Source: an uncultured Candidatus Binatia bacterium
GTDB taxonomy: Bacteria; Desulfobacterota; Binatia; HRBIN30
Assembly (NCBI GenBank): GCA_964534275.1
Contig: CAZHQG010000002.1
Location: forward strand, 140,243-204,242
Length of the DNA stretch: 64,000 nt
Direction of reading: 5' to 3'
Shown: positions 1 through 64,000 of the stretch, one piece after another
Numbering within the stretch: the first letter of the stretch is position 1
How the letters are laid out: each line of letters opens with the position of its first letter
Notes under the pieces: model-generated
What the model was told of the DNA's origin: nothing
What the model saw: only the letters and a program-made list of their open reading frames with translations
Database searches by the model: none
Made by a program: the position numbers and the translations under genes

Positions 1-507
1 GGCTCGCTGATCTCCGACCTCGTGTTGCGGCTTCATGCGGTGGATGCGGGCGAACACGCCGATTTTTTCGAGCGCCAACGTGCCGCACTGCTCGTGTACT
101 TGGAGTACCTGCGTGCCAATCCCACGTATGTTCGTCTGGCCGACGAGATCAAGCTTTACGCTCCTGATCTCTACCGCCGAGCGGTGGCGAGCTGGGTGGA
201 TCGTATGGCAGAGCGCATCCGCGCCGGTATCCGGGAAGGCAGCGTGCGTCCGATGAGTGAAGCCGAAATTACAGCGCAGGCTCACTTGCTGTTGGGGGCG
301 CGTCACTTCCTCGAGCAAATGTTGGAAACGAGTGACGGGCTCGACGATGCGGCCATCGTCGACGCTTACATCTCGCTGCTGCGCGACGGGCTGGCGCGGC
401 GCGAGAGGGGCGCCCGCTGGGTACGTGGTTCGGCGAAGGCCGCCACGCAGTCCAACCAACGGCAAGCAAGACGCCGCGCGCACGAAAAGAAAGGGGTGGG
501 TCGATGA
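1..507 (+). CDS. TetR-family transcriptional regulator, C-terminal ligand-binding part (5' end lies outside the window)
   Basis: Open frame runs from window edge to a stop at 505-507. The helical, TetR_C-like composition (LLVYLEYLRANP...HLLLGARHFLEQ) is typical of TetR effector domains. The stop overlaps the next ATG in an ATGA arrangement. Confidence 0.55.
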   Translation, partial: GSLISDLVLRLHAVDAGEHADFFERQRAALLVYLEYLRANPTYVRLADEIKLYAPDLYRRAVASWVDRMAERIRAGIREGSVRPMSEAEITAQAHLLLGARHFLEQMLETSDGLDDAAIVDAYISLLRDGLARRERGARWVRGSAKAATQSNQRQARRRAHEKKGVGR

Positions 508-1985
508 CTGCGAGCACTGGCGGTCGTTCTGCTCGTTCGGGAGAGCTTCGGTTCGTCATCATCGGGGCAGGAATGTCTGGGATCCTGAGCGCCATCAAGC
601 TGCGCGAAGCCGGCTTTCGTGACGTCGTGATTTACGAAAAGGCCGATCGACTTGGCGGCACGTGGCGCGACAACACCTACCCAGGGCTCACGTGCGACGT
701 ACCGTCGCACCTGTATTCGTACTCGTTTGCCTTGAATCCCGATTGGACCCATCGCTTTTCGCCTGGGCCGGAGATCCAGGCCTACTTCGAGAACGTGGCG
801 CGGAAGTTCGGCGTAGATGCGTTGATCCGGTACCGAAAAGAGGTCGTCCGGTGCGAGCACTCGAACGGCGGCTGGAAGCTCACGATGAGCGACGGCTCGC
901 AGGACGAGGCAGACTTCATCATTGCCGCCAGCGGCGTGCTCCACCACCCTGCATATCCGGATATTCCCGGACTCGATCGCTTTGGCGGCCCTGCGTTCCA
1001 CAGTGCACGCTGGGATCACTCCGTGCCCCTGTCGGGTCGCCGGGTTGGCGTGGTCGGAACAGGCTCGAGTGCCATCCAAATTGTCGGAGCCATTGTCGAT
1101 CAAGTGGCCGAGCTGCGGCTCTTTCAGCGGACGCCACAGTGGATCATGCCGATGAGCAATCCCCCGTACACCGAGGCCGAGAAACAGGAGTTTCGGGAGC
1201 ATCCAGAGCGGATCGTGCAGCTCCGCGAAGAGATCTCGCGCATGTTTGTCGACACGTTTGCCAACCACCTGGCGGACGTGAACTCCCCGCAACTGCAAGC
1301 GATTCACGCGGCGTGCGAGGCTCATCTAGAAAATAGCGTGCGCGACCCAGAACTGCGCGAGAAACTTCGTCCCAACTATCGCGCGGGCTGCAAACGGTTG
1401 ATCCTGTCCGAGAACTTTTACGATGCCATTCAGCGACCCAACGCAAAGTTGGTGACCGAGCCGATCGAGCGCGTCGAAGGGGCGGGCGTGCGCACCCGCG
1501 ACGGCGTTTTGCACGAGCTGGACGTACTGGTTTTGGCAACCGGATTTCGCGTCGATCGCTTCATCCGACCAACAGAGGTGATCGGCCGCGGCGGCGTACG
1601 GCTGGACGATGTTTGGAAAGACACCCCAGCCGCGTATCTTGCCATTTCGGTGCCCGATTTTCCGAACTTCTTCTTGCTGAACGGCCCGAATAGCCCGGTC
1701 GGGAACTTCTCGCTCATCGAAGTGGCGGAGTTGCAGTTCGCCTACATTTTGCAGCTCGTCGAGCTGGTACGTCGCGGCGTGTGCGCGGAACTGAGTGCGT
1801 CGCATGCAGCAATGCGGCGTTTCGATGCGGCGCGGAAACAGCAGGCGGCACGAACGATTTGGGCTAGTGGGTGCCGCAGCTGGTACCTGGACGGCGAGGG
1901 CGTACCCATCGCCTGGCCGTGGCCGTTCGACCGCTTCCGCGAAGAAATGTCCAGGCCGAACTTGGCTGACTTCGACCGGAGATAA
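504..1985 (+). CDS. Type I Baeyer-Villiger / flavin-containing monooxygenase (FAD/NADPH dependent)
   Basis: 493 aa. An N-terminal Rossmann motif IIGAGMSG and a second dinucleotide motif GVVGTGSSA are present. The BVMO fingerprint FxGxxxHxxxW(D/P) is seen as FGGPAFHSARWD. Confidence 0.85.
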   Translation: MTASTGGRSARSGELRFVIIGAGMSGILSAIKLREAGFRDVVIYEKADRLGGTWRDNTYPGLTCDVPSHLYSYSFALNPDWTHRFSPGPEIQAYFENVARKFGVDALIRYRKEVVRCEHSNGGWKLTMSDGSQDEADFIIAASGVLHHPAYPDIPGLDRFGGPAFHSARWDHSVPLSGRRVGVVGTGSSAIQIVGAIVDQVAELRLFQRTPQWIMPMSNPPYTEAEKQEFREHPERIVQLREEISRMFVDTFANHLADVNSPQLQAIHAACEAHLENSVRDPELREKLRPNYRAGCKRLILSENFYDAIQRPNAKLVTEPIERVEGAGVRTRDGVLHELDVLVLATGFRVDRFIRPTEVIGRGGVRLDDVWKDTPAAYLAISVPDFPNFFLLNGPNSPVGNFSLIEVAELQFAYILQLVELVRRGVCAELSASHAAMRRFDAARKQQAARTIWASGCRSWYLDGEGVPIAWPWPFDRFREEMSRPNLADFDRR

Positions 1986-1995
1986 AGGGGGAGCC

Positions 1996-2614
1996 ATGAA
2001 GCGCGAACACTGCTTGATCGAACGCGACGGCCATGGGCTGATCGTCACGCTGAACCGCCCCGAGGCAAAAACGCCCTGAGTGCGGGCATGCTAGCGGGGA
2101 TGTACCGCGCTTGGCGCCTGCTCGACGAGGAGGACGACTTGCGCATGGCGATCCTCACGGGGCAAGGCGATGTGTTCTGTGCTGGTGCCGACTTCAAGTC
2201 GATGGGTGCGGGAGAAATGGACGAAGAATTCATGAAGCTCATGTCCGAGATTCCTGATATCCATTGGCAGGCACTGCTTCGACACAACCGTCCGATGCAG
2301 CCAATCGTCGCGGCGGGGGAAGGTTCCGCGGTCGCGGGCGGCACCGAGACCCTGCTCGGCACCGACATTCGCGATGCGGCGGAGGAGGCCGTGTTCGAAA
2401 TCACCGAAGCGCGGAAGATTGCAGCCACGATTTGTGAAAACGCTCCACGTCGGTGCGCGCGCTCGTGCGGATGCTGCGCGAGGTGGGCGAAAGTTCCGGC
2501 GAGGCCCTTGCGAAAGAGCTCGAAGTCGGCAGCCCCATCTTCGGGACCCCCGACGCGCGCGAAGGCATGAAAGCGTTCGCGGAGAAGCGCAAACCCATCG
2601 ACAAGGACGGGTGA
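1996..2614 (+). pseudogene. Enoyl-CoA hydratase/isomerase (crotonase) disrupted by two +/-1 frameshifts
   Basis: Crotonase homology is split across three frames. Frame 1 (1996-2079) reads MKREHCLIERDGHGLIVTLNRPEAK. Frame 0 (2088-~2440) reads AILTGQGDVFCAGADFKSM...AGGTETLLGTDIR. Frame 2 (2441-2614) reads SVRALVRMLREVGESS...FGTPDAREGMKAFAEKRKPIDKDG*. The first shift is at the A5 homopolymer 2067-2071. The second is near 2441-2455. Confidence 0.6.
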
Positions 2615-2616
2615 CA

Positions 2617-4104
2617 ATGGCAGAGTTCCCGGCAAACGTCCCGGTGATTGTGGGCGTTGGTTTTCACCAAGAGCGCAACGAAGATCCCACTCAGTGCTCC
2701 GAGCCTTACCAGCTCATGGTGCAGGCAGCACGAGCGGCCGCTGCCGACGCAGGGTCGGAGGAGCTCCTGCGGCGCATCGAGTCGGTGTCGGTGCCGCGCG
2801 GGATGTGGCAATACCGGAATCCCGGTAGGCTCGTTGCCGAAGCACTTGGATGCTCGAGGGCAAAGAGCATCTTGTCGGACTTAGGAGTTCTGCAGCTCAC
2901 CCTGCTGAGCGAACTCTGTCAGTCGATTGCAGCAGGCGAACGTACGGTTGGCCTGGTCACGGGAGGGGAGGCCCAGTTTCGTGCCCTGCGGGCCATGATC
3001 ACGCAGCAGCGGGTGACGGATACTGAGCAGCCCGAGGAGACTCCAGCGCCGGATGTTCACCTTACCTCCTCCGACCCCTTTTGCAGCGATCTCGAGAGCC
3101 GGCGTGGTCTGAATCTGCCCGTGGAGTACTTTGCGATCATCGAATCGGCCTTGCGCTGTCACCAAGGCCTGAGCGTGGATGGGCACCGGGACCGTTTAGC
3201 TGCGCTGTACAGCTCGTTTAGCGAGGTCGCAGCCGGCAACCCGCACGCGTGGCGGCGCGAAATGGTAAGCCCCGAGGACATTCGCAATCCCTCCGCCAAG
3301 AATCCCATGCTGGCATTTCCCTACACGAAGAGACACTGCAGCCAGTGGAACGTAAACCGCGGGGTGGCCATTCTCGTTTGTTCGCTCCGCGTTGCCCAGG
3401 AACTTGGCCTCGACTCTTCGCGCTGGGTTTTCCCCGTTGTCACGGTCGAGTCGAAGCACGTAGTCGTGCTGGCTCAGAAAAGAACGCTGCATAGCCAGCC
3501 CGGAACGGTCCTGTGCGGACAGCGAGCCTTTGCTCTTGCAGGCATCACCCCTGCCGATCTGACCGCCGCAGAGCTTTACAGTTGCTTCCCGGCGGCAATT
3601 CAGTCGTTTGCGCTCGACCTCGGGCTGGATGGTGTCTGCCCCCTGACTGTCACTGGTTCCATGGCGTTTGCTGGGGGTCCGTACAACCATTTCAGCCTCG
3701 AGGGAGTGGCGAGAATGGTGGAGGTGCTCCGTGCTGGCGGTAGACCGCACCGGTTCGGGCTCGTCTCGAACTTGAGCGGCATCTTTGGAAAGCAAGCTTG
3801 CGTCTTACTTTCGGACGTCCCCAGGCCGGGTGGCTACGCGTACGAGGACGTCACCGAGGCGGTTGCCAAGATCGACCAACCTGTCCCGCTGAACGAGCAG
3901 TATACCGGGCCAGCGACCATCGTCGGCTACACGGTCGTGTTCCAACGGGACCATCCGTCACACGCGATCGCCATTTGCGATACGCCGGCTGGCGAGCGAA
4001 CGGTTGCGAAGAGCGAGGATGCGTTCTTGCTCGAAGCAATGATGCGCGAAGAGTTTTGCGGCCGCCCGGCCGAGATCTCGGCAGGCGGAGGCTTCCGATT
4101 GTAA
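2617..4104 (+). CDS. SCP-x/Ltp-type thiolase-like protein fused to a C-terminal OB-fold (DUF35-like) domain
   Basis: ATG at 2617 (MAEFPANVPVIVGVGF) follows the hydratase stop. The thiolase-like core is about 380 aa. The C-terminal ~80 aa (TGPATIVGYTVVF...AIAICDTPAGERTVAKSEDAFLLEAMMREE) resemble the DUF35 OB fold and lack the zinc ribbon. The upstream part of the listed 2374-4104 ORF is the out-of-frame hydratase 3' end. Confidence 0.75.
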   Translation: MAEFPANVPVIVGVGFHQERNEDPTQCSEPYQLMVQAARAAAADAGSEELLRRIESVSVPRGMWQYRNPGRLVAEALGCSRAKSILSDLGVLQLTLLSELCQSIAAGERTVGLVTGGEAQFRALRAMITQQRVTDTEQPEETPAPDVHLTSSDPFCSDLESRRGLNLPVEYFAIIESALRCHQGLSVDGHRDRLAALYSSFSEVAAGNPHAWRREMVSPEDIRNPSAKNPMLAFPYTKRHCSQWNVNRGVAILVCSLRVAQELGLDSSRWVFPVVTVESKHVVVLAQKRTLHSQPGTVLCGQRAFALAGITPADLTAAELYSCFPAAIQSFALDLGLDGVCPLTVTGSMAFAGGPYNHFSLEGVARMVEVLRAGGRPHRFGLVSNLSGIFGKQACVLLSDVPRPGGYAYEDVTEAVAKIDQPVPLNEQYTGPATIVGYTVVFQRDHPSHAIAICDTPAGERTVAKSEDAFLLEAMMREEFCGRPAEISAGGGFRL

Positions 4105-4371
4105 CGGCTCGAGGAGCTTTCCCAACACGGCGTCCGGGCTGCCGATTCCCGTGTACGCTCGATCTCGAATTCGCAGGCGCGTGGCGAAATCCAACCTGGC
4201 CGCCCCGCGAAGGTGCTGGGCAAAACTCGGACTGCCGCCGATGGCGTGTGTCTGTGCCGCTCGATGCACCTCCCAGGCAGCCCTGGGGCCTGCGGCTCGC
4301 GACAACGAACGGTTGGGAGAAAACCGTTTGACATGTTGCACGAAACTCTGTAGGGCCGCGACTGGAGGACT

Positions 4372-5412
4372 TTGGAAATGCACGAATGGGTGCGGCGGGG
4401 GGTGGGCACAGTAGCGGTGGTTTTGGCTATTGTTTCTTCGGCGTTTGCCACGCCACAGTCGCTGCCGCAGACGATCTTACCGGGGGTCGGCAGCACATCT
4501 TGGGAAATTCGCAATGATGGGGGCACGGACGGCGGGCCGTTTGCCGGGGTGTGTGACGGTTCCCCGGCATTTGGGTTCGATGACGCGACGTCTGCTTCCG
4601 GAGCCGGCGACGCGTACGACGGGGCCTGGAGCGTGTGGATCAACGGCAATCCCTTCGTCGCGCCAGGGGGGTTGGTGGATGTGACCGGCACGACGCTTCT
4701 GGCTGGCCCAGTAGCGATGTCGGGGTTGAATGTTTGGTTGCAGTATTTCTTTTCCACCACGCATCAGGCGGCAAGGATCCTCGTAATCCTGCAAAACCCC
4801 AGCCCAGTTGCGGCGAATGTCACCGTGCAAGTGCCGATCAATTTCGGCTCCGATTCAAATACGACGGTCGGGCACACTTCGTCTGGCGATACGACCGTGA
4901 CCACGGCTGACCGCTGGGTGGTGACTTCTGACGGGGGGCCGGGCGACCCGGTCAATACCACAGTCTTTTATGGACCAGGTTCTCCCGCGCTGGTCCCAAC
5001 AAGTTATACGCAGACGGTGTTCCACTGTGCTACTCGAGACGGTATCGGTGCGACATTCAACGTTTCGGTGCCGGGCTCGAGCGCCCGCGCGCTCCTGTTT
5101 TTTGCCGGCCTCGGCGATATCGCCGGTACGGGCAATTCGATTGCAGGAGCAATAGCGAACGCCACCCTGTTCGACTCGGTCACCAGCCTGGCCAATTCGA
5201 CAGACCTGCTCAGCGGTGTGACCGTTGGCACTTCTCAAAGCGCTTTAGTCCTGAATTGGGAAGGCTTGTCTGTGCAGTTGCCGCAGCAAGTCAGGACCGC
5301 AGCCGCCCCGCTGGTGAGCAACCCCCTACTGGTACTCTTTTGTGCGCTCATGCTGGCCGGGTTCGGCTGCTTGCAACTGCGCCGCGCGCGTGCCGGCGCG
5401 CCCATGTGCTGA
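4372..5412 (+). CDS. Secreted Gly/Thr/Ser/Asn/Val-rich cell-surface protein with C-terminal hydrophobic helix plus basic tail (sorting-signal-like)
   Basis: The N-terminal signal peptide is MEMHEWVRRGVGTVAVVLAIVSSAFA. The body is low-complexity and beta-rich. The C-terminus reads PLVSNPLLVLFCALMLAGFGCLQLRRARAGAPMC, a TM helix plus RRAR that resembles PEP-CTERM/exosortase-type tripartite signals without a canonical PEP motif. Confidence 0.55.
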   Translation: MEMHEWVRRGVGTVAVVLAIVSSAFATPQSLPQTILPGVGSTSWEIRNDGGTDGGPFAGVCDGSPAFGFDDATSASGAGDAYDGAWSVWINGNPFVAPGGLVDVTGTTLLAGPVAMSGLNVWLQYFFSTTHQAARILVILQNPSPVAANVTVQVPINFGSDSNTTVGHTSSGDTTVTTADRWVVTSDGGPGDPVNTTVFYGPGSPALVPTSYTQTVFHCATRDGIGATFNVSVPGSSARALLFFAGLGDIAGTGNSIAGAIANATLFDSVTSLANSTDLLSGVTVGTSQSALVLNWEGLSVQLPQQVRTAAAPLVSNPLLVLFCALMLAGFGCLQLRRARAGAPMC

Positions 5413-5609
5413 CGCATGGCCCTCTGTACGTCATCGTGGGTCCGGTCTCGCTAGCAGCTATCTCGAGAACCGGCGTCCCGGGTTCCACCGCTCGGTGCGA
5501 GCGGCACGAACGTTCTTGGATCGAATCGCTAACGCGCGGGTGCCAACGTGATCGGGGGCACAGAATCGCTGCGTCCATACACGCGTACGTTGTCAACGCG
5601 CTGGTCTGG

Positions 5610-5647
5610 AAGGCGCCAGGTCGGCATTGATTGGGCGCCTTTTGGTG
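5610..5647 (+). terminator. Candidate hairpin (8-bp perfect stem AAGGCGCC/GGCGCCTT, 16-nt loop) followed by TTTGGTG
   Basis: Seen directly within the 426-bp gene-free spacer between the surface-protein gene and rppH. The T-tract is weak. Confidence 0.25.
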
Positions 5648-5838
5648 TGGCCGCTCAGCAAGGTTCCTCCGTGGTTGATCGGCGGTGGTAACGCTGCACG
5701 GCTGCTACGCGGAGAACTTGAGCGAGGCAAGGCGGAAACAGGTGTGCTGTTCTGTTGTCGACGCACGAAACGGTGAGCTGCGCTACTCCGGAACCACGGG
5801 TTCGAGTTTTGGGGCCGGGTTTGTTACGAAGCTAGCGT

Positions 5839-6387
5839 ATGGTTTCTTTCCCAAAGCGCACTGCGGAACTGCCGTATCGATTGTGTGTCGGTGTTGCGGT
5901 GTTCCGCTCCGATGGCTGCGTGTGGATCGGTAAGCGGATTGCGGCAGCCGACGCCGAAGAAGGCATGGGCACCTGGTGGCAAATGCCTCAAGGTGGTCTC
6001 GACGAGGGCGAAAACCCGGAAGAGGCTGCACGTCGCGAACTGTGGGAAGAAACCTCGATGCGCTCGGTGAGGCTGCTTGGCGAGGTGCCCGGGTGGTTTG
6101 CGTACGACTTGCCGCCCGACTTGCAACGGATTGCGTGGGGCGGGCGTTATCGTGGCCAGAAGCAAAAATGGTTTGCCTTTCGCTTCGAGGGGCACGATTC
6201 AGAAATCGACGTGCATCGGCCCGGGGACGGTAAACACAAGCCGGAATTTGGCGAGTGGCGATGGGAGCAAGTGGAGCGGCTACCGGAACTCGTGGTCGGC
6301 TTCAAACGGCAGGTGTATGCGGCGCTCGTTCCCCACTTGCGACAGTTCGCCGAGCGGGCGCGCCAGCAGATCGAAGGAGCAACGTAA
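5839..6387 (+). CDS. rppH: RNA pyrophosphohydrolase-like NUDIX hydrolase
   Basis: The NUDIX box GGLDEGENPEEAARRELWEETS is present. The N-terminus YRLCVGVAVF... is RppH/NudH-like. Length is 182 aa. Confidence 0.8.
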   Translation: MVSFPKRTAELPYRLCVGVAVFRSDGCVWIGKRIAAADAEEGMGTWWQMPQGGLDEGENPEEAARRELWEETSMRSVRLLGEVPGWFAYDLPPDLQRIAWGGRYRGQKQKWFAFRFEGHDSEIDVHRPGDGKHKPEFGEWRWEQVERLPELVVGFKRQVYAALVPHLRQFAERARQQIEGAT

Positions 6388-6404
6388 ATGCGCGTTGCCC
6401 GAGC

Positions 6405-6989
6405 CTAGGTTGACCGCGATGGTCCTCGGCCTCGGAGCTTGCGTCCGGAACCCGATCGCGTGGATCCCTCGCGCGGTTGGCGCTGCGAGGCAAGTTCTTG
6501 TCCTCCAGTGGAAGTCGTGCGTCCCGCTTGGCGGCGCTGGCATCGAGCGCAGATGCCGTAAAGCTCCATGCGGTGGCCGGTAAACAAAAACCCTTCGCGA
6601 GCGGCCACTTCGGCTTGTAACTGCTCGATGCGCTCTTCTTCGAATTCCACGATGGTGCCGCAGCGCACACAAATGAGATGGTCGTGGTGATGTCCTTCGG
6701 TGCTTTCGTAGCGCGCCTCGCCGTTGAGGAAGTGGCTTTCCGAAGCCAAACCGCACTCGGTCAGCAGCTTCATCGTGCGGTAAACGGTTGCGTAGCCGAT
6801 CCGGCGGTTGACCTTTTTCACTTCGCGGTACAGCTCGTCCACGCTGATGTGCCGCTTGGCGGCGAAAAAGACACGGGCGATGTCATCCCGTTGGGCAGTG
6901 GATTTTAAGCCGAGACGACGCAGGTGCTCCTTAAAAATACGGAAACTCTCTGCTGCAGGATCGGTTTTGGGCGCAGCAGGGCGCTCCAT
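6405..6989 (-). CDS. fur: Fur-family ferric/zinc uptake regulator with unusual Arg/Gly/Ser-rich C-terminal extension
   Basis: The winged-helix N-terminus and the HHHDHLICVRCG...CARCQ metal-site motifs are typical of Fur. About 45 extra low-complexity residues follow the last Cys pair before the stop. Confidence 0.85.
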   Translation of the reverse strand: MERPAAPKTDPAAESFRIFKEHLRRLGLKSTAQRDDIARVFFAAKRHISVDELYREVKKVNRRIGYATVYRTMKLLTECGLASESHFLNGEARYESTEGHHHDHLICVRCGTIVEFEEERIEQLQAEVAAREGFLFTGHRMELYGICARCQRRQAGRTTSTGGQELASQRQPREGSTRSGSGRKLRGRGPSRST

Positions 6990-7000
6990 TCAGCCTCCGC

Positions 7001-7327
7001 TTACGCGTCGGTGGACGCGCCGGATGTCGATGCGACGCTACGCCCGAACAACTCGCGCGCAGGTGGGGAGAGAAACACATCGTCCAGGGGTTCCGTGCGG
7101 AGCACCTCCACCAGCACGTCTAGCTGCGCTTCTGGCGACGCGTCGCGGTCGAGGAAAATCATCTTCGTTCCTCGCACGAGGCACCCGCCCCCGCGAACGT
7201 GGTAGCCGACCTCGCGCAGGAGTTTTTCCTCGCGGACCGTATAGCCTAGACGCTCGGCAATCGCGCGTAGCTCTTCCACCAGGGCCCGAAACCGGGCGGC
7301 GCTGTGGCGTCGTTGTTGCGTTGCCAT
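7001..7327 (-). CDS. Hypothetical 108-aa protein, co-directional and immediately upstream of fur
   Basis: ATG at 7327 (MATQQRRHSAARFRALVEEL...). Coding-like GC3 and an 11-bp gap to fur support it. No family recognised. Confidence 0.45.
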   Translation of the reverse strand: MATQQRRHSAARFRALVEELRAIAERLGYTVREEKLLREVGYHVRGGGCLVRGTKMIFLDRDASPEAQLDVLVEVLRTEPLDDVFLSPPARELFGRSVASTSGASTDA

Positions 7328-7425
7328 GACTTGGCCAAATCTACCCGCGGCCTGGAAGCAACACAACCCGAACCCATTGCGCGTTCTGGCCAACAAGGCA
7401 AACTGCACGTGCTGGAGGTGCACAG

Positions 7426-9786
7426 ATGACCAGGGTTCTGGACGAAGCGCTCTTGCAGAGAATCGATGCGTACTGGAGGGCGGCGAATTACCTCACCGTC
7501 GGCCAAATTTATTTGCTCGACAACCCTTTGTTGCGGGAACCCTTGCGGCCCGAGCACATTAAACCTCGCCTCCTAGGCCATTGGGGCACTTCGCCTGGGC
7601 TCACGTTCATTTACACGCATCTGAATCGAGCAATCGTCGCTCACGACCTGAACATGATGTACGTCATCGGGCCTGGCCATGGGGGGCCGGCGATCATCGC
7701 CCACACGTATCTCGAGGGAACGTACAGCGAGTTGTACCCCGACGTTGCCCAAGACGAGGAAGGGCTGCGGCGCTTGTTCAAGCAGTTTTCTTTCCCGGGA
7801 GGGGTCCCGAGCCACGTCGCTCCGGAAGTACCAGGGTCCATCCACGAAGGCGGTGAACTGGGTTATTCCCTTGCGCACGCCTTTGGTGCCGCTTTCGACA
7901 ATCCCGACCTGATCGTGGCTTGTGTGGTAGGTGACGGCGAAGCGGAAACCGGCCCGCTGGCAACGAGCTGGCACTCGAACAAGTTCCTGAATCCTGTGTG
8001 CGACGGGGCCGTGTTGCCGATTTTGCATTTGAACGGGTACAAAATCGCCGGGCCCACGGTCTTAGCCCGAATCCCGCGCGAAGAGCTGGAGTCGCTCCTG
8101 CGCGGCTATGGATACGCGCCGCGCTTTGTCACAGGCTCGGATCCTCCCACGATGCACGAAGCGATGGCCCAAGCTCTAGAGTGGGCAATCGCGAGGATCC
8201 GAGAAATCCAAGAGCGTGCACGCGGCGAGGGGGACTCGGCACGGCCGATTTGGCCGATGATCGTGCTGGAAACCCCGAAGGGCTGGACCGGACCGAAGGC
8301 CGTCGACGGCAAACCGGTGGAAGGTTCGTTTCGCTCCCACCAAGTGCCCCTGTCGCGCGTGCGCGAAGACCCGGAACAGCTTCGCGCTCTGGAGGCTTGG
8401 TTGCGAAGCTACCGGCCTGAGGAGCTGTTCGACGACCGCGGGCGACTGCGGCCGGAGCTACGCGCCCTCGCCCCAAAAGGAGAACGGCGAATGAGCGCCA
8501 ACCCCCACGCCAACGGCGGGGTGCTGTTGCGCGACTTGCGTTTGCCAGACTTTCGCGAGTACGCCGTCCCCGTGCCGCAGCCCGGGGGCACGGTTGCAGA
8601 GGCCACGCGCGTACAAGGTGCATTCATCCGCGATGTGCTCCGGCTCAACGCCGAAGCGCGGAACTTTCGTGTGTTCAGTCCGGACGAAACCACGTCGAAT
8701 CGCTGGAACGACGTATTCGAAGTGACGAGCCGTTGCTCGGTTGCCGCCATCGAGCCGCATGACGAGGCGGTCGCACCCACAGGGCGCGTGATGGAAATGC
8801 TGAGCGAACACCAGTGCCAGGGATGGCTCGAGGGCTACTTGCTCACAGGCCGTCACGGCTTCTTCAACTGTTACGAGGCGTTCATCCACATCGTCGATTC
8901 CATGTTCAACCAGCACGCAAAGTGGCTCAAGGTTGCCCGCCACATTCCTTGGCGCAGACCCATTGCCGCGCTGAACTACTTGCTCACGTCACACGTGTGG
9001 CGGCAAGACCACAACGGCTTCACCCACCAAGATCCGGGCTTCCTCGACATCGTCGTCAACAAAAAGGCGGAACTGATTCGGGTGTACTTGCCGCCAGACG
9101 CCAACACGCTCTTGTACGTGACCGACAAGTGCCTGCGCAGCCGCGACTGCATCAACGTGATCGTTGCCGGCAAGCAACCAGCACCGCAGTGGTTCGATAT
9201 GGATGCCGCAATCAAGCACTGCTCTTCCGGAATCGGGATCCTCCCGTGGGCAAGCAACGACGAAGGGAGCGAGCCCGACGTCGTGCTTGCCTGCTGCGGC
9301 GACGTACCGACGCTTGAAACACTGGGCGCGGCTTGGCTCTTGCGCCGCTTTATGCCGGAACTCAAGGTGCGCGTGATCAACGTGGTGGACCTCATGACTC
9401 TGCAACCTCGCAGCGAGCACCCGCACGGGCTGACCGATGCGCAGTTCGACGTGCTGTTTACCACCAACAAGCCCATCATCTTTGCCTTCCACGGCTACCC
9501 CTGGCTGATTCATCGCCTGGCATACCGCCGCAGAAATCACCCGAATTTGCATGTGCGCGGCTACAAGGAGGAAGGCTCGACCACGACGCCCTTCGACATG
9601 TGCGTACGGAACGACCTCGACCGTTTCCACTTGGTGGAAGACGTCATCGATCGAGTGCCCTTCCTCGGAGCACGGAAAGCCTACGTAAAACAAGCGATTC
9701 GCGACAAGCTCGTCGAACACCGCGAGTACATCACGAAATACGGCGACGACTTGCCCGAAATTCGGGACTGGAAGTGGTCGGCTTAA
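7426..9786 (+). CDS. xfp: Xylulose-5-phosphate/fructose-6-phosphate phosphoketolase
   Basis: 786 aa with a TPP-dependent phosphoketolase signature ([20 protein letters not shown]...GDGEAETG). The RBS GGAGGTG lies 5 nt upstream of the ATG. Confidence 0.95.
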
Positions 9787-9845
9787 TGCAAGGGACGAGC
9801 AGCTAGCCCCTTGGGCGCGGGAGTCGCCGACACAGGAGGAACAAG

Positions 9846-11507
9846 ATGCCTGGAAGCCAGAGAATGGAGAGCCCTCGGCCAATCGAAGAAGTGGCCGCGG
9901 ATCTGGGATTGGATGCCAGTGATTTGATGGTCTTTGGTCGGCAAATGGCGAAGGTCGAAGCACACGCCCTCGAGCGCGGTCGGCGTCGTCCGGAAGAGCC
10001 TCGCCTCGTCTTGGTGTCGGGAATTACTCCCACTGCGGCGGGCGAAGGAAAAACGACCGTGAGTATTGGACTTGCCGACGCATTTCGTTTGCTGGACAAG
10101 TCTGTGTGCCTTGCGCTCCGGGAGCCTTCGCTCGGACCATGCTTTGGGGTGAAGGGCGGGGGTACAGGAGGTGGTGCAGCGAGCTTGGTGCCGGCAGATC
10201 GCATCAACCTCCACTTTACCGGGGATTTTCACGCGGTCACGGCTGCCCACAACTTGCTTGCTGCGATGGTGGACAACCACGTGTACTTCGGGAACCCGCT
10301 TGGCATCGATCCGCGGCGGGTTACCTGGAAGCGCGTGCTGGACATGAACGATCGCAGCTTGCGTTTCATCGTTACGGGGTTGGGCGGACCAGCCCACGGC
10401 GTTCCACGCGAGGCAGGGTTCGACATCACGGCGGCGTCGGAAGTGATGGCCATGTTGTGTCTGGCGCGGGACGCCGAAGATTTGCGTCAGCGGATCGACC
10501 GCACGCTGGTTGGCTTCACGTACGATGGCGCACCAGTGACCGCCGGCCAGATCCAAGCCACTGGAGCGATGCTGGCATTGCTTCGCGACGCGTTGCTCCC
10601 GAACCTCGTGCAAACACAGGCAGGAACGCCAGCGCTGGTCCATGGCGGGCCGTTCGCCAACATCGCCCACGGCTGCAACAGCATCATCGCGACGCGGCTG
10701 GCGCTCGATTGCGCCGACTGGGTCATCACCGAGGCGGGTTTCGCCTTCGATCTCGGGGCGGAGAAATTCTTCGACATCAAATGTGTCACCGCCGGGTTCG
10801 ATACGGCGGCCGTGGTGCTGGTGACGACCGTGCGGGCGTTAAAACAACACGGAGGCGTAGCGGCAGCAGACCTCGCTCGGCCGAACCCAGCGGCAGTTGC
10901 CAGGGGCTTGCCGAATCTCGACAAGCACGTGGAAAATATCCGCGTGTTTGGCGAGCCTCCTGTGGTGGCGGTCAACCGATTCACGACGGACACCGAAGAG
11001 GAAATCGAGGTCGTACGGCGCCGCTGCGCGGCCCTGGGCGTCCCCATGGCGATCGCCCAACCGTTCGACCGCGGGGGCGAGGGTTGCGTGACATTGGCGC
11101 GCACGGTGATGGCGCACGCGGAAAAACGCAGCAAGCGGTTCCAGCCCCTGTACGACTGGAACGATCCGGTGCCGCAAAAAATTCTTCGTGTCGCGCAAGC
11201 GATGTACGGAGCAAAAGGAGTCCAGTACACCAAAGAAGCAGAGCGCGACTTGGCCCTGATTGGCCGCTATGGGTTTGACAAGTTGCCCGTCTGCTTGGCC
11301 AAAACACCGACCTCGCTTTCCGATGACCCAAAACGCTTAGGCCGTCCCGCGGATTTTGACGTGACCGTTCGTTCCATTCAGCCAGCGACGGGTGCGGGCT
11401 TTCTCGTGGTGTTGCTGGGCGACATTTTGCGCATGCCAGGCCTACCAAAGATTCCCTTGGCAACCAGAATCGATTTGCGCGACGGGAAAATCGTCGGGCT
11501 TGCTTGA
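9846..11507 (+). CDS. fhs: Formate--tetrahydrofolate ligase (formyltetrahydrofolate synthetase)
   Basis: 553 aa. The P-loop region VSGITPTAAGEGKTTVSIGL and the conserved FTHFS core are present. An AGGAGG RBS precedes the start. Confidence 0.95.
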   Translation: MPGSQRMESPRPIEEVAADLGLDASDLMVFGRQMAKVEAHALERGRRRPEEPRLVLVSGITPTAAGEGKTTVSIGLADAFRLLDKSVCLALREPSLGPCFGVKGGGTGGGAASLVPADRINLHFTGDFHAVTAAHNLLAAMVDNHVYFGNPLGIDPRRVTWKRVLDMNDRSLRFIVTGLGGPAHGVPREAGFDITAASEVMAMLCLARDAEDLRQRIDRTLVGFTYDGAPVTAGQIQATGAMLALLRDALLPNLVQTQAGTPALVHGGPFANIAHGCNSIIATRLALDCADWVITEAGFAFDLGAEKFFDIKCVTAGFDTAAVVLVTTVRALKQHGGVAAADLARPNPAAVARGLPNLDKHVENIRVFGEPPVVAVNRFTTDTEEEIEVVRRRCAALGVPMAIAQPFDRGGEGCVTLARTVMAHAEKRSKRFQPLYDWNDPVPQKILRVAQAMYGAKGVQYTKEAERDLALIGRYGFDKLPVCLAKTPTSLSDDPKRLGRPADFDVTVRSIQPATGAGFLVVLLGDILRMPGLPKIPLATRIDLRDGKIVGLA

Positions 11508-11536
11508 ACGCTCTGGCTTCGGGCTGGAAGCGAACG

Positions 11537-12478
11537 TTAGCTCTGGACCGCAGCGCAAAGCGTTTCGGTGGCCCGCTCACGTGCTTGATCGATCGCCCGC
11601 TCCCAGGCAGCGGCATCGCGCGTATCGCTGCCTGGAGGAAACAGCAAAGCGCGAGAAGAGTTCACCACGCCGCCTTCGCGTCCGCGTGGGCCCTGCACGA
11701 AGCCTGCTACAGCAGCTTGCGCGCCGGCTCCTTGGGCACCGAAGCCAGGAACAAGGAACAAGGCGCTGGGTAAAAGCTCGCGGATGCGTTGGGCATCGGC
11801 GGAGTAAGCAGCGCCCACGACAGCCCCCAGGGCAGACCACCCGAGCGAACCACGCAAGCGTTCGGCGAGCGGGTTCAGTGCCTTGGCGACGCGCTCGAAC
11901 AGCCGCTCGCCCGCTGACGCGAACTCCTGGAAGTCACGTGCGCCCGGGTTGCTGGTTTTCACGAGCACGAATACTCCGCCGCCAAATTGCTCCGCCGCTG
12001 CGGTGAACGGCTCGAGGGAGTCGATCCCGAGATACGGGTTCACGGTCATGGCCTCGCAGTACAATGGCGAGGTTGGCGCCAAGTAGGCAGCGTAAGCGGC
12101 GGCCGTGGAATCGATGTCGCCCCGTTTTGCGTCGAGGATCACGAGCATCCCGAGTGCCCGCGCATAGGCCACCGTTCGTTCCAGCACAGCAATGCCTCGG
12201 GCCCCCATTTGCTCGAAAAAAGCGATTTGCGGTTTGACCACCGCAACGTGACCTTGGTAGCGGTCTAGCACCGCGCGGAGGAACGCTTCCACTTGCGGAG
12301 GAGTTTGAGGGTCGTTGGCAGTCATGGTACCGCGGCGGAAGAGGGGCGGCATGAGCGGCAGGTGTGGGTCCAAACCCAAGCACAACGGGTGGCCGAGGGT
12401 GCGCGTGCGCTCGATCAAACGATCGGCAAAGTGCAGCGGCGGTCCGCTGCGTTCCTTCGCTGTGTTGTTGGCGTCCAC
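11537..12478 (-). CDS. pyrF: Orotidine 5'-phosphate decarboxylase, long (type 2) form
   Basis: The active-site motif VILDAKRGDI is present. 313 aa is consistent with type-2 PyrF. Confidence 0.8.
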   Translation of the reverse strand: MDANNTAKERSGPPLHFADRLIERTRTLGHPLCLGLDPHLPLMPPLFRRGTMTANDPQTPPQVEAFLRAVLDRYQGHVAVVKPQIAFFEQMGARGIAVLERTVAYARALGMLVILDAKRGDIDSTAAAYAAYLAPTSPLYCEAMTVNPYLGIDSLEPFTAAAEQFGGGVFVLVKTSNPGARDFQEFASAGERLFERVAKALNPLAERLRGSLGWSALGAVVGAAYSADAQRIRELLPSALFLVPGFGAQGAGAQAAVAGFVQGPRGREGGVVNSSRALLFPPGSDTRDAAAWERAIDQARERATETLCAAVQS

Positions 12479-12496
12479 GTGCTGGTCCCCGAAGCC

Positions 12497-12892
12497 TTAG
12501 CGCACTGTCACGATAATCCGGCGTTCTCGCGGACCGTCAAGTTCCGCAAGCATCAAAGCTTGCCACGTCCCCAAGACCAGCCGCCCCGCATGCACCGGAA
12601 TCGTCTCGCTCGGCCCGAGCATGGCTGCTTTGATGTGCGCGGCCGCGTTGTTGTCGATCCGGTCGTGCCGCCAGATCCCGTGAGGCACGAGCTTGTCGAG
12701 GCAGTCGAGAAAGTCCGTGCACACGTTGGGATCGTCGTTTTCGTTGATCACCAAAGCTGCAGTGGCATGCGCTACGTACACGTGGCAGAGCCCTTCGTCG
12801 ACGCCGCTCTCGCGGACAATGTCGGCAACCTGCTTCGTGATGTCCACCAGTTCGTGTTTTCTGTGCGTACGTACCCGAAATTCCCGCTGCAT
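12497..12892 (-). CDS. yjbQ: YjbQ/UPF0047 family protein (secondary thiamine-phosphate synthase-like)
   Basis: 131 aa with the characteristic YjbQ core (HVYVAHATAALVINENDDPNV...HIKAAMLGPSETIPV). Confidence 0.8.
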   Translation of the reverse strand: MQREFRVRTHRKHELVDITKQVADIVRESGVDEGLCHVYVAHATAALVINENDDPNVCTDFLDCLDKLVPHGIWRHDRIDNNAAAHIKAAMLGPSETIPVHAGRLVLGTWQALMLAELDGPRERRIIVTVR

Positions 12893-12986
12893 GTTCGTAC
12901 CGCGCCTCTTCTTGCGCGGACTGCGATGTTACCCGAGCGGGGTTTGGGCTGCCACCGTTCGCGGCAGGAACCCGGGTCTCGCACCA

Positions 12987-13736
12987 CTACATCCAAGCGC
13001 CGCCGTCGATCCGCAGAATCTTGCCAGTAATGAAGGCTGCATCGTCGCTCGCAAGAAACGCTGCTGCCTTGCCGATTTCTTCCGGCGTGCCCGCTCGCCC
13101 GAGAGGAATCGTTGCCAGCAATGATTCCCCGTGTGCCCGAATCAGGCGCTCGCCCATGTCCGTGTGGATCAGCCCGGGCGCAATGGCGTTCACGCGCACC
13201 CCGGCGGGGGCGCACTCCTTTGCGAGGGTTTTGGTCAGGGCATTCACAGCCGCTTTGGCGGCGTAGTAGGGTGCCCCGAACGGAGCACAGAGGTCGGCGC
13301 CGATCGACGAGACCAAAATGACCACTCCGGAGCCTTGCTTCACCAGGTGCCCCACCGTGGCCCGGCACGTATAAAAAGCGCCGTGCAGGTCGACCGCAAT
13401 GACCTTGTGCCAGTGATCGACGTCGAGTTCCCACACGGGGGCCGGACGCGATGCCACGCCCGAGTTGGCAACCACGATATCCAAACGACCGAATTCCTTG
13501 AGGACCGTATCGGCCATCCGGCGAACTTGCTCCCAGTCGGAAACGTCCGCTTCCACCACGGCAGTTCGACGGCCGAGAGCGCGGATTTCCTCTGCGGTAG
13601 CCTCGGCAGAAGCTCGCTCACGCCGATAGTGTACGGCCACGTGAGCACCCGCGCGCGCAAGTTCCAACGCAATCCCGCGACCGATTCCCCGCGACGAACC
13701 GGTGACTAACGCAAATTTTCCTGTCAGGTCGGGCAT
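12987..13736 (-). CDS. SDR-family oxidoreductase (3-oxoacyl-ACP reductase-like)
   Basis: ATG at 13736 (MPDLTGKFALVTGSSRGIGRGIA). The TGxxxGxG and YxxxK (YYAAKAAV) motifs are present. Confidence 0.85.
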   Translation of the reverse strand: MPDLTGKFALVTGSSRGIGRGIALELARAGAHVAVHYRRERASAEATAEEIRALGRRTAVVEADVSDWEQVRRMADTVLKEFGRLDIVVANSGVASRPAPVWELDVDHWHKVIAVDLHGAFYTCRATVGHLVKQGSGVVILVSSIGADLCAPFGAPYYAAKAAVNALTKTLAKECAPAGVRVNAIAPGLIHTDMGERLIRAHGESLLATIPLGRAGTPEEIGKAAAFLASDDAAFITGKILRIDGGAWM

Positions 13737-13756
13737 GGCAAAAATCTCCTCGCTCC

Positions 13757-14785
13757 CTAGTCGATCGTTGCTGCCAGCTCGCGGTGCGCGGTGTTGGGAA
13801 GAGCACAAGACACCCGCTCACGCGGTAGCAAACGCCGCAGCGCATCCCAGCGTTGGAGAGCCTTCTCCACGTGCCGGCGAAAAGAGCCCTCCGCAACCGC
13901 CTCTTTCAGGGCTTCGGCGACCGCGAGAGCTGCAGCACTCGTTTGGCACACGAGAACTCCATCTGCTCCGGCACGAATGGAGGCGATTGCTGCTTCGGCC
14001 ACACCGCCTCGTTCGACAATCGCCCCCATCTCGAGGTCGTCGCTGACCACGACACCCTCGAAGCCTAGTTCCTCTCGGAGTACCGTGCGCAAAAAATATG
14101 GCTCGAGGGTTGCGGGAACATGGCTCCCGACTCCCTCGTACACCACGTGGGCGGTCATCAGCATCGGTACAGCGGAAGCAATGGCCTGGCGAAACGGGAC
14201 GAGCTCGCGCTTGCGCAACAAAATGTCTGGCGTGTCGACCCGCGGTAGGCCGACGTGCGAGTCCACCACTGTGTCCCCGTGCCCCGGGAAGTGCTTGCCA
14301 CAGCACAAAATGCCCGCCTCGCGGTAACCCTCGACTTGTGCCGCGCCAAGCCGAGCTACAACCAGCGGATCGCTGCTGAACGCACGATCTCCGATCACCG
14401 TGTTGTCAGCCCGAGTGAGCACATCGAGGACCGGCGCGAACACCAAGTCGAACCCCACACTGACAAGCTCACGGCCCATGGCGGCAGCGACGCTGCGGGC
14501 GAGGTTTGTATCGCCCTTTCGGCCAATTGCTGCTGCGGCGGGGAAGTGCGTGAACGGTTCGCCTAGACGTACCACCCGCCCTCCCTCGTGGTCGATGGCA
14601 ACCAGGGGTTGCCAGGGAAGAGCGTGTAAATCGGCAATGAGTTGCTGCAAGGCACCCAAGCCCGCATGGACGTTGCGGCGAAACAAAATCACGCCGCCCG
14701 GCCGCACGCGCTCGAGGAATGTGCGCGTTTCGCCGTCAAGATACGGCCCTGGGATTCCAACGGTGAGCAGGAAACCGGTTTCCAT
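13757..14785 (-). CDS. nagZ: Beta-N-acetylhexosaminidase, glycoside hydrolase family 3
   Basis: ATG at 14785 (METGFLLTVGIP...). GH3 N-terminal domain motifs are present (KHFPGHGDTVVDSHVGLP, VVSDDLEMGA). Length is about 343 aa. Confidence 0.85.
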   Translation of the reverse strand: METGFLLTVGIPGPYLDGETRTFLERVRPGGVILFRRNVHAGLGALQQLIADLHALPWQPLVAIDHEGGRVVRLGEPFTHFPAAAAIGRKGDTNLARSVAAAMGRELVSVGFDLVFAPVLDVLTRADNTVIGDRAFSSDPLVVARLGAAQVEGYREAGILCCGKHFPGHGDTVVDSHVGLPRVDTPDILLRKRELVPFRQAIASAVPMLMTAHVVYEGVGSHVPATLEPYFLRTVLREELGFEGVVVSDDLEMGAIVERGGVAEAAIASIRAGADGVLVCQTSAAALAVAEALKEAVAEGSFRRHVEKALQRWDALRRLLPRERVSCALPNTAHRELAATID

Positions 14786-14820
14786 TGCCTTGCAGCGTAC
14801 CGCTCGTGGTGCGGGGAGTA

Positions 14821-15135
14821 TCAGACCCGCACCCAGATATCGTCTCCTTCGATCTTGAGCTCGAAGTGCTCGACAGACGATTCGCTGTCCTCGAGGCACT
14901 CGCCGGTAGTGACATCGTAAGCCCACCCGTGCCATGGGCAAAAGACCGTGTGTCCGTCGAGTTCCCCTTCCGCCAAAGGTCCTCCCTTGTGCCGGCACGT
15001 GTTTTCGATCGCGTAAAACTTTCCGTCACGCGTATGGAACACGGCAATGTGGCGGCCGTTGACTTCGAAGGCCTTTCCCCGCTGCGGGGGAATCTCGCTC
15101 ACAGATCCAACGCGAACGAATTCAGGCATAAGCAA
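14821..15135 (-). CDS. Rieske [2Fe-2S] domain protein (NirD-like small subunit)
   Basis: The Rieske ligand motifs are CRHKGGPL and CPWHGW. Length is about 104 aa. Confidence 0.8.
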   Translation of the reverse strand: MLMPEFVRVGSVSEIPPQRGKAFEVNGRHIAVFHTRDGKFYAIENTCRHKGGPLAEGELDGHTVFCPWHGWAYDVTTGECLEDSESSVEHFELKIEGDDIWVRV

Positions 15136-15257
15136 TCGCTCCTTTGTGGCCGAGATGTGTGGCCGAAGTGTCTAGTGCGCTGAGCGGTGTGGGTCCAGAT
15201 GCCCGTCCCCTGCACCATTCTGCGGCCGTTTACTTTACAAGCTCGACTGCCTCGAGT

Positions 15258-15485
15258 ATGAGGCCCGTTGGCGACGAGGTATTCGGTATGCAGTTGGAAG
15301 TCGACGAAGCGGACGTGCAGTTACTGCAGTCCCTATTGCAAAGTCATGCGGTAACGCTTTCCCACGAGATCCACAAAGCGGCGACCCGGGAGTTCCGGAA
15401 GAAGCTCGAGGAAGAGGAGGCTCGCACGAAAGCGTTGCTGGATCGGCTTCGGGCAATTGCTGGCCCGGGTGGAACCTCGCGCTGA
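15258..15485 (+). CDS. Possible small (75 aa) coiled-coil protein
   Basis: ATG at 15258 (MRPVGDEVFGMQLEVDEADVQLLQSLLQ...KKLEEEEARTKALLDRLR). No family recognised. It lies in a 600-bp region between divergent genes. Confidence 0.3.
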   Translation: MRPVGDEVFGMQLEVDEADVQLLQSLLQSHAVTLSHEIHKAATREFRKKLEEEEARTKALLDRLRAIAGPGGTSR

Positions 15486-15749
15486 AAACTTTTTCGATCT
15501 GGGCGACTCCGCTTTCGGGACGCGCTGCTGGTCGGCCCGTCACTGCGGAGTCGCTCTGCGGTTTCCAAGGTCGGCGCGGGTGATGCATGGGCTCAGCACA
15601 ACTCGCGGTGCGAGGCAGGCGGGCACAGCGTGGGGTTCTCGTTGGGTGGCGCATGCGGGCAGCGCTAAGCGGGTCGTTGGGCCCGGGGGTCGGAAAAAGA
15701 TGGTTCCCGGCGTTGAGTATGCCGCCCGTTCGCGGTAAACAACGCCGCT

Positions 15750-16178
15750 GTGACAAACCCAGTTCCTAGCGAGATCCGTAATTTAGCTCGGTACCGCGAA
15801 GCGCTGCGCAAGCTGTTCCGTGCTACTGAACTCGCAGCGCGAGAGGTGGGCCTGACCCCCCAACAGCACTTGTTGCTCGTGGGTGCTGCAGGGCTTGGCG
15901 GCGCCGAGGGCGTGAGTATCAAGCGCCTCGCGGAATTTCTGCAACTTCGGCACCACACGGTGGTGGAGCTGGTGGACCGAGCTGAAGAGCAAGGATACGT
16001 GGTCCGCAGGGAAAATCCAGAAAACCGCCGCGAGGTGCTGGTAGCCGTTTCGCCGGCGGGCCTACGCAAGCTCAAGCAGCTTTCCACGCAGCACCGCCGC
16101 GAGTTGGAATTCATGCGGCGGCGGATGGACATTCTGGATATCGAGCGGGTTGGCACGCGGGGGCCGCGGCGCACCTGA
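15750..16178 (+). CDS. MarR-family transcriptional regulator
   Basis: 142 aa. The winged-HTH pattern (LTPQQHLLLVGAAGLGGAEGVSIKRLAEFLQLRHHTVVELVDRAEEQGYV) is typical of MarR. Confidence 0.85.
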   Translation: MTNPVPSEIRNLARYREALRKLFRATELAAREVGLTPQQHLLLVGAAGLGGAEGVSIKRLAEFLQLRHHTVVELVDRAEEQGYVVRRENPENRREVLVAVSPAGLRKLKQLSTQHRRELEFMRRRMDILDIERVGTRGPRRT

Positions 16179-16223
16179 AGGATCCTCGGCGCGGCGCGCG
16201 GCACCGATGCGCAAGCGGCGCGG

Positions 16224-18290
16224 TCAGGACGCTGTGCCGGGACGATAGATTTGCTGATACCGCAAATAGTGCGTCCACACTCGCTTCACGTAATCGCGCG
16301 TCTCGCGGTAGGTGATTTCTTCCACGAATTCGTCCGGCGCCAGGCCGTGCGCGCGCGCAAGCCAGCGACGGGCGGCTTCCTCTCCCCCGTTGTAGGCCGC
16401 CAGAGCGACAAAAGGTTGGTCGCCGAAGAGATCGAGTAGCTCGCGCAAGTGGCGTACGCCGAGCAAAATGTTCGTGCGCGGGTCGAACAAATCCACGCGC
16501 TCGGGATCGAGTCCGACCGCCGGTGCGACCCGCCGTGCGGTTTGGGGCATCAACTGCATGAGCCCGCAGGCTCCTGCCGGAGAGCATACTTCGGGATCGA
16601 ATAAGCTTTCCTGGCGCATAACTGCCAGAACGAATAGCGGGTCGATCCGCTGCGCGTTGGCGGCTTCGAGTATGTGTTCCTGGAACGCCAGCGGGTATTC
16701 TACCCGCTCCCGATCCGAGGGTGACCAGTCGCGCCACGACCAAACGGCACGCAGTGCGTCGGCGTATGCGTCGGTACGCATCCAGGCAGCCAAGAGAAAG
16801 GCGCGCCATGTCGGGTCGCCCACTGGTGCCCCGGCAGCGATGGCTGCCAGCTCTTTGCGCGCCAGCGACTGCACGCCAGCGGCCCGAAGGTGTTGCCAGC
16901 GCGTTCCATGGAACGGATCCATCGACGGCAAAGGGGGAATCTCCGGCAGTGTGGGTGCGGGCATGCCGAGGCCAGCGAGCCGTACGGTAGCGGCACCGAG
17001 GCCGCGCAGGCGCCGCTCGGCCATATGCGCATAGTAACTCGAGACCCCACTGGCCAGCTTGCGGTAAATCTGGTCGGCTTGGCGGGGCTGACCTCGGGCC
17101 TCGAGACACCGAGCACGCCAATACAGGCCGCGCTCGTCTTCATTGCCCAGGCGCTCGAACCAGCGCTGTGCTTCGCCTGCGTTTCCGCTTTTCCATGCGA
17201 ACCAGCCGCGCCACCAAAAGAACTCCCGCTGGAGGTCCGGTCCAACAAGCAACCGGTCGGTATCGGACAGGAGTGCCTGGGCGCGGGTCAGGTCACCGCC
17301 GCTGTAGGCAATGCGGGCGCGTGCCAACAAGGCACGCGGCGCCACGTCCGCGAGCGGGTAGCGCTGGAGAAGCTCCGCAAATACCCGATCGGCTGCCACG
17401 TCGCGGTTGCGGTTCCACAGCACGGTACCCATCCGGTACAGGGCACTGGCTGCAGACCGCGTATGGGGATATCGAGTTCCGACCATCCACCAGCCTCGAA
17501 GAGCGTCTTCCCACTGCGCCAACCCGTACGCGACTTCGGCAAGCACGACCAGCGCGCGAGCGCGCAGCTCGGGATCCATGCTTGTGGCCAAAGGTTCGGC
17601 CAGGTTGCGAGCGAGAGTCCAGTCGCGGTCGCGGATGGCCCACTCCGCTTCCTCTACCTGTTCTCCGGGGTTTGGCGCGAACTGCGGATGTGCCGCGCGC
17701 AGCTTGGTCAGGTGGCTTCGTGCACGCTCGCGCACCTCGGCGTTTTTCGCTTGGCCCCAAACCTCTCGGTACACCCGCGCAGCTTCCGCGTAGTCTCCGG
17801 CCCGCTCGCGGACGCGGGCAAGGACCAGCCGGGCGCGCTGCTGCCACTCGGGCGGCGGGGCCTGAGCAAGAACGCGCGTCGCCCAAAGTTGCGCACGGTC
17901 CGTAGATCCGGACTCCTCCAGCCACTCCGCCAAGTGCGCCGCCGCCTCGGCAAAGTAGATGCTTTGGGGGTACTCGCCCACCACCCGCTCCATGGCCGCG
18001 ATCGCATCCTGGCGTCGCTGGCGCTTGGCGGCGGCCAAGCCCGCGTGAAACCAACTATGATCCGCGAGCTCTGGGTAGGCGCGGGCCACGCGGACGAATA
18101 GCGCGTAGGCGCGATCGACGTCCTGTGCCCGCCACGCTTGCCAGGCTTGCCGGAAGCGCAGTTGCTTCTGTGTGTCGCCTTGCCAGCGCAGCCACCACGC
18201 TCCCGGATCGATGGATGCGAGCCACGAGCTCGGCCCACAGCCCGTCGCACCCAGCGCCACCCACACCAACACCCAGACCAGTTGCCGCAT
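16224..18290 (-). CDS. Soluble lytic murein transglycosylase (Slt70-like: superhelical domain plus C-terminal SLT domain), lipoprotein
   Basis: ATG at 18290 gives signal/lipobox MRQLVWVLVWVALGATGC. A long alpha-superhelical region is followed by the SLT catalytic motif AVMRQESLFDPEVCSPAGACGLMQLMPQTA and AAYNGG. Confidence 0.85.
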   Translation of the reverse strand: MRQLVWVLVWVALGATGCGPSSWLASIDPGAWWLRWQGDTQKQLRFRQAWQAWRAQDVDRAYALFVRVARAYPELADHSWFHAGLAAAKRQRRQDAIAAMERVVGEYPQSIYFAEAAAHLAEWLEESGSTDRAQLWATRVLAQAPPPEWQQRARLVLARVRERAGDYAEAARVYREVWGQAKNAEVRERARSHLTKLRAAHPQFAPNPGEQVEEAEWAIRDRDWTLARNLAEPLATSMDPELRARALVVLAEVAYGLAQWEDALRGWWMVGTRYPHTRSAASALYRMGTVLWNRNRDVAADRVFAELLQRYPLADVAPRALLARARIAYSGGDLTRAQALLSDTDRLLVGPDLQREFFWWRGWFAWKSGNAGEAQRWFERLGNEDERGLYWRARCLEARGQPRQADQIYRKLASGVSSYYAHMAERRLRGLGAATVRLAGLGMPAPTLPEIPPLPSMDPFHGTRWQHLRAAGVQSLARKELAAIAAGAPVGDPTWRAFLLAAWMRTDAYADALRAVWSWRDWSPSDRERVEYPLAFQEHILEAANAQRIDPLFVLAVMRQESLFDPEVCSPAGACGLMQLMPQTARRVAPAVGLDPERVDLFDPRTNILLGVRHLRELLDLFGDQPFVALAAYNGGEEAARRWLARAHGLAPDEFVEEITYRETRDYVKRVWTHYLRYQQIYRPGTAS

Positions 18291-18356
18291 GCAGAGCCGG
18301 GTAGCAAAAGCGTTCGCTTGCAGCGACACAGCGAGTTTGCGAACACTCGAACCGCC

Positions 18357-18956
18357 ATGTCGCGCCCGGTGATTCTGGCCTCGGCTTCTCCGCGTCGGAA
18401 AGAGTTGCTGGCCACCTTGCAGGTGCCCTTCCGCGTGGTTCCGGCCAATGTGCCAGAGGTCCCTGACCCGGAAGAGGCCGTGCAGGAGTACGTGCTGCGC
18501 TTGGCGGCTGCCAAGGCCGCAGTGGTGGCGGAACGCTTCCGCGATGCACTCGTAGTGGCCGCGGACACCGAGGTGGAACTTGACGGCGCGGTGCTCGGCA
18601 AACCGAGTTCTCCGGACCACGCTGTAGCGATGTTGCGTCAGCTTTCAGGCCGCACCCACCGCGTGTGTACCGGTGTATGCTTGCGTGAGGATCAGGCCGT
18701 GCTGGAGCTGTTCTCGGTGGAGACGTTGGTGACGTTCAAGCCCTTGAGCGACGAGGCTATCGCTGCGTACGTCGCGAGCGGAGAGCCCATGGACAAAGCC
18801 GGCGCGTATGGAGCACAAGGCGAAGGGCGCCGACTCATCGAACGGATCGAAGGGTCGTGGACAAACGTGGTCGGGTTACCCTTGGAGGAAGTGGCAGCCT
18901 GCTTGCGCCGCCATGGGGTGCTTGGGCCCCGAGTAGCCGAGTCGCTACGTGCATGA
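18357..18956 (+). CDS. maf: Maf nucleoside triphosphate pyrophosphatase
   Basis: The N-terminus MSRPVILASASPRRKELL and the Maf fold motifs are present. The stop overlaps the next start (ATGA). Confidence 0.9.
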   Translation: MSRPVILASASPRRKELLATLQVPFRVVPANVPEVPDPEEAVQEYVLRLAAAKAAVVAERFRDALVVAADTEVELDGAVLGKPSSPDHAVAMLRQLSGRTHRVCTGVCLREDQAVLELFSVETLVTFKPLSDEAIAAYVASGEPMDKAGAYGAQGEGRRLIERIEGSWTNVVGLPLEEVAACLRRHGVLGPRVAESLRA

Positions 18957-19663
18957 ACACCGAAGTTGCAGCACGCGTGGCGCAAGTTCGCGAGCGGGTC
19001 GCTACCGCAGCGCTGCGTTGCGGGCGCTCTCCTTCGGAGGTGTGCATCGTGGCAGTGGCGAAGACCCAGCCTGTCGAAGCTGTGCAGGCGGCAGTCGACG
19101 CTGGCATCACGAACATCGGCGAAAATTACGTTCAGGAAGCCCAAGCCAAGGCCGCCAAAGTCCGCGGGCCCGTCCGCTGGCACATGGTTGGCCACCTGCA
19201 GCGCAACAAGGTACGTGCTGCACTGCAACTGTTCGCCATGATTCACAGCGTGGATCGCGTGGCCTTGTTGGAAGAGATCGAAGCGCGTGCCGAGCAGCTC
19301 GGGCGCGAGTTTGTGGATGTGTTGTTCGAGGTGAACCTCGGCGGCGAGGCAACCAAGTCGGGAGTCGCTCCACACGCGTTGGGCGAGTTGTTCGCGGCCC
19401 TCGAGCGCTGCCCTCGCGTGCGGGTTCGCGGCCTCATGTGTATTCCCCCGCCTACCGAGTCGGCAGAACGAAGCCGACCATTTTTCCGCCGCTTGCGCGA
19501 GCTTCGCGATCAGTGGCAGGCCGCGGTTCGTGGGCAAGCGGAGCTCACGGAGCTTTCCATGGGGATGAGCGACGATTTTGAAGTAGCGATCGAGGAGGGC
19601 GCGACCATGGTTCGCATTGGCCGCGCGCTCTTTGGCGAGCGGCCTGCAAAGCACCAGCCCTAG
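18953..19663 (+). CDS. yggS: YggS/PLPHP-family pyridoxal-phosphate homeostasis protein
   Basis: The alanine-racemase-fold PLP-binding signature is present ([26 protein letters not shown]). Confidence 0.9.
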
Positions 19664-19719
19664 CGGGTGTACGTTCCCGGCGCTGGGCTGGAAATTCAGA
19701 AGAAGGAGGTCGAGGAGCG

Positions 19720-20583
19720 ATGGCGACAAAACGAACAACGGCCCGTGGGGCGCGCCAACCGCGGGTAAAGGCACTGCCTCCCATCGGCTTGATCGGTGCC
19801 GGGAACATGGCCAGTGCACTCATGCGGGGATTGTTGCAGGCAGGGCTGAGTTCTCCTGCGACGCTAATCGCCAGCGACGTGGACAAGGCGAAACTCGCTG
19901 CGCTCAAGCGGCAGTGGAAGATCCAGACGGCGACCCGCAACACCGCTGTCGTCGAAGCGGCCAAGGTGCTGGTGCTGGCAGTGAAACCGCAGGACTTGGA
20001 TGTCGTGCTCCAAGAGATCCGCGGTTCGATCACCCCGCAGCATTTGGTGATCAGCATTGCTGCGGGCGTACCGACCAGCAAGATCGAATTTGCACTCGGT
20101 GGCGACGTGCGGGTGCTGCGCGCCATGCCCAACACGCCGGCGCTGGTGGGCAAGGGAATGACGGTACTTGTCCGCGGGCGCTACGCCACGGCTGCGGATG
20201 TGAAGCTCGGACTCCAGATTTTCGGAGCGGTGGGCGATGCGGTCGATGTGGAAGACGAACGCATGCTCGATGCGGTGACCGGGCTTAGTGGGAGCGGGCC
20301 CGCGTATGTGTACTTGTTCGCCGAAGGGCTGATTGCGGGCGGCGTGGCCGCCGGGCTCACGGCGGCGTTGGCTGCACGCCTTACGTTCCAAACAATCGCT
20401 GGAGCTGCCGCGATGCTCCTAGAGACCGGGCAGCGCCCGGAGGACTTGCGCGCGCAAGTGAGTTCTCCGGGAGGCACGACTCTGGCGGGTCTCAGCGAGC
20501 TGCACCGGCGAGGATTCAAGGACGCGCTGGTGGCCGCTGTGGTCGCGGCCACGCGACGCTCGCAGGAACTCGGGCGCAAGTAG
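19720..20583 (+). CDS. proC: Pyrroline-5-carboxylate reductase
   Basis: The NADP Rossmann motif IGLIGAGNMASAL and ProC C-terminal dimerisation domain motifs (SSPGGTT) are present. Confidence 0.9.
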   Translation: MATKRTTARGARQPRVKALPPIGLIGAGNMASALMRGLLQAGLSSPATLIASDVDKAKLAALKRQWKIQTATRNTAVVEAAKVLVLAVKPQDLDVVLQEIRGSITPQHLVISIAAGVPTSKIEFALGGDVRVLRAMPNTPALVGKGMTVLVRGRYATAADVKLGLQIFGAVGDAVDVEDERMLDAVTGLSGSGPAYVYLFAEGLIAGGVAAGLTAALAARLTFQTIAGAAAMLLETGQRPEDLRAQVSSPGGTTLAGLSELHRRGFKDALVAAVVAATRRSQELGRK

Positions 20584-20592
20584 TTCGTCTGG

Positions 20593-22224
20593 ATGTTTCG
20601 CAGCAATCGACCATACGGGAGTGGCTGGCGTGCACAACGGTCGCTCGTGCTGGCTCGGCGAGGTCTCGTGTGCACCAGCCAAGCGCTTGCCACCAGCGCC
20701 GGCGTGGAAGTGTTGCGCCGTGGAGGCACGGCCATGGATGCCGCGCTGGCGGCGAACCTGGTACTGTGTGTGGTCGAGCCGTACAACACAGGGCTCGGGG
20801 GCGACTGCTTGTTGCTGTACTGGAATGCTGCTGAACACCGCCTGTACGCCTTGAACGGAAGCGGCCGAGCTCCCGCCGCACTCGATGTCGACGTGCTGGA
20901 GGCGCGAGGCTTTACATCGATGCCGCTCACTGGTGTGTGGAGCATCACGGTGCCAGGGGCGGTCCAGGCGTGGGCGGACGCTCACGGGCGCTTCGGACGG
21001 CTCCCATGGGACACCTTGTTCGAGGCGGCCATCGACTACGCAGAACACGGCTTTCCGGTAACGGAAGTGATCGGTTACGAGTGGAGATTGATCGTCCACG
21101 CTGGGATTTTACAGGATCCGGTTGCGCGTGCGTGGTTCACCTGCAACGGAGAGCCGCCGGAACTGGGCGAGATCGTTCGCTTGCCCGAGCTTGCCCGTTC
21201 CTTCAAGGAACTTGCTCGCTCTGGGCCGGACTGGTTCTATCGTGGACCGTTCGCAGAAGCCGCCGCGCAGGCGGTCGCCCAGCAGGGCGGGGTTCTCAGT
21301 TTGCAGGACTTTCGGGAACATTGCTCTACCTGGGTGGACCCGCTCACCACCACGTACCGCGGTTACGAACTTGTCGAATTTCCGCCCAGTACCCAGGGCA
21401 TCGCGGCGCTGCTGGCACTGAACATCCTCGAAAATTTCGACCTGCCTGCATACGGGCCACAAGCGCCCGAGGTGCACCACTATCGGATCGAGGCAGTGAA
21501 GTTGGCGCTGGCCGATCGCAACCGGTATGTGGCAGACCCCGAGTTTGCCAGCGTGCCGGTCGAGGGATTGCTGTCGAAGGACTACGCCCAAGGCCGCGCC
21601 GCCGTGCTCCACCCGCAACGCGCGTTAGTGCAACCGGCGCCGGGAAGAATGCTGCCAGGCTCCGATACGGTGTACTTGGCAGCCGCGGATTCCGAGGGGA
21701 ACCTGGTGTCGATGATCAGCAGCTTGTACTTTCCCTTTGGCTCAGGGGTCGCGGTGCCGGGCACCGGGGTGGTGCTGCAAAACCGTGGCGCCGGCTTCGT
21801 GCTCGAGCGTGGACACCCCAACTGCGTGGCGCCACGCAAGCGCCCGTTGCATACCATCATTCCCGCCATGCTCTTGCATCAGGGCCAACCGGTGGTGGCT
21901 TTCGGCGTGATGGGTGGGGATCATCAGGCTCAAGCGCACGTGCAAGTGGTGTCGCACATGGTGGACTTCGGGGCCAACATTCAAGAAGCTTTGGATGCTC
22001 CACGGTTCCACGTCATCGAGCGCAATCGTGTCGCGTTCGAAGAAGAATACGATCCGGTGTTGGTGGCGGCCTTGTCGCAGCGCGGGCACGCAATTGCCGA
22101 CCCCGCGGAAGTGCGCATCCGTGGCGGATTTGGCGGGGGCCAAGGAATCATGGTGCACCCGCGGTCCGGGGTTTTGTGGGGCGGTTCCGACCGGCGCAAA
22201 GACGGGACTGCCGGCGGGTATTAG
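20593..22224 (+). CDS. ggt: Gamma-glutamyltranspeptidase
   Basis: 543 aa. GGT family motifs are present, including the autocatalytic Thr region (DSEGNLVSMISSLYFPFGSG) and GGDCLLLYW. Confidence 0.9.
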   Translation: MFRSNRPYGSGWRAQRSLVLARRGLVCTSQALATSAGVEVLRRGGTAMDAALAANLVLCVVEPYNTGLGGDCLLLYWNAAEHRLYALNGSGRAPAALDVDVLEARGFTSMPLTGVWSITVPGAVQAWADAHGRFGRLPWDTLFEAAIDYAEHGFPVTEVIGYEWRLIVHAGILQDPVARAWFTCNGEPPELGEIVRLPELARSFKELARSGPDWFYRGPFAEAAAQAVAQQGGVLSLQDFREHCSTWVDPLTTTYRGYELVEFPPSTQGIAALLALNILENFDLPAYGPQAPEVHHYRIEAVKLALADRNRYVADPEFASVPVEGLLSKDYAQGRAAVLHPQRALVQPAPGRMLPGSDTVYLAAADSEGNLVSMISSLYFPFGSGVAVPGTGVVLQNRGAGFVLERGHPNCVAPRKRPLHTIIPAMLLHQGQPVVAFGVMGGDHQAQAHVQVVSHMVDFGANIQEALDAPRFHVIERNRVAFEEEYDPVLVAALSQRGHAIADPAEVRIRGGFGGGQGIMVHPRSGVLWGGSDRRKDGTAGGY

Positions 22225-22252
22225 CAAATCAATCGCTTGATCTTGATTTTGC

Positions 22253-22930
22253 TTGCGGGATTGGTCCAAGTACTCTCGCGAGAGGGAGACCGTCGTGTGG
22301 ACCGATCGCGAAGCCAAGGAACAAATCATTCAAATCACGAACGAGTTGTTCGCCCACGGTTTACTCACGGCAACGGGCGGGAACATCAGTGCTCGCGCGG
22401 CCGACGGAGAAACCATCTGGATTACGCCAAGTCAGTTGTACAAAGGTGGACTCCACGAACCGGATCTTGTGCGCATCCGGCGCGACGGCTCGGTGGTCGA
22501 GGGCGAGCGTGTTCCTTCGGTCGAGTGGCAAATGCACTGGGGCGCATATGACGCTCGGCCAGATACGACTGGAGCGGTGCACACGCATGCACCCGTAGCC
22601 ACGGCATTCGGGATTACCAACCAAGTCTTTCCGCCGATCAACACGGATGCGATTTTTCTCCGCGATACGCCCCTCGTGCCCTGGTATATGCCGGGCTCCA
22701 AAGAGCTTGCCGACGCCGTTCACGAGGCGTTGAAGAAAAGCCGCGGTTGCATCTTACAGAATCATGGCCTGATGACTGTAGACAAAACCCTGCGCAAAGC
22801 CGCGACCCGCGCGATGATGATCGAAGAGACGGCAAAAATTGTTCTCTACGTCAAACAGTTCGGGGGCACGGTCACGTACATCCCCGACGAATGGATCGAG
22901 CGCTTGGCGCCTCTCGCGGATTTTATCTGA
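22253..22930 (+). CDS. Class II aldolase/adducin-family protein (L-fuculose-phosphate aldolase-like)
   Basis: The zinc-ligand pattern (HTHAP..., NHGLMTVDKT) is present. Length is 225 aa. Confidence 0.75.
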   Translation: MRDWSKYSRERETVVWTDREAKEQIIQITNELFAHGLLTATGGNISARAADGETIWITPSQLYKGGLHEPDLVRIRRDGSVVEGERVPSVEWQMHWGAYDARPDTTGAVHTHAPVATAFGITNQVFPPINTDAIFLRDTPLVPWYMPGSKELADAVHEALKKSRGCILQNHGLMTVDKTLRKAATRAMMIEETAKIVLYVKQFGGTVTYIPDEWIERLAPLADFI

Positions 22931-22968
22931 CCGCTCGGGGCTACCAGGAGTCCGCGCCCGGACCGTCC

Positions 22969-25056
22969 TTAGCCGATCGACAAGTTGGGTACCGGAAGTC
23001 CTGGCTGGGGCAGTAACTTTGCGAGCGCGTCGGGCTGGGTCACCGGCGGCGAGCACGTAAACCCGCAGCACACGTAGGCTACCGCTTCAGTCTGTGGGGG
23101 CAGTGGTTTGTCGCGTACGAGCGGCAACGGGCCCTTGGGATCCTCCGGGGATGCGACGACGAGTACCCGGTGAGGTACGTAATGCTGTCGGACGAGCCGA
23201 ACGAGATCTTGTGCGGCTCCGCGGCGGGATTCCAGAATCACGGCGGTCCACGGTTGAACCACGTCGAACAGCGCTGCACACAGCATGCTTGGGAATCCCG
23301 AAGGCTGCGCGTGCATGGTGGCGGCGTAGGTTTCCAGCACCTTGCGGGCGTGTCGTTCGTAGGTCGGATTGCCGGTCAGGTGCGCCAGACGAAGCAGTGC
23401 TCGGCAGGCAACCGAGTTTCCCGATGGGGTGGCGCCGTCGAATACGGGCTTGCTGCGGACCACGAGTGCCTCTTGCCGGTCGCTGGTGAAGAAAAAGCCC
23501 GCGCTTGCGGAGTCCCAAAAGTGTGCCAGTAGCTCGTCGCCTAGCAAGCGGGCGCGCTCGAGGTCGCGGCTTTGTTGCAGCGCCTCGAACGAGTCCAAAT
23601 ATGCCTGCAGCAGGAACGAAACGTCCTCCAAGTGCGCTGGGTACTTGGCGATGCCTTGCGCGTAGGTACTCAAGAGTCCCGTGCTTGGCCACAACCGGTC
23701 CTCGAGGAACTGCAAGGTCTGACGCACGACTTCTGCGTACATGGGGTCGCCAAGAACTTCGGCAGCGAGCGCAAACGCCGACACCGCGAGGCCGTTCCAG
23801 GCGGTGAGGATTTTATCGTCCAGCGCAGGTGGTACGCGCCGTTGGCGCGCGAGGAACAGTTTCTCCCGAGCCTCCTGAAGTGCCACAGTCACTTCGTCGA
23901 CAGGTCGTTGGTAGAGCTTTGCCAACTGCTCCGCCGCGAGGGTTCGATGGAGCACGCTCTGGCCATGTTCGAAGTTGCCTTGGTCGGTGACATCCCAGTA
24001 TCGGCAGGCGAGCTCTGCAAGATCAGGTTCGAGCACGTCGCGCACTTGCTGCGGGTTCCAGACGTAAAACTTCCCTTCCTCTCCTTCGCTGTCCGCGTCT
24101 TGGGAAGAATAAAACCCGCCTTCGGGGGAACGAAGCTCGCGCAGCATGTAGGCCAGTGTTTCGCGCGCAACTTGGGCAAACTCAGCCCGGTGCGTCGCCT
24201 GGTACGCAAACAGGTACAGGCGGGCGAGAAGCGCGTTGTCGTAAAGCATTTTTTCGAAGTGGGGTACGAGCCAGCGCTCATCGACCGAGTAGCGGTGAAA
24301 CCCTCCGCCAAGTTGGTCGTAAATTCCGCCCCAGGCCATCTTGTGCAAGGTGTGCTCGACCATGTCGCGAAACCGCGGGTCGCCCGACACCGCGAAGAAC
24401 TGCAGGAAGTACTCGAAGATGGAGGCGTTGGGGAACTTCGGCGCTCCTTGCAGGCCCCCGTGGACAGGGTCGTAGAGCGATGCCAGGCGATGCGCCGCGT
24501 GATCGAGCAACGCGCGGTCGCACGGAGTTGTGGATGCTTCGGGAGTTTCCACCCGTTGCAGGGCTGCAATCAGTTGCGCCGCAGTTTGGTCGATCTCGTG
24601 CCGTTTCTCGCGATACGCTTGCGCTACGGCCTGCAAGACTTTGCGAAAGGCTGGCAAGCCGTGGCGGTCTTCCGGTGGAAAATACGTTCCCCCGTAAAAC
24701 GGGCGCCCGTCAGGGCACAAGAAGACGGTCAGCGGCCATCCCCCTCGGCCGGTCAATAGTTGCACAGCGGTCATGTACACATGGTCCACATCTGGGCGCT
24801 CCTCGCGGTCCACTTTCACGTTCACGAACAGCGTGTTCATCAGCCGGGCGGTTTCCGGGTCCTCGAAAGACTCCCGCTCCATGACGTGGCACCAGTGACA
24901 CGCAGCGTAGCCAATGCTGAGCAGGATGGGTTTGTCCTCCCGGCGTGCTCGCTCGAACGCTTCGGGGCCCCAGGGATACCAGTCGACCGGATTGTGCGCG
25001 TGTTGCCGGAGATAAGGGCTCGTCTCACGAGCTAAGCGGTTGGTGTGCGTTGCCAT
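22969..25056 (-). CDS. Thioredoxin-domain protein of the YyaL/DUF255 family (N-acyl-glucosamine-epimerase-like (alpha/alpha)6 C-terminal domain)
   Basis: ATG at 25056 ([59 protein letters not shown]). This N-terminal signature is characteristic of the family. Confidence 0.85.
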
Positions 25057-25549
25057 CGTGTCTCCTTCCACGGGTCGGGTGCCCGGTTCGTCCAACGTTC
25101 GCAGCTTGGGGGAACAAAGCAAGACCGCATCCTTCGCCTTGCGGGCCGCCCGCGGGGATCGTCGGCCCCCACATGGCGCCGGGTAAAGTACTTCCTCATC
25201 CGACCGGAGAGCGGACCGAACGAGGAGAGGATTGTCGGGTTGCCGCCGTGGCAGCTCCGCCCCGAGGATTGGTGAGACGGCTGATTCTGGCCTGCGTTCG
25301 CTGTCGGCTGCCCACAAACGCCCGGCTCAACAACGGCGCTGTTGGTGTGTGGCGACGGCGGGGCTGCCAGGTTCCCGTGCTGTTTTCGAGAAGAAGCCAG
25401 GCACGAGGCGAAGGAATAGCCTGGATCGAGGCTTACGAATCCGGGTGGATGGACGGTCCGTTCGGTGCGGTCGCGGCAGTCTTGCCCCCGGTCTGGCATT
25501 TGCGCGTCGGGTGTGGCGATAAGGAGCGTATTGGAGGTCGGAGTTCGCC

Positions 25550-27208
25550 GTGGGATTTCGTCCACCACCAGCAATCGAGCCAGCAACCGCTGCGTTTTGG
25601 CATGCTTGCCGCGACGGCCGGCTCGAATTCCGTTTTTGCCCGCGTTGTGAGTGGTTCATTCACCCGCCGCGGCCGATCTGCCCGCAATGTCACAGGACAG
25701 AGCTCGAGTCCCGGCAAGTGTCGGGGCGGGGGACGGTGCACACCTACACCGTGAACCACAAGGCGTGGTTTCCTGGGCAGGAAGTGCCGTACATCATCGC
25801 GATCGTCGAACTGGAGGAGCAACCCGGCTTGCGGCTCCTCAGCAACATTGTCGAGTGTGCCCCCGAGGAAGTGCAGATCGGCATGCCGGTACGTGTGCAG
25901 TTCGAAGTGTTGAACGACGAGGTGGCTTTACCGGTGTTCGTTCCTGACTTGGAGCGCGCGAGCCCGCGGGAGGGCACTCAAGAACCGCGTCGTGTCGAGG
26001 TCCGGCCGGAAAGTCCGTCAGTCGTTTCCTCAGGCGAGCCGTTGGAGCGGCGCGCCGTGCTCTCCGGTGTTGGCCAATCGGCCATCGGTCGTCGTCTCTT
26101 TCGCGACGAGCTCGACCTCACCTGCGAAGCAGCGCTTCGAGCGATTGCCGACGCGGGGCTGCGGGTTTCCGACATCGATGGGATCGCTGCCTACCCCGGA
26201 CCAGTCACGAACGTGCCCGGTTTTTCCGGTCCCAGCATTTACGACGTACAGGATGCGCTCGGACTCTCGGTGCGCTGGCACTTGTCCGGAATGGAGGGCC
26301 CGGGCCAAATCATGCCCATCATTGCGGCAGCGTTGGCCGTGGCCAGTGGGCTGGCGCGACACGTGTTGGTGTATCGTACCGTTACCGAGGCCACCGCGGC
26401 AGCCGACACCGGGCGCCGTGGGATTGGTGCTGGCGCGCGAGAAATCACCGGCTTTGCTGCCTTTCTCGTACCGTTTGGAGCGATGTCGGCAGCCAATTGG
26501 CTTGCGCTGTACGCGCGCCGCCACATGCACGTGTATGGAACCCAGCGCAAGCACTTAGGCGCGATCGCGCTGACTGCCCGCGAACATGCTCGCTTGAACC
26601 CGGCTGCCGTCTACCGCGAGCCGCTCACGTGGGACGACTACTGGCAAGCGCGCATGGTGAGCGACCCGTTTTGCTTGTTCGATTGCGACGCTCCGGTCGA
26701 TGGCTCCACGGCCGTGATTGTGTCCTCTGCGGAGTGTGTGCGCGACCTGGCCAAGCCAGCAGTGCGCATCGAAGCTGTGGGGACCGCGCTCGGCAAACGC
26801 CCGTTGTGGGATCAGTGGCCGGACTTGACCACGATGGCAGCGCACGATTCCGCCCGGCATCTGTGGAGTCGTACAACCCTGAGACCGAACGACGTGGATA
26901 CCGCCCAGCTTTACGACGGGTTTTCGTTCCTCACGTTGTCTTGGCTCGAAGCCCTCGGATTTTGCGGACCGGGCGAAAGCGGACCCTTCGTCGAAGAAGG
27001 TCACATCCGGCTGGGCGGGAGGCTTCCACTGAACACGTGGGGTGGACAACTCTCGGGCGGCCGCTTGCACGGTTTTGGATTCGTGGCTGAAGCAATTCGA
27101 CAAATCCGCGGCGAGTGCGGTGAGCGCCAAGTGCCGGACTGCGAAGTTGCCGTGGTGGCAGTCGGAGGAGGTCCCGTTGCCGGCTGCATGCTCCTGACGC
27201 GTGCGTAA
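25550..27208 (+). CDS. Fusion protein: N-terminal DUF35 (zinc ribbon plus OB fold) joined to a C-terminal SCP-x/Ltp-type thiolase-like domain
   Basis: GTG start with GGAGG RBS. Residues ~1-130 carry the zinc ribbon CPRCEW...CPQC and the OB fold (GRGTVHTYTV...PYIIAIVELEE). A linker is followed by the thiolase-like domain (AVLSGVGQS...AVGGGPVAG). Confidence 0.8.
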   Translation: MGFRPPPAIEPATAAFWHACRDGRLEFRFCPRCEWFIHPPRPICPQCHRTELESRQVSGRGTVHTYTVNHKAWFPGQEVPYIIAIVELEEQPGLRLLSNIVECAPEEVQIGMPVRVQFEVLNDEVALPVFVPDLERASPREGTQEPRRVEVRPESPSVVSSGEPLERRAVLSGVGQSAIGRRLFRDELDLTCEAALRAIADAGLRVSDIDGIAAYPGPVTNVPGFSGPSIYDVQDALGLSVRWHLSGMEGPGQIMPIIAAALAVASGLARHVLVYRTVTEATAAADTGRRGIGAGAREITGFAAFLVPFGAMSAANWLALYARRHMHVYGTQRKHLGAIALTAREHARLNPAAVYREPLTWDDYWQARMVSDPFCLFDCDAPVDGSTAVIVSSAECVRDLAKPAVRIEAVGTALGKRPLWDQWPDLTTMAAHDSARHLWSRTTLRPNDVDTAQLYDGFSFLTLSWLEALGFCGPGESGPFVEEGHIRLGGRLPLNTWGGQLSGGRLHGFGFVAEAIRQIRGECGERQVPDCEVAVVAVGGGPVAGCMLLTRA

Positions 27209-27340
27209 GAAACAGTTGGGCAACACCGTGCCCGTGCGCTGCCTGGTCCTTTGCGCGTGCTGCGTGGGGCCAGCTAAAGTCTGTGGCCCGAAGTTCGGAC
27301 GCGACCATACGCGCAGCCAGCCGAGGTTAGGAAGTGCCCG

Positions 27341-28423
27341 TTAGGAGGGCCTCTTTGCGGAGCGCTCTGCTGGGGGCACAATGCGCAAGCGCGGCCGGTA
27401 GGACGCGTCGCGTAAGAGATAAAAGATCCCGCCAGAAAGCGTGGGCGCTTCCGCGACCCAGAATCCAAGGGCAGCCGAAAGAATCGAGCTTTCGAGGCCG
27501 ATGCGGTGTGCAAGCATCAACGCTTGGACGATCTCCCGCACACCCTCGCCGGCGATGGTAAACGGGCTAATGACCGTGGCAAAAATCTGGATCGTCGATC
27601 CAAAAATCACTTCCCAAAACTCGGCGTGGTGAGCCCCAACTGCAATGGCGGTAAGGAAATACGTGACAGCGGTGAAAAAATGCACCCCGAAGCTCAGTGC
27701 GGCGGCCGCGACGAGTCGGGCCTTTTGATCGCGGTAGGCCGCCGCGGCTCCGTGCAGGCGTTCCACGAAGTTGCCGATTCGTACGCGCCGGAGTTGTGGC
27801 GCCCAGTCCAAGAACCACAGCAACCAGCGCGGATGAAGTAAAATGGCGAAAAATCCTACGCAAACGAACGCGGCGAGGGGAATGGTCAGCCAGCCCACCA
27901 TCGCGGCACGTTCTCCGAGAATCGTGTGGCCGAGGGGGAACGTGACGAGAAAGCACAGGAAAATACCGACGATTCCGAGGCCCTTTTCGATCGCGGTTGC
28001 TGCTGCGGCCTCGACCGTGCGCCCGCTAAAGCGTGCGGCATCGTAGAGCTTGTAGCCGTCGAGCCCGAGCGTCGAGGGCAGGAAGGTGCCGAGGAAACGG
28101 CCAATCAAGAACGTGGTGAACACGTGCCACAGGGGAAAGTACAAGCCTTGCCCCCGGAGTAACACGTTCCAGCGCAGCATCGAACAGGCCATGCCACACA
28201 TCCGCACGACAAACGCCAAAAGGGCGAAGCGCCAGAATACCCCGGTGTCGATGCGAGGCAGGTAGTCGAGGATTGCTCGGAGGGCAGAAACACGTGCGCC
28301 GTCGCTCGTTTCTACTGGGTGCTGCAGCAGCAGGTAAAATGCCGCTACAGTAACGCCGCACTTGGCAGCAAAGGAAAGACTCGTGCGCGCCCAGCTGCGT
28401 TCCGCGCTTGCAGGGGTGGACAA
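27341..28423 (-). CDS. Polytopic membrane protein of the flippase-like / lysylphosphatidylglycerol-synthase-TM-region (UPF0104) family
   Basis: 360 aa with about 8 predicted TM helices. The pattern matches the LPG_synthase_TM/flippase-like domain. It is the last gene of a minus-strand cluster. Confidence 0.65.
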   Translation of the reverse strand: MSTPASAERSWARTSLSFAAKCGVTVAAFYLLLQHPVETSDGARVSALRAILDYLPRIDTGVFWRFALLAFVVRMCGMACSMLRWNVLLRGQGLYFPLWHVFTTFLIGRFLGTFLPSTLGLDGYKLYDAARFSGRTVEAAAATAIEKGLGIVGIFLCFLVTFPLGHTILGERAAMVGWLTIPLAAFVCVGFFAILLHPRWLLWFLDWAPQLRRVRIGNFVERLHGAAAAYRDQKARLVAAAALSFGVHFFTAVTYFLTAIAVGAHHAEFWEVIFGSTIQIFATVISPFTIAGEGVREIVQALMLAHRIGLESSILSAALGFWVAEAPTLSGGIFYLLRDASYRPRLRIVPPAERSAKRPS

Positions 28424-28426
28424 CGG

Positions 28427-29089
28427 TTAAGGTCTCCTCTGTGAACGGCTTTCGATTTCGCGCAGACGAATCTCCAGCTTGCGCAAGCGATCTGCGAAGG
28501 AGTCTCCGGTCGAACTAAGTTGACGTTCCGAAGCGTCTTCCGGCTTTTTTTCCAATGCCTCGAGTCTTCTTTCCAAGCGGTCCAGTCGTGTCTCGATCGC
28601 TTGCAAGCGAACCTCGTCTGCGGGCTGTTCGGGCGGGAGCCCGGGGGACGCTTGAATCGTCGCTTGCGTGGACTTTGTCTCCCCCGCGGTGCCCGGGCCG
28701 GGAGGTCCAACGATGGCGACATTTTGCGGCTCGCGCACGACCATCTCCCAGCGCCCCCGGAATTCCCGAATCGTTCCGCTGGCACGGATGGTCTGACCAG
28801 GAAGCCGATGCTCGGCGTCGGGAAAGCGGCTCAGCAACCCTTCCACCAACAGCAAATCGAGCGTGGCAGGCGGCTGCCCGAGCTGCAGACGCACCACGTT
28901 TCCCTCTCGGCGCCCAGCCTCCACTCGAGCTTCGACCGTGACTTCCTCGCCGACGTACAATGGGGCCACGCTCACATCGATGAGCGGAGGGGCAGTCGCC
29001 ATCGCCGCGCCTGCAAGCATCGTGGAGACAAGCGCTGCCGCGGCGACGGCGACGCGCTGGCTCCTGCAGGAGCTACAGTTCGAACCCAC
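28427..29089 (-). CDS. Secreted protein with OB-fold-like N-domain and C-terminal coiled coil
   Basis: A probable GTG start at 29089 yields the signal peptide ...RVAVAAAALVSTMLAGAAMA|TAPP. An alternative ATG lies at 29020. The OB-like segment is (VTVEARVEAG...VVRLQLG...IRASGTIREFRGRWEMVV). It is followed by a Pro-rich linker and heptad repeats (RLQAIETRLDRLERRLEALEKK). Confidence 0.45.
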   Translation of the reverse strand: MGSNCSSCRSQRVAVAAAALVSTMLAGAAMATAPPLIDVSVAPLYVGEEVTVEARVEAGRREGNVVRLQLGQPPATLDLLLVEGLLSRFPDAEHRLPGQTIRASGTIREFRGRWEMVVREPQNVAIVGPPGPGTAGETKSTQATIQASPGLPPEQPADEVRLQAIETRLDRLERRLEALEKKPEDASERQLSSTGDSFADRLRKLEIRLREIESRSQRRP

Positions 29090-29240
29090 GTTCGGCCTCG
29101 TCTTCGTCCGGGGTGGGAGCCAGCTCTTCAAGTTTGCGGAACACAACTTCGATGAGCTTGTCGATGCGGCGGTATTCGCCGGATCGTGCCGCGGCACGGG
29201 CGACACTGACCGCCAAACGGAGCTTTTCGTCGCGAGTCAT
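29073..29240 (-). CDS. Small hypothetical protein (55 aa)
   Basis: ATG at 29240 with GAGGTGG RBS (MTRDEKLRLAVSVARAAARSGEYRRIDKLIEVVFRKLEEL...). Its 3' end overlaps the downstream gene. Confidence 0.4.
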   Translation of the reverse strand: MTRDEKLRLAVSVARAAARSGEYRRIDKLIEVVFRKLEELAPTPDEDEAERGFEL

Positions 29241-29469
29241 GGTCCACCTCTGTGTTTGCCAATCCGGCAAGCGTATAGCGCCACGAAGCAACATTTTCTT
29301 TTCATCGCCGGCGCTTCGTGGATGCGAACAGAAACCACCAGTGTGGGTGGAGGAAGTTTGCCACGTTTGCAGAAGAGTGGTACGCTGCAGCGCACGTTCG
29401 CTCAGGGTTCGCTCGCGCCTCCCTTCGTGGCGTTGGAGTGTCCCACAGGCGAAGAAAGGAGTGCCGCAA

Positions 29470-29646
29470 ATGGCAGGCGGGAAGACGTTCAAAAGGGACC
29501 AGAAACGACGCAAAGAGATGGCCCGAAAGCTCAAGCAAGAGGAAAAGATGCGGAAACGCCTGCAGCGGCGGGAAGAGAAGCGCAGCGGTGTGGCGAAGGA
29601 GGAAGAGGAAATCACGATCCCGCCGCAAGGGCCGCTCACGAGCTGA
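29470..29646 (+). CDS. Small (58 aa) highly basic Lys/Arg/Glu-rich protein, divergent from the minus-strand cluster
   Basis: ATG at 29470 is preceded by GAAAGGAG RBS with 8-nt spacing. It encodes MAGGKTFKRDQKRRKEMARKLKQEEKMRKRLQRREEKRSGVAKEEEEITIPPQGPLTS. Confidence 0.4.
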   Translation: MAGGKTFKRDQKRRKEMARKLKQEEKMRKRLQRREEKRSGVAKEEEEITIPPQGPLTS

Positions 29647-29728
29647 CACTTCTCGGCGACAGAGCGCGAAGCGTGCAGAGCTAGGCAAAACCTCATCGCG
29701 TCCGGCCGTTGTATCGAGCTTCCGCGGG

Positions 29729-30892
29729 TCACCGAATCGGATAGTGATAGCCTAAGTCCACCGCGCCAATTTTTACGCAGTCGTTTTCCGTGCCCGGGAC
29801 GCAACCGGGGGGGCAGCAGCCCGCGCCAATGCAATCCGGCTTGTTGTCCACTTGCGTGGTACGCTGCGCGAGGAGGGCGACAAGTTCAGGGTCTGTATCG
29901 GGGTCCCCTGCGTCCATGATCGCGCTTCCGCCACGGCATTCGTCATCCGTTCCGGGAATGCGGAAACCGTTCTGGTTCCCTGGATCCAGCCAAAATGGGT
30001 CTACGTTCAGGTCGTGCGGACCAGCGCTGGCGTTGAAAAAGCCGTCACGATTGAGGTTGTAGTCGCCGTCGAACCCAACAGTGGAGCTATCCACGGTAAT
30101 TCCCCGCGGCGTGTTGCCGACGAAGATATTGTTCCGTGCCAGAATCGCTTCCGAAGGTCGGCCAGATTCGTCGCTAGCCATGACCAGGCCGTTGCCCCGA
30201 TTTGCGTAAAATGTGTTGTTCACGACCGCGACGTTGCTGGAGGCGAGCAGCGACACACCGGGCCCGCCATTGCGAAGGATGAGATTGTTCCAGATGCGCG
30301 TACCAGCCGCACGGAGCAGCCGTATGCCGTCGCGGGAATTTTCCCGTACGATCGAGTTGCGAATCGTGACGGCATTCCCCTCGCGGATTTCGATACCGGC
30401 GCGCGTTGCCCCACGCACGGTAAACCCGTCGACGGTGAGCCCGTCCACTCCTTCCAGCGAGATCCCTGTGGCTGCGCCGGCGGCGTTGATCACCACCTCG
30501 CCAGCGGGAAAACCGGTGAGCTGACCAGTCACGTCGGCCACCACGGTAATCGGGCCGTTCAAGTCGCTCGCTGTCACGCGGAACGGTGCGTACACTCCTG
30601 CAGGTACAGCGACCACGGCTCCAGGAGGAGCAACGCGAATGGATTCTACGATGCCGCGGCTTCCTGGCTGAACTTGGACAGGAGTTTGCGTGGGAGTCGG
30701 CGAGGGTGGAGCAACCGTGCGGGTCGGGGTGAACGTCGGCTCCCCAGGGCGCAACGTACGCGTCGGCGTGCGGGTAGGCGTGCCGGGCGTAACCGCGGGT
30801 CCGCCGTTGCCTCCCCCTCCGCACCCCGACGTAGTGACGAGTACAAACCCAAAGACGCACAGTGCAGTAAGCGACAAGCTCCGTAGCGGCAT
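29729..30892 (-). CDS. Lipoprotein with right-handed parallel beta-helix repeats (NosD/pectate-lyase-fold) and Cys-rich C-terminus
   Basis: ATG at 30892. The lipobox is LVTTSGCGGGG. A Pro/Thr-rich linker is followed by repeated N-rich beta-helix turns (IRNSIVRENSRDGIRL.., NNLILRNGGPGVSL.., NNTFYANRGNGLV..). The C-terminus has 8 Cys. Confidence 0.7.
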   Translation of the reverse strand: MPLRSLSLTALCVFGFVLVTTSGCGGGGNGGPAVTPGTPTRTPTRTLRPGEPTFTPTRTVAPPSPTPTQTPVQVQPGSRGIVESIRVAPPGAVVAVPAGVYAPFRVTASDLNGPITVVADVTGQLTGFPAGEVVINAAGAATGISLEGVDGLTVDGFTVRGATRAGIEIREGNAVTIRNSIVRENSRDGIRLLRAAGTRIWNNLILRNGGPGVSLLASSNVAVVNNTFYANRGNGLVMASDESGRPSEAILARNNIFVGNTPRGITVDSSTVGFDGDYNLNRDGFFNASAGPHDLNVDPFWLDPGNQNGFRIPGTDDECRGGSAIMDAGDPDTDPELVALLAQRTTQVDNKPDCIGAGCCPPGCVPGTENDCVKIGAVDLGYHYPIR

Positions 30893-31013
30893 GCGCCAAT
30901 CCTTTCCCGAGGCAAGATGCACGGCCCCGTTTAGCCACACGAACCGCAAGATGTCCACCGCCGTTTGCAAGTGGATTCCTCGGCCGTGCCCGAAGGGTTC
31001 CGGAAGGGACGAG

Positions 31014-31502
31014 TTACGCTGGGGCAGTTCGGGGCCGGATCATGTATGTCGTGGTTGCACGCGCTGCAAGTTGGCCCGCTGCCCAAATATCGACTTCGGC
31101 ATATGCGCTACGCTTGCTTGCCCGCAGTACGAAGGCCTCGGCGGTGACCAAACCAGGAGGAATGGGCTCGAGGTAGTTGATCTTCATTTCGATCGTCAGA
31201 AGCAACGTGCCCTCTTCGTACAGAGTTGCCAAAGCAGCTGCTACGGCGGTGTCCGCCAGCCCGAAACTGGCCCCACCGTGCATCACGCCTGCCGGCTGCA
31301 TCAGTTCGAGTCGGTTTTGGACTTCCAACCGGGCGTAGCCTTGGCGAAGTTCGACCACGCGGATTCCTAAGTGGCCGGGAAAGAAGCGGTTGTCTTCGTT
31401 GAACCGGGTCGAAATGAGGCGTGCCCGCTCGGGATCGAGGGGCGGATAGTCGTGGCCGTGATTGCCAGACCTTAGTCGCTCTCCGATACGAATATGCGCC
31501 AT
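31014..31502 (-). CDS. PaaI/4HBT-family hotdog thioesterase
   Basis: ATG at 31502 (MAHIRIGERL...). The hotdog motif GVMHGGASFGLADTAV is present. Confidence 0.8.
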   Translation of the reverse strand: MAHIRIGERLRSGNHGHDYPPLDPERARLISTRFNEDNRFFPGHLGIRVVELRQGYARLEVQNRLELMQPAGVMHGGASFGLADTAVAAALATLYEEGTLLLTIEMKINYLEPIPPGLVTAEAFVLRASKRSAYAEVDIWAAGQLAARATTTYMIRPRTAPA

Positions 31503-31786
31503 GCGTACGTGCCTATCTTGCGACAAGGCTTGGGTCCAGCCAGGGGCTGCTGCAGGCCCGGAGGACCAGACGCGAGCGAGCCATGACGGGCGCGAGGCTC
31601 CTACCAGGAGGGCGCCCGAAGCCGACCGTGAGGACGGGCACACGAGTCGGACCAGGGGACCTCGTTCGAGGCAAGATTGCAAAGGAAGAACTTTGTCCGT
31701 TCCGTGCAATTCGAAGGATTTGCTTGACAAGGCGGCCGAAGTCGTTTACCGAACCACTCCTGTCAGAATTGATTTGGAAATCCGAT

Positions 31787-31873
31787 ATGCACGTCTTTCG
31801 CAAAGCACGGGAATTGGGTCTGCTTCTGGGGCTGTTGCTTCCTTGCCCGCCCGGTGCGTCTGCGGGGACGTGA
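31787..31873 (+). CDS. Leucine-rich leader peptide (28 aa, 7 Leu in a 9-residue run) of the leu operon attenuator
   Basis: It encodes MHVFRKARELGLLLGLLLPCPPGASAGT*. The Leu codons are ttg ctg ctt ctg ctg ttg ctt. It sits 130 bp upstream of leuA and is followed by a perfect terminator hairpin. Confidence 0.6.
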   Translation: MHVFRKARELGLLLGLLLPCPPGASAGT

Positions 31874-31896
31874 GTCAGGATTACGGAACCGCAAGG

Positions 31897-31936
31897 CGCC
31901 ACGGGCGGGAATCGCTGCCCGTGGCGTTTTTATTTT
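31897..31936 (+). terminator. Intrinsic terminator / attenuator hairpin of the leu leader
   Basis: The perfect 10-bp stem is CGCCACGGGC (31897-31906) / GCCCGTGGCG (31917-31926) with a 10-nt loop. It is followed by TTTTTATTTT. The leader segment CCCGCCCG (31844-31851) can alternatively pair with CGGGCGGG (31902-31909). Confidence 0.65.
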
Positions 31937-32005
31937 CGCCGCGAGCAGCTCCCTCCGGTGGCGTCGATGGAAAGGAAACCACGGAATCGAGAAGGGAGTG
32001 AAACC

Positions 32006-33559
32006 ATGAGAGAACATCAAGCGGATGTGGTGAGGATCTTCGATACCACGCTACGCGATGGCGAACAGTCGCCTGGTGCCAGCATGAATGTGGAGGAAAA
32101 GGTGTTGGTGGCCCGGCAGCTCGAGCGCCTGGGCGTGGACGTCATCGAGGCTGGCTTTGCCGCTTCGTCGCCCGGCGATTTCGAGGCAGTCGCGAAAGTG
32201 GCGGAAACCGTGACGCAGCCGGTGGTGTTAAGCCTGGCGCGCACGCGGGAGAACGACATCGTGCAAGCAATCCGCGCGGTGGAAAAGGCTCGCAACCCGG
32301 GTATTCACGTGTTCATTGCCACCTCCGACCTGCACCTCGAACGGAAGCTGATGATGAGCCGACAGGAAGTGTTGGACGCCGCCTGCTGGGCCGTGGAGTA
32401 TTGCCGAAAGCACCTGGACTACGTGGAATTCTCGGCTGAAGATGCGTCACGGTCGGACCCCGAATACCTCGTCCAAGTCTTTGGCGAAGTGATTCGTTGC
32501 GGTGCCCGGGTGGTGAACGTGCCCGACACGACCGGCTATGCGATTCCGGAGGAGTTCGGTGCTCTCTTTCGGTACCTGATTGCGAATACTCCGGGAAGCG
32601 ACCGGGTGGTTTGGAGCGCTCATTGTCACAACGACCTGGGCATGGCAGTGGCGAACTCCCTGGCTGCTGTTCGCAACGGTGCGCGGCAAGTGGAGTGTAC
32701 GGTGAATGGAATTGGCGAACGCGCTGGCAACACCTCGTTGGAAGAGGTGGTGATGGCGATCCACACGCGCAGCGACTTCTTCAAGCTGCGCACGAACATC
32801 GTGACGGAGCAAATTTACCCCGCTAGCCGTTTGCTAGCGCAAGTTACCGGGCTGGTGGTTCCGGCAAACAAGCCCATCGTTGGCGACAACGCGTTTGCCC
32901 ACGAGGCCGGGATCCATCAGGATGGAGTGCTGAAGGACAAGCAAACCTACGAAATCATGCGCCCGGAATCGATTGGTTTGCCGAGCAACAAGCTCGTGCT
33001 GGGCAAGCATTCTGGCCGGCACGCGTTTGCGCAGCGGCTCAAAGAGTTGGGGGTCGACTTGTATGGCGTGGACATGAACAAGGCCTTTGCCAAGTTCAAG
33101 GAACTCGCCGACCGGAAGAAGTTCGTGTACGACGAAGACATCCTCGCCATCGTTACCGAAGAAGCGGTGCGCGGACCGGACTACCTCGAGTTGCTGCACC
33201 TAGAGGTCAGTGCGGGCACCAACTCCGTACCCAAAGCGGTGGTGCGGCTGCGCGTGGATGGTACGGAAAAAGAGGGTGCGGCCCATGGGGACGGGATGGT
33301 GGACGCGTGTTTCAAGGCGATTTCCGACTTGGTCGGCGTGCACCCGCGGCTCGAGCGATATGCAGTAAAAGCCATTACCGGCGGTACCGATGCGCTGGGT
33401 GAAGTTTCGTGCCTCATTAGCTTGAACGGGGTGACCGCCACAGGGCAAGGAGCACACACGGACATTGTGCACGCCAGTGCCTTGGCCTATGTGAACGCGC
33501 TCAACAAAGTTCAGAATCGCCGCACGCGATACCGCCAAATTTCTGGCGAAGAGCCGTGA
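32006..33559 (+). CDS. leuA: 2-isopropylmalate synthase (with C-terminal LeuA allosteric domain)
   Basis: The motifs LRDGEQ and HCHNDLGMAVANSLAAV and a C-terminal regulatory domain are present. The RBS GGGAGTG is upstream. Confidence 0.95.
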   Translation: MREHQADVVRIFDTTLRDGEQSPGASMNVEEKVLVARQLERLGVDVIEAGFAASSPGDFEAVAKVAETVTQPVVLSLARTRENDIVQAIRAVEKARNPGIHVFIATSDLHLERKLMMSRQEVLDAACWAVEYCRKHLDYVEFSAEDASRSDPEYLVQVFGEVIRCGARVVNVPDTTGYAIPEEFGALFRYLIANTPGSDRVVWSAHCHNDLGMAVANSLAAVRNGARQVECTVNGIGERAGNTSLEEVVMAIHTRSDFFKLRTNIVTEQIYPASRLLAQVTGLVVPANKPIVGDNAFAHEAGIHQDGVLKDKQTYEIMRPESIGLPSNKLVLGKHSGRHAFAQRLKELGVDLYGVDMNKAFAKFKELADRKKFVYDEDILAIVTEEAVRGPDYLELLHLEVSAGTNSVPKAVVRLRVDGTEKEGAAHGDGMVDACFKAISDLVGVHPRLERYAVKAITGGTDALGEVSCLISLNGVTATGQGAHTDIVHASALAYVNALNKVQNRRTRYRQISGEEP

Positions 33560-33582
33560 GGTGAGTCTGCTGAGGGAGAGAG

Positions 33583-34686
33583 TTGGTGCGCGTTTTAGTA
33601 TTGCCGGGAGACGGGATTGGTCCGGAAGTGACAGCTCAGGCACAGCGGGTACTGGAACGCTGTGCCGAGCTGTTTGGCTTGAGCCTGGAGTTCGATACCG
33701 CGGTTGTGGGTGGAGCGGCGATCGACCGTACTGGCACGGCCCTGCCGAGCGAAACGTTGAAGTTGGCGCTCGACAGCGACGCGGTGTTGCTGGGCGCTGT
33801 GGGTGGCCCGAAATGGGACGACCCGCAGGCGAAAGTCCGCCCGGAACAAGCGCTGCTCGGGTTGCGCAAAGAGCTGGGCTTGTATGCCAACCTGCGTCCG
33901 GTACGCCCCGTTCCTGAGCTTCTCGATGCCTCGCCGTTGAAACCAGACGTCTTGCGAGGGGTCGATTTAGTCGTGGTGCGCGAGCTCACGGGCGGAATTT
34001 ATTTTGGCCAGCCAAGCGAGCGTCGCGTGGGCGCGAACGGACGTGAGGCCGTGGACACCATGGCTTACAACGAGCACGAGATTGCCCGGTTGCTGCACAC
34101 CGCCTTTGGGCTTGCGCGACAACGGCGCCGCCGGCTGACGTCGGTCGATAAGGCAAACGTATTGTCCTCGTCGCGGTTGTGGCGCGAGGTGGCACACGAA
34201 GTCCGGAGGGAGTACCCCGACGTGAGCTACGAGGATGTGCTCGTGGATGCCATGGCCATGCATCTGTTGCGCCGCCCCCGCGACTTCGATGTGATCGCTA
34301 CGGAAAACTTGTTTGGCGACATCCTTACGGACGAAGCTTCGATGCTGGCTGGTTCCATGGGCTTGCTGCCTTCGGCTTCTCTGGGGGAGGCGCGCAACCG
34401 TTTGGGGTATCCACGCGGTCTGTACGAACCGATTCATGGCAGCGCTCCGGACATTGCGGGGCAAAACAAAGCCAATCCGTTGGCGGCGATTCTTTCTGCC
34501 GCGATGTTGCTGCGGCACTCCCTCGGGCACGAGGCTGCGGCATGCGCAGTGGAGAGCGCCGTCGCCCGCGTGCTCGCAGACGGGTTGCGCACTCCGGATA
34601 TCCAGCAACGAGGCTGCCGCCTGGTGGGATGCGAGGAAATGGGCGCTGCTGTAGTCGGCGCGCTCGAGGCACTGCCCCGAGAATGA
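33583..34686 (+). CDS. leuB: 3-isopropylmalate dehydrogenase
   Basis: The N-terminus [15 protein letters not shown] and the IPMDH/IDH family core are present. The start is TTG 33583 or GTG 33586. The RBS GAGGGAGAGAG is upstream. Confidence 0.95.
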
Positions 34687-35717
34687 GAAAGTCGCAGTAC
34701 AACGTCGCCATCATTGGCGCCACTGGCACTGTGGGGCGCGAGCTGGTGGCAGTTCTCGACCAACGTGGCTTCCCTCTGGGCTCTTTGCGATTGTTTGCCA
34801 GCGCGGCCTCGGCCGGTGACGAAAACGAGGTGGCCGGCGTGAGGATCGAAGAGCTCACGGGCGACACGAGGCTCAAGGACACGGATTTGGTGTTCCTCGC
34901 ATGCCAAGAAACGGTAGCGCGCGTGTGGCGTAGCCGTGCCCTCGAGGCTGGGGCGTTCGTGATCGACTTAGGCGCGGGCAATGCTGGTGCTCCATCCATG
35001 CCGCTTGTGGTACCGGAGGTGAACGCCGCAGCGCTGGCGCGCGTGCGCGAAGGGCGCCTCGTTGGCAGCCCCGACCCTGCCGCGATCGCGTTAGCGGTGG
35101 TGCTGGGTGCAGTGAGTCAGATCGTTGCAATCCGCGACGTTGTCGCAACCGTGCTCGACCCCGTTTCGTTGGCTGGGCGTCAGGGAATCGAGGTTCTGGA
35201 GCAGGAGCTGTACGACTTGCTGAACGGTCGAGAACCAGCTCCGCCGCGGATTTTTTCTCAGCGGATCGCCTTTAACGTCGTTCCCGATGTGGGCGGGGGC
35301 ACGGCAACCCTAGAAACTCGCGGGGAGCAGGTGTTGCGAGAGCACGTGCGCTTGCTGCTCGGGGACCCTGGACTTCCGGTGCACGCGACTCGTGTGCAAG
35401 TTCCCGTGTTTTTTGGGCTCTCGATTGCGGTCGAACTGCGGCTCGCGCGATCGGTGACCGTGCACGAAATCGAGTCTCACTTACAGTCGGCTCCTGGCGT
35501 CTTGCTCGTCGCATCGGGAGGCGAGGTGCAAGGTGCACCGCTGCCGTTGCCAACGCCCGCAACGGTCATGGGCAGCGATGCCACGCACGTCGCGCGTGTG
35601 CGGGTAGATCCCGAGGTCCCCTCGGTGGCTTGCTGGCTGGCAATCGACAATACCCGCAAAGGGTCGGCAACGAACGCGGTGCAAATTGCCGAGTTGTTGG
35701 TTCGCGACTACCTGTGA
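34683..35717 (+). CDS. usg: Aspartate-semialdehyde dehydrogenase homolog (USG-1-like) lacking the catalytic Cys and His
   Basis: ATG overlaps the leuB stop (ATGA). NAD(P) motif [11 protein letters not shown]. Asd-like throughout. The segment [10 protein letters not shown] aligns to Asd GIIANPNCSTIQ with Cys replaced by Pro. The segment [11 protein letters not shown] aligns to VPV(F/Y)YGHAEAV with His replaced by Leu. The C-terminus [19 protein letters not shown] is Asd/USG-like. Confidence 0.8.
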
Positions 35718-35723
35718 GCGCGC

Positions 35724-36542
35724 ATGCGCTACAAGTTGCTCGTCCAGTACGAGGGCACTGCGTATTTGGGTTGGCAAGTACAGCCGCATGGCCGGACGAT
35801 TCAGGGTGAATTCGAGCGTGCCTTGCGGAACCTCACCGGCGGGGCGGTCCGCGTTGCCGCGGCTGGGCGTACGGATGCTGGTGTGCACGCCTCCGGCCAG
35901 GTGGTGAGTTTTTCCCTCGACCGCGCTTGGGCGCCGGAGGTCCTAGCCCGGGCACTCGACGCCATCACGCCGGCGGACATTGCCGTGTTGCAAGCGGAAG
36001 TGGTACCCGACGATTTCGATCCGCGAAGGTGGGCACTAAGCCGCACGTACACGTACCGCATTTGGAACCACAGGGTAGGTTCTCCGTTTTGGCGACGTTA
36101 CGCGTGGCACGTTCCATACCGGCTCGACATCGCGGCGATGCAGGACGCGGCTGCGGTGCTGTGTGGCGAGCACGATTTTGCTGCGTTCCGCGCTGCTGGC
36201 TGTGCGGCAGCTCACTCGCGCCGGCAGGTGCTGCAGAGCACCTGGATCGGGCAGGGACCCTTACTCGTGTACTCCATCGAGGCGAACGGTTTTTTGCGCC
36301 ACATGGTGCGGAACGTAGTGGGCACCTTGGTAGAAGTCGGAAGCGGCAAGCGTTCCCCGGACGATATGCGGCGCCTGCTTGCGGCGAAGGACCGTACGCT
36401 AGCCGGGCCGACTGCCCCAGCACATGGGTTGTGCCTTTCGCGGGTCCGCTATCCCGATCCTCTCGTTCGCCCGGGACAAAAGAACGGCGCCCAGCTACGG
36501 GAGGTCACCGAGCCAGGCGCCGACACAGACGACGTTTCCTAG
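35724..36542 (+). CDS. truA: tRNA pseudouridine(38-40) synthase
   Basis: The N-terminus MRYKLLVQYEGTAYLGWQVQP and the catalytic Asp region AAAGRTDAGVHA are present. Confidence 0.9.
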   Translation: MRYKLLVQYEGTAYLGWQVQPHGRTIQGEFERALRNLTGGAVRVAAAGRTDAGVHASGQVVSFSLDRAWAPEVLARALDAITPADIAVLQAEVVPDDFDPRRWALSRTYTYRIWNHRVGSPFWRRYAWHVPYRLDIAAMQDAAAVLCGEHDFAAFRAAGCAAAHSRRQVLQSTWIGQGPLLVYSIEANGFLRHMVRNVVGTLVEVGSGKRSPDDMRRLLAAKDRTLAGPTAPAHGLCLSRVRYPDPLVRPGQKNGAQLREVTEPGADTDDVS

Positions 36543-36569
36543 CCTAGTTGCTCAGGCAGTTCCGGTTGC

Positions 36570-37415
36570 TCACAGGGTGTAGGCGATTCCCAGAGCGATG
36601 CCCCAGTCGGTGGCGGCGTCCGTGCCGCCTACCATTCCGGTGGGCCGGACGATCAAGCGGTCCGAAAAATACATATCCACGCCAGGCCACACCGTGAGGT
36701 CGACGTTGCGGAAGCCGCCTTGGTGGAACACCCGCAACACTGCTTCGCCGCGGAGCGTGTAAAAATCGTTGCCTTTGAGAAACAAAGATAGGCTCGTGTT
36801 GAAGACATCGGGAACATCGCCAGTGAAAAACTGGTATCCCAGGTGGCCACCGAGTCCAATGCGCCCCCAGGTGACCCGACTTGAGACGAACGGGTTCAGT
36901 CCGACCTCGTCCGTACCGAAGTCCTTGCTCTTGCTTCCGGACGGAACGGAAACTTGCACGCCCGCGCCCCAACGCATGATGTCCATCACAGGCTGGGTAA
37001 ACTTGCCGTAAAGTTGGACGTCACCCATGTCTTCTTTGGTGCTCTTTTGGCCAGCGACGGTGCGCGACTCGATGTAACCAGGCAAAAGAAAACCAACTTC
37101 CGCGTTCTTGGACAAACCATAGGACCCGAGCAAATTGAAAATTCCGCCGTCGGTGCTGATTTCCTTTCGGGCAATTGCCGGTGGCTTCGGAATGCGGAAA
37201 CCGATCAAGTTGAACCTTGCCCCCGGATCGTCTTGAACTTTGATCCCTTGGACTTCGAGCCGGAACCGTCCCTCGTCCACCGTGGCTGCATCGATCGTGA
37301 ATGTCCGGAAGGTTCGCTCGTGTCCGGAAAGCTCCACCGCCCGCGCGTGGGATGCCACGGCCATTGCCGCCGCGATCAGCCCGATCCCAATCCTCCGCCT
37401 GATTGCATCACCCAT
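36570..37415 (-). CDS. Outer-membrane beta-barrel protein (MetA-pathway/OmpW-like size class)
   Basis: The signal peptide is MGDAIRRRIGIGLIAAAMAVASHA. Amphipathic beta-strands alternate throughout. The C-terminus has an aromatic residue near the end (GIAYTL). Confidence 0.65.
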   Translation of the reverse strand: MGDAIRRRIGIGLIAAAMAVASHARAVELSGHERTFRTFTIDAATVDEGRFRLEVQGIKVQDDPGARFNLIGFRIPKPPAIARKEISTDGGIFNLLGSYGLSKNAEVGFLLPGYIESRTVAGQKSTKEDMGDVQLYGKFTQPVMDIMRWGAGVQVSVPSGSKSKDFGTDEVGLNPFVSSRVTWGRIGLGGHLGYQFFTGDVPDVFNTSLSLFLKGNDFYTLRGEAVLRVFHQGGFRNVDLTVWPGVDMYFSDRLIVRPTGMVGGTDAATDWGIALGIAYTL

Positions 37416-37886
37416 CGCTTCCCCTCCTTGTCACCTGGGCCGTGAACCCGGAGAGTGTGCTCTCGGACTCCTCGGCCGTTCGATTTGGTTGGCGATGCTA
37501 CGTCGCCGCCCGCGAAAATGTCAAGCGTTGGCTGCCGCTTTGTAGCTGGAACGGGCTCCCGACTCCGCAACGACCACACGGGAAGTATGGGTCCGCCCAC
37601 GAAATCAGGGCACTTGTGACCACGCTGAGCCATCGAACCGGCACCTCGGACCCTGAGTGGTCCCCTTGCAGCAATGGCTCCGGAGCGACCCGTGCGCTGT
37701 AAACGTATTTGTTAGGGCCGGGTCTGCTCGCCGGCCGGCGGTACTGGTGTAGCCATCGTCGTGCCCGTCGAGGCTCGAGACCGCCTGCCGGACGGCGCGG
37801 GCCGGCTCCGTGGATTCGCACCTTCGGGTGGCTGGATCTCTGAGTGTGCTGGAAACGAAGCTCGCGAGAGGAGCGGCCGTGCAGCG

Positions 37887-39119
37887 TCACTCTGGGGCTC
37901 CAAGCCAGTACGAGGGAATGACCACAATGTTCTTGTTCGCTGCGGCTCGCGCCACTTTCGGGTCCACGGTGTAGGAGACCACGAAAACAAAACGATTTGC
38001 ACCGACGAAACCGTATTTTTCCAGTCGCTGCAAACGCTTTTCGAGTTTCGTTAAGTGTTTGAGTCCCAAACGTGCCTTGGCTTCGCCAACCACCGTGACC
38101 GTTTGCCCGTTTTGTACGGCAGTGCCGAAAATGTTCAATTCCTCTGCTCCGCCATCCGGATACTCTACCCATTTTCGCTCCAGTGCACCCTGGACCTCGA
38201 GACCGAAATGCTTTCGAAGCACTTTCGGTAAACGGAAAATGGCACGGTCCTCCAGGCCGTAGCCCACGGCGTCCGACAAGTTGGCAAGCATTTCACGTGT
38301 TTGCCGATGGTCGCGCACAAGCGCCTGCACTTGTTTGGTGAGTTGGCGAAGTTCCTGCTGCGTTTGCCGGTGCGATTCGGTGAGTTCCTTTAGGCTGCGC
38401 TGGGTTTCCTCCATCGCGGCAGTGAGCGCTGCAAAGCGGAGATCTGTCGCGTTGCGGAATTCGCAATACTCTTGATAGGCGCGCTCCTGGGCTGCCGTGA
38501 GTTCGGCGAAACGCTGGTTGGCGACTCTGCGGAACTCGGAGAATTCTTGGTATGCACGTTCCTGGGCGGCGGTGAGGCTAGCGACTGCGGCCTCGGTGCG
38601 TTGCTGGGCAGCAGCGAGTTCGGCGAAGCGCTGGTCTGTTGAGGCACGAAGCTGGGCAAGCTCTTCCCCCGTGCGCTGCTGGGCTGCAGCAAGTTCGGCG
38701 AAGCGCTGGTCAACGACTGTGCGGAACTCGGAGAATTCTTGGTATGCGCGTTCCTGGGCGGCGGTGAGGCTAGCGACTGCGGCTTCGGTGCGCTGCTGGG
38801 CAGCGGCAAGCTCTTGTACTCGGTGTTCGGTTCGGGCTTGCGCGTCGGCGAGAAGTGCGAAGCGTTGGTCGACGTGACGGCGGAGTTCCACCAGCTCGTG
38901 TTCGACACGTTCCTTCAATCGCTCGTCGGTGCGTTGCTGGGCTTCCGCAAGATCACGCAGGGCGTCACGCAGTTCTGCAAACTCAGCCTTGGTCACTTGG
39001 TCGCGCATCTCGTCGTAAAGGGTGGCCAGTGCGCGTACCAACACCGCGGCGGTATCCGGATCGAGGCTCCGGCCCGCTACGGCACTGAGTTCGGCAAGTG
39101 TGGATGCAAAGGTAGCCAC
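37887..39119 (-). CDS. Coiled-coil repeat protein with C-terminal PD-(D/E)XK-like (DUF3782-like) domain
   Basis: 410 aa. The N-terminal two-thirds consist of repeated heptad modules (FAELAAAQQRTEAAVASLTAAQERAYQEFSEFR occurs twice, plus diverged copies). The C-terminal ~130 aa read YPDGGAEELNIFG...VTVVGEAKARL, consistent with a restriction-endonuclease-like D...E.K arrangement. Confidence 0.7.
   Translation of the reverse strand: MATFASTLAELSAVAGRSLDPDTAAVLVRALATLYDEMRDQVTKAEFAELRDALRDLAEAQQRTDERLKERVEHELVELRRHVDQRFALLADAQARTEHRVQELAAAQQRTEAAVASLTAAQERAYQEFSEFRTVVDQRFAELAAAQQRTGEELAQLRASTDQRFAELAAAQQRTEAAVASLTAAQERAYQEFSEFRRVANQRFAELTAAQERAYQEYCEFRNATDLRFAALTAAMEETQRSLKELTESHRQTQQELRQLTKQVQALVRDHRQTREMLANLSDAVGYGLEDRAIFRLPKVLRKHFGLEVQGALERKWVEYPDGGAEELNIFGTAVQNGQTVTVVGEAKARLGLKHLTKLEKRLQRLEKYGFVGANRFVFVVSYTVDPKVARAAANKNIVVIPSYWLGAPE
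38461..38830. repeat. Intragenic tandem direct repeats (~180-bp period)
   Basis: Two ~100-bp copies at 38527-38632 and 38708-38806 are >90% identical (ggaactcggagaattcttggtatgcRcgttcctgggcggcggtgaggctagcgactgcggcYtcggtgcgYtgctgggcagc...). A diverged third copy lies at 38461-38525. Confidence 0.85.
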
Positions 39120-39329
39120 GTGGTCTTGTATAACCCAAATCGGCGACTTTGCCGACCCGTCCTTTACAACCGTAGAAACAGTGATCCGTCACGCACCACG
39201 GGCGGTGCAGTGGGCGTTGTGCGCGCAGGGGCTATCGGTTCATCTTTCCCCGATCTGGGTTTTTGCACACCAGAGATGTGTCCCGCTGTAGCGACGAGTG
39301 GCCACCGATGCGCAGCCATCAAACGGCCG

Positions 39330-39357
39330 CGTATCGTTCCCCACACGCGTGGGGATA
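39330..39357. promoter_or_regulatory. Bulged inverted repeat GTATC-gtt-CCCCAC-acgc-GTGGGG-ATAC; candidate operator or RNA hairpin upstream of the coiled-coil gene
   Basis: Seen directly at 39330-39357 within a 450-bp gene-free spacer between the recN stop and the coiled-coil gene start. Confidence 0.3.
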
Positions 39358-39568
39358 CAAGAGTGTTGGCCGGGCAAGACGCCCGCGCTCCTAGGCCATT
39401 CCACCACTGGTTCCCGTGGCAATGCAGCGGTTCCGGCCGTCGCCCGTGTCCAGAACCCCAAGATGTGGGACGTGATGAGGGCTGTCCGTGAGGGAAACGA
39501 GGAATGGGCCTAGACCGCTGGGGGCCGTTGGTGTCGCCTTTCGGCGACAAGCGCCGACGCGTGAGACC

Positions 39569-41272
39569 TCACGACGGCTTGAGTGCCGCCAGCAGTTCGC
39601 GTGCGTAGCGTTCCGACTCGGTCCCAGTGCTGCCCAGCATGCGGGCCAGTTCGCGGACGCGTTCTTGCCCGGCGACGGCCCTTGCCCGGGTGTACGTCCG
39701 TCCGTTGCGCACGTTCTTTTCTACCGCCAGGTGGCAGTCGGCAAATGCCGCAATTTGGGGCAAATGCGTGATGCAAAGAATTTGCTGCTGGCGTGCCAAC
39801 GCGTGCAGGCGCTTGCCCACCGCCGTAGCCGTGGCGCCGCCAATGCCGGCATCCACTTCGTCGAAGAGCCACAACGCAGCACTGCGAGCGGCCCCAGTGA
39901 GTACTTTGAGGGCCAACATGACGCGCGACAGCTCGCCACCCGAGGCAATGCGAGCCAGCGGTCGCGCAGCTTCTCCCGGGTTTGCACACCAAAGGAACTC
40001 CACCGCATCGGCCCCAGTGTAATCAAAAACCCCCGATTCCTGTTCTGCCAGCTCGTGCTCCGCCGCTCGGGCCAGCTCTTCGGTCCCCTTGCGGCGAAAC
40101 TCCACTTGCAAGGCAGCTTCTCGCATGCCGAGGGCGCGGAGTTCCTGGCGCACCCGGGTTGCCAGGTCTTGCGCCGCCCGTTGGCGTGCTTGCGACAGTG
40201 CGTGCGCGATTTCCCGCACTTGGGCGAAGCTCCGATGCAGCTCTTCTCGCAGTGCTTGTGGGTCCGGCGTCGTCTCCTGCAACGCTTCTAGTTCGCGTTC
40301 CAGTTCTTCGAGCCGATCCGGTAAATCGTCCGCTTCACATCCATACTTGCGCGCGAGGCGGCTGAGAAGCGCGAGGCGGTCTTCTACCGCGGCAAAGCGC
40401 TCGGGGTCGAACTCCAGGCGGTCGAGATACCGGCGCAGTTGAAACGCCGCTTCGCTCATCAGCGTTCGCGCTTGGTGGACAAGGTCGACAGTCGCGGTGA
40501 GTTCTGGATCGATGCGGGCTGCTTCGCCAAGCGCGTGCGTGATTCGCGTGGCCAGGTCGACCACGTTCGTTTCCGCCGACTCCAGTGCCGCCTCGCTTTC
40601 GCCGCACAATCGCTGCAGTTTTTCCACGTGCCGGAGCTTCTCTCGCTCTGCCTGCAGTTGTGTGTGTTCTCCGGGGACGAGACGCGCTTGTTGCAACTCG
40701 GCAACTTGGAAGTGCAACAGTTCCATCCGGCCCTGCACGGTTCCGGCACTGTCGAGCGCTTGCCGCCACCGGCGGTACGCCGCCTGCCACGCAGAGTACG
40801 CCTGTTCCATTTCGGCGCGCCGTGCTTGCAGGCCGGCGAACTCGTCGAGAAGGTCCAAGTGGGTTTCCGGACGCAGCAGCGCTGTTTGTTCGTGTTGCCC
40901 ATAGATGTGCACCAAAGACGCGCCCAGTTCGGCAAGTTGCGTCGAGGAAACCGCGGAGCCATTCACCCACGCGCGGCTGCGCCCAGTACGCGAGAACACC
41001 CGACGCACAACGACTTCGCTGGCGCCGGGCAAGCCCTGACGGTCGAGCCACTCTGGAGCCACGTCCTCGAACAAGGCCTCCACGCTGGCTTCGTCGCTGT
41101 CGGTGCGAATCAAGTCTGCCGAGGCGCGGCCTCCGCACAGTAACGCGAGGGCCCGGACGATCACGCTCTTGCCGGCGCCGGTCTCGCCGGTGAGCACGTT
41201 CAGGCCGGGCGCGAGCTCCAGTTCGAGCTCGTCGATGACCGCCATTTGTCGAATTGCAAGGTGTCGCAGCAT
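39569..41272 (-). CDS. recN: DNA repair protein RecN (SMC-like ATPase)
   Basis: The Walker A motif LTGETGAGKS, a long coiled coil, and the C-terminal signature and Walker B motifs (GGELSRVMLAL, LWLFDEVDAGIGG) are present. Confidence 0.95.
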   Translation of the reverse strand: MLRHLAIRQMAVIDELELELAPGLNVLTGETGAGKSVIVRALALLCGGRASADLIRTDSDEASVEALFEDVAPEWLDRQGLPGASEVVVRRVFSRTGRSRAWVNGSAVSSTQLAELGASLVHIYGQHEQTALLRPETHLDLLDEFAGLQARRAEMEQAYSAWQAAYRRWRQALDSAGTVQGRMELLHFQVAELQQARLVPGEHTQLQAEREKLRHVEKLQRLCGESEAALESAETNVVDLATRITHALGEAARIDPELTATVDLVHQARTLMSEAAFQLRRYLDRLEFDPERFAAVEDRLALLSRLARKYGCEADDLPDRLEELERELEALQETTPDPQALREELHRSFAQVREIAHALSQARQRAAQDLATRVRQELRALGMREAALQVEFRRKGTEELARAAEHELAEQESGVFDYTGADAVEFLWCANPGEAARPLARIASGGELSRVMLALKVLTGAARSAALWLFDEVDAGIGGATATAVGKRLHALARQQQILCITHLPQIAAFADCHLAVEKNVRNGRTYTRARAVAGQERVRELARMLGSTGTESERYARELLAALKPS

Positions 41273-41304
41273 ACGGAACGATCGCGCCGGCTCGGCGCCA
41301 GTGC

Positions 41305-42162
41305 TTAACGCTCGCCCCAGCGCAACTTGTTGCGCAAAACATCAAAATAGCTGCGCTGCGGCGACTGTACGAGCGGTGCTCGCAACGCTGCCTTGCGAAT
41401 CTCCACTTGGTCGCCCGTGGTCAGAGGAAAGGCCTCTTGCCCGTCGATGGTCAGCACCACGTCTTCTTCCGGTGTTTCGACCGACACCCGCACGACCGAC
41501 TTGTCTGGCAGCACGATGGGCCGATTCGTGAGCGTGTGGGGGCAGATGGGGCTGAGCACCAGGACCTCCACGGCAGGATGCACAATGGGCCCGCCAGCGG
41601 ACAGGGAATACGCCGTGGAACCCGTGGGTGTAGTTACGATGAGGCCGTCCGCTTTGTACACGCACAGCTCCTGGTCGTCCACGGAGGTCCGCAAGTCGAT
41701 CATGCGGGCCAGCACCCCTTTGTTGATCACCGCGTCGTTCAGTGCCAAGCGCTCGGCCAGCACTTGTTCGCCCCGTCGCCAGCGTACGTGCAGCATCATG
41801 CGGCGGTCGACCTGCAACTGCCCTTGCAGGATCTGGCCGAGGAAGTCGTACAGTTCGTCCACCGTGGTCGCCGTGAGGAAGCCTAGCCCCCCGAGATTCA
41901 CCCCGAGGATGGGTACTTCGCGCTCGCGCAGTAGGCGCGCCACACTGAGGATGGTGCCGTCGCCGCCCAACACGATGACCAGGTCGACGCTTTGCACGAC
42001 CTCCTCGCGGGTAGCGGCGCGGGCTTGGGGGGCGGCAGTGGCTAGCACCGGCGTTTCGACCCAAACTTCGATTCCCTGTGCCCGGAGCCAGTCCGCTAAC
42101 CGGGCTGCGACCTCGAGCGCCCGCGGCTGACCTCGCTTGGCGATGATGCCGACTGACTGCAT
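41305..42162 (-). CDS. nadK: NAD(+) kinase
   Basis: The motifs GGDGT and NxGxLGFL are present. 285 aa. It lies 32 bp upstream of recN. Confidence 0.9.
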   Translation of the reverse strand: MQSVGIIAKRGQPRALEVAARLADWLRAQGIEVWVETPVLATAAPQARAATREEVVQSVDLVIVLGGDGTILSVARLLREREVPILGVNLGGLGFLTATTVDELYDFLGQILQGQLQVDRRMMLHVRWRRGEQVLAERLALNDAVINKGVLARMIDLRTSVDDQELCVYKADGLIVTTPTGSTAYSLSAGGPIVHPAVEVLVLSPICPHTLTNRPIVLPDKSVVRVSVETPEEDVVLTIDGQEAFPLTTGDQVEIRKAALRAPLVQSPQRSYFDVLRNKLRWGER

Positions 42163-42291
42163 GCACGCAGGCTACCACAGCAGGCCACTTCAGGGCTACC
42201 GCCGCTCCGGGCACGGGCGCGAGTTGCCGCCGACTGTTTTCCTGCTACCAGCGGGGCACTGGCGACATGCAAGCGGCGCGAGGCGGTTGGG

Positions 42292-43911
42292 GTGGTGTGG
42301 CGTAGCGGTACGTTGCAAATCGGCCGATCTCTGCAGCGCGCAGCACGAGCGTTGTGGTTGGCCGTGAGCCTGGCAACTGTCGCGGCGGGGTGCCGAAGCG
42401 GCCCCGAAGTTCGAGCGGAGTCGACGCAGGACTTGCTCTCGCGCTGCCCGATCGGGGAAGTGCGCACGGATGTTTCCTTCCCCGGCGTGAGGGAATCCGT
42501 GCGCGCGCCCCGCAAGGAAGCGTGGGAGCGTAGGTTTTCCAGTCGGGCCGAGTTCAAAGCGGCGCTGCGGGCCCGGCTGGAAGCCTGGCCAGAACGCTCT
42601 CCAGCCGCCATGCCCGACCTGCCCCGCGACCCACGTGCATTCGCCATGCAAGTGGCCCGCGACACGTGGCGCGGGTTGCGTGGTCTTCGCGACCGGCAAC
42701 ACGGCTTGCCCATCGATCACGTGCGGTGGCTCGGGCCGACCTTCGCGGCGGAAGATGCGGAGATCGGTGATTACACGAGCAGCTCGAATGTCGGCTTGTT
42801 TTTGCTCGCGGTGGTAGCCGCACGCGATCTTGGTTTGGAAACGCATGACAGTGCCGTGTCGCTCGTTCGCGCCCTGCTGGACACGCTGGCGCGGTTGGAG
42901 CGGTATCGTGGCTTTTTTTTCAACTACTACGATACCACCTCGCTCGAGCGGACCAGCCACCTGATCTCGTTTGTCGATTCGTCGTGGCTCACGGCCGGCA
43001 TGCTGGTTGCGCGCAACGCTTTTCCCGAACTCGCCGCCCGCATCGAAGGCTTCTTGGCTGAGGAGAACTACGCTTTGTTTTACGACCCGAGCCGGGGCCA
43101 AATGCGTCACGGCTATTATGTCGTGCCAGGTGTCTACTCGCCGTTTCACTACGGCGTTCTTTTTACCGAAGCGCGCTTGGGGAGTTTGCTGGCCATCGGC
43201 AAGGGCGACGTGCCGCGCAGTCACTGGTACGCATTGGTTCGAACCTACCCGCCGGGTTGCAAGTGGCAACGTCAGGCGCCGGTCGAGCCAAGCGTGGAGC
43301 GTAAAAACGGGTACCCAGTCTACCGCGGCTACTACCGCTGGCGAGGGATGTACTACGTGCCCTCGTGGGGTGGCAGTATGTTCGAAGCGCTCATGCCTTT
43401 GCTGCTCGTGCCAGAACACAAGCTGGCGCCCCAGGGCTGGGGAGGAAATGCTTTGGCGCACGCCATCGTGCAGCGACGGTTCGCGATGGAGAAGTGGAAC
43501 CAGCCGGTTTGGGGAGCCTCGCCAAGTATGAACCCGAACGACACGGACTATCGCGAGTTTGGGGTTCCAGTTCTGGGTACACGTGGCTATCCGGGCGGCG
43601 CCGTGAGCCCGCATGCTTCAGCCCTTGCACTCGTCGTGACCCCGGACGAGGCTTTGGCGAATCTGCAGCGACTAGCGCAGCTTTATCCGATCTATGCCGA
43701 CTTCGGGTTCTTCGATGCGGTCGATCCAAGTACTGGCAGCGTTGCACGCGGCTACTTGAACCTCGACCAGTCGATGATCCTGGTATCCTTGGCCAATTAC
43801 CTCTTGCCTGGCGGAGTGTGGCAGTATTTCGTGAGCGACCCGCAAGTGCGTCGTGCTCTCTCGTTGTTGGCCGAAGAACGGTTGTTTTCCGCAGACGAAC
43901 GCCCGCTTTGA
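42292..43911 (+). CDS. Lipoprotein with DUF3131-like (putative glucoamylase / GH144-like (alpha/alpha)6) domain
   Basis: GTG start. The lipobox is LAVSLATVAAGC. The remainder resembles the DUF3131 family by pattern (aromatic-rich YYRWRGMYYVPSWGGSMFEALMPLL). Assignment is from memory only. Confidence 0.55.
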   Translation: MVWRSGTLQIGRSLQRAARALWLAVSLATVAAGCRSGPEVRAESTQDLLSRCPIGEVRTDVSFPGVRESVRAPRKEAWERRFSSRAEFKAALRARLEAWPERSPAAMPDLPRDPRAFAMQVARDTWRGLRGLRDRQHGLPIDHVRWLGPTFAAEDAEIGDYTSSSNVGLFLLAVVAARDLGLETHDSAVSLVRALLDTLARLERYRGFFFNYYDTTSLERTSHLISFVDSSWLTAGMLVARNAFPELAARIEGFLAEENYALFYDPSRGQMRHGYYVVPGVYSPFHYGVLFTEARLGSLLAIGKGDVPRSHWYALVRTYPPGCKWQRQAPVEPSVERKNGYPVYRGYYRWRGMYYVPSWGGSMFEALMPLLLVPEHKLAPQGWGGNALAHAIVQRRFAMEKWNQPVWGASPSMNPNDTDYREFGVPVLGTRGYPGGAVSPHASALALVVTPDEALANLQRLAQLYPIYADFGFFDAVDPSTGSVARGYLNLDQSMILVSLANYLLPGGVWQYFVSDPQVRRALSLLAEERLFSADERPL

Positions 43912-44142
43912 CGTTCGCGTGCCCAACCGCGACCCAGTGCGCATCCGGCCGCACCGAAATCCGGAAACGGCGCGCTCCTCGCTGTGTGCCGAGCTGGAAG
44001 GCAGAGCGACGTCGGGCCACCAGCCGATGCGGCTGCAAGCGTGACCGGACGGCCGCCGCACGTTGGCCCGGCTCCCACGTCGAAGCGTGGCCCATCCAAA
44101 AAGGAACGGGCTGGTCTTGACCGAGCACGGGCGACCCAGTAA

Positions 44143-44158
44143 GTGAACGTTTGTTCAC
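44143..44158. promoter_or_regulatory. Perfect palindrome GTGAACGTTTGTTCAC (GAAC-N4-GTTC core) 22 bp upstream of the NMO start codon
   Basis: Seen directly. It matches the GAAC-N4-GTTC architecture of Cheo-type (LexA/DinR-like) or TetR/GntR-type operators. Confidence 0.45.
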
Positions 44159-44179
44159 ACGACGGAAGGACGGAGAACG

Positions 44180-45316
44180 ATGCGTACGCCTATTTGCGAT
44201 CGACTAGGAATCGAGCTGCCGATTTTTGCCTTCAGCCACTGCCGAGACGTGGTAGCGGAGGTGAGCAAGGCCGGCGGCTTTGGGGTGCTTGGAGCGGTGG
44301 GTTTCTCGCCGGACCAGCTCGAAGTCGAGTTGGAATGGATCGACCGGCATGTTGGGGATCGGCCGTACGGCGTGGATATCGTGATTCCCGGAAAGTACGA
44401 GGGCCAGGGCGTCATGGATCCTGCCCAGCTCGAGGCGCAGCTCCGCGCCATGATTCCGCCGGAACATATCGCGTTTGCCGAAAAGATCCTCGAAGAGCAT
44501 GGTGTACCCAAGTTGCCTCCCGGGGAGCGTCCGGTGGGCCAGTTGCTGGGCTGGACGGCAGCAACAGCCACGCCGCAGGTAGAGGTAGCGCTGCGCCACC
44601 CGAAGGTTCGTTTGATTGCGAATGCTTTAGGAACGCCTCCGCGAGAGGTGATCGACGAAATTCATCGCACCGGGCGACTGGTCGCAGCGTTGTGTGGCTC
44701 GGCAAAACACGCCCTTTCCCACAAAGAAGCCGGCGTGGACATCGTTGTGGCTCAAGGCACGGAAGGGGGCGGGCACACGGGGGAAATTGGCAGCATCGTG
44801 CTGTGGCCCGAGGTGATCGATGCAGTGGCGCCCTTGCCCGTGTTGGCTGCCGGGGGGATTGGCACCGGCCGGCAAATCGCGGCAGCGCTGGCGATGGGCG
44901 CACAGGGCGTGTGGACAGGCTCGTTGTGGCTCACCGTGCGTGAAGCGGACGTTCCGCCGGCGCAGATGGAGTGCTACCTGCGCGCGAGCAGCCGCGACAC
45001 GGTGCGGTCCCGTTCGTTTACTGGAAAGCCCTGCCGCATGTTGCGCAATGCGTGGACCGAGGCGTGGGAACGTCCCGATGCCCCAAAGCCGTTGGGCATG
45101 CCGCTGCAATTTATGGTTACGGCAGACGCGGTTGCCCGCGGGCATCGCTATGCCGAGAAAGCCAAAGACGTGATGTTCAACCCGGTCGGGCAAATCGTCG
45201 GCCGGCTGAACACGGTGCGTAGCGTCAAAGAGGTGATCTACGACCTCGTACAGGATTACCTCGAGGCAGTAGAGCGGCTGCAAAAGCTCTCGGCAGTGGA
45301 AGCGTCCGCAGCTTGA
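44180..45316 (+). CDS. Nitronate monooxygenase / FabK-like FMN-dependent oxidoreductase (2-nitropropane dioxygenase family)
   Basis: 378 aa. NMO TIM-barrel motifs are present (PIFAFSHC, GFGVLGAVG, VAQGTEGGGHTG, LAAGGIGTGRQIAAALAMGAQGVWTGS). Confidence 0.85.
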   Translation: MRTPICDRLGIELPIFAFSHCRDVVAEVSKAGGFGVLGAVGFSPDQLEVELEWIDRHVGDRPYGVDIVIPGKYEGQGVMDPAQLEAQLRAMIPPEHIAFAEKILEEHGVPKLPPGERPVGQLLGWTAATATPQVEVALRHPKVRLIANALGTPPREVIDEIHRTGRLVAALCGSAKHALSHKEAGVDIVVAQGTEGGGHTGEIGSIVLWPEVIDAVAPLPVLAAGGIGTGRQIAAALAMGAQGVWTGSLWLTVREADVPPAQMECYLRASSRDTVRSRSFTGKPCRMLRNAWTEAWERPDAPKPLGMPLQFMVTADAVARGHRYAEKAKDVMFNPVGQIVGRLNTVRSVKEVIYDLVQDYLEAVERLQKLSAVEASAA

Positions 45317-45428
45317 GCGCCGGGCTCGTAGCCAGCGGAGAAACGCGGGAAACCATTTGGCAACTCGGTCCACCGGGTTGCCTCTGCGCCAGTGGGCGCA
45401 TACACCTGCCGCTGCAATCCTGGCAGCC

Positions 45429-46565
45429 ATGGCAGGCGTGACCCTGAAACACGTAAGCAAGGTCTTCCCCGACGGGACGGTCGCTCTGTCGGAGATGGAT
45501 TTGGAGGTAGCCGACGGCGAACTGTTGGTGATCGTTGGCCCTTCTGGCTGCGGCAAGTCGACGCTGCTGCGCATCGTTGCTGGACTCGAGGACGCGACTA
45601 CCGGCGAGGTCTGGCTCGGGGACCGGATGGTGAACGATGTACCGCCGCAGCAGCGCAACGTCGCCATGGTGTTCCAGGACTACGCACTCTACCCGTTTCT
45701 GACCGTCGAGGAAAATCTCGCCTTTCCGTTACGCATGCGCAAACTACCCCGGGCTGAGCAGCGCGAGCGGATTGCACGCGTTGCACGCATGCTCGACATC
45801 GAGCTGTTGCTGCAAAAGTATCCGCGCGAGCTCTCTGGCGGCCAGCGGCAACGAGTGGCCATGGGACGGGCGTTGGTTCGGGACCCGGCAGTGTCGCTGC
45901 TCGACGAGCCACTTTCGAACCTCGATGCCAAATTGCGCGTAAGTGTGCGGGCGGAAATTGCCGCCATTCAGGAGCGCACGCGGACGACGATGATTTACGT
46001 CACTCACGACCAAACGGAGGCCATGACGCTGGGGCATCGGGTAGCCGTGCTCGACCGCGGGCGCCTGCAGCAAATCGCTCCTCCACGGGTCCTCTACGAG
46101 GAACCGGTCAACGCGTTCGTTGCCGGGTTCATTGGCAATCCCCCGATGAATTTGTTTCCGGCCATCGTGGAGTCACGCAACGGACAAACGTGGCTGCGGG
46201 TGGAGGGTGTCCGCCTGCTGGTCGATTCACGACGCTTGCCGCAGTCGCTTGTGGGCCCCTCGCCTGTGGTCACCGCTGGTGTGCGTGCAGAAGCCATCGA
46301 GTGCAGCACGACCGGTGGCCCCGGCTTCGAACCGGCTACGGTCGAGCACGTGGAGCATCTCGGGCATGAATCGCTGATGTATATCCGCCTGCAGGCCGCA
46401 GCGAGCGTACGTTGGGTCGTGCGCATGCCGGGCATGCAGCAATTGCGAAAGGACTCCACGGTGTTCGTCCGCGTCTTGCCAGAACGGTGGTACGTGTTTG
46501 CCGAGGCGCTGCCAGGCGATTACCGGCGCCCGGCTGCTGCCCAGCGTTCGAGCGCGGACCAGTAA
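45429..46565 (+). CDS. ABC transporter ATP-binding protein (MalK/UgpC-type with C-terminal TOBE-like domain)
   Basis: Walker A GPSGCGKST, signature LSGGQRQRVAMGRAL, Walker B LLDEPLSNLD. No cognate permease or binding protein is adjacent. Confidence 0.85.
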   Translation: MAGVTLKHVSKVFPDGTVALSEMDLEVADGELLVIVGPSGCGKSTLLRIVAGLEDATTGEVWLGDRMVNDVPPQQRNVAMVFQDYALYPFLTVEENLAFPLRMRKLPRAEQRERIARVARMLDIELLLQKYPRELSGGQRQRVAMGRALVRDPAVSLLDEPLSNLDAKLRVSVRAEIAAIQERTRTTMIYVTHDQTEAMTLGHRVAVLDRGRLQQIAPPRVLYEEPVNAFVAGFIGNPPMNLFPAIVESRNGQTWLRVEGVRLLVDSRRLPQSLVGPSPVVTAGVRAEAIECSTTGGPGFEPATVEHVEHLGHESLMYIRLQAAASVRWVVRMPGMQQLRKDSTVFVRVLPERWYVFAEALPGDYRRPAAAQRSSADQ

Positions 46566-47032
46566 GGTACGCACGCGCGCCGTTCCTGAACCCATGTGCG
46601 CGCCGTGACGAGCGACATGTTCCGAGTGCGGTACACGTAAGCAATGGCAATGGAAGGCGCGCGGTTGATGCCAGCATTGCAGTGCACGTACGCGCGCTTG
46701 CCTTCCGCAGCCCGGTCGCAAAGCCATTCGAGAGCGGGTTCGATGGCTTCGAGCAAGCTTTCGTGGGAACCGTCGACGATGGGAATGCGATGAAAATCGA
46801 TCCCGCGCACGGCACACGCACGTTGCAAGCTAGCGAGAGAAATATTTTTGGCAGCCAAGTCGGCGTCGTCCTGCAGGTTCAAAATGGCCCCAACGCGGAG
46901 CGTTTCGGCAAGCCACGGCACGTCATCTGGCACCAGATATTCGCCTACCAAAAGTTCCGGAAGAATTTCCGTGCAAGACGGTTTTGGAGTTGGGCGCGCT
47001 GGCGAACCCCATGCTCGCAGCCAGTAGGACAT
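46520..47032 (-). CDS. Dual-specificity protein phosphatase (CX5R)
   Basis: The active-site motif VHCNAGINRAPS is present. The 3' end overlaps the convergent ABC ATPase gene by ~46 bp. Confidence 0.75.
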   Translation of the reverse strand: MSYWLRAWGSPARPTPKPSCTEILPELLVGEYLVPDDVPWLAETLRVGAILNLQDDADLAAKNISLASLQRACAVRGIDFHRIPIVDGSHESLLEAIEPALEWLCDRAAEGKRAYVHCNAGINRAPSIAIAYVYRTRNMSLVTARTWVQERRACVPYWSALERWAAAGRR

Positions 47033-47281
47033 CGTGGCGAGGGCGTGTACGCAAGCGTACTCGTTTTCTCAAGTTCCCCGGGGAGTCCTGTGTTTTGCGA
47101 TCGAGAACGGCCAGATGTGCTTGGGAGGTTGGCCACATGTCTCGTCGGGCCGACGTGCGCCTCGAACAATCGTTGCACCATAGGAGAACGCGAGCTGCGG
47201 ATGCGGCATTACGAGTGTTGGACGCTTTTGACTTTTGCCTGGCAAGCCACGTAAATTGAGGCGCCTTGGGAAGGAGGTCGC

Positions 47282-47695
47282 ATGGGAAACGTGCGTGGAA
47301 TGACGATTGGAGTTGCGGCTTTGTTGTGTGTACTGGCCGATCCCGCGATGGCGCAGCGTGGGCGGGTGACCAGTGCGCAAGAAATCGCCTCGGTGTTGAC
47401 CGTTCGCGACGTGCGCGTAGAGGGTGACGTGGTGCGTGCTACGTTGGTCAACCATGCGCCACGCCGGCTGGCGGATGTGCGCTTGCTGATTCGACATGCA
47501 TGGCTGTGGAACAACGAGCGGAACCCGGGAACGGACAATCCCGGGCGTACCGACACGTACGTTCTTCCCGCGGAAATTCCAGCGGGAGGCACCTACAATT
47601 TGGAATACAAGATCGTTCCGCCACTGCCGCGCCGCAGCGATGGCCGGTTTGTGACGACCGTGGAAGTCATCAGCTTTACCGAGGTGGGCTTCTGA
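47282..47695 (+). CDS. Secreted hypothetical protein (137 aa)
   Basis: The signal peptide is MGNVRGMTIGVAALLCVLADPAMA. It lies 8 bp upstream of ybgA. Confidence 0.5.
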   Translation: MGNVRGMTIGVAALLCVLADPAMAQRGRVTSAQEIASVLTVRDVRVEGDVVRATLVNHAPRRLADVRLLIRHAWLWNNERNPGTDNPGRTDTYVLPAEIPAGGTYNLEYKIVPPLPRRSDGRFVTTVEVISFTEVGF

Positions 47696-47703
47696 CTGGA
47701 GGG

Positions 47704-48684
47704 ATGGAAGCGCGCAGAGGCCCGACCGCAACTGTAGCCGAGCGGCCGCGCATCGGGATTTCCGCATGTTTGTTGGGCCGGGCGGTCCGGTACGACGGAG
47801 GTCATAAGCGCGATGCGTTTTTGACGGAGACCTTCGGCCAGTTCGTCGAGTGGGTGCCTGTTTGTCCCGAAGTCGAAGTTGGGTTGGGGGTGCCGCGCCC
47901 GACACTGCGGCTCGAGCTCGATGGCGACCAAGTTCGCTTGCGGATCCCCTCCACGGGGGAGGACCTGACCGAGAAAATGCAGCGCTGGGCGGAAAAACGT
48001 GTGTCCGGCTTGCTGCGGGAGAATCTCAGCGGGTTCGTGGTGAAAAAGGACTCGCCAAGCTGCGGCATGGAGCGGGTGCGGGTATACGCAGGACACGGTC
48101 CACCGCGTCGCAACGGTGTGGGGGTGTTCACTGCAGCGCTTCGCTCGGCGATGCCCCACCTACCAGTCGAAGAAGAAGGCCGACTGCACGCCCCTCGCTT
48201 GCGAGACAATTTCGTGGAACGGGTATTTGCGTACCAGCGTCTGCGCCAATTGTTCTCGGGACCTTGGGGACGAGGGGCGCTAGTGGCCTTCCACACGGCG
48301 CACAAGTTGCAACTCATGGCGCATTCCCCGCAGTTGTATCAAGAGCTCGGGCGCTTGGTGGCGCACGCAAAAGAGCTTTCGCGTGCGGAACTTCGTCAAC
48401 GCTACAGCGACTTGTTCATGCGCTGTTTGGAGGTGCTGGCCCCCACCCGCCGGCATGTGAACGTGCTGCAACACATGGCAGGCTACTTGCGCCCTCACCT
48501 CGACCCACCCGCTCGGGCAGAGTTGCAGCGGCTCATCGAAGAATATCGGCGCGGCCTCGTTCCGCTGGTGGTGCCGCTCACGCTGTTGGGATACTTCGTG
48601 CGCAAATATTCCGTCGGGTATTTGTTAGGGCAAACGTACCTCGAGCCCCATCCGCGGGAACTAATGCTGCGGAACCACGTGTAG
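47704..48684 (+). CDS. ybgA: YbgA-like DUF523/DUF1722 fusion protein (TudS-type [4Fe-4S] thio-nucleobase desulfidase-like N-domain)
   Basis: ATG at 47704 with GGAGGG RBS. The N-domain Cys pattern is (ISACLLG...CPEVEVGLG...SPSCG). The C-terminal DUF1722 is helical. Confidence 0.75.
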   Translation: MEARRGPTATVAERPRIGISACLLGRAVRYDGGHKRDAFLTETFGQFVEWVPVCPEVEVGLGVPRPTLRLELDGDQVRLRIPSTGEDLTEKMQRWAEKRVSGLLRENLSGFVVKKDSPSCGMERVRVYAGHGPPRRNGVGVFTAALRSAMPHLPVEEEGRLHAPRLRDNFVERVFAYQRLRQLFSGPWGRGALVAFHTAHKLQLMAHSPQLYQELGRLVAHAKELSRAELRQRYSDLFMRCLEVLAPTRRHVNVLQHMAGYLRPHLDPPARAELQRLIEEYRRGLVPLVVPLTLLGYFVRKYSVGYLLGQTYLEPHPRELMLRNHV

Positions 48685-49033
48685 CAACCTGCTCGAGAAG
48701 TGGCTGCCAAACGCTGCCTGGGGGTAGAGCAAGCGCTGCCCCGAGGCGGCGTACGGGCGAGGTGGTAGGGCCTGAGTCGATTGTGGCACCGTGGAGTGGG
48801 GTTCCCATCCGGAGCGGGGTGAGGGGCGCATGGGTGCTGCCCGCTCTACCCGATGCGCCCCGATGCGCTGACAGCCAAATGGCGTGCATTCTGCCTCGCG
48901 CCCCGTTGCCCGCGACAAGGCCGAGCCTGTCATCCGAGCGGTCGCACCGTACCCGACCAAATCGAGGGTGATCTTCGGCCTCTTCGAGGATCCGAGTGCG
49001 TGGGGACAACCGCTTGCCTTGGCGTTTGCCGTT

Positions 49034-49876
49034 CTAGGGGGCCGCGTCGCCAAAGGGTTGTTTCCAACCAGTGCTCCGGATCCAACGGATGTATGCCATG
49101 AGGGCGTTCAATTGATGCGGGGTGAGTCGATCGCCGTACGCAGGCATGTAGACGCGTTGCCGCTCGATGAAGCGACGTGCCAGAGGATGGCGGCGCAACC
49201 GGTCGATATTGCCCTCTTGGATCCACTGGCGCAACTCGTCATCGTTGCGCACCAAGTCGCGAAAGTCGTTTCCCCACCAGCCTGGGATGTAGCCTTTGAA
49301 CGAGCCTGGGTTTGGAACGCCGCCCGCGCCCATGGGCCCGTGGCAATGGAAGCAGCCGAACTCCACGGCGAGCTCGTGTCCCTCCCGTGCGAGCGGATCG
49401 CTGGGGAGAACAAGATCCGACCGTGCGCGAATGTACGCGATCAGGTCATCGACCTCCCGATCCGATAGGAAGCCGCGGTATGCCGGCATCACGAGCAACC
49501 ACTGACGTGTCTTTTCCCGATACGCCGGGTCGCTGCGTTTGCGCGCCGGAGCACCGTCGAGGATGTATTCCCGGAGTTCTTGCTCGTTCTTGGCCCACAT
49601 CATGGGAACGCCGCCGGCGAACCCGGGGACTTCTTCGTCTTCGCTGCCAGGGTTCTTGACCCCACCCATGCCGTCGGGCCCGTGGCAGGTGAAGCAGCCC
49701 GATCGCAGCGCGATTTCATAGCCGCGCCGGGCTGCGGTGGTCTCCACATCGAGGATGATCCTGCGAGCCGACGGGTACACCCAGATGGCCAGGACGAAAA
49801 AAAACGCGAGCGTCCAAAAGCGCCGAACCAAAAACTCCCGCAGCCGCCGCACCCCGTGCTCCGATCCTGGCTTCAC
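49034..49876 (-). CDS. Membrane-anchored diheme c-type cytochrome
   Basis: Two CXXCH motifs (CFTCHG, CFHCHG) follow an N-terminal TM anchor (FWTLAFFFVLAIWVY). The GTG at 49876 overlaps the archease TGA stop (GTGA). Confidence 0.75.
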   Translation of the reverse strand: MKPGSEHGVRRLREFLVRRFWTLAFFFVLAIWVYPSARRIILDVETTAARRGYEIALRSGCFTCHGPDGMGGVKNPGSEDEEVPGFAGGVPMMWAKNEQELREYILDGAPARKRSDPAYREKTRQWLLVMPAYRGFLSDREVDDLIAYIRARSDLVLPSDPLAREGHELAVEFGCFHCHGPMGAGGVPNPGSFKGYIPGWWGNDFRDLVRNDDELRQWIQEGNIDRLRRHPLARRFIERQRVYMPAYGDRLTPHQLNALMAYIRWIRSTGWKQPFGDAAP

Positions 49877-50304
49877 AAATCCACAACCACCGTCGCGACC
49901 CAACGCCCGTTTTGTTTCCGTACCGAAAGGCGGTGCAACGTAACTGCCTTTACGTCGGCGCTCAACCAGTGTCGGGAGGGGTCGACTTGTTCTCCGGCGA
50001 GCACTGCCTCCGCTCGATAGGGCGGCTGTTCAGCATGCACCGTGCACGACGTTGCGCGCAAGAACAGCTGCTCCGCATCTTTGAAGTACAGGATCTCCTC
50101 GAGGAACCGTACGAGCAAAAAGTCGAGATCCTCGGCCTCGACCACGACGGTACGCTGCTCCCGTTCCTGCACGGCTTCCGGGTTCCCGACCATGAGCGAC
50201 AGCAACGCGTCGGCAGCGGAGCGAAAGCACTCTTCGAGCGTATCTCCCCATGCCTCGAAGCCGGCATCGGAAATCGGGGCATCCTCGAGCCAGCGAAACG
50301 GCAC
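49873..50304 (-). CDS. Archease (RtcB activator)
   Basis: The GTG start at 50304 lies 6 bp after the rtcB stop. The N-terminus reads MPFRWLEDAPISDAGFEAWGDTLEE, where the archease pattern is FxxLEHTADxGxxAxGxxLEE. Length is 144 aa. Confidence 0.7.
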   Translation of the reverse strand: MPFRWLEDAPISDAGFEAWGDTLEECFRSAADALLSLMVGNPEAVQEREQRTVVVEAEDLDFLLVRFLEEILYFKDAEQLFLRATSCTVHAEQPPYRAEAVLAGEQVDPSRHWLSADVKAVTLHRLSVRKQNGRWVATVVVDL

Positions 50305-50309
50305 GCGCC

Positions 50310-51797
50310 TCAGCCCTTTACGTTTCCAATGGGAGTGAAGCGCACAACGGGCAGGCTCAGTCCCGCTTCGGTGGTGGCCGCGACGACCGCGTCGATGTTC
50401 TTGTAGGCGGCCCCAGCTTCCTCGGCTAAGCCAGCGTACGATACGCTGCGAACGTAAATGCCCCGTGCAGCCAGCGCTTGTTCGAGTTCCTTGCCGTGGA
50501 ATTGCTTCTTGGCAGCGTGGCGGCTCATCGTGCGTCCACTGCCGTGGGCTGTGGTAAAAAAGGCTTGTTTGCCCGTGGACACCCCGCGCAATAGGTAGGA
50601 GCCAGTTTCCATACTGCCGCCAATGATCACCGGCTGGCCAATCTCCCGGTACGGAGCGGGTACGTCGGGCATACCAGGCGCGAACGCCCTTGTCGCGCCC
50701 TTGCGATGTACGAGAAGCTTGCGCCTGCGGCCGCCCACTTCGTGTTCTTCGAGTTTGGCGGTGTTGTGACAAACGTCGTATACCATTTCGAGTCCGAGCT
50801 CGCGCGCGTCGCGATGCAAGACCTCGCTGAAGACCTCGCGGACCCGGTGCAAAATCATCTGGCGGTTCGCGAACGACATGTTGATGCCACACTTCATGGC
50901 TGCGAAGTACGCTTGCCCTTCGGGAGAGCGGAACGGGGCGCAAGCAAGGTCGCGGTCGGGCAACTTGATCCCCCACTTCTTTTCCATGAGCGGCGCGAAT
51001 TGCTGGACGTAGTCGCTCGCGATCTGGTGCCCGAACCCACGGCTTCCGCAGTGAAACATGACGACGACCTGATACGGTTTGGTAATCCCCATCACCGCTG
51101 CAGCCTCGGGATCGAACACGTGCTCGGGTTTCACGATTTGGATTTCCAAATAGTGATTGCCAGACCCGAGCGTTCCAACTTGTGTCCGCCCGCGCTCCAA
51201 CGCTCGACGGCTTACTTTCGATGGGTCTGCTCCTGCAATCGCGCCGCCTTCTTCCGTGCGCTCCAAGTCTTCGGGCCAACCGTATCCATGAGCCACGCAC
51301 CAGCGTGCGCCCTGGACGGCGACTTCCGCGAATTCGTCGTCGGAGAGTTTCAAAAAGCCGTGCGCTCCGACGCCGGCCGGCACCCGGCGGTACAGGGCGT
51401 CCACCAGCTCTCGCACCCGTTCGCGAATCTCATCGTACACCAAGTTGGTACGCACCAAGCGCATCCCGCAATTGATGTCGAACCCGATGCCTCCGGGCGA
51501 GATGACCCCTTCGTCAGGATCCATTGCGGCCATGCCCCCGATCGGGAACCCATAGCCCCAGTGGCCATCGGGCATGCAAAAGGCCCGCTCCACGATGCCA
51601 GGGAGCATGGCGACGTTCGTGACCTGCTCGAACACGCCGTCGTCCATTTGCTCGAGTAGCTCTTCCGTGGCGTAAATCCTCGCCGGCACCCGCATGCCTG
51701 GTTTTGCGTCAGGCGGAATCTCCCAGGTAGCAGGCCCAACGGGAACAACTTTCTTCCTCAATTCCGAGCCCTTTAGTGCCGGTACCGCCATGCTCAT
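50310..51797 (-). CDS. rtcB: RNA-splicing ligase RtcB
   Basis: ATG at 51797 (MSMAVPALKG...). RtcB metal and GTP-site motifs are present (DGHWGYGFPIGG, FDINCGMRLV, GSGNHYLEIQ, HCGSRGFGHQ, VCHNTA, TTAHGSGR). Confidence 0.9.
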   Translation of the reverse strand: MSMAVPALKGSELRKKVVPVGPATWEIPPDAKPGMRVPARIYATEELLEQMDDGVFEQVTNVAMLPGIVERAFCMPDGHWGYGFPIGGMAAMDPDEGVISPGGIGFDINCGMRLVRTNLVYDEIRERVRELVDALYRRVPAGVGAHGFLKLSDDEFAEVAVQGARWCVAHGYGWPEDLERTEEGGAIAGADPSKVSRRALERGRTQVGTLGSGNHYLEIQIVKPEHVFDPEAAAVMGITKPYQVVVMFHCGSRGFGHQIASDYVQQFAPLMEKKWGIKLPDRDLACAPFRSPEGQAYFAAMKCGINMSFANRQMILHRVREVFSEVLHRDARELGLEMVYDVCHNTAKLEEHEVGGRRRKLLVHRKGATRAFAPGMPDVPAPYREIGQPVIIGGSMETGSYLLRGVSTGKQAFFTTAHGSGRTMSRHAAKKQFHGKELEQALAARGIYVRSVSYAGLAEEAGAAYKNIDAVVAATTEAGLSLPVVRFTPIGNVKG

Positions 51798-51841
51798 GAA
51801 ACTACTCGCCTCTCGGGATTCTGGCAACTGGTCGAGAGCCG

Positions 51842-52714
51842 GTGGTTGCACGTGCGCGTCGTACTCGCGAGAACATCGGATTCGTGAGATACGTGTTGGA
51901 ACTCCGCGTTTCGCACGCGAACGTGGACTTCGTTGGCGAACAAAAGCTTGCCGACTTGCTCGGAATGTTCGAGCAGGCTGCGGTCGAAGCCTCGCAAGCC
52001 TGCGGCTGGGATCCTCGAGCATACGCTGCCGCGCAGCGAGTATGGATGATTCGGCGCACGCGCGTGTGGCGCTGGGCGGCGGTTGGCGGGCTCGACCAAC
52101 TGCGCGTGGAGACGCAGGTGGCAGACGTACGCCGAGCGCGCTCTTTGCGCGAGTACCGCGTGTGGTCCGGGTCGGTGCTCGTTGCCGAGGCCGCCACGGA
52201 TTGGGTGTACTGCGATGTTCAGCGAGGACGACCAGTGCGCATCCCCGAAGAACTGGCTGCTGCGTTACATGGCGGTGGAGCCGTTCCGCACTGCGAGCGC
52301 GCCCCGCACCCGTTCGAGACACCGGCGGAGTCCCCGGAGATCGAAACGGTCACGGTACAGCCGTCGCACTTGGACCACGTCCAGCACGTGAACAACGCCA
52401 CGTACGTAGACTTCCTGGACAACGCAGCTTTGTCGTGGTGCGGGCGCCAAGGTTGGCCGCTTGCCCGTATGCTTGCAGAAGGCGGGGCCCTGCGGCCCGT
52501 AGGTATCGATGTGGAATACCTCGACGATGCGGGCGTAGGCGAGTTCTTGGAGGTTGCCACGTGGGGGCGGTGGGAGCGAGACGAGGAGGGGCCTCCCCGC
52601 GCGGCTTCGTTTTGGCAGGTGATTCGCCGGCCGTCGGGTAGCACGCTGCTGCGTGCCTTCGCGCACTACCGTTGGCGCCAACGTTCGCCGGTGCTCGGAG
52701 CGCCTCCCTCGTAA
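51842..52714 (+). CDS. Acyl-ACP/acyl-CoA thioesterase-like double-hotdog protein
   Basis: Two hotdog halves are present, the second carrying HLDHVQHVNNATYVDFL (4HBT-type). Start uncertain. Confidence 0.6.
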   Translation: MVARARRTRENIGFVRYVLELRVSHANVDFVGEQKLADLLGMFEQAAVEASQACGWDPRAYAAAQRVWMIRRTRVWRWAAVGGLDQLRVETQVADVRRARSLREYRVWSGSVLVAEAATDWVYCDVQRGRPVRIPEELAAALHGGGAVPHCERAPHPFETPAESPEIETVTVQPSHLDHVQHVNNATYVDFLDNAALSWCGRQGWPLARMLAEGGALRPVGIDVEYLDDAGVGEFLEVATWGRWERDEEGPPRAASFWQVIRRPSGSTLLRAFAHYRWRQRSPVLGAPPS

Positions 52715-52950
52715 AGCGAGTGTTTGTTCCTTCCAGAAGTTTTCATGTGCCGTGGTTCGGTGAGCTTGGAGAGCCACAATTCGCTCAGGCCGCATCCTGT
52801 ACGCGAACCGGTTGGAGCGCTCCGTGGCACAGGAGCCAGGAATCGCGGCCAGATGGAAAGAAGACAAGGAGGCGCGCATCGGCTACCGGTCGCCAGGTCC
52901 TAGAGCACCCGCCGATCCACTGACCGATGCGCGCCTCGAATCCACGTAGC

Positions 52951-53964
52951 TTATCGTGGCAGTTCCGGCTTCGCGATGTATTGCGCGTCGATGCGGCCGG
53001 TGAGCGCGTTCAAGAAAGCGACAATGTCAGCAACGTCTGTGTCGCTCAGTTGTCGGCCGAGTTGGTACTCCGCCATGAGCCGCACCATTTCCGGCAACGT
53101 GCCGATGCTGCCGTCGTGCAAGTAGGGGGCAGTTTTGGCGACGTTTCGTAGCGACGGAACCTTGAAGAATCCGCGCTCTGCCTCGTTGCCCGTGACCTTG
53201 GCTCGCCCGGGGTCCTCGGTGGGATACGGCTTTACCAGGCCAAGCTTCTGGAACATCGTGCCGCCCACAGTCGGCCCATTATGGCAGGTGACGCAACCAA
53301 CGGAGATAAATTTGGACAGGCCTGCGCGTTCTTGTTCGTTCAGGGCCGAGTCGTTTCCCGCCAAGAAGTCATCGAAGCGCGATGGTGTCACCAACTTGCG
53401 TTCGAACGCACCAATGGCCCGCGCAATGTTGTCGTAGGTAATCGGCTTTTCCTGTCCCGGGAATGCGGCGCGAAACAGAGGCAGGTAGCCGGGGATCTTT
53501 TCGAGCTTCGCGACCACCGCTTCCTCTGACGGCATGCCCATCTCGATGGGATTCAAAATGGGGCCTTTCGCTTGTTCTTCGACGTCGCGCGCACGGCCGT
53601 CCCAGAACTGGGCAATGTGGAACGCCGCGTTGTAGGTGCTCGGCGAATTCCTGTCGCCGCGGCGGCCGTCGTGGCCGGGGGACGTCTTCTCGTTATCGAC
53701 GCCAAAGCGGTCGAGTTGGTGGCAACTGTTACAGGCAATCTTATCGTTTACCGACAATCGGGCGTCGTAATACAACATCCGCCCGAGGCGAATTTTCTCT
53801 TCGGTAACCGGATTTTCTTTGCTCTCGGCCACCGGAGGCAACGGCGAAAAAATGGCCGCCGCTCGGGCGCGTAGCTCCGCGGGCGACTCGCCTTCCGCTT
53901 TCCCGAGCGTCCCAAAGATCGCAAAGATCGCAAGCAAGACTGCAAAACACCGAAAACGCCTCAT
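52951..53964 (-). CDS. Diheme cytochrome c peroxidase (CcpA/MauG family)
   Basis: ATG at 53964 with signal MRRFRCFAVLLAIFAIFGTLGKA. Two heme motifs CNSCHQ and CVTCHNG are present, along with a conserved Trp and His-rich interdomain region. Confidence 0.85.
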   Translation of the reverse strand: MRRFRCFAVLLAIFAIFGTLGKAEGESPAELRARAAAIFSPLPPVAESKENPVTEEKIRLGRMLYYDARLSVNDKIACNSCHQLDRFGVDNEKTSPGHDGRRGDRNSPSTYNAAFHIAQFWDGRARDVEEQAKGPILNPIEMGMPSEEAVVAKLEKIPGYLPLFRAAFPGQEKPITYDNIARAIGAFERKLVTPSRFDDFLAGNDSALNEQERAGLSKFISVGCVTCHNGPTVGGTMFQKLGLVKPYPTEDPGRAKVTGNEAERGFFKVPSLRNVAKTAPYLHDGSIGTLPEMVRLMAEYQLGRQLSDTDVADIVAFLNALTGRIDAQYIAKPELPR

Positions 53965-54193
53965 AGGAAACCCAATCCTCCTTTCCACCACTGGGTTCCA
54001 CCGGCGCGTATGTCGGGCCGGTGGCAACGCCTGTTGATAATGCAGCTCGGCGGTGAGTCCAGTGCCTTGCGACTGCGAAAACAAAGTCGCCGGTTCGGGT
54101 GCGGACGTTCGCGAGTTGCTGGCGAAGGCGCCTTCCTTGCCTCGCGCTTCTAGCCTTTGCAGAGTTGCGGCGAACACCTATACGTCGCTCGCT

Positions 54194-54955
54194 ATGGCAG
54201 GTTCATGGTTCGATCTCGAGGGACGTGTTGCCTTGGTGACTGGGGCGAGCCGGGGGCTCGGACGCACCATGGCGCTGGCGTTGGCTCGCGCGGGTGCTGA
54301 CCTCGTATTGGTCGCGCGTACCGCCAGTGCTCTCGAAGAAGTTGCCGCAGAGGTTCAGCAGCTCGGGCGCAAAGCCGTGGCAGTGGTGGCGGACGTTACC
54401 CGAGAAGAAGACGTGCGGTCGATGGTGCGCCAGAGCATGGCTGCATTCGATCGGATCGACATCCTGGTGAACAACGCTGGGGTGGGGGAAAGTCGCTCGC
54501 TCCTCGAGTTGGACGTGGAACAATGGGACCACACCATGGCCGTGAACGTGCGCGGTCCGATGCTGTGCTGCAAACATGTGGGTCCGGTGATGATCGAACA
54601 GCGGCGAGGCAAAATCATCAACGTCGCCTCCGTGCTCGCCCTGCGGGCAGCGCGCTACATGTCGCTGTACTGCGCTAGCAAGGCAGCGCTGGTGCAATTT
54701 TCTCGTGCGCTGGCCCTGGAGTGGGTGCGATTGAACATCCAAGTCAACGCACTGTGCCCGGGATACTTCCTCACCGATATGAACCGAGAATTTTTCGCTA
54801 CCGACCGCGGGCAACAGTTTATCCGGGACTTGCCAATGAAACGACTTGGCCAGCCAGAGGAACTCGAAGGCGCTGTCGTGTTCTTGGCCTCCGACGCAAG
54901 TAACTACATGACCGGAGCCTGCTTGCTCATCGACGGCGGGTTCCATCTGGCGTAA
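54194..54955 (+). CDS. SDR-family oxidoreductase
   Basis: The motifs ALVTGASRGLGRTMA, NNAG and YCASKAAL are present. Confidence 0.85.
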   Translation: MAGSWFDLEGRVALVTGASRGLGRTMALALARAGADLVLVARTASALEEVAAEVQQLGRKAVAVVADVTREEDVRSMVRQSMAAFDRIDILVNNAGVGESRSLLELDVEQWDHTMAVNVRGPMLCCKHVGPVMIEQRRGKIINVASVLALRAARYMSLYCASKAALVQFSRALALEWVRLNIQVNALCPGYFLTDMNREFFATDRGQQFIRDLPMKRLGQPEELEGAVVFLASDASNYMTGACLLIDGGFHLA

Positions 54956-55102
54956 CCCTTTGTGCTTGGCCGTAACGCGGTTGACGCCGCGGAAAAAAGC
55001 GGCCTGGTTGTAACACGAAGATCCTCTGCGGAAAGCAAAGTTCGTCACGCCGCGTTGCCGTGCAGCTCGGTACGGGAGTTGCAAAACCCGCGGCTCGTGT
55101 GG

Positions 55103-58099
55103 ATGCGCAACGACACAGAGGTTGCGTCGACGGCAGCCAGCCCGGCAGCGGTGAACCGCGCGATTGCGGAGATCATCGCGGAGCGGATTGCCCGCTACGC
55201 CCCCATCGCGGCAGGCATGTTCGTTGGTGTGGGCGCTGTGCAGGCCTTTGCGGCTGCGCCACCCGTGTCATGGATTCCTGTGCTCCTTTCTGGGCTACAA
55301 GCGTTCTTGTTGTGGGGCGAAGCCGAACTTGTGAGGCATCGCTGGTTCAGAGACCGAGCGGTGGCGATAGGCTTGGTAGTAGGGTTTGCAGTGAGTGCTT
55401 TGCTGGTCGTCGGGAGCTGGTGGACACAACTGTCGCTCCTTGCCGTGCTTGTAGTCACGGCATTTTCGCTCACGGCGGCGGCGGTGCTTCCCTGGGGACT
55501 AGTTCCGCAGTTGTTTCTGGCGGGGAGTTCCCTCGCATCGGTGGTTGCTGTTTTTGCGGTCACCACGGGAGTGGGGGAGTTGGCTACGCCGCACGGGGTC
55601 TTTGCGCTGTTCGCGCAGATCCTTTCGTTGCGCGTGGCGGTGGAAACGCGAAAGACCCATGCCTTGGCCGTGGAGGCCCGCTTGTTGGCCGAGGCCGCCG
55701 GCGCGCTCTACCGTGAGGTCGTCGAAACCGCGGTAGAAGCCATTTACCGCACCGACATTAATGGGCGCATCGTCTTTGCCAATGCCGCGGCCGCGCACTT
55801 GTTTGGGCTGAAGCTTGAAGAGCTGATAAGGCGGCACCTTTGGGAACTCGTTGCTCCGCGAGCGCGCGAAGAGGTGCGTGCATATTATGCCGATCAGTAT
55901 CGGAACAGAACTCCGGTGACGTTTCGCGAAATTCCTCTGCTCGACGCTGCGGGAGGAGAAAAGTGGGTCAGCCAAACCGTGCAGTTGTGGGGCAGCGGCT
56001 CCCAAGTGGAGGGCTTCCACGCCGTGGCTCGCGAGATCACGGATCGGGTTCGCATCGTCGAGCAGCTTCGGCAAAGCGAAGCGCGGTTCCGCAGCACGTT
56101 CGAGCGCGCCCCAATTGGGATCGCGCTGGTGGCGCCGGACGGCAGGTTTTTGCGTGTGAACGCCGCGCTGTGCCGCATGCTCGGATATACCGCGGAAGAG
56201 CTTCTGGAACGGGACTTTCAGTCGCTCACGTACCCTGACGATCTAGGGCCAGACCTCGTGTTGGTTGAGGAGTGTCTTGCTGGCGCACGGGACACCTACG
56301 AGATGGAAAAACGTTACATCCGGCGCGACGGGCGCCTGGTGACGGCTCGCCTTCTGGTCGGGCTGGTGCGCGACTCGAAGGGGATACCCGTGCATTTTGT
56401 TTCGCTCATCGAGGATATCACCGAGCGGCGTGCCATGGAGCAGGCACTTCGCGAAAGCGAGGAGCGGTTTCGCTCTTTGGCGGAGGCTGCGTTCGATCCC
56501 ATTGTCGTGACCGATGCTGCCGGCACCGTGTTGTTTTGGAATGGCGCGGCAGAGCAACTGTTCGGTTACCCTCGCAACGAAGCGTGTGGAAGAAGCGTGA
56601 GCGAGCTGTTGGACATACAAGACCCAGGCGGTTCGAGCGAGGGTCCGTTTCTGGAGGTCTTGCGCCAATGCGTGCAAGAAGGGTCAGGGCTGCGGCGCGA
56701 ACTGTGGCTCCGCTCTCAGGGATCCGGCGAGATCCCGGTCGAGGTTTCCCTGAGTGTCATTGGCGCCCACGAGCAAAAGCGCGTCGTGGGGATTTTGCGG
56801 GACGTGCGCGCCTACAAGGAACTCCAGTGGCATTTGCAACGCGCAAAGGAGGCTGCGGAAGAAGCTACCCGAGCCAAAACGATGTTCCTTGCCAACATGA
56901 GCCACGAGATTCGTACACCGCTCGCGGGAGTGCTTGGAGCGCTGGACTTGCTTCGCGAGACGGCGCTCGACGGCGAGCAAAAGGAATACGTCGAAACGGC
57001 GGTAGCGTCGGGACAAGCCCTGCTCGGTTTATTGAACGACCTGCTGGACCTCTCCAAGATCGAAACCGGGAAACTCGAGTTCCGACGCGAGCCCCTCGAT
57101 TGTCATGCCTTGCTTGCTGAAGTCGGGCAAATGTTTGCCGTGCGAGCACGGAGCCAAGGGCTGTCGTTCGAGATCGAAGTCCACCCGCAAGTTCCACAGT
57201 GGGTCATCGCGGACAAGGCCCGAGTTCGGCAGATCTTGGTAAATTTAGTCGGTAATGCCTTCAAATTTACGCCCAGAGGCTTTGTTCGGGTGGAATTGAG
57301 CGCGCATCGGTCGCGTTCCGATACGGGCGCTCTTTGCCAGCTTCATCTCTCCGTGCGGGACTCCGGGCCGGGCATCGCGGCGGTGGATCTCGAACGGATC
57401 TTTGCCCCGTTCGAGCGAGGCCGCTCAGAAGGCGGCCCGAGCGGAGCAGGCCTGGGATTGGCGATCGCGCGGCGGTTAGCAGAAGACATGGGTGGGCAGC
57501 TTTGGGCAGAAAGCAGCGAAGGCAAAGGCAGCACGTTTCACCTTGTGCTGCCGGTGGATTTGCCGGCTCCCACTGCAGTTGCCGTCGACGAGCCGGACCG
57601 ACAAGCCGTCGGTCGCCGCAGTTTACCTCCGCCTCCCTGGCGCATCTTGGTTGCCGAGGACCATCCGGTAAACCAGTTGCTCGTGCGCCGAATCCTCGAG
57701 CGCCGCGGGCACGAGGTAGCTGTAGCGAGTGACGGTGAGGAAGCCCTTCGGCTGCTCGAGGCGGAGCGCTTCGACCTTTTACTAGCCGACGTGCAAATGC
57801 CCAAACTGGACGGGCTGCAACTGATCGAACAAGTGCGCGCCCGCGAGCAAGCAGGGCAGTGCTTCGCGCGGCAGGGCAACTGCCTGTCGATCGTTGCATT
57901 GACCGCTCACGCCTGGCGGGAAGACCGCGATCGTTGCTTGGCTGCTGGCGCCGACGCGTACCTCAGCAAGCCCATTAGCGCCGAAGGTTTGCTCCGCACC
58001 CTGCACGGCTTGGTGGCGCCTACCAGCCCGGAAACAGCCGAAACGAGCGAGACAGCGCCCCCGGTGCTCGATGCCCCTGCATCGGCGCGAGTCTTGTAG
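55103..58099 (+). CDS. Hybrid sensor histidine kinase: multi-TM N-terminal sensor, three PAS/PAC domains, HisKA, HATPase_c and C-terminal receiver (REC) domain
   Basis: About 5-6 TM helices lie at the N-terminus. Three PAS-like repeats are present (two begin LRQSEARFRS / LRESEERFRS). H-box MSHEIRTPLAG. G-boxes GPGI...GAGLGLAIA. REC ILVAEDHPVNQ...LLLADVQMPKLDG. Start codon uncertain (ATG 55103 or upstream 54962). Confidence 0.85.
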   Translation: MRNDTEVASTAASPAAVNRAIAEIIAERIARYAPIAAGMFVGVGAVQAFAAAPPVSWIPVLLSGLQAFLLWGEAELVRHRWFRDRAVAIGLVVGFAVSALLVVGSWWTQLSLLAVLVVTAFSLTAAAVLPWGLVPQLFLAGSSLASVVAVFAVTTGVGELATPHGVFALFAQILSLRVAVETRKTHALAVEARLLAEAAGALYREVVETAVEAIYRTDINGRIVFANAAAAHLFGLKLEELIRRHLWELVAPRAREEVRAYYADQYRNRTPVTFREIPLLDAAGGEKWVSQTVQLWGSGSQVEGFHAVAREITDRVRIVEQLRQSEARFRSTFERAPIGIALVAPDGRFLRVNAALCRMLGYTAEELLERDFQSLTYPDDLGPDLVLVEECLAGARDTYEMEKRYIRRDGRLVTARLLVGLVRDSKGIPVHFVSLIEDITERRAMEQALRESEERFRSLAEAAFDPIVVTDAAGTVLFWNGAAEQLFGYPRNEACGRSVSELLDIQDPGGSSEGPFLEVLRQCVQEGSGLRRELWLRSQGSGEIPVEVSLSVIGAHEQKRVVGILRDVRAYKELQWHLQRAKEAAEEATRAKTMFLANMSHEIRTPLAGVLGALDLLRETALDGEQKEYVETAVASGQALLGLLNDLLDLSKIETGKLEFRREPLDCHALLAEVGQMFAVRARSQGLSFEIEVHPQVPQWVIADKARVRQILVNLVGNAFKFTPRGFVRVELSAHRSRSDTGALCQLHLSVRDSGPGIAAVDLERIFAPFERGRSEGGPSGAGLGLAIARRLAEDMGGQLWAESSEGKGSTFHLVLPVDLPAPTAVAVDEPDRQAVGRRSLPPPPWRILVAEDHPVNQLLVRRILERRGHEVAVASDGEEALRLLEAERFDLLLADVQMPKLDGLQLIEQVRAREQAGQCFARQGNCLSIVALTAHAWREDRDRCLAAGADAYLSKPISAEGLLRTLHGLVAPTSPETAETSETAPPVLDAPASARVL

Positions 58100-58354
58100 C
58101 GCGCGTGCCTGACCGTGGCGCCAAGACCGCGCACCGGACCGCTCTCCCTTCCACGGCAACCCGGTGAATTGCCACCGCATCCAAGGACCCGAGTCGCTTC
58201 ACGCACGCCCGTCGAAACGGCGGAGGAGTGTGCTGAGCCGTAGCGAGATGTTGACCTTCAGGAATCGGGATCGTGGGGACGCGAGTTCTTCACACACCTG
58301 CAGGCGCGAAGCGGCGGACTCCGGGAAGTTTGTGCAGCGCTTCCGAACGGGGAA

Positions 58355-58443
58355 CGGAGAGGGAGGGATTCGAACCCTCGGTAGAGTTTTAGCCCTACAC
58401 ACGCTTAGCAGGCGTGCGCCTTCGACCTCTCGGCCACCTCTCC
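58355..58443 (-). tRNA. tRNA-Ser (anticodon GCU), type II with long variable arm; CCA not encoded
   Basis: The reverse complement reads GGAGAGGTGGCCGAGAGGTCGAAGGCGCACGCCTGCTAAGCGTGTGTAGGGCTAAAACTCTACCGAGGGTTCGAATCCCTCCCTCTCCG. The acceptor stem is 7 bp. The anticodon loop is CTGCTAA. The T-loop is GGTTCGAATCC. Confidence 0.85.
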
Positions 58444-58465
58444 AAGCGTTAGATGGCGGCTTTGC

Positions 58466-59236
58466 TTACCTTTCCTCTGTTCCCGGTGCAACTGCACGGC
58501 GGAGGACGAGTTGGCGCAGAACCTGGGCGTCGTACACCGCAGCCGCATGGACGTCGTTGTTGAAATACGCGTAGCAAGGTTTCCCGGCCCGCGCTTGGCT
58601 GCGCAGCCAACGGGCCCAACGCCGTAGTTTTGGTCGGGTGTAGCGTCCGGCGTAACCCGGCAGCGGGCCGTGAAAGCGTACGTAAGCAGCGGGTCCGACG
58701 CTCACGCGGGGTACGCGCAGACCGGGAAAATCATGCACGACAAACACGGCGCCGTGCTCGGCGAGCAGTTGTCGAATCGCTGGCACGAACCAGCTCGGAT
58801 GGCGGAACTCGAAGGCGTGCACCCAGTTCTTGGGCAGCAAGCGCAAAAAGGCGTCCAGGCGCTCCGGGTCGCAATGCCACTGCGGGGGCAACTGGTAGAG
58901 GATCGGACCCAGGTGCTCGCCGAGCTCCGCGACGGTACGGAGGAATTGCTCGAGAGCGCGGTCGACCTCCTTGAGCTTCTTGCGATGCGTAACAAACCGG
59001 TTGGCCTTGACTGCGAACAGGAACCCTGGCGGGGCCAGCGTGCGCCAGTTCTGAACGGCCTCTACGGTCGGCATGCGATAGAACGTGTTGTTGACCTCCA
59101 CGGTGTCGAAGCGCTGCGCATAAAAGGAAAACCACTGCGCAGTGGGAAGGTCGTCCGGATAAAATTTGCCGCGCCACCCAGGATAGAGCCAGCCGGAACA
59201 GCCGATGTGGATGGGAGCTAAGCGGCTGCCTGCCAT
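58466..59236 (-). CDS. DUF72 (YecE/UPF0759) family protein
   Basis: ATG at 59236 (MAGSRLAPIHIGCSGWLYPGWRGKFYPDDLP...). The signature is typical of DUF72 TIM-barrel proteins. The 5' end overlaps the upstream radical-SAM gene by 19 bp. Confidence 0.8.
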   Translation of the reverse strand: MAGSRLAPIHIGCSGWLYPGWRGKFYPDDLPTAQWFSFYAQRFDTVEVNNTFYRMPTVEAVQNWRTLAPPGFLFAVKANRFVTHRKKLKEVDRALEQFLRTVAELGEHLGPILYQLPPQWHCDPERLDAFLRLLPKNWVHAFEFRHPSWFVPAIRQLLAEHGAVFVVHDFPGLRVPRVSVGPAAYVRFHGPLPGYAGRYTRPKLRRWARWLRSQARAGKPCYAYFNNDVHAAAVYDAQVLRQLVLRRAVAPGTEER

Positions 59237-60333
59237 ACGCCAGGAAGAGCGGTTCCGCAGTCGGGGCAGCGGCCACCAACCACGCGATTGGCGAGCAACG
59301 TGAACCCGTACCGTTGGATCAGCAAGCTTTGGCACTGGTGGCAAAACGTGTTCTCGCCGCCTTCGCCGGGTACGTTGCCTTCGTACACATAGTGCAAGCC
59401 GGCCTCGAGCCCGATTTGCCTGGCGCGGCGCAATCGGGGCACAGGAGTGCGCGGCCGATCGAGCAGGCGGTAGGTGGGATAAAACTGCGTGACGTGCCAA
59501 GGAATGTCGCGGTCGACGCTCACGAGAAACTCGGCAATTTGGCGAAGTTCCTCGTCGCTGTCGTTGTGGCCTGGGATGACCAAAGTGGTCACTTCCACCC
59601 AAATGCCCAGGCTTTTGTAACGGCGAATGTTTTCCATGACCGGACCCACACGGGCGCCGGTCATTTGCTTGTGCGCACTTTCCCGGAATCCTTTTAAATC
59701 GATGTTGGCTGCATCTAGGTACGGCGCGATGGCTTCTAGGGCTTCCTTGCCAATGTACCCGTTGGTCACGAACACGTTGCGCAGCCCGCGGCTGTGGGCA
59801 AGCCGTGCCGTGTCGTACGCGAACTCGAAAAAAATTGTGGGCTCCGTGTAGGTGTACGCAATGCTGGTGCAACCACTCCGCAGCGCTGCCTGCACCACTT
59901 CTTCCGGGCTGACATCTTCACCAGGGATGCGGGCGCCAGCCTCGCGCAAGCTGAGGCACAGCACTTCGGGATTTTCACCTCCCGCTTCGGCCCCGTTGCC
60001 CGTGTCGGCGCAAATGACTCCTTTTTCCTTGGGTTGTTGGGAGATTTCGTAGTTCTGGCAGTGCAAGCAGCGAAAGTTGCACCCCACCGTGGCGATGGAG
60101 TACGAGAGCGAGCCCGGGAAGAAATGGAACAGCGGTTTCTTCTCGATCGGGTCGACATGTCGTGCCACGAGGCGGCCGTACACCAGGGTAAACAGCTTGC
60201 CCTCCACATTCACCCGTACTCCGCACGCCCCGCGACGCCCGCGAGCAATCTTGCAGTCGAGAGCACATAACGTGCATGCCACCCTCCCGTCGGGGCAGGG
60301 GTTCCAGAACATCGCCTCGCGGATCGAACTCAT
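59218..60333 (-). CDS. AmmeMemoRadiSam-system radical SAM enzyme (PflA-like activase family)
   Basis: ATG at 60333 (MSSIREAMFWNPCPDGRVACTLCALDCKIARGRRGACGVR...HVDPIEKKPLFHF). The radical SAM motif CNFRCLHCQN is present. The N-terminal Cys cluster is typical of the family. Confidence 0.8.
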   Translation of the reverse strand: MSSIREAMFWNPCPDGRVACTLCALDCKIARGRRGACGVRVNVEGKLFTLVYGRLVARHVDPIEKKPLFHFFPGSLSYSIATVGCNFRCLHCQNYEISQQPKEKGVICADTGNGAEAGGENPEVLCLSLREAGARIPGEDVSPEEVVQAALRSGCTSIAYTYTEPTIFFEFAYDTARLAHSRGLRNVFVTNGYIGKEALEAIAPYLDAANIDLKGFRESAHKQMTGARVGPVMENIRRYKSLGIWVEVTTLVIPGHNDSDEELRQIAEFLVSVDRDIPWHVTQFYPTYRLLDRPRTPVPRLRRARQIGLEAGLHYVYEGNVPGEGGENTFCHQCQSLLIQRYGFTLLANRVVGGRCPDCGTALPGVWQAAA

Positions 60334-60353
60334 CGGGCCTCCAGCGTCGCCCA

Positions 60354-62090
60354 TTACACTGCACATTCGCGGCACTCGGCAAGAGCCGCGTCGTCGACCA
60401 GCGACAGCACCTGTCCCCGACGGCTGCCGTAGCGGTACACCGTGATGCCCTTGAGCCGGTGCTCGCGTGCCATCAGGTAAATGTCCCGCACTTGGGCCGG
60501 CGTGGCGTCAGCAGGCAAGTTGATGGTTTTCGAGACTGCCGCATCCACGTACGCTTGAAACTGCGACTGCATGCGCACGTGCCATTCGGGGGCGATTTCC
60601 AGCGCAGTTGGAAAGCGCCGCCGCACTTCTTCCGGCAGGCTGGCGAGGTCGCGAATCGATCCGTGCTGCTCTACGTGTTCGCGCACAGCGGGGGCTTGGT
60701 CGCCAAGTTCCGCGAGGAGGCGTTCGAGAGCGGGGTGAACTTCGACGAAATGCCGCCCATCGAGCAAGCGGCGGCAGACAGCCAAGGCGAACAACGGTTC
60801 GATGCCACTCGAAACGCCCGCAATGAGACTGATGGTTCCGGTCGGGGCAATGCAAGTCACGGTGGCATTGCGTAGCGCGCGGTAGCCAATGCCGGGCCAA
60901 ATACTTTCAGGAAACGCGGGGAACGAGCCGCGGCGTTTCCCGAGCTCGAGCGAGGCGATCCGCGCCTCGACACTCAGGAACGCCACGATTTCGCCCGCAA
61001 GCGACACCGCTTCGATCGAGTCGTAAGGAATGTTCAACTCGATCAACAGGTCGGCCAGGCCCATGACCCCGAGGCCGATTTTGCGGGTGCGGCGGGTTGC
61101 CGCCTCGATTTCCGGGAAGGGGTGGGCGGTGGCCTCGATGACGTTGTCGAGGAACACTACGGCGTCGTGAATCGCCGATCGCAGCTCGGGCCAGTCGAGG
61201 TCGTTTCCGCTAACGAAGCGGGGCAGGCTGATCGACCCGAGCACGCACGATTCGTTCGGTAACAGCGGCTGCTCGCCGCAAGGGTTCGTGGCCTCGATCG
61301 TGCCCAGCGCCGGTACCGTATGGTGCTTGTTGATTTCGTCGAGAAATACGAGGCCCGGATCGCCGCACTCCCACGCTGCCTCGGCGATGAGGTCGAGCAA
61401 ATGGTTCGGATCGACGTGGCGCACGATGGCGCCAGTGCGCGGGTTCACGAGCGGGAACGGTTGGCCACGCTCCAACGCCTCGAAGAAGCCCTCCGTCATA
61501 CCCACGCTGATGTTGAAGTTCTCTAGGCGTCCGGGCGTGACCTTCGCACGGACGAAGTCCTCGATATCGGGATGCGACACCCGGAGCACGCCCATGTTGG
61601 CGCCGCGGCGGCGCCCGCCCTCGCGAATGACGGCCGTCGTGTGGTCGAACAACTCCATGAACGAGACCGGACCCGAGGTCACTCCACCGGTACTCCGCAC
61701 CCGGTCCCCGCGCGGCCGCAACGCGCTGAAGGAGAACCCCGTGCCGCCACCGGTTTGGTGGATCCGGGCCATGCGCAGCAAAGCAGTGAAAATCGAGTCG
61801 AGGTCGTCGTCGACAGGAAGAACGAAACACGCCGCCAGTTGCCCGCCCGGAAGGCCCGCATTCATGAGGGTGGGCGAGTTGGGCAAGAACTGCAAACTCG
61901 AAAGACGCTGATAGAACCGCTCTTCCCACTCTTGTGGCGACTCGCCGAACTTCTCGGACGGGGCCGCCACCGCCCGCGCCACGCGACGGAACATGCCATC
62001 CGCATCTTCGATCAGCGCACCCGTGTCGTCGCGCCGCAGATAGCGCTCCTCGAGGACGGCAATCGCTGCCGGGGAGAGATGAGGTTCCAT
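60354..62090 (-). CDS. nrdJ: Adenosylcobalamin-dependent (class II) ribonucleotide reductase
   Basis: ATG at 62090 (MEPHLSPAAIAVLEERYLRRDDTG). RNR active-site motifs are present (LMNAG...ACFV, TNPCGEQPLLPNESCVLGS). The monomeric class II size of 578 aa fits. Confidence 0.85.
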   Translation of the reverse strand: MEPHLSPAAIAVLEERYLRRDDTGALIEDADGMFRRVARAVAAPSEKFGESPQEWEERFYQRLSSLQFLPNSPTLMNAGLPGGQLAACFVLPVDDDLDSIFTALLRMARIHQTGGGTGFSFSALRPRGDRVRSTGGVTSGPVSFMELFDHTTAVIREGGRRRGANMGVLRVSHPDIEDFVRAKVTPGRLENFNISVGMTEGFFEALERGQPFPLVNPRTGAIVRHVDPNHLLDLIAEAAWECGDPGLVFLDEINKHHTVPALGTIEATNPCGEQPLLPNESCVLGSISLPRFVSGNDLDWPELRSAIHDAVVFLDNVIEATAHPFPEIEAATRRTRKIGLGVMGLADLLIELNIPYDSIEAVSLAGEIVAFLSVEARIASLELGKRRGSFPAFPESIWPGIGYRALRNATVTCIAPTGTISLIAGVSSGIEPLFALAVCRRLLDGRHFVEVHPALERLLAELGDQAPAVREHVEQHGSIRDLASLPEEVRRRFPTALEIAPEWHVRMQSQFQAYVDAAVSKTINLPADATPAQVRDIYLMAREHRLKGITVYRYGSRRGQVLSLVDDAALAECRECAV

Positions 62091-62704
62091 GGAAGTTGCC
62101 TCGGACACGTTCACTCCAGAGCTACGGCATTTGTCCTGAACCTGCAAGCTGCACCCCCTGGCGCTGGCGATATGCGTCTTGTTCGCGGACAGCGCCACAC
62201 ACCCGGGAAGACTCAACTTCTACGAAAACCCCTGCACGCAAGCCGTAGGCGCGCGGTTTCCGCGCCTCTTCCTGTACGCAGGAACACGCTTCCCCTCGGG
62301 TAAGGGAATCCTGCACCCATCGAAATCCCCCTGCCGTCACACACCGCATGGAGGGGCGACGCGGTAGGTCGCCCTTGGGCGGTGATGAGTGGGATCCACG
62401 CCGACCGTTCCCCACCGCAGTCAGCATCCCGGCGACGCGGTGCGTTGCCCTTGGCGGGTGATGGCCGGGCTCCTCGCTGGCGCCCTTCTTCTGGCTTCCG
62501 GCACGCAGGTTGGACGGCACCCGGGCATCTTGCCGGGAGCGCGGTCGTTTGGGCCTTGAAAAGCAGCCGTTTACGCATCGATGAAGAAGGATTACGCCGA
62601 ATTTTTGCTGCCCCCCACTTCCTTGTTTGAAAACCGAGTGTCATGCGGGTATCACAAAATGTCGCGGCGGAAAGCCGGGACTGTTGGACACCAGGGAGAG
62701 TTCT

Positions 62705-64000
62705 ATGCGGAGGGAACAAGTTGCGCGACTGGGAGCGCTCTGTATCGCGGCGCTTCTTTTGGGACCGGCCTGCACACGGGCGGAAGGGACGTCGGAGCCG
62801 TGCACCAACACGTTTTCGAGTACCTACGAGCTGATTCAGCGAGCCATTTTCGAGAACAAGGGCTGCACCAACCAAGTTTGTCATGGTGAGGCCCGAGCTG
62901 GCGGGCTGGATTTGCGCGCAGAGGCTTCGTACGAGAACTTGATCGAAGTTCCTGCGGCCACTGTGCCTGGCTGGAAGAGGGTCGTGCCTGGCCGGCGAGA
63001 TCTGAGCTTGCTGTTCATCAACCTGGCAGCGAAGACCCTGCCCCGGCAGTACCAAGCCCCGTTGCGGCCCATGCCGTTGGATCCCCTCCCTGCGCTGAGT
63101 GCGGATGAAGTAGAGGCCGTCCGCCGTTGGGTGGAAGCGGGAGCGCCGCGTTCTGGTACGGTTGCCGGCACCGCGGAACTTCTCGACGCTTGTTTGCCGC
63201 CGCCAGAGCCCATTGCCATTAAACCCTTGGATCCGCCGTCTCCGGGCGAGGGAGTGCAAATCCGCATGCCGCCGTACACGCTCGCGCCGCACTCCGAGCG
63301 GGAAACCTGCTTCGTGAGCTACTTCGACGTGAGCGATCAAGTTCCGGAGCAGTTCCGCGGGCCAGACGGGAAGACGTTCCGTTACCGACGCAACGAGATT
63401 CGACAAGATCCGCTGAGCCATCACTTGATCGTGAGCTTGTATACTGGAGAAGCCGCTCCTGACGATCCAGCTTGGGGTCCGTTCTCTTGTCGGGGTGGGG
63501 AACGCGACGGCACGCCGTGCAACCCGACCGATTTGACCTTCTGCGGAGAGGGAATTTGCTCTACGACGCCGGTCAACAGCATTGCTTGTATTGGCTTTGG
63601 TCCGCAAGATTTGAATCTTGGCTTGGCAGCATCGGGCTTTACCGGGACTCAGGAAACAGCGTCGGAGTTTCGTTTTCCGCACGGCGTGTACCGCGAAGTG
63701 CCCATCCGCGGGATGATTATTTGGAACTCCCACGCATTTAACTTGACGGACAAACCCGGCTTGCTGCGTGCGTGGTTGAACTTCGAGTTCGCGCCTCCGG
63801 AAGAACAGGTTACCCCGTCGCTGCAAATCTTCGACACGCGGACGATCTTCAAGATGACGCCGGTGCCCCCGTTCCAAACTAAGGAAGTGTGCAGTCACTA
63901 CACCTTGCCGCGGTTTGCCCGGCTATTCGAGTTGAGTTCGCACGCGCATAAACGGATGAAGCGGTGGCGAACCTTCGAGGGCGAGTTTTCTTGCCAGGGT
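62705..64000 (+). CDS. Secreted protein with planctomycete-cytochrome-C-like (PSCyt) N-terminal motif; 3' end beyond the window
   Basis: ATG at 62705. The signal/lipobox-like N-terminus is MRREQVARLGALCIAALLLGPAC. The PSCyt-like motif is ELIQRAIFENKGCTNQVCHGEARAGGLDLR. The open frame continues uninterrupted to the window end and is absent from the provided ORF list because no stop is reached. The opposite-strand 561-aa ORF (62213-63898) is Arg-rich shadow. Confidence 0.55.
   Translation, partial: MRREQVARLGALCIAALLLGPACTRAEGTSEPCTNTFSSTYELIQRAIFENKGCTNQVCHGEARAGGLDLRAEASYENLIEVPAATVPGWKRVVPGRRDLSLLFINLAAKTLPRQYQAPLRPMPLDPLPALSADEVEAVRRWVEAGAPRSGTVAGTAELLDACLPPPEPIAIKPLDPPSPGEGVQIRMPPYTLAPHSERETCFVSYFDVSDQVPEQFRGPDGKTFRYRRNEIRQDPLSHHLIVSLYTGEAAPDDPAWGPFSCRGGERDGTPCNPTDLTFCGEGICSTTPVNSIACIGFGPQDLNLGLAASGFTGTQETASEFRFPHGVYREVPIRGMIIWNSHAFNLTDKPGLLRAWLNFEFAPPEEQVTPSLQIFDTRTIFKMTPVPPFQTKEVCSHYTLPRFARLFELSSHAHKRMKRWRTFEGEFSCQG

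Follow-up and report, generated by a model that had tools for sequence, protein, structure and literature searches.

To our knowledge, proteins of the Usg/USG-1 type, which have been recognised since the 1980s, still have no assigned function. E. coli carries a separate functional asd (aspartate-semialdehyde dehydrogenase) besides usg. The Usg protein of E. coli and Salmonella (b2319; NF005957/PRK08040) is an Asd homologue in which the catalytic Cys is replaced by Ser and the substrate Arg by Gln; its gene lies in the operon pdxB-usg-truA-dedA, and usg and truA overlap by one base in locus L088. A usg mutant of Salmonella has an intracellular-survival phenotype (PMC6358828). The USG-1 homologue of P. 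aeruginosa (PA3116; PDB 2HJS; NF004224/PRK05671) is also devoid of the catalytic Cys (its column holds Ala, directly preceded by a Cys), of the catalytic His (Asp) and of the substrate Arg (Gln), and the gene order in Pseudomonas is leuB, a gamma-type asd (TIGR01745, 644 bits), the Cys-less USG-1 homologue, fimV and truA. A 2025 review describes the USG branch, together with some Asd2-affiliated sequences, as having lost every catalytic residue and as otherwise uncharacterised, and it mentions Cys-less clades within the GapDH superfamily that are still active (PMC12041015); for the USG branch it offers neither genomic context nor an analysis of lineage or conservation. Our literature searches yielded no report joining USG-1 with aspartate-semialdehyde dehydrogenase, nothing functional on PA3116 and nothing relevant on amino-acid biosynthesis in Binatota.

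We analysed a 64-kb stretch of DNA from an uncultured Candidatus Binatia bacterium (hereafter the window, with positions counted from its first letter). It encodes an Asd-like protein that joins this known and unexplained class of dead Asd copies: the example is new, the class is not, and the review's description of a branch that has lost its catalytic amino acids fits the protein. Its gene follows a leader peptide, leuA and leuB and precedes truA in an operon that, judging from its candidate leader, would be attenuated by leucine. The features of the operon are as follows:

31787..31873, + strand: candidate leu leader peptide MHVFRKARELGLLLGLLLPCPPGASAGT, with 7 Leu within 9 residues (read from the sequence)
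31893..31940, + strand: attenuator- or terminator-like hairpin with a 16-bp stem including 10 G-C pairs, then TTTTTATTTT (terminator scan)
32006..33559, + strand: leuA, 2-isopropylmalate synthase (Pfam, NCBIfam)
33583..34686, + strand: leuB, 3-isopropylmalate dehydrogenase (TIGR00169, 488.9 bits, cut-off 353)
34683..35717, + strand: Asd-fold protein without catalytic residues (344-aa ORF; Pfam, HMMER, AlphaFold, column table)
35724..36542, + strand: truA, tRNA pseudouridine 38-40 synthase (TIGR00071, 195.9 bits, cut-off 142.85)

The start of leuA was set at the ATG at 32006, giving a protein of 517 aa (516-517 aa in homologues), and the TruA translation contains the motif GRTDAGVHA. The original prediction had the Asd-like gene starting over the leuB stop and ending 6 bp before truA, and both junctions are as it described: the leuB TGA and the Asd-like ATG share the 4 bases ATGA (34683-34686), and 6 nt separate the stop codon (35715-35717) from the start of truA (ATG at 35724). 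The hairpin is located directly upstream of leuA, and its core (CGCCACGGGCGG...CCGTGGCG) and T-rich tail are kept in L084, L001, L085, L086 and L087; a short Leu-rich ORF was found at the matching position 5' of leuA in all six dead-Asd loci (6/6). Using Rfam, no known RNA element was detected in the operon leader, and a tandem repeat finder returned no tandem repeats at 36-40 kb of the window.

That the protein is an Asd homologue, as first proposed, is borne out by both of its Pfam domains (PF01118 at residues 7-119 and PF02774 at residues 146-326) and by a confident AlphaFold2 model (pLDDT 91.8, pTM 0.91), which has the two-domain Asd fold, a Rossmann N-domain followed by a dimerisation domain, with a TM score of 0.92 to V. 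cholerae Asd2 (2r00/2qz9) and of 0.90 to 2hjs. V. cholerae Asd2 was the best match by structure and by sequence (E = 1e-47). The C-terminal helix of Asd (DNxRKGxxxNAVQIAE) is kept in the protein, as is the Rossmann glycine motif, whose G12, G15 and G18 are invariant in true Asd and in 47/47 members of the dead clade described below. Assignment to a family was less straightforward. The protein scored 204.8 bits on TIGR01296 (type-B Asd), below the cut-off of 324.2, and the generic PRK14874 model was the only Asd model that it passed (231.3 vs a cut-off of 223). The proposed likeness to Usg and USG-1 stands insofar as the protein lacks the Cys and adjoins truA, but not at the level of family membership: it remained below the cut-offs of NF005957, the E. 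coli Usg family (154.4 bits, cut-off 273; E. coli Usg itself 683.5), and of NF004224, the Pseudomonas USG-1 family (236.5 bits, cut-off 284; 2HJS 586), a model that gives higher scores even to two true Asds, P0100 (292) and P0229 (302). In a neighbour-joining tree with 200 bootstraps, the clade of the window protein grouped with pseudomonad USG-1 sequences at a support of only 29% and Usg grouped, weakly, with V. cholerae Asd2 and apart from that clade, the supports bearing on a single or a multiple origin of the Cys-less lineages being 17-29%.

The residues on which the argument turns are encoded at these positions:

34716..34736, + strand: Rossmann glycine motif GATGTVG, residues 12-18, kept (column table)
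35076..35078, + strand: Pro132 codon, in the catalytic-Cys column (HMMER and MAFFT alignments, column table)
35391..35399, + strand: R237-V238-Q239 codons, with Q239 in place of the substrate-binding Arg (column table)
35418..35420, + strand: Leu246 codon, in the catalytic-His column (HMMER and MAFFT alignments, column table)

In an HMMER alignment against V. cholerae Asd2 (2qz9), P132 (SPDP) falls under the Cys of ANPNC and L246 (FFGL) is aligned to the His of FYGH; both columns were reproduced in three MAFFT alignments, which took in a further 120, 80 and 150 homologues, and no Cys or His of the window protein was placed at the catalytic columns. The two substitutions of the original prediction, Cys to Pro and His to Leu, are thus confirmed, although the codons lie a few to about 10 bases downstream of the ranges it gave. 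The loss extends to most of the active site (numbered as in V. cholerae Asd2: Arg100, Gln158, Lys215 and Arg237): A101 and V217 stand in place of the phosphate-binding Arg and Lys, D159 in place of the conserved Gln and Q239 in place of the substrate Arg, leaving Glu215, which in Asd holds the substrate amino group, as the only substrate- or phosphate-site residue kept. Since the window protein and 8/11 members of its sub-clade have Ala in place of the Arg of the ASxRS motif that contacts the NADP 2'-phosphate, even nucleotide binding is uncertain. The prediction had also argued against a sequencing error. SPDPAA and FFGLS are common to the independent database sequences P0001 (which represents 21 member sequences), P0002 and P0003, at 99, 96 and 93% identity, so that an error at both codons, for which we counted nothing in favour, is vanishingly improbable. 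Because the residues are replaced in an intact frame under selection, a sequencing artefact is excluded and the protein is, as proposed, non-catalytic or differently catalytic. The prediction also called it a paralogue, for which homologue of Asd is the safer term, as no second Asd homologue was found in the 64-kb window or retrieved from the genomes with this gene.

Compared with its described relatives, the window protein has the same fold as PA3116 (TM 0.90, 36% identity), and in a pseudomonad locus (L042) the USG-1 homologue is also located between leuB and truA. The two differ in context, as Pseudomonas has a working gamma-type asd immediately upstream and fimV before truA, neither of which is found in the window, and in the replacements at the Cys and His columns, which are Pro and Leu in the window protein and Ala and Asp in PA3116; 2HJS also lacks an Arg237 that is conserved in the dead clade. 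Usg resembles the window gene in lacking the Cys and in lying directly upstream of truA, but it is found 3' of pdxB rather than of leuB and retains the His (VFYGH) where the window protein has Leu. Type-B Asd (TIGR01296; V. cholerae Asd2, 2QZ9/2R00) shares with the window gene both the fold and the slot in leuB-asd-truA, but has the residues of the chemistry, all of which are missing from the window protein.

The slot is one point on which the original prediction did not hold, as it had taken the locus for the enterobacterial usg-truA linkage additionally fused to the leu operon, while leuA-leuB-asd-truA is a widespread arrangement of intact asd. Catalytically intact copies occupy it in L002 (Thermodesulfobacteriota), L011 (Geobacter), L082, L090 and L091-096, P0076 from another organism is an intact asd between leuB and truA, and intact asd is tightly linked to truA in L003, L010, L011, L082 and L090. 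The dead copy occurs in the order (ilvN-ilvC-psd-pssA-)leuA-leuB-X-truA-hypothetical-recN-NAD kinase in L001, L084, L085, L086, L087 and L098. Its distance to truA is 3-66 nt across Binatia loci; in L099 the two are separated by a small ORF and an antitoxin gene. Because related genomes hold an intact asd at this position, a dead descendant of the resident asd is the best reading of the gene. The locus would add to the class a lineage of deep and separate divergence, with a dead copy that descends, by position, directly from the housekeeping asd.

At least 47 sequences form a clade that shares the state without catalytic residues; those with a name are from Candidatus Binatia or bacterium HR30. 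Both former catalytic columns are highly variable among them, the Cys column being P/A/S/V/T and the His column T/E/L/A/S/M/V/G/Q/H. To describe what else changed, we used the 72 columns that are at least 95% invariant among 49 non-redundant true Asds. The dead clade (n=47) keeps 42/72 of these columns at 90% or more and has lost 11/72 (R101, I126, N131, C132, T134, Q159, E214, K217, E221, H246 and A328), among them all residues known to act in catalysis or to bind substrate or phosphate, save E215. The substrate Arg R239, which is Gln in the window protein, is kept in 31/47 members, and the NADP-binding Arg42 varies. The column table of the same 47 sequences also contains 12 conserved replacements specific to the clade, none of which is a new conserved Cys, His, Ser, Tyr or Lys. 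At former active-site columns they include D131 (83%), E159 (87%, acidic in 47/47) and P160 (91%), and 45 members (96%) have R237 where true Asd has Cys or Thr, two residues before Q239 and in a predicted beta-strand (E233-239; DSSP of the model). Together, the conserved D131, E159, P160 and R237 provide a comparative basis for binding and mutational tests.

Rates were compared with those of the neighbouring genes. Against a 93%-identical homologue, dN/dS was 0.25 for the Asd-like gene and 0.02-0.13 for leuA, leuB and truA. The Asd-like proteins are 43-58% identical between loci where LeuA is 77-91% identical, with the frame intact, while a pair of true Asds is 80% identical where LeuA is 87% identical; the gene evolves fastest in the operon, and its protein 2-3 times faster than the neighbouring enzymes. 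Intact frames of 337-350 aa are present in the window and in six comparison loci (L001, L084-L087 and L098) drawn from a group of 55 members. Taken together, the sequence and the model have the generic hallmarks of a pseudoenzyme, with the fold kept, the catalytic residues gone and purifying selection (dN/dS 0.25). Judged by its sequence, the Asd-like gene is not the product of a sequencing error, nor is it a pseudogene in decay.

Our preferred explanation, to which we give a probability of roughly 0.6, is that the gene descends, with its catalysis lost, from the type-B asd normally located between the leu genes and truA, and that its product is now a non-catalytic binding protein. The protein retains the Asd fold, the Rossmann GxxGxxG and the C-terminal helix and is without the Cys, the His, the Gln and the phosphate-binding Arg and Lys, with the substrate-carboxylate Arg additionally lost in the sub-lineage of the window protein; with these residues gone, the thioester intermediate of the Asd reaction could presumably not form. 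The gene would be co-transcribed with leuA and leuB behind the Leu-rich leader peptide and the attenuator hairpin, and inherited vertically through the Binatia-type lineage under a purifying selection weaker than that on its neighbours. Its product would act as a dimeric non-catalytic binding protein, a pseudoenzyme, with a nucleotide and/or an amino-acid-like ligand bound in a remodelled pocket that, going by the alignment columns, combines the kept substrate-amino Glu with the clade-specific Asp131, Glu/Asp159, Pro160 and Arg237. Actual Asd activity would be supplied from outside the window, by a separate gene.

The conserved acidic and basic residues of the old pocket would, as far as sequence goes, suit a new catalytic site equally well. 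The protein could then be a neofunctionalised enzyme that binds NAD(P)H and uses Asp131, Glu159, Glu215 and Arg237 to run a thiol-independent redox reaction on an amino-acid-like substrate. This is a less probable though serious alternative, to which the retention of E215, the 12 clade-specific replacements, several of them at former active-site columns, and the Cys-less yet active GapDH-superfamily clades (PMC12041015) lend some weight; it sits poorly with the high variability of both former catalytic columns, of R239 and of Arg42, with the lack of any new conserved Cys, His, Ser, Tyr or Lys and with a rate 2-3 times that of the neighbouring enzymes. That same high rate, the highest in the operon, and the loss of the catalytic residues are what one would expect of a decaying pseudogene or a functionless passenger of the operon. 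We consider this very improbable given the dN/dS of 0.25, the intact frames, of 337-350 aa in the window and the six comparison loci and kept across no fewer than 47 sequences of the clade, the confident predicted fold and the 42/72 Asd-invariant columns kept: as the loss is limited to the residues of the chemistry and the fold and the remodelled pocket are conserved, a real non-catalytic or new role is favoured over decay.

The neighbourhood suggests a further possibility, namely that the dead Asd is retained because it cooperates with TruA or is required to express truA, for instance as a tRNA-binding partner or through translational coupling. Dead copies lie directly upstream of truA in E. 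coli and Binatia, and those of pseudomonads lie in the leuB-truA interval with only fimV intervening; in many genomes, however, intact asd is linked to truA no less tightly, which makes inheritance rather than function the probable reason for the adjacency, L099 has an antitoxin gene and a small ORF in between, and coupling alone would not preserve sequence at the level of the fold. A role of this kind is therefore improbable, and its specific form, in which dead Asds are dedicated TruA partners such as tRNA-binding accessory subunits using the GAPDH-like Rossmann fold, slightly more so. If true, it would account for dead asd copies beside truA in enterobacteria, pseudomonads and Binatia, and would tie the pseudouridine 38-40 modification of tRNA in Binatia to Leu-leader attenuation of the operon. 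There is finally little to recommend the protein as the sole Asd of the organism, making aspartate semialdehyde by unusual chemistry. It stands exactly where the housekeeping asd would be and our searches found no other asd, within a window of 64 kb, but it lacks the Cys, the His, the Gln, both Args and the Lys, the catalytic columns vary among orthologues, and E. coli and Pseudomonas, which have comparable proteins, have a separate asd; this is even less probable than decay.

To look for a working asd, we searched all six-frame ORFs of the 64-kb window with phmmer using six Asd/USG queries, which returned no second Asd homologue; none of the 30 other window proteins was assigned to the aspartate pathway by Pfam, and no second Asd homologue was found within 10 kb in the homologous loci. 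In a scan of genome contigs with peptides from the clade alignment, the matches listed were true Asds and included no member of the clade, because the peptides chosen are common to both; the loci obtained in this way served to document the leuB-asd-truA linkage of intact asd. With the true Asds P0100 and P0229 as seeds, one search extending down to about 53% identity and another confined to 82% or more retrieved mainly close relatives of the seeds and, by accession, none from the assemblies with dead copies. The genomes with a dead copy may conceivably lack a conventional asd altogether. An origin of the dead copy by tandem duplication was considered and rejected, as there is no true asd beside it in 8/8 Binatia-type loci, including that of the recently derived P0218. 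As the PRK14874 cut-off is passed, annotation pipelines would still name the protein Asd, and JGI and NCBI do label such proteins "aspartate-semialdehyde dehydrogenase"; through this routine naming, a non-functional enzyme may be entered in the Lys/Thr/Met/DAP pathway when the metabolism of Binatia and similar MAGs is reconstructed.

The protein encoded between leuB and truA, a homologue of aspartate-semialdehyde dehydrogenase (Asd) termed dead Asd here, was aligned with HMMER to solved structures. In the comparison with V. cholerae Asd2, Pro132 fell in the catalytic Cys column (ANPNCSTIQ) and Leu246 (VFFGLSIAV) in the catalytic His column (VFYGHAEAV). Three independent MAFFT alignments gave an identical placement. 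The original prediction had named both substitutions correctly but located them slightly upstream of their actual codons:

34683-35717, + strand: dead Asd ORF, 344 aa
35076-35078, + strand: Pro132 codon, catalytic Cys column (HMMER and MAFFT alignments)
35418-35420, + strand: Leu246 codon, catalytic His column (HMMER and MAFFT alignments)

A sequencing error at these codons, already doubted in the original prediction, was excluded by the same residues in database sequences at 99, 96 and 93% identity. The phosphate-binding Arg and Lys are replaced by Ala101 and Val217, the conserved Gln by Asp159 and the substrate-carboxylate Arg by Gln239, leaving Glu215, which holds the substrate amino group, as the only one of these Asd-reaction residues kept; we take the roles of these columns to be those of published Asd structures and mechanism. 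Asd homology, as first proposed, is borne out by the Pfam domains PF01118 (residues 7-119) and PF02774 (residues 146-326) and by a confident Asd fold in the AlphaFold2 model (pLDDT 91.8, pTM 0.91). Structural comparison of the model gave TM-scores of 0.92 with V. cholerae Asd2 and 0.90 with 2HJS, the USG-1 homologue of P. aeruginosa. The start codon is well placed because homologues are all 337-350 aa long and aligned from residue 1. As originally described, it overlaps the leuB stop (ATGA, 34683-34686), and 6 nt separate the dead Asd stop from the truA ATG at 35724. The window leuA, leuB and truA are bona fide according to NCBIfam equivalog models.

The catalytic Cys is absent from all 57 closest database homologues (42-99% identity) and the His from almost all, true Asds (ANPNC...GH) starting at ~39% identity. 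In a bootstrapped neighbor-joining tree, the protein falls in an 11-sequence sub-clade (98% bootstrap) nested in a 47-sequence Cys-less clade (63%), which joins an 8-sequence, likewise Cys-less sister group at 80%; members of this dead clade bearing names are Candidatus Binatia or bacterium HR30. The former Cys column (P/A/S/V/T) and His column (T/E/L/A/S/M/V/G/Q/H) are freely variable within the clade. Against the 93%-identical homologue, dN/dS was 0.25 for dead Asd, 0.02 for leuA, 0.08 for leuB and 0.13 for truA. Dead Asd is 43-58% identical between loci whose LeuA are 77-91% identical, and a true Asd pair is 80% identical where LeuA is 87% identical; dead Asd is therefore constrained, yet its evolutionary rate is two to three times that of working Asd. 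From a set of 49 non-redundant true Asds we defined 72 Asd-invariant columns, each at least 95% invariant. Of these, 42 are preserved at ≥90% in the dead clade, including Rossmann GATGxVG, PEVN, AFN..P, P.FG and the C-terminal DNxRKG..NAVQIAE, and only 11 have been lost (R101, I126, N131, C132, T134, Q159, E214, K217, E221, H246 and A328). The loss is targeted, with the affected columns clustering on the active site. Of the 12 clade-specific conserved replacements, several lie in the old pocket: Asp131 stands in place of Asn and Glu/Asp159 in place of Gln, alongside Pro160 and Arg237. Arg237 precedes the former substrate Arg by two residues, within a stretch modelled as a beta-strand. Absence of the catalytic residues characterises the family as a whole, which is under selection rather than decaying.

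Six other dead-copy loci (L001, L084, L085, L086, L087, L098) share the order (ilvN-ilvC-psd-pssA-)leuA-leuB-dead asd-truA followed by a conserved hypothetical gene (~280 aa), the 4-base leuB overlap being present in five. Next come recN and NAD kinase in the four loci that are long enough, and in the window after one inserted gene. In related genomes the same slot holds a fully intact asd: L090 and L091-096 (ilv-psd-pssA-leuA-leuB-asd-truA), L082 (leuA-leuC-leuD-asd-truA), L002 from Thermodesulfobacteriota (leuA-leuB-asd-truA) and L011 from Geobacter. In many genome loci among the matches listed, an asd that has both Cys and His adjoins leuB or truA. By position, the window gene therefore descends from the resident asd. 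The originally suggested usg-truA pair later attached to the leu operon was rejected on these grounds, and the evolutionary origin is clearer than first proposed. The observation itself is real and its interpretation was largely right.

Among proteins in the same slot, P0085, from a related lineage, lacks the Cys and keeps the His and both Args. P0218 (L097, 5231-6259; 68% identical to true Asd) and P0219 have Gly/Ser and Gly/Asp at the Cys/His columns, are 65-68% identical to the fully intact Asd P0100 and keep the substrate Arg; both appear to be more recent active-site losses. Such loss is common and diverse: of the 150 representatives that best match the clade profile (clustered at 50%), 72 are without the Cys and 74 intact. 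In Ectopseudomonas (L042), the order leuB, gamma-type asd (TIGR01745, 644 bits), Cys-less USG-1 homologue, fimV, truA sets a precedent for a type B copy without the chemistry where another asd is present. At the Cys-less locus L099, the Asd-like gene is separated from truA by a PhdYeFM-type antitoxin gene and a 66-aa ORF (6170-6741), so tight spacing is not universal.

The closest known proteins, P. aeruginosa PA3116 (2HJS) and E. coli Usg, are likewise Cys-less, truA-linked Asd homologues, both without known function. The window protein scored 236.5 bits against NF004224 (cut-off 284; 2HJS, 586), where true Asds scored higher, and 154 bits against NF005957 (cut-off 273; E. coli Usg, 683), and a common USG clade had 21-29% bootstrap. 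It was therefore assigned to neither curated family and is probably a lineage of the same kind that diverged separately. According to a 2025 review, no catalytic residue is left in the USG branch or in certain Asd2-affiliated sequences, about which nothing further is known (PMC12041015); the window protein adds a new member to this known but uncharacterised kind. Both NCBIfam models, 'equivalog' models from Usg/USG-1 proteins, assign the product name aspartate-semialdehyde dehydrogenase. The window protein (231 bits) also exceeds the 223-bit cut-off of the generic PRK14874 (NF011456), as do Cys-less P0011, P0014, P0116, P0060 and P0218; catalytically dead proteins therefore receive the name Asd in automated annotation.

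The protein retains its fold, lacks the chemistry residues, is under purifying selection and keeps its operon position. Asd thioester chemistry should not be possible, and we favor a non-catalytic role as a dimeric binding protein, in which the remodelled pocket (E215, R237, D131, E159) and the Rossmann site would bind a ligand or partner. Asd activity would be supplied by a gene elsewhere; no working asd was found in the 64-kb window, or for these genomes among the matches listed in the collection scans. As the main alternative to a binding role, the protein may have a new enzymatic activity that needs no thiol. A role tied to TruA has its appeal but little support, since intact asd is found next to truA in the same way.

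Upstream of leuA, we found two elements:

31787-31873, + strand: Leu-rich leader ORF MHVFRKARELGLLLGLLLPCPPGASAGT, 28 codons, 7 Leu within 9 residues
31893-31940, + strand: terminator-like 16-bp G+C-rich hairpin followed by a T-run, 3' of the leader ORF

A Leu-rich leader followed by the same hairpin core was present in all six dead-copy loci checked (window, L084, L001, L085-L087); the window leader and hairpin (31787-31940) had no Rfam match. By analogy with the established leu operon mechanism, the arrangement resembles the classical signature of leader-peptide attenuation. As the coding regions overlap or nearly abut, this putative attenuator implies leucine-controlled co-expression of dead Asd and TruA with leuA and leuB. 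TruA modifies tRNA positions 38-40, and older Salmonella genetics links hisT/truA mutations to derepression of the his, leu and ilv operons. With truA (35724-36542) in an operon apparently attenuated by translation of Leu codons, a feedback loop is conceivable. A different conserved hairpin (ACTCCCGYTGGC...GCGGGAGTTTTT) lies in the last ~100 nt before leuA in the intact-asd relatives L090, L091, L082 and L002 and in the P0218 locus L097, where filtering for Leu-rich leaders before leuA gave no candidate; it may represent a different attenuator type.

Other genes of the window were as follows:

36570-37415, - strand: hypothetical protein, 281 aa, convergent with truA, signal-peptide-like N-terminus
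37887-39119, - strand: 410-aa protein between the conserved hypothetical gene and recN, repeated Ala/Gln/Glu-rich segments in the N-terminal two-thirds
7426-11507, + strand: adjacent phosphoketolase (XFP, 786 aa) and formate-tetrahydrofolate ligase (553 aa)
49034-54177: cytochrome c and di-haem cytochrome c peroxidase
58354-58444, - strand: tRNA-Ser(GCT)

Neither the 281-aa nor the 410-aa protein had a Pfam match. In L001, L085 and L087, the gene maps are empty at the position of the 410-aa insertion, whose product contains FAELAAAQQRTEAAVASLTAAQERAYQEFSEFR at least twice; tandem repeat finder detected no DNA-level repeats in the gene. A gene of similar size to that of the 281-aa protein (273-287 aa), likewise with no Pfam match, occupies the same place in L001, L084, L085, L086, L087 and L098.

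Follow-up and report, generated by a model that had tools for sequence, protein, structure and literature searches.

Coiled-coil PD-(D/E)XK proteins of the COG5493/DUF1626/DUF3782 type have been nucleases by prediction since 2007. For DUF1626/COG5493 a coiled-coil PD-(D/E)XK nuclease was predicted, with loss of the motif III lysine in some PDDEXK_10 members (PMC1913061), and multiple horizontal transfers of DUF1626 have been described (PMC3424549). DUF3782 forms the coiled-coil stalk of the DUF1626 endonuclease family. Its beta-layers follow the consensus [aliphatic]-A-T-K-[polar]-[DE], with the stretch FVTKTEFKEF of MPN010 as an example, and have been seen in trimers only; the bacterial family members were reported to be without nonad-type periodicities (PMC4786415). 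That the length of a coiled coil can matter for an enzyme acting on DNA is known from the TAEL repeats of HsdS, where an in-frame change in copy number, brought about by unequal crossing-over, alters the geometry of the DNA-acting complex (PMC3874165).

The window analyzed here is a stretch of 64,000 nucleotides from an uncultured Candidatus Binatia bacterium (contig CAZHQG010000002.1). It contains a gene for a 410-residue protein with a predicted nuclease domain at the end of a repetitive coiled-coil stalk, and the number of repeat modules in this stalk differs between near-identical strains.

Gene layout and predicted nuclease domain

The protein consists of an N-terminal head, a coiled-coil stalk and a predicted C-terminal nuclease domain (Table 1). 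An identical 410-residue protein is present in a public collection (P0114). The long reading frame with its GTG start is supported by the first 25 residues, which are kept in homologs of 38-53% identity, and the head as a whole was found in the homologs P0007, P0008 and P0010. The GC content of the gene is within the normal range, and scans for Rfam families, promoters and terminators around it gave nothing relevant.

Table 1 Features of the gene and of the encoded protein, in window coordinates
Feature	Position	Strand	Remarks
Whole gene, 410 aa	37887..39119	-	GTG start; ORF listing
N-terminal head, residues 1-39	39003..39119	-	two short helices, H2-18 and H21-39 (full-length AF2 model)
QVTKAEF motif, residues 41-47	38979..38999	-	resembles a beta-layer; start of stalk
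Alpha-helical coiled-coil stalk, residues 44-305	38205..38990	-	AF2 helices H44-149 and H161-305
Module A, 16 aa, FALLADAQARTEHRVQ	38814..38861	-	in all alleles
Module B, 39 aa, ELAAAQQRTEAAVASLTAAQERAYQEFSEFRTVVDQRFA	38697..38813	-	106/117 nt match to B'
Module C, 25 aa, ELAAAQQRTGEELAQLRASTDQRFA	38622..38696	-	present or absent, depending on the allele
Module B', 39 aa, ...FRRVANQRFA	38505..38621	-	last B-type copy; in all alleles
Module D, 25 aa, ELTAAQERAYQEYCEFRNATDLRFA	38430..38504	-	diverged copy of the second half of B; in all alleles
C-terminal segment holding E290, E327 and E346-K348	37890..38273	-	
E290 in GYGLEDRAI	38250..38252	-	predicted motif-I metal-binding glutamate, helix alpha-1
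E327 in EELNIFG	38139..38141	-	predicted motif-II acidic residue, start of strand beta-2
E346-A347-K348 in VVGEAKA	38076..38084	-	predicted motif III (D/E)xK, strand beta-3
Stop codon	37887-37889	-	

Conservation is highest in the C-terminal domain. It carries the PD-(D/E)XK catalytic signature, which the model distributes over helix alpha-1 (E290), strand beta-2 (E327) and strand beta-3 (E346-A-K348). E290 was the sole invariant column in alignments of both 57 and 70 sequences; E327 and E346 were at least 90% conserved across these 57-70 homologs, and E346-A-K348 was invariant in the closer ones. Within the subfamily, E290, E327, E346 and K348 are all kept across 27-68% identity. As modeled, the domain is a minimal NucS/Hjc-like PD-(D/E)XK fold with a complete E...E...ExK active site, predicted to be metal-dependent, and the protein would act as a nuclease on DNA.

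Matches to solved structures were generic. A sequence profile search of the PDB returned marginal matches only, to NucC (E 0.019), NucS and BbvCI, and a fold search in BFVD returned generic PD-(D/E)XK matches only. Among the structural neighbors are the effector nucleases Can2, Card1, Cap4, NucC, Shedu and HamA as well as restriction enzymes, and the nearest solved fold is that of the repair nuclease NucS. Sequence identity of the window domain to NucS/EndoMS (PDB 2vld, 5gke), AF1548, Can2 and Card1 is only 12-17%. NucS itself shares 12% identity over the nuclease core only, and its N-terminal DNA-binding domain and PCNA-binding motif are absent from the window protein. The protein was not accepted as a NucS/EndoMS, given that residues 1-305 form the helical head and the stalk and that Pfam NucS_C gave no match. 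Compared to Can2 and Card1 it lacks the CARF sensor domain, the nuclease domain being fused to a long coiled coil instead.

Relation to the DUF3782 and PDDEXK_10 families

The first-pass annotation had likened the C-terminal domain to DUF3782-type proteins. The window protein matched neither PF12644 (DUF3782) nor PF07788 (PDDEXK_10), at E<=1 for the full sequence and E<=10 for the isolated domain, and coiled-coil noise was all that Pfam and NCBIfam returned, for the entire sequence as well as for the C-terminal domain by itself. Its relatives, on the other hand, did match: 29 of 70 hit DUF3782 (E<=0.01) and 3 of 70 hit PDDEXK_10, and a full-length phmmer search started from the window protein reached the Pfam-positive proteins P0094, P0100 and P0103. 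Aligned with hhalign against PDDEXK_10 domains, the nuclease domain gave a probability of 74.8% and E 2.6e-5 over 118 columns, with a template of only 3 sequences. In this alignment the catalytic residues were in register, E327 falling on D/E and E346-A-K348 on E-I-K of the PDDEXK_10 proteins.

Based on the matching relatives and the profile-profile E value, the window protein probably represents a divergent subfamily of the uncharacterized COG5493-type coiled-coil nucleases. The DUF3782-type assignment fails as a direct Pfam match and is supported indirectly, by relatives, profile alignment and literature; the refuting case named in the first-pass annotation, no PD-(D/E)XK or DUF3782 hit, did not arise. 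The subfamily has the signature GGLSDAVGYxLEDRAI...ELNIFG...GEAKA and, with ~1,200 clusters at 50% identity, is sizeable. Its nuclease domain is outside the reach of the current Pfam and NCBIfam models, which miss the subfamily. Like some other PDDEXK_10 members, the relative P0100 has lost the motif III lysine. The phyletic distribution of the subfamily is patchy, with several copies per genome, which resembles the equally patchy spread of COG5493/DUF1626 proteins over Crenarchaeota, Chloroflexi, cyanobacteria and others (PMC1913061, PMC3424549).

Stalk architecture and intragenic repeats

Fully extended, the stalk would measure ~39 nm, and in the AF2 model it is continuous with helix alpha-1 of the nuclease domain. 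Pfam, NCBIfam and PADLOC gave only generic coiled-coil matches on it, such as SMC, JetC and ZorA. At its start, V42, T43, K44 and E46 of the QVTKAEF motif were invariant across 10 homologs, and the AF2 helix is interrupted at residues 40-43, coinciding with the motif. QVTKAEF departs from the beta-layer consensus by a V in place of A and occurs once only; the strict pattern was found in 43 of 145 relatives. We infer that the stalk is a parallel, in-register homo-oligomeric coiled coil, since its indels are uncompensated, which should not be tolerated in a stalk folded into an antiparallel hairpin like that of SMC/Rad50. The oligomer is possibly a trimer, for which, in view of the bacterial members without nonad-type periodicities (PMC4786415), the single N-terminal motif is the evidence. 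In the AF2 monomer a low-confidence break at residues 150-160 makes a fold-back of the stalk possible, and module C is the low-pLDDT segment of that model. PD-(D/E)XK nucleases usually work as dimers, which would make a trimeric arrangement unusual. Finally, the 25- and 39-residue modules are not multiples of 7, so that each indel shifts the heptad phase, and a strict ruler function might not tolerate such shifts.

At the DNA level, a direct repeat of 192 nt (38416-38607 and 38608-38799) shows 79% identity, and a 29-nt repeat family is present in six copies. In-frame windows of 90 nt reached an identity of at least 85% at an offset of 192 only, with a maximum of 95.6%, compared to at most 53% in codon-shuffled control sequence. 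Modules B and B', of 39 codons each, are identical at 106 of 117 nt (90.6%), with 7 of the 11 differences synonymous; module C is a further 25-codon relative, and D matches the second half of B at 50 of 75 nt. Tandem Repeats Finder reported no repeat in the gene, as the repeat has a modular, interspersed layout and is not strictly head-to-tail. The intragenic repeats of more than 90% identity noticed in the first-pass annotation are borne out by B and B', at a period of 192 nt instead of ~180 bp. The intervals it had paired (38527-38632 and 38708-38806) were out of register by ~11 nt: the true partner starts at 38719, with 86.8% identity over 106 nt. Its diverged third copy corresponds to module D, the peptide it quoted is found in the protein, and the stalk is indeed a reiterated coiled coil.

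Module number varies between near-identical strains

At least seven in-frame alleles were found among same-species contigs, with lengths of 346 aa (AB'D; L003, L066, P0131 and P0005), 371 aa (ACB'D; L004-L007, four independent assemblies), 385 aa (ABB'D; L002), 410 aa (ABCB'D; the window), 424 aa (ABBB'D; L001), 463 aa (ABBBB'D; L067) and at least 488 aa (...BCBBB'D; L068, partial). Complete alleles thus carry none to three extra B copies beside a constant B'. The flanks of the alleles are 97.8-100% identical and the neighboring proteins 97.7-100%. Since module number differs between such near-identical strains, the length of the protein evolves at a pace far above that of the remaining genome. 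The proposal that the repeats alter protein length is borne out by this series, in which repeat number is not invariant. In the 371-aa allele, module C bears the 5' end of the window's module B, a hybrid that is the product expected from a crossover within the shared repeat coding for ELAAAQQRT. The repeat units of 42, 75, 117 and 192 nt are all multiples of 3 and all alleles are in frame, which points to length variation rather than on/off switching; a phase-variable contingency locus of the on/off kind was rejected on these grounds.

For most of the alleles the source is a short-read metagenome assembly (megahit k141, SPAdes, Logan), in which repeat copy number may be mis-assembled, and this caveat is strongest for the P0007 group with its exact 42-nt repeats. 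Among contigs anchored on the neighboring gene, 6 of 9 ended inside the gene, and at the 55 distant loci 12 genes were cut on the 5' side versus 1 clearly cut by a contig end on the 3' side. The repeats break short-read assemblies at the gene, with consequences for MAG quality and gene calling across the family.

Similar variability was seen elsewhere in the family. A sister gene (P0007) carries a 14-aa repeat in 5, 2 or 7 copies, next to ImuA, ImuB and DnaE2 proteins that are 98.6-100% identical. A 5-Mb long-read contig (L065) holds four tandem paralogs, 97-100% identical to each other, in which a 42-nt repeat occurs 5, 2, 4 and 3 times. Near-exact tandem repeats were present in the stalk of 102 of 145 family representatives, with a period of mostly 14, 7 or 21; the 25- and 39-residue modules of the window stalk differ from the 14-residue unit common in COG5493/DUF3782 relatives. 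Hypervariable stalk length is thus a feature of near-identical strains, of sister genes and of the tandem paralogs that share a genome, three levels in all.

Genomic context

The next gene upstream on the same strand, 450 nt away, is recN, and a functional link to it had been hinted at. Within 10 kb, recN was found in the same-species loci L001-L004 only and at none of the 55 distant loci (L008-L062). When the RecN, the outer-membrane-like protein and the NAD kinase of the window were compared by tblastn with 62 loci, they were found in same-species contigs only. With recN confined to this species, at a 450-nt gap, the hint is not supported and a conserved recN association was rejected; the protein would not be a dedicated RecN partner.

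The sister gene P0007, 53% identical, is situated directly downstream of imuA-imuB-dnaE2 in three contigs, with a gap of 835-890 nt. Within 10 kb, imuA, imuB and dnaE2 were seen in the P0007 group only and at none of the 55 distant loci, and the upstream regions of the recN-linked and the imu-linked genes had no motif in common. All-against-all clustering of the ORFs within 6 kb at 60 loci gave no family present at more than 4 loci. The neighbor families common to several loci were housekeeping or exopolysaccharide genes, in related Deltaproteobacteria. The gene stands alone, without a conserved partner gene.

Here and at most related loci, the surroundings are housekeeping genes rather than defense islands. 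Against PADLOC-DB 2.0 the window protein gave matches to the stalk only (coiled-coil regions of ZorA, LmuB and JetC) and none to the nuclease domain, and with this and the housekeeping neighbors a known anti-phage system was rejected. An origin from a mobile element was likewise discarded, as searches of phage records, plasmid records and IMG/VR yielded no relative and the GC content is ordinary.

Discussion

On balance, the gene probably encodes a stand-alone chromosomal fibrous endonuclease, by prediction, with a parallel coiled-coil stalk varied by recombination and a PD-(D/E)XK tip at the C-terminus. This reading builds on the modeled fold and its conserved catalytic residues, on the modules, the allelic series and its recombinant junction, on the family-wide repeat variation and on the lack of a conserved partner. 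The stalk of ~260 residues is composed of coding modules of 14, 25 and 39 codons that were duplicated recently and have near-identical stretches of ~26-30 nt in common, which encode DQRFAEL-AAAQQRT. Unequal recombination or replication slippage at those stretches could add or remove whole modules in frame, and the resulting range in the population, from 346 to at least 488 aa, would correspond to stalks of roughly 29-50 nm, with head and nuclease domain almost constant. The nuclease would sit at the C-terminal tip of the stalk, and the two-helix head with the beta-layer-like VTKAEF motif at the N-terminus. Most likely, the protein would serve as a self-contained conflict or DNA-processing factor against foreign or abnormal DNA. 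Stalk length may set the reach or the spacing of the nuclease heads, and may be under diversifying selection or simply drifting. It is unlikely that stalk length is a selected, fast-evolving parameter of a new class of stand-alone 'ruler' nucleases that span from an anchoring head to catalytic tips; length switching together with graded paralog sets (5/2/4/3) would then diversify target geometry or evade inhibitors.

Two alternatives assign the nuclease a more specific role. An anti-phage or anti-plasmid nuclease with a contingency-type stalk, whose length variation is selected in an arms race and whose paralog arrays provide a set of lengths, is a possible but rather doubtful explanation. It would account for the patchy, multi-copy distribution across phyla with the known transfers of DUF1626 (PMC3424549), for repeat numbers that change far faster than point substitutions build up and for four tandem paralogs that are all unequal in length. 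The effector nucleases and restriction enzymes among the structural neighbors are in line with it, as are the PDDEXK_10 relative P0103, which matches a PADLOC model over the nuclease domain (E 5e-8), a pN/pS of 0.64-0.97 in the C-terminal region as compared to 0-0.38 in neighboring genes (from tiny counts) and the precedent of HsdS, where TAEL repeat number changes EcoR124I/II specificity (PMC3874165). The window protein itself, however, matches PADLOC models in the stalk and nowhere over the nuclease domain; it has housekeeping surroundings, no sensor, modification or immunity partner, ordinary GC content and no relatives in the phage, plasmid and IMG/VR collections. An SOS repair nuclease, induced by damage and working with RecN or the translesion machinery on the stalk as a scaffold, appears unlikely. 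Its appeal comes from the positions next to recN and, for P0007 in three contigs, next to imuA-imuB-dnaE2. The sister contig and the recN-linked contig of the same sample have coverages of 13.0 and 12.9 and similar GC, and the two genes may therefore be paralogs of one genome, each beside SOS-type genes. These positions are nevertheless not repeated at any of the 55 distant loci, where neither recN nor the imu genes lie within 10 kb and no neighbor of any kind is conserved; the gaps are long (450 and 835-890 nt), and no upstream motif connects the two contexts. The nearest solved fold, that of NucS, fits repair, but the likeness is confined to a generic nuclease core, the NucS DNA-binding domain being absent.

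The remaining alternatives concern the length variation and the catalytic activity themselves. It is very unlikely that the polymorphism mostly arose from short-read assembly of repeats, with one true length and neutral repeats. Nearly all alleles are short-read metagenomic, contigs often terminate inside the repeat region and the 42-nt repeats of the P0007 group, being exact, could collapse in assembly. Yet the four paralogs with 5, 2, 4 and 3 repeats stand on a long-read contig, the 371-aa allele is identical in four assemblies of different runs, and JGI, ENA and Logan data each contain the 346-aa allele. Moreover, the modules can be told apart, as they differ by 2-17 nt, and all variants are in frame and change at module boundaries, with a clean recombinant junction in the 371-aa allele. 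Least probable of all is a structural or cytoskeletal coiled-coil protein whose nuclease fold is catalytically dead and used for binding or anchoring only. The coiled coil does make up most of the protein, database matches are filament-like, tropomyosin-like and SMC-like, and some PDDEXK_10 members, P0100 included, lack the motif III lysine (PMC1913061); against this, the four catalytic residues are kept throughout the subfamily and the nuclease domain is the part conserved best.

The alleles differ only in module count. If length is functional, they would constitute a natural experiment on coiled-coil spacers tuning a nuclease and make a tractable system; if it is irrelevant, they are a clear case of tolerated repeat instability, with a parallel coiled coil that can be extended freely. 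If the ruler reading were true, the family would perform switching like that of the HsdS TAEL repeats at tens of nanometers, a new principle for defense or DNA processing.

Several known systems share features with this gene. Streptococcal M and alpha-C proteins and the stalks of trimeric autotransporter adhesins resemble the window protein in that their coiled-coil segments are encoded by near-identical tandem repeats within the gene, with copy numbers that recombination makes variable between strains. They are surface adhesins or antigens on which immune selection acts. The window protein differs in having a nuclease domain and neither a signal peptide nor an anchor. The VTKxEF at the start of its stalk resembles the beta-layer of alpha/beta coiled coils, known from Tcar0761, trimeric fibers and the DUF3782 family (PMC4786415). 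The closest mechanistic precedent for coiled-coil length as a functional variable is HsdS of the type IC enzymes EcoR124I and EcoR124II. There, the repeat is 4 aa long and belongs to a spacer of two antiparallel helices that separates two DNA-recognition domains in an enzyme of several subunits; no recognition domain was identified in the window protein. In the window family the protein is stand-alone, its stalk has 200-340 residues built from units of 14-64 aa, and stalk length may affect its function.

Modular repeats of the predicted coiled-coil nuclease gene

The gene is stand-alone and encodes a head-stalk-nuclease fibre. The first 25 residues of the 410-aa protein (MATFASTLAELSAVAGRSLDPDTAA) are kept in homologs at 38-53% identity and an identical 410-aa protein (P0114) is on record; we therefore consider the long GTG start to be real. 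A repeat search returned a direct repeat of 192 nt (38416-38607 vs 38608-38799, 79% identity) and a six-copy family of 29-nt repeats inside the gene. In-frame 90-nt windows reached identities of at least 85% solely at an offset of 192, with a maximum of 95.6%, whereas those of codon-shuffled control genes stayed at or below 53%. The intragenic DNA repeats reported in the first-pass annotation are thus present, with a period of 192 nt instead of the proposed ~180 nt and with its two repeat intervals about 11 nt out of register. Tandem Repeats Finder reported no repeat in the gene, because the repeat is modular and not strictly tandem.

Cutting the protein at the recurring ...DQRFA/EL... boundary gave five modules, the stalk being composed of recently duplicated units. 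B and B' are identical at 106/117 nt, and 7 of the 11 differences are synonymous. In module B a 25-aa unit comes after one of 14 aa (ELAAAQQRTEAAVA); module D, identical to the second half of B at 50/75 nt, corresponds to the previously noted "diverged third copy". The 172- and 126-aa ORFs spanning the repeat region are repetitive themselves, as shadows of the repeats that encode the coiled coil. Such ORFs may be annotated by gene callers, an overlapping 166-aa ORF having been called in two same-species loci (L001 and L066).

Features of the coiled-coil nuclease gene, its protein and its surroundings
Feature	Position	Strand	Remark
Coiled-coil nuclease gene	37887-39119	-	ORF, 410 aa, GTG start
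Module A	38814-38861	-	16 aa
Module B	38697-38813	-	39 aa
Module C	38622-38696	-	25 aa
Module B'	38505-38621	-	39 aa
Module D	38430-38504	-	25 aa
Alternative-frame ORF	38390-38908	-	172 aa
Antisense ORF	38497-38877	+	126 aa
recN	39569-41272	-	upstream, ~450 nt away
Upstream non-coding gap	39120-39568		449 nt, unusually long
Downstream non-coding gap	37416-37886		471 nt, unusually long
Promoter-like site	37524-37495	-	TTGACA-18-TAGCAT, precedes 281-aa protein gene
281-aa protein gene	36570-37415	-	downstream; no Pfam match on record
tRNA	58355-58443	-	89 nt
Head helices	residues 2-18, 21-39		full-length AF2 monomer
Helix break	residues 40-43		full-length AF2 monomer
Stalk helix	residues 44-149		full-length AF2 monomer
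Low-confidence break	residues 150-160		full-length AF2 monomer; in module C
Helix	residues 161-305		full-length AF2 monomer; runs straight into nuclease helix 1
Sister gene with imuA-imuB-dnaE2	L063 856-8246; L074 1132-8378; L075 933-8179		three contigs

The upstream gap showed ~96% identity between strains, with small indels, and neither gap yielded an Rfam family, a terminator or a shared motif. The sole Rfam match within the 64-kb window was a tRNA whose length suggests the long-variable-arm type. The 281-aa protein, 98.8-100% identical among strains, looks like a small outer-membrane beta-barrel.

Stalk length within the species and across the subfamily

Syntenic metagenome contigs carried the gene order NAD kinase, recN, nuclease gene, 281-aa protein, truA, asd, leuB, leuA. 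On same-species contigs the neighbouring proteins are 97.7-100% identical and the non-repeat flanks of the nuclease gene 97.8-100%, yet its module composition differs, giving alleles of 346 to at least 488 aa. The claim that the repeats alter protein length is thereby supported.

Length alleles of the nuclease gene within the species
Length (aa)	Modules	Source
346	AB'D	L003, L066, P0131, P0005
371	ACB'D	L004-L007, four separate assemblies
385	ABB'D	L002
410	ABCB'D	window
424	ABBB'D	L001
463	ABBBB'D	L067
at least 488	...BCBBB'D	L068, partial

All length changes are in frame and at module boundaries. The flanks of the 371-aa allele differ from those in the window at 0/258 and 2/540 nt, yet the allele lacks 117 nt; its module C starts with the 5' end of module B as present in the window, a junction expected of a crossover in the shared ELAAAQQRT-coding stretch. 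Module number thus alters fast, as short shared repeats recombine with one another. Nine contigs were anchored on the downstream gene, and six of them terminate within the nuclease gene.

The same behaviour extends throughout the subfamily: near-exact stalk tandem repeats, with periods of mostly 14, 7 or 21, occur in 102/145 representatives. In a sister gene (P0007, 53% identical) a 14-aa repeat (LAEAQRRTEERVNE) is present in 5, 2 or 7 copies, with the caveat that short-read assembly may collapse exact 42-nt repeats; identity is 98.6-100% for the adjacent ImuA, ImuB and DnaE2 proteins and 99.6% for the intergenic DNA. On a 5.06-Mb long-read contig (L065), four tandem paralogs at 8339-11530, 97-100% identical in DNA outside the repeats, all differ in length, with 5, 2, 4 and 3 copies of the 42-nt unit (253, 211, 239 and 225 aa). 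Just upstream of the first (7782-8336) lies a separate short tandem repeat of about five copies, reading RRVLRPTVA on one strand and LGAILYAPL on the other. Among 55 distant loci from GTDB species representatives, a contig end cuts the gene on its 5' side in 12 and on its 3' side clearly in one, a 5' excess that is suggestive only, more sequence lying upstream than downstream of the search pattern.

Nuclease domain and family assignment

The C-terminal domain had no Pfam or NCBIfam match, even when scanned in isolation at E up to 10. AlphaFold2 modelled residues 262-410 with a pLDDT of 92.1 (70-sequence alignment) as a long helix, three strands, helix, strand, helix and strand, and Foldseek agreed. 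Among 57-70 homologs, E290 (GYGLEDRAI, helix 1) is the sole invariant column, conservation is 90% or more at E327 (EELNIFG, where strand 2 starts) and at E346 (in GEAK of strand 3), and K348 is invariant within the closer homolog set. As judged from these residues, the predicted site is intact, a complete E...E...ExK version of PD-(D/E)XK, and the domain would be expected to cleave DNA. For the last 180 codons (37890-38429, -), pN/pS of the window against L001 and L002 was 0.64-0.97, from very small counts (11-13 substitutions, 8-9 nonsynonymous and 3-4 synonymous); between strains recN, the 281-aa protein, NAD kinase and truA gave 0-0.38.

A full-length search with the window protein gave 110 homologs. 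In individual scans 29 of 70 relatives matched DUF3782 and 3 of 70 PDDEXK_10; three distant homologs (P0094, P0100, P0103) contain both PF12644 and PF07788. Against these three sequences only, hhalign aligned the subfamily nuclease domain with 75% probability (E 2.6e-5, 118 columns), the catalytic residues lining up. DUF1626/COG5493 is described as a predicted PD-(D/E)XK domain after an N-terminal coiled coil, of unknown function and patchy distribution (PMC1913061, PMC3424549), and DUF3782 as forming the coiled-coil stalk in this "family of prokaryotic endonucleases" (PMC4786415), exactly the architecture found here. With these relatives, the alignment and the published architecture, the proposed DUF3782-type label proved a good lead, but holds only for the wider family; the window protein itself lies strictly in neither Pfam family and is a divergent subfamily member, a variant form of a known, uncharacterised type. 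Searched against 1.84 billion representatives, a subfamily profile of the nuclease domain matched 1,222 clusters at E<=1e-3; among the matches listed the domain is always C-terminal, after an N-terminal extension of variable length.

Oligomeric state of the stalk

The indels that distinguish the stalk alleles occur singly, with no compensating change. A stalk folded back on itself as an antiparallel intramolecular hairpin (SMC/Rad50 type) would not tolerate them. In a parallel in-register homo-oligomer they would be tolerated, all chains being altered alike, and we infer such an assembly with more confidence than its order. The motif QVTKAEF coincides with the break at residues 40-43, and close homologs all share its V42, T43, K44 and E46. 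It resembles the beta-layer consensus and FVTKTEFKEF of MPN010; bacterial members were reported without such periodicities, and all beta-layer-forming constructs crystallised as trimers (PMC4786415). From this one motif, a parallel trimer is possible.

Gene neighbourhood and possible role

The first-pass annotation had read a functional hint into the proximity of recN. This adjacency is confined to same-species contigs: recN, imuA, imuB and dnaE2 were found within 10 kb in 0/55 distant loci (Acidobacteriota, Desulfobacterota, Nitrospirota, Chloroflexota, Omnitrophota and other phyla), and clustering of all neighbouring ORFs gave no family common to more than 4/60 loci. The hint is therefore not upheld. 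A repair role, the minority view, draws on the sister gene, which on three contigs always lies 835-890 nt downstream of the imuA-imuB-dnaE2 mutagenesis cassette. In sample ERZ511474 its contig had a coverage of 13.0 vs 12.9 for the recN-linked contig, so that the two genes may be paralogs in one genome, each beside an SOS-type gene; their upstream regions showed no common motif. No relatives were found in phage, plasmid or IMG/VR collections, the GC content is not atypical, and a PADLOC scan of the window protein gave coiled-coil matches only. The protein would more probably take part in DNA processing or in conflict with foreign DNA, and its stalk length may be under selection or may drift freely.

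In summary, the core reading of a coiled-coil nuclease with recombinogenic, length-altering repeats was borne out, and what most merits further study is the hypervariable length of the stalk. As a mechanistic precedent, the TAEL repeat of HsdS comes closest: in EcoR124I/II, coiled-coil repeat number tunes a DNA enzyme (PMC3874165).
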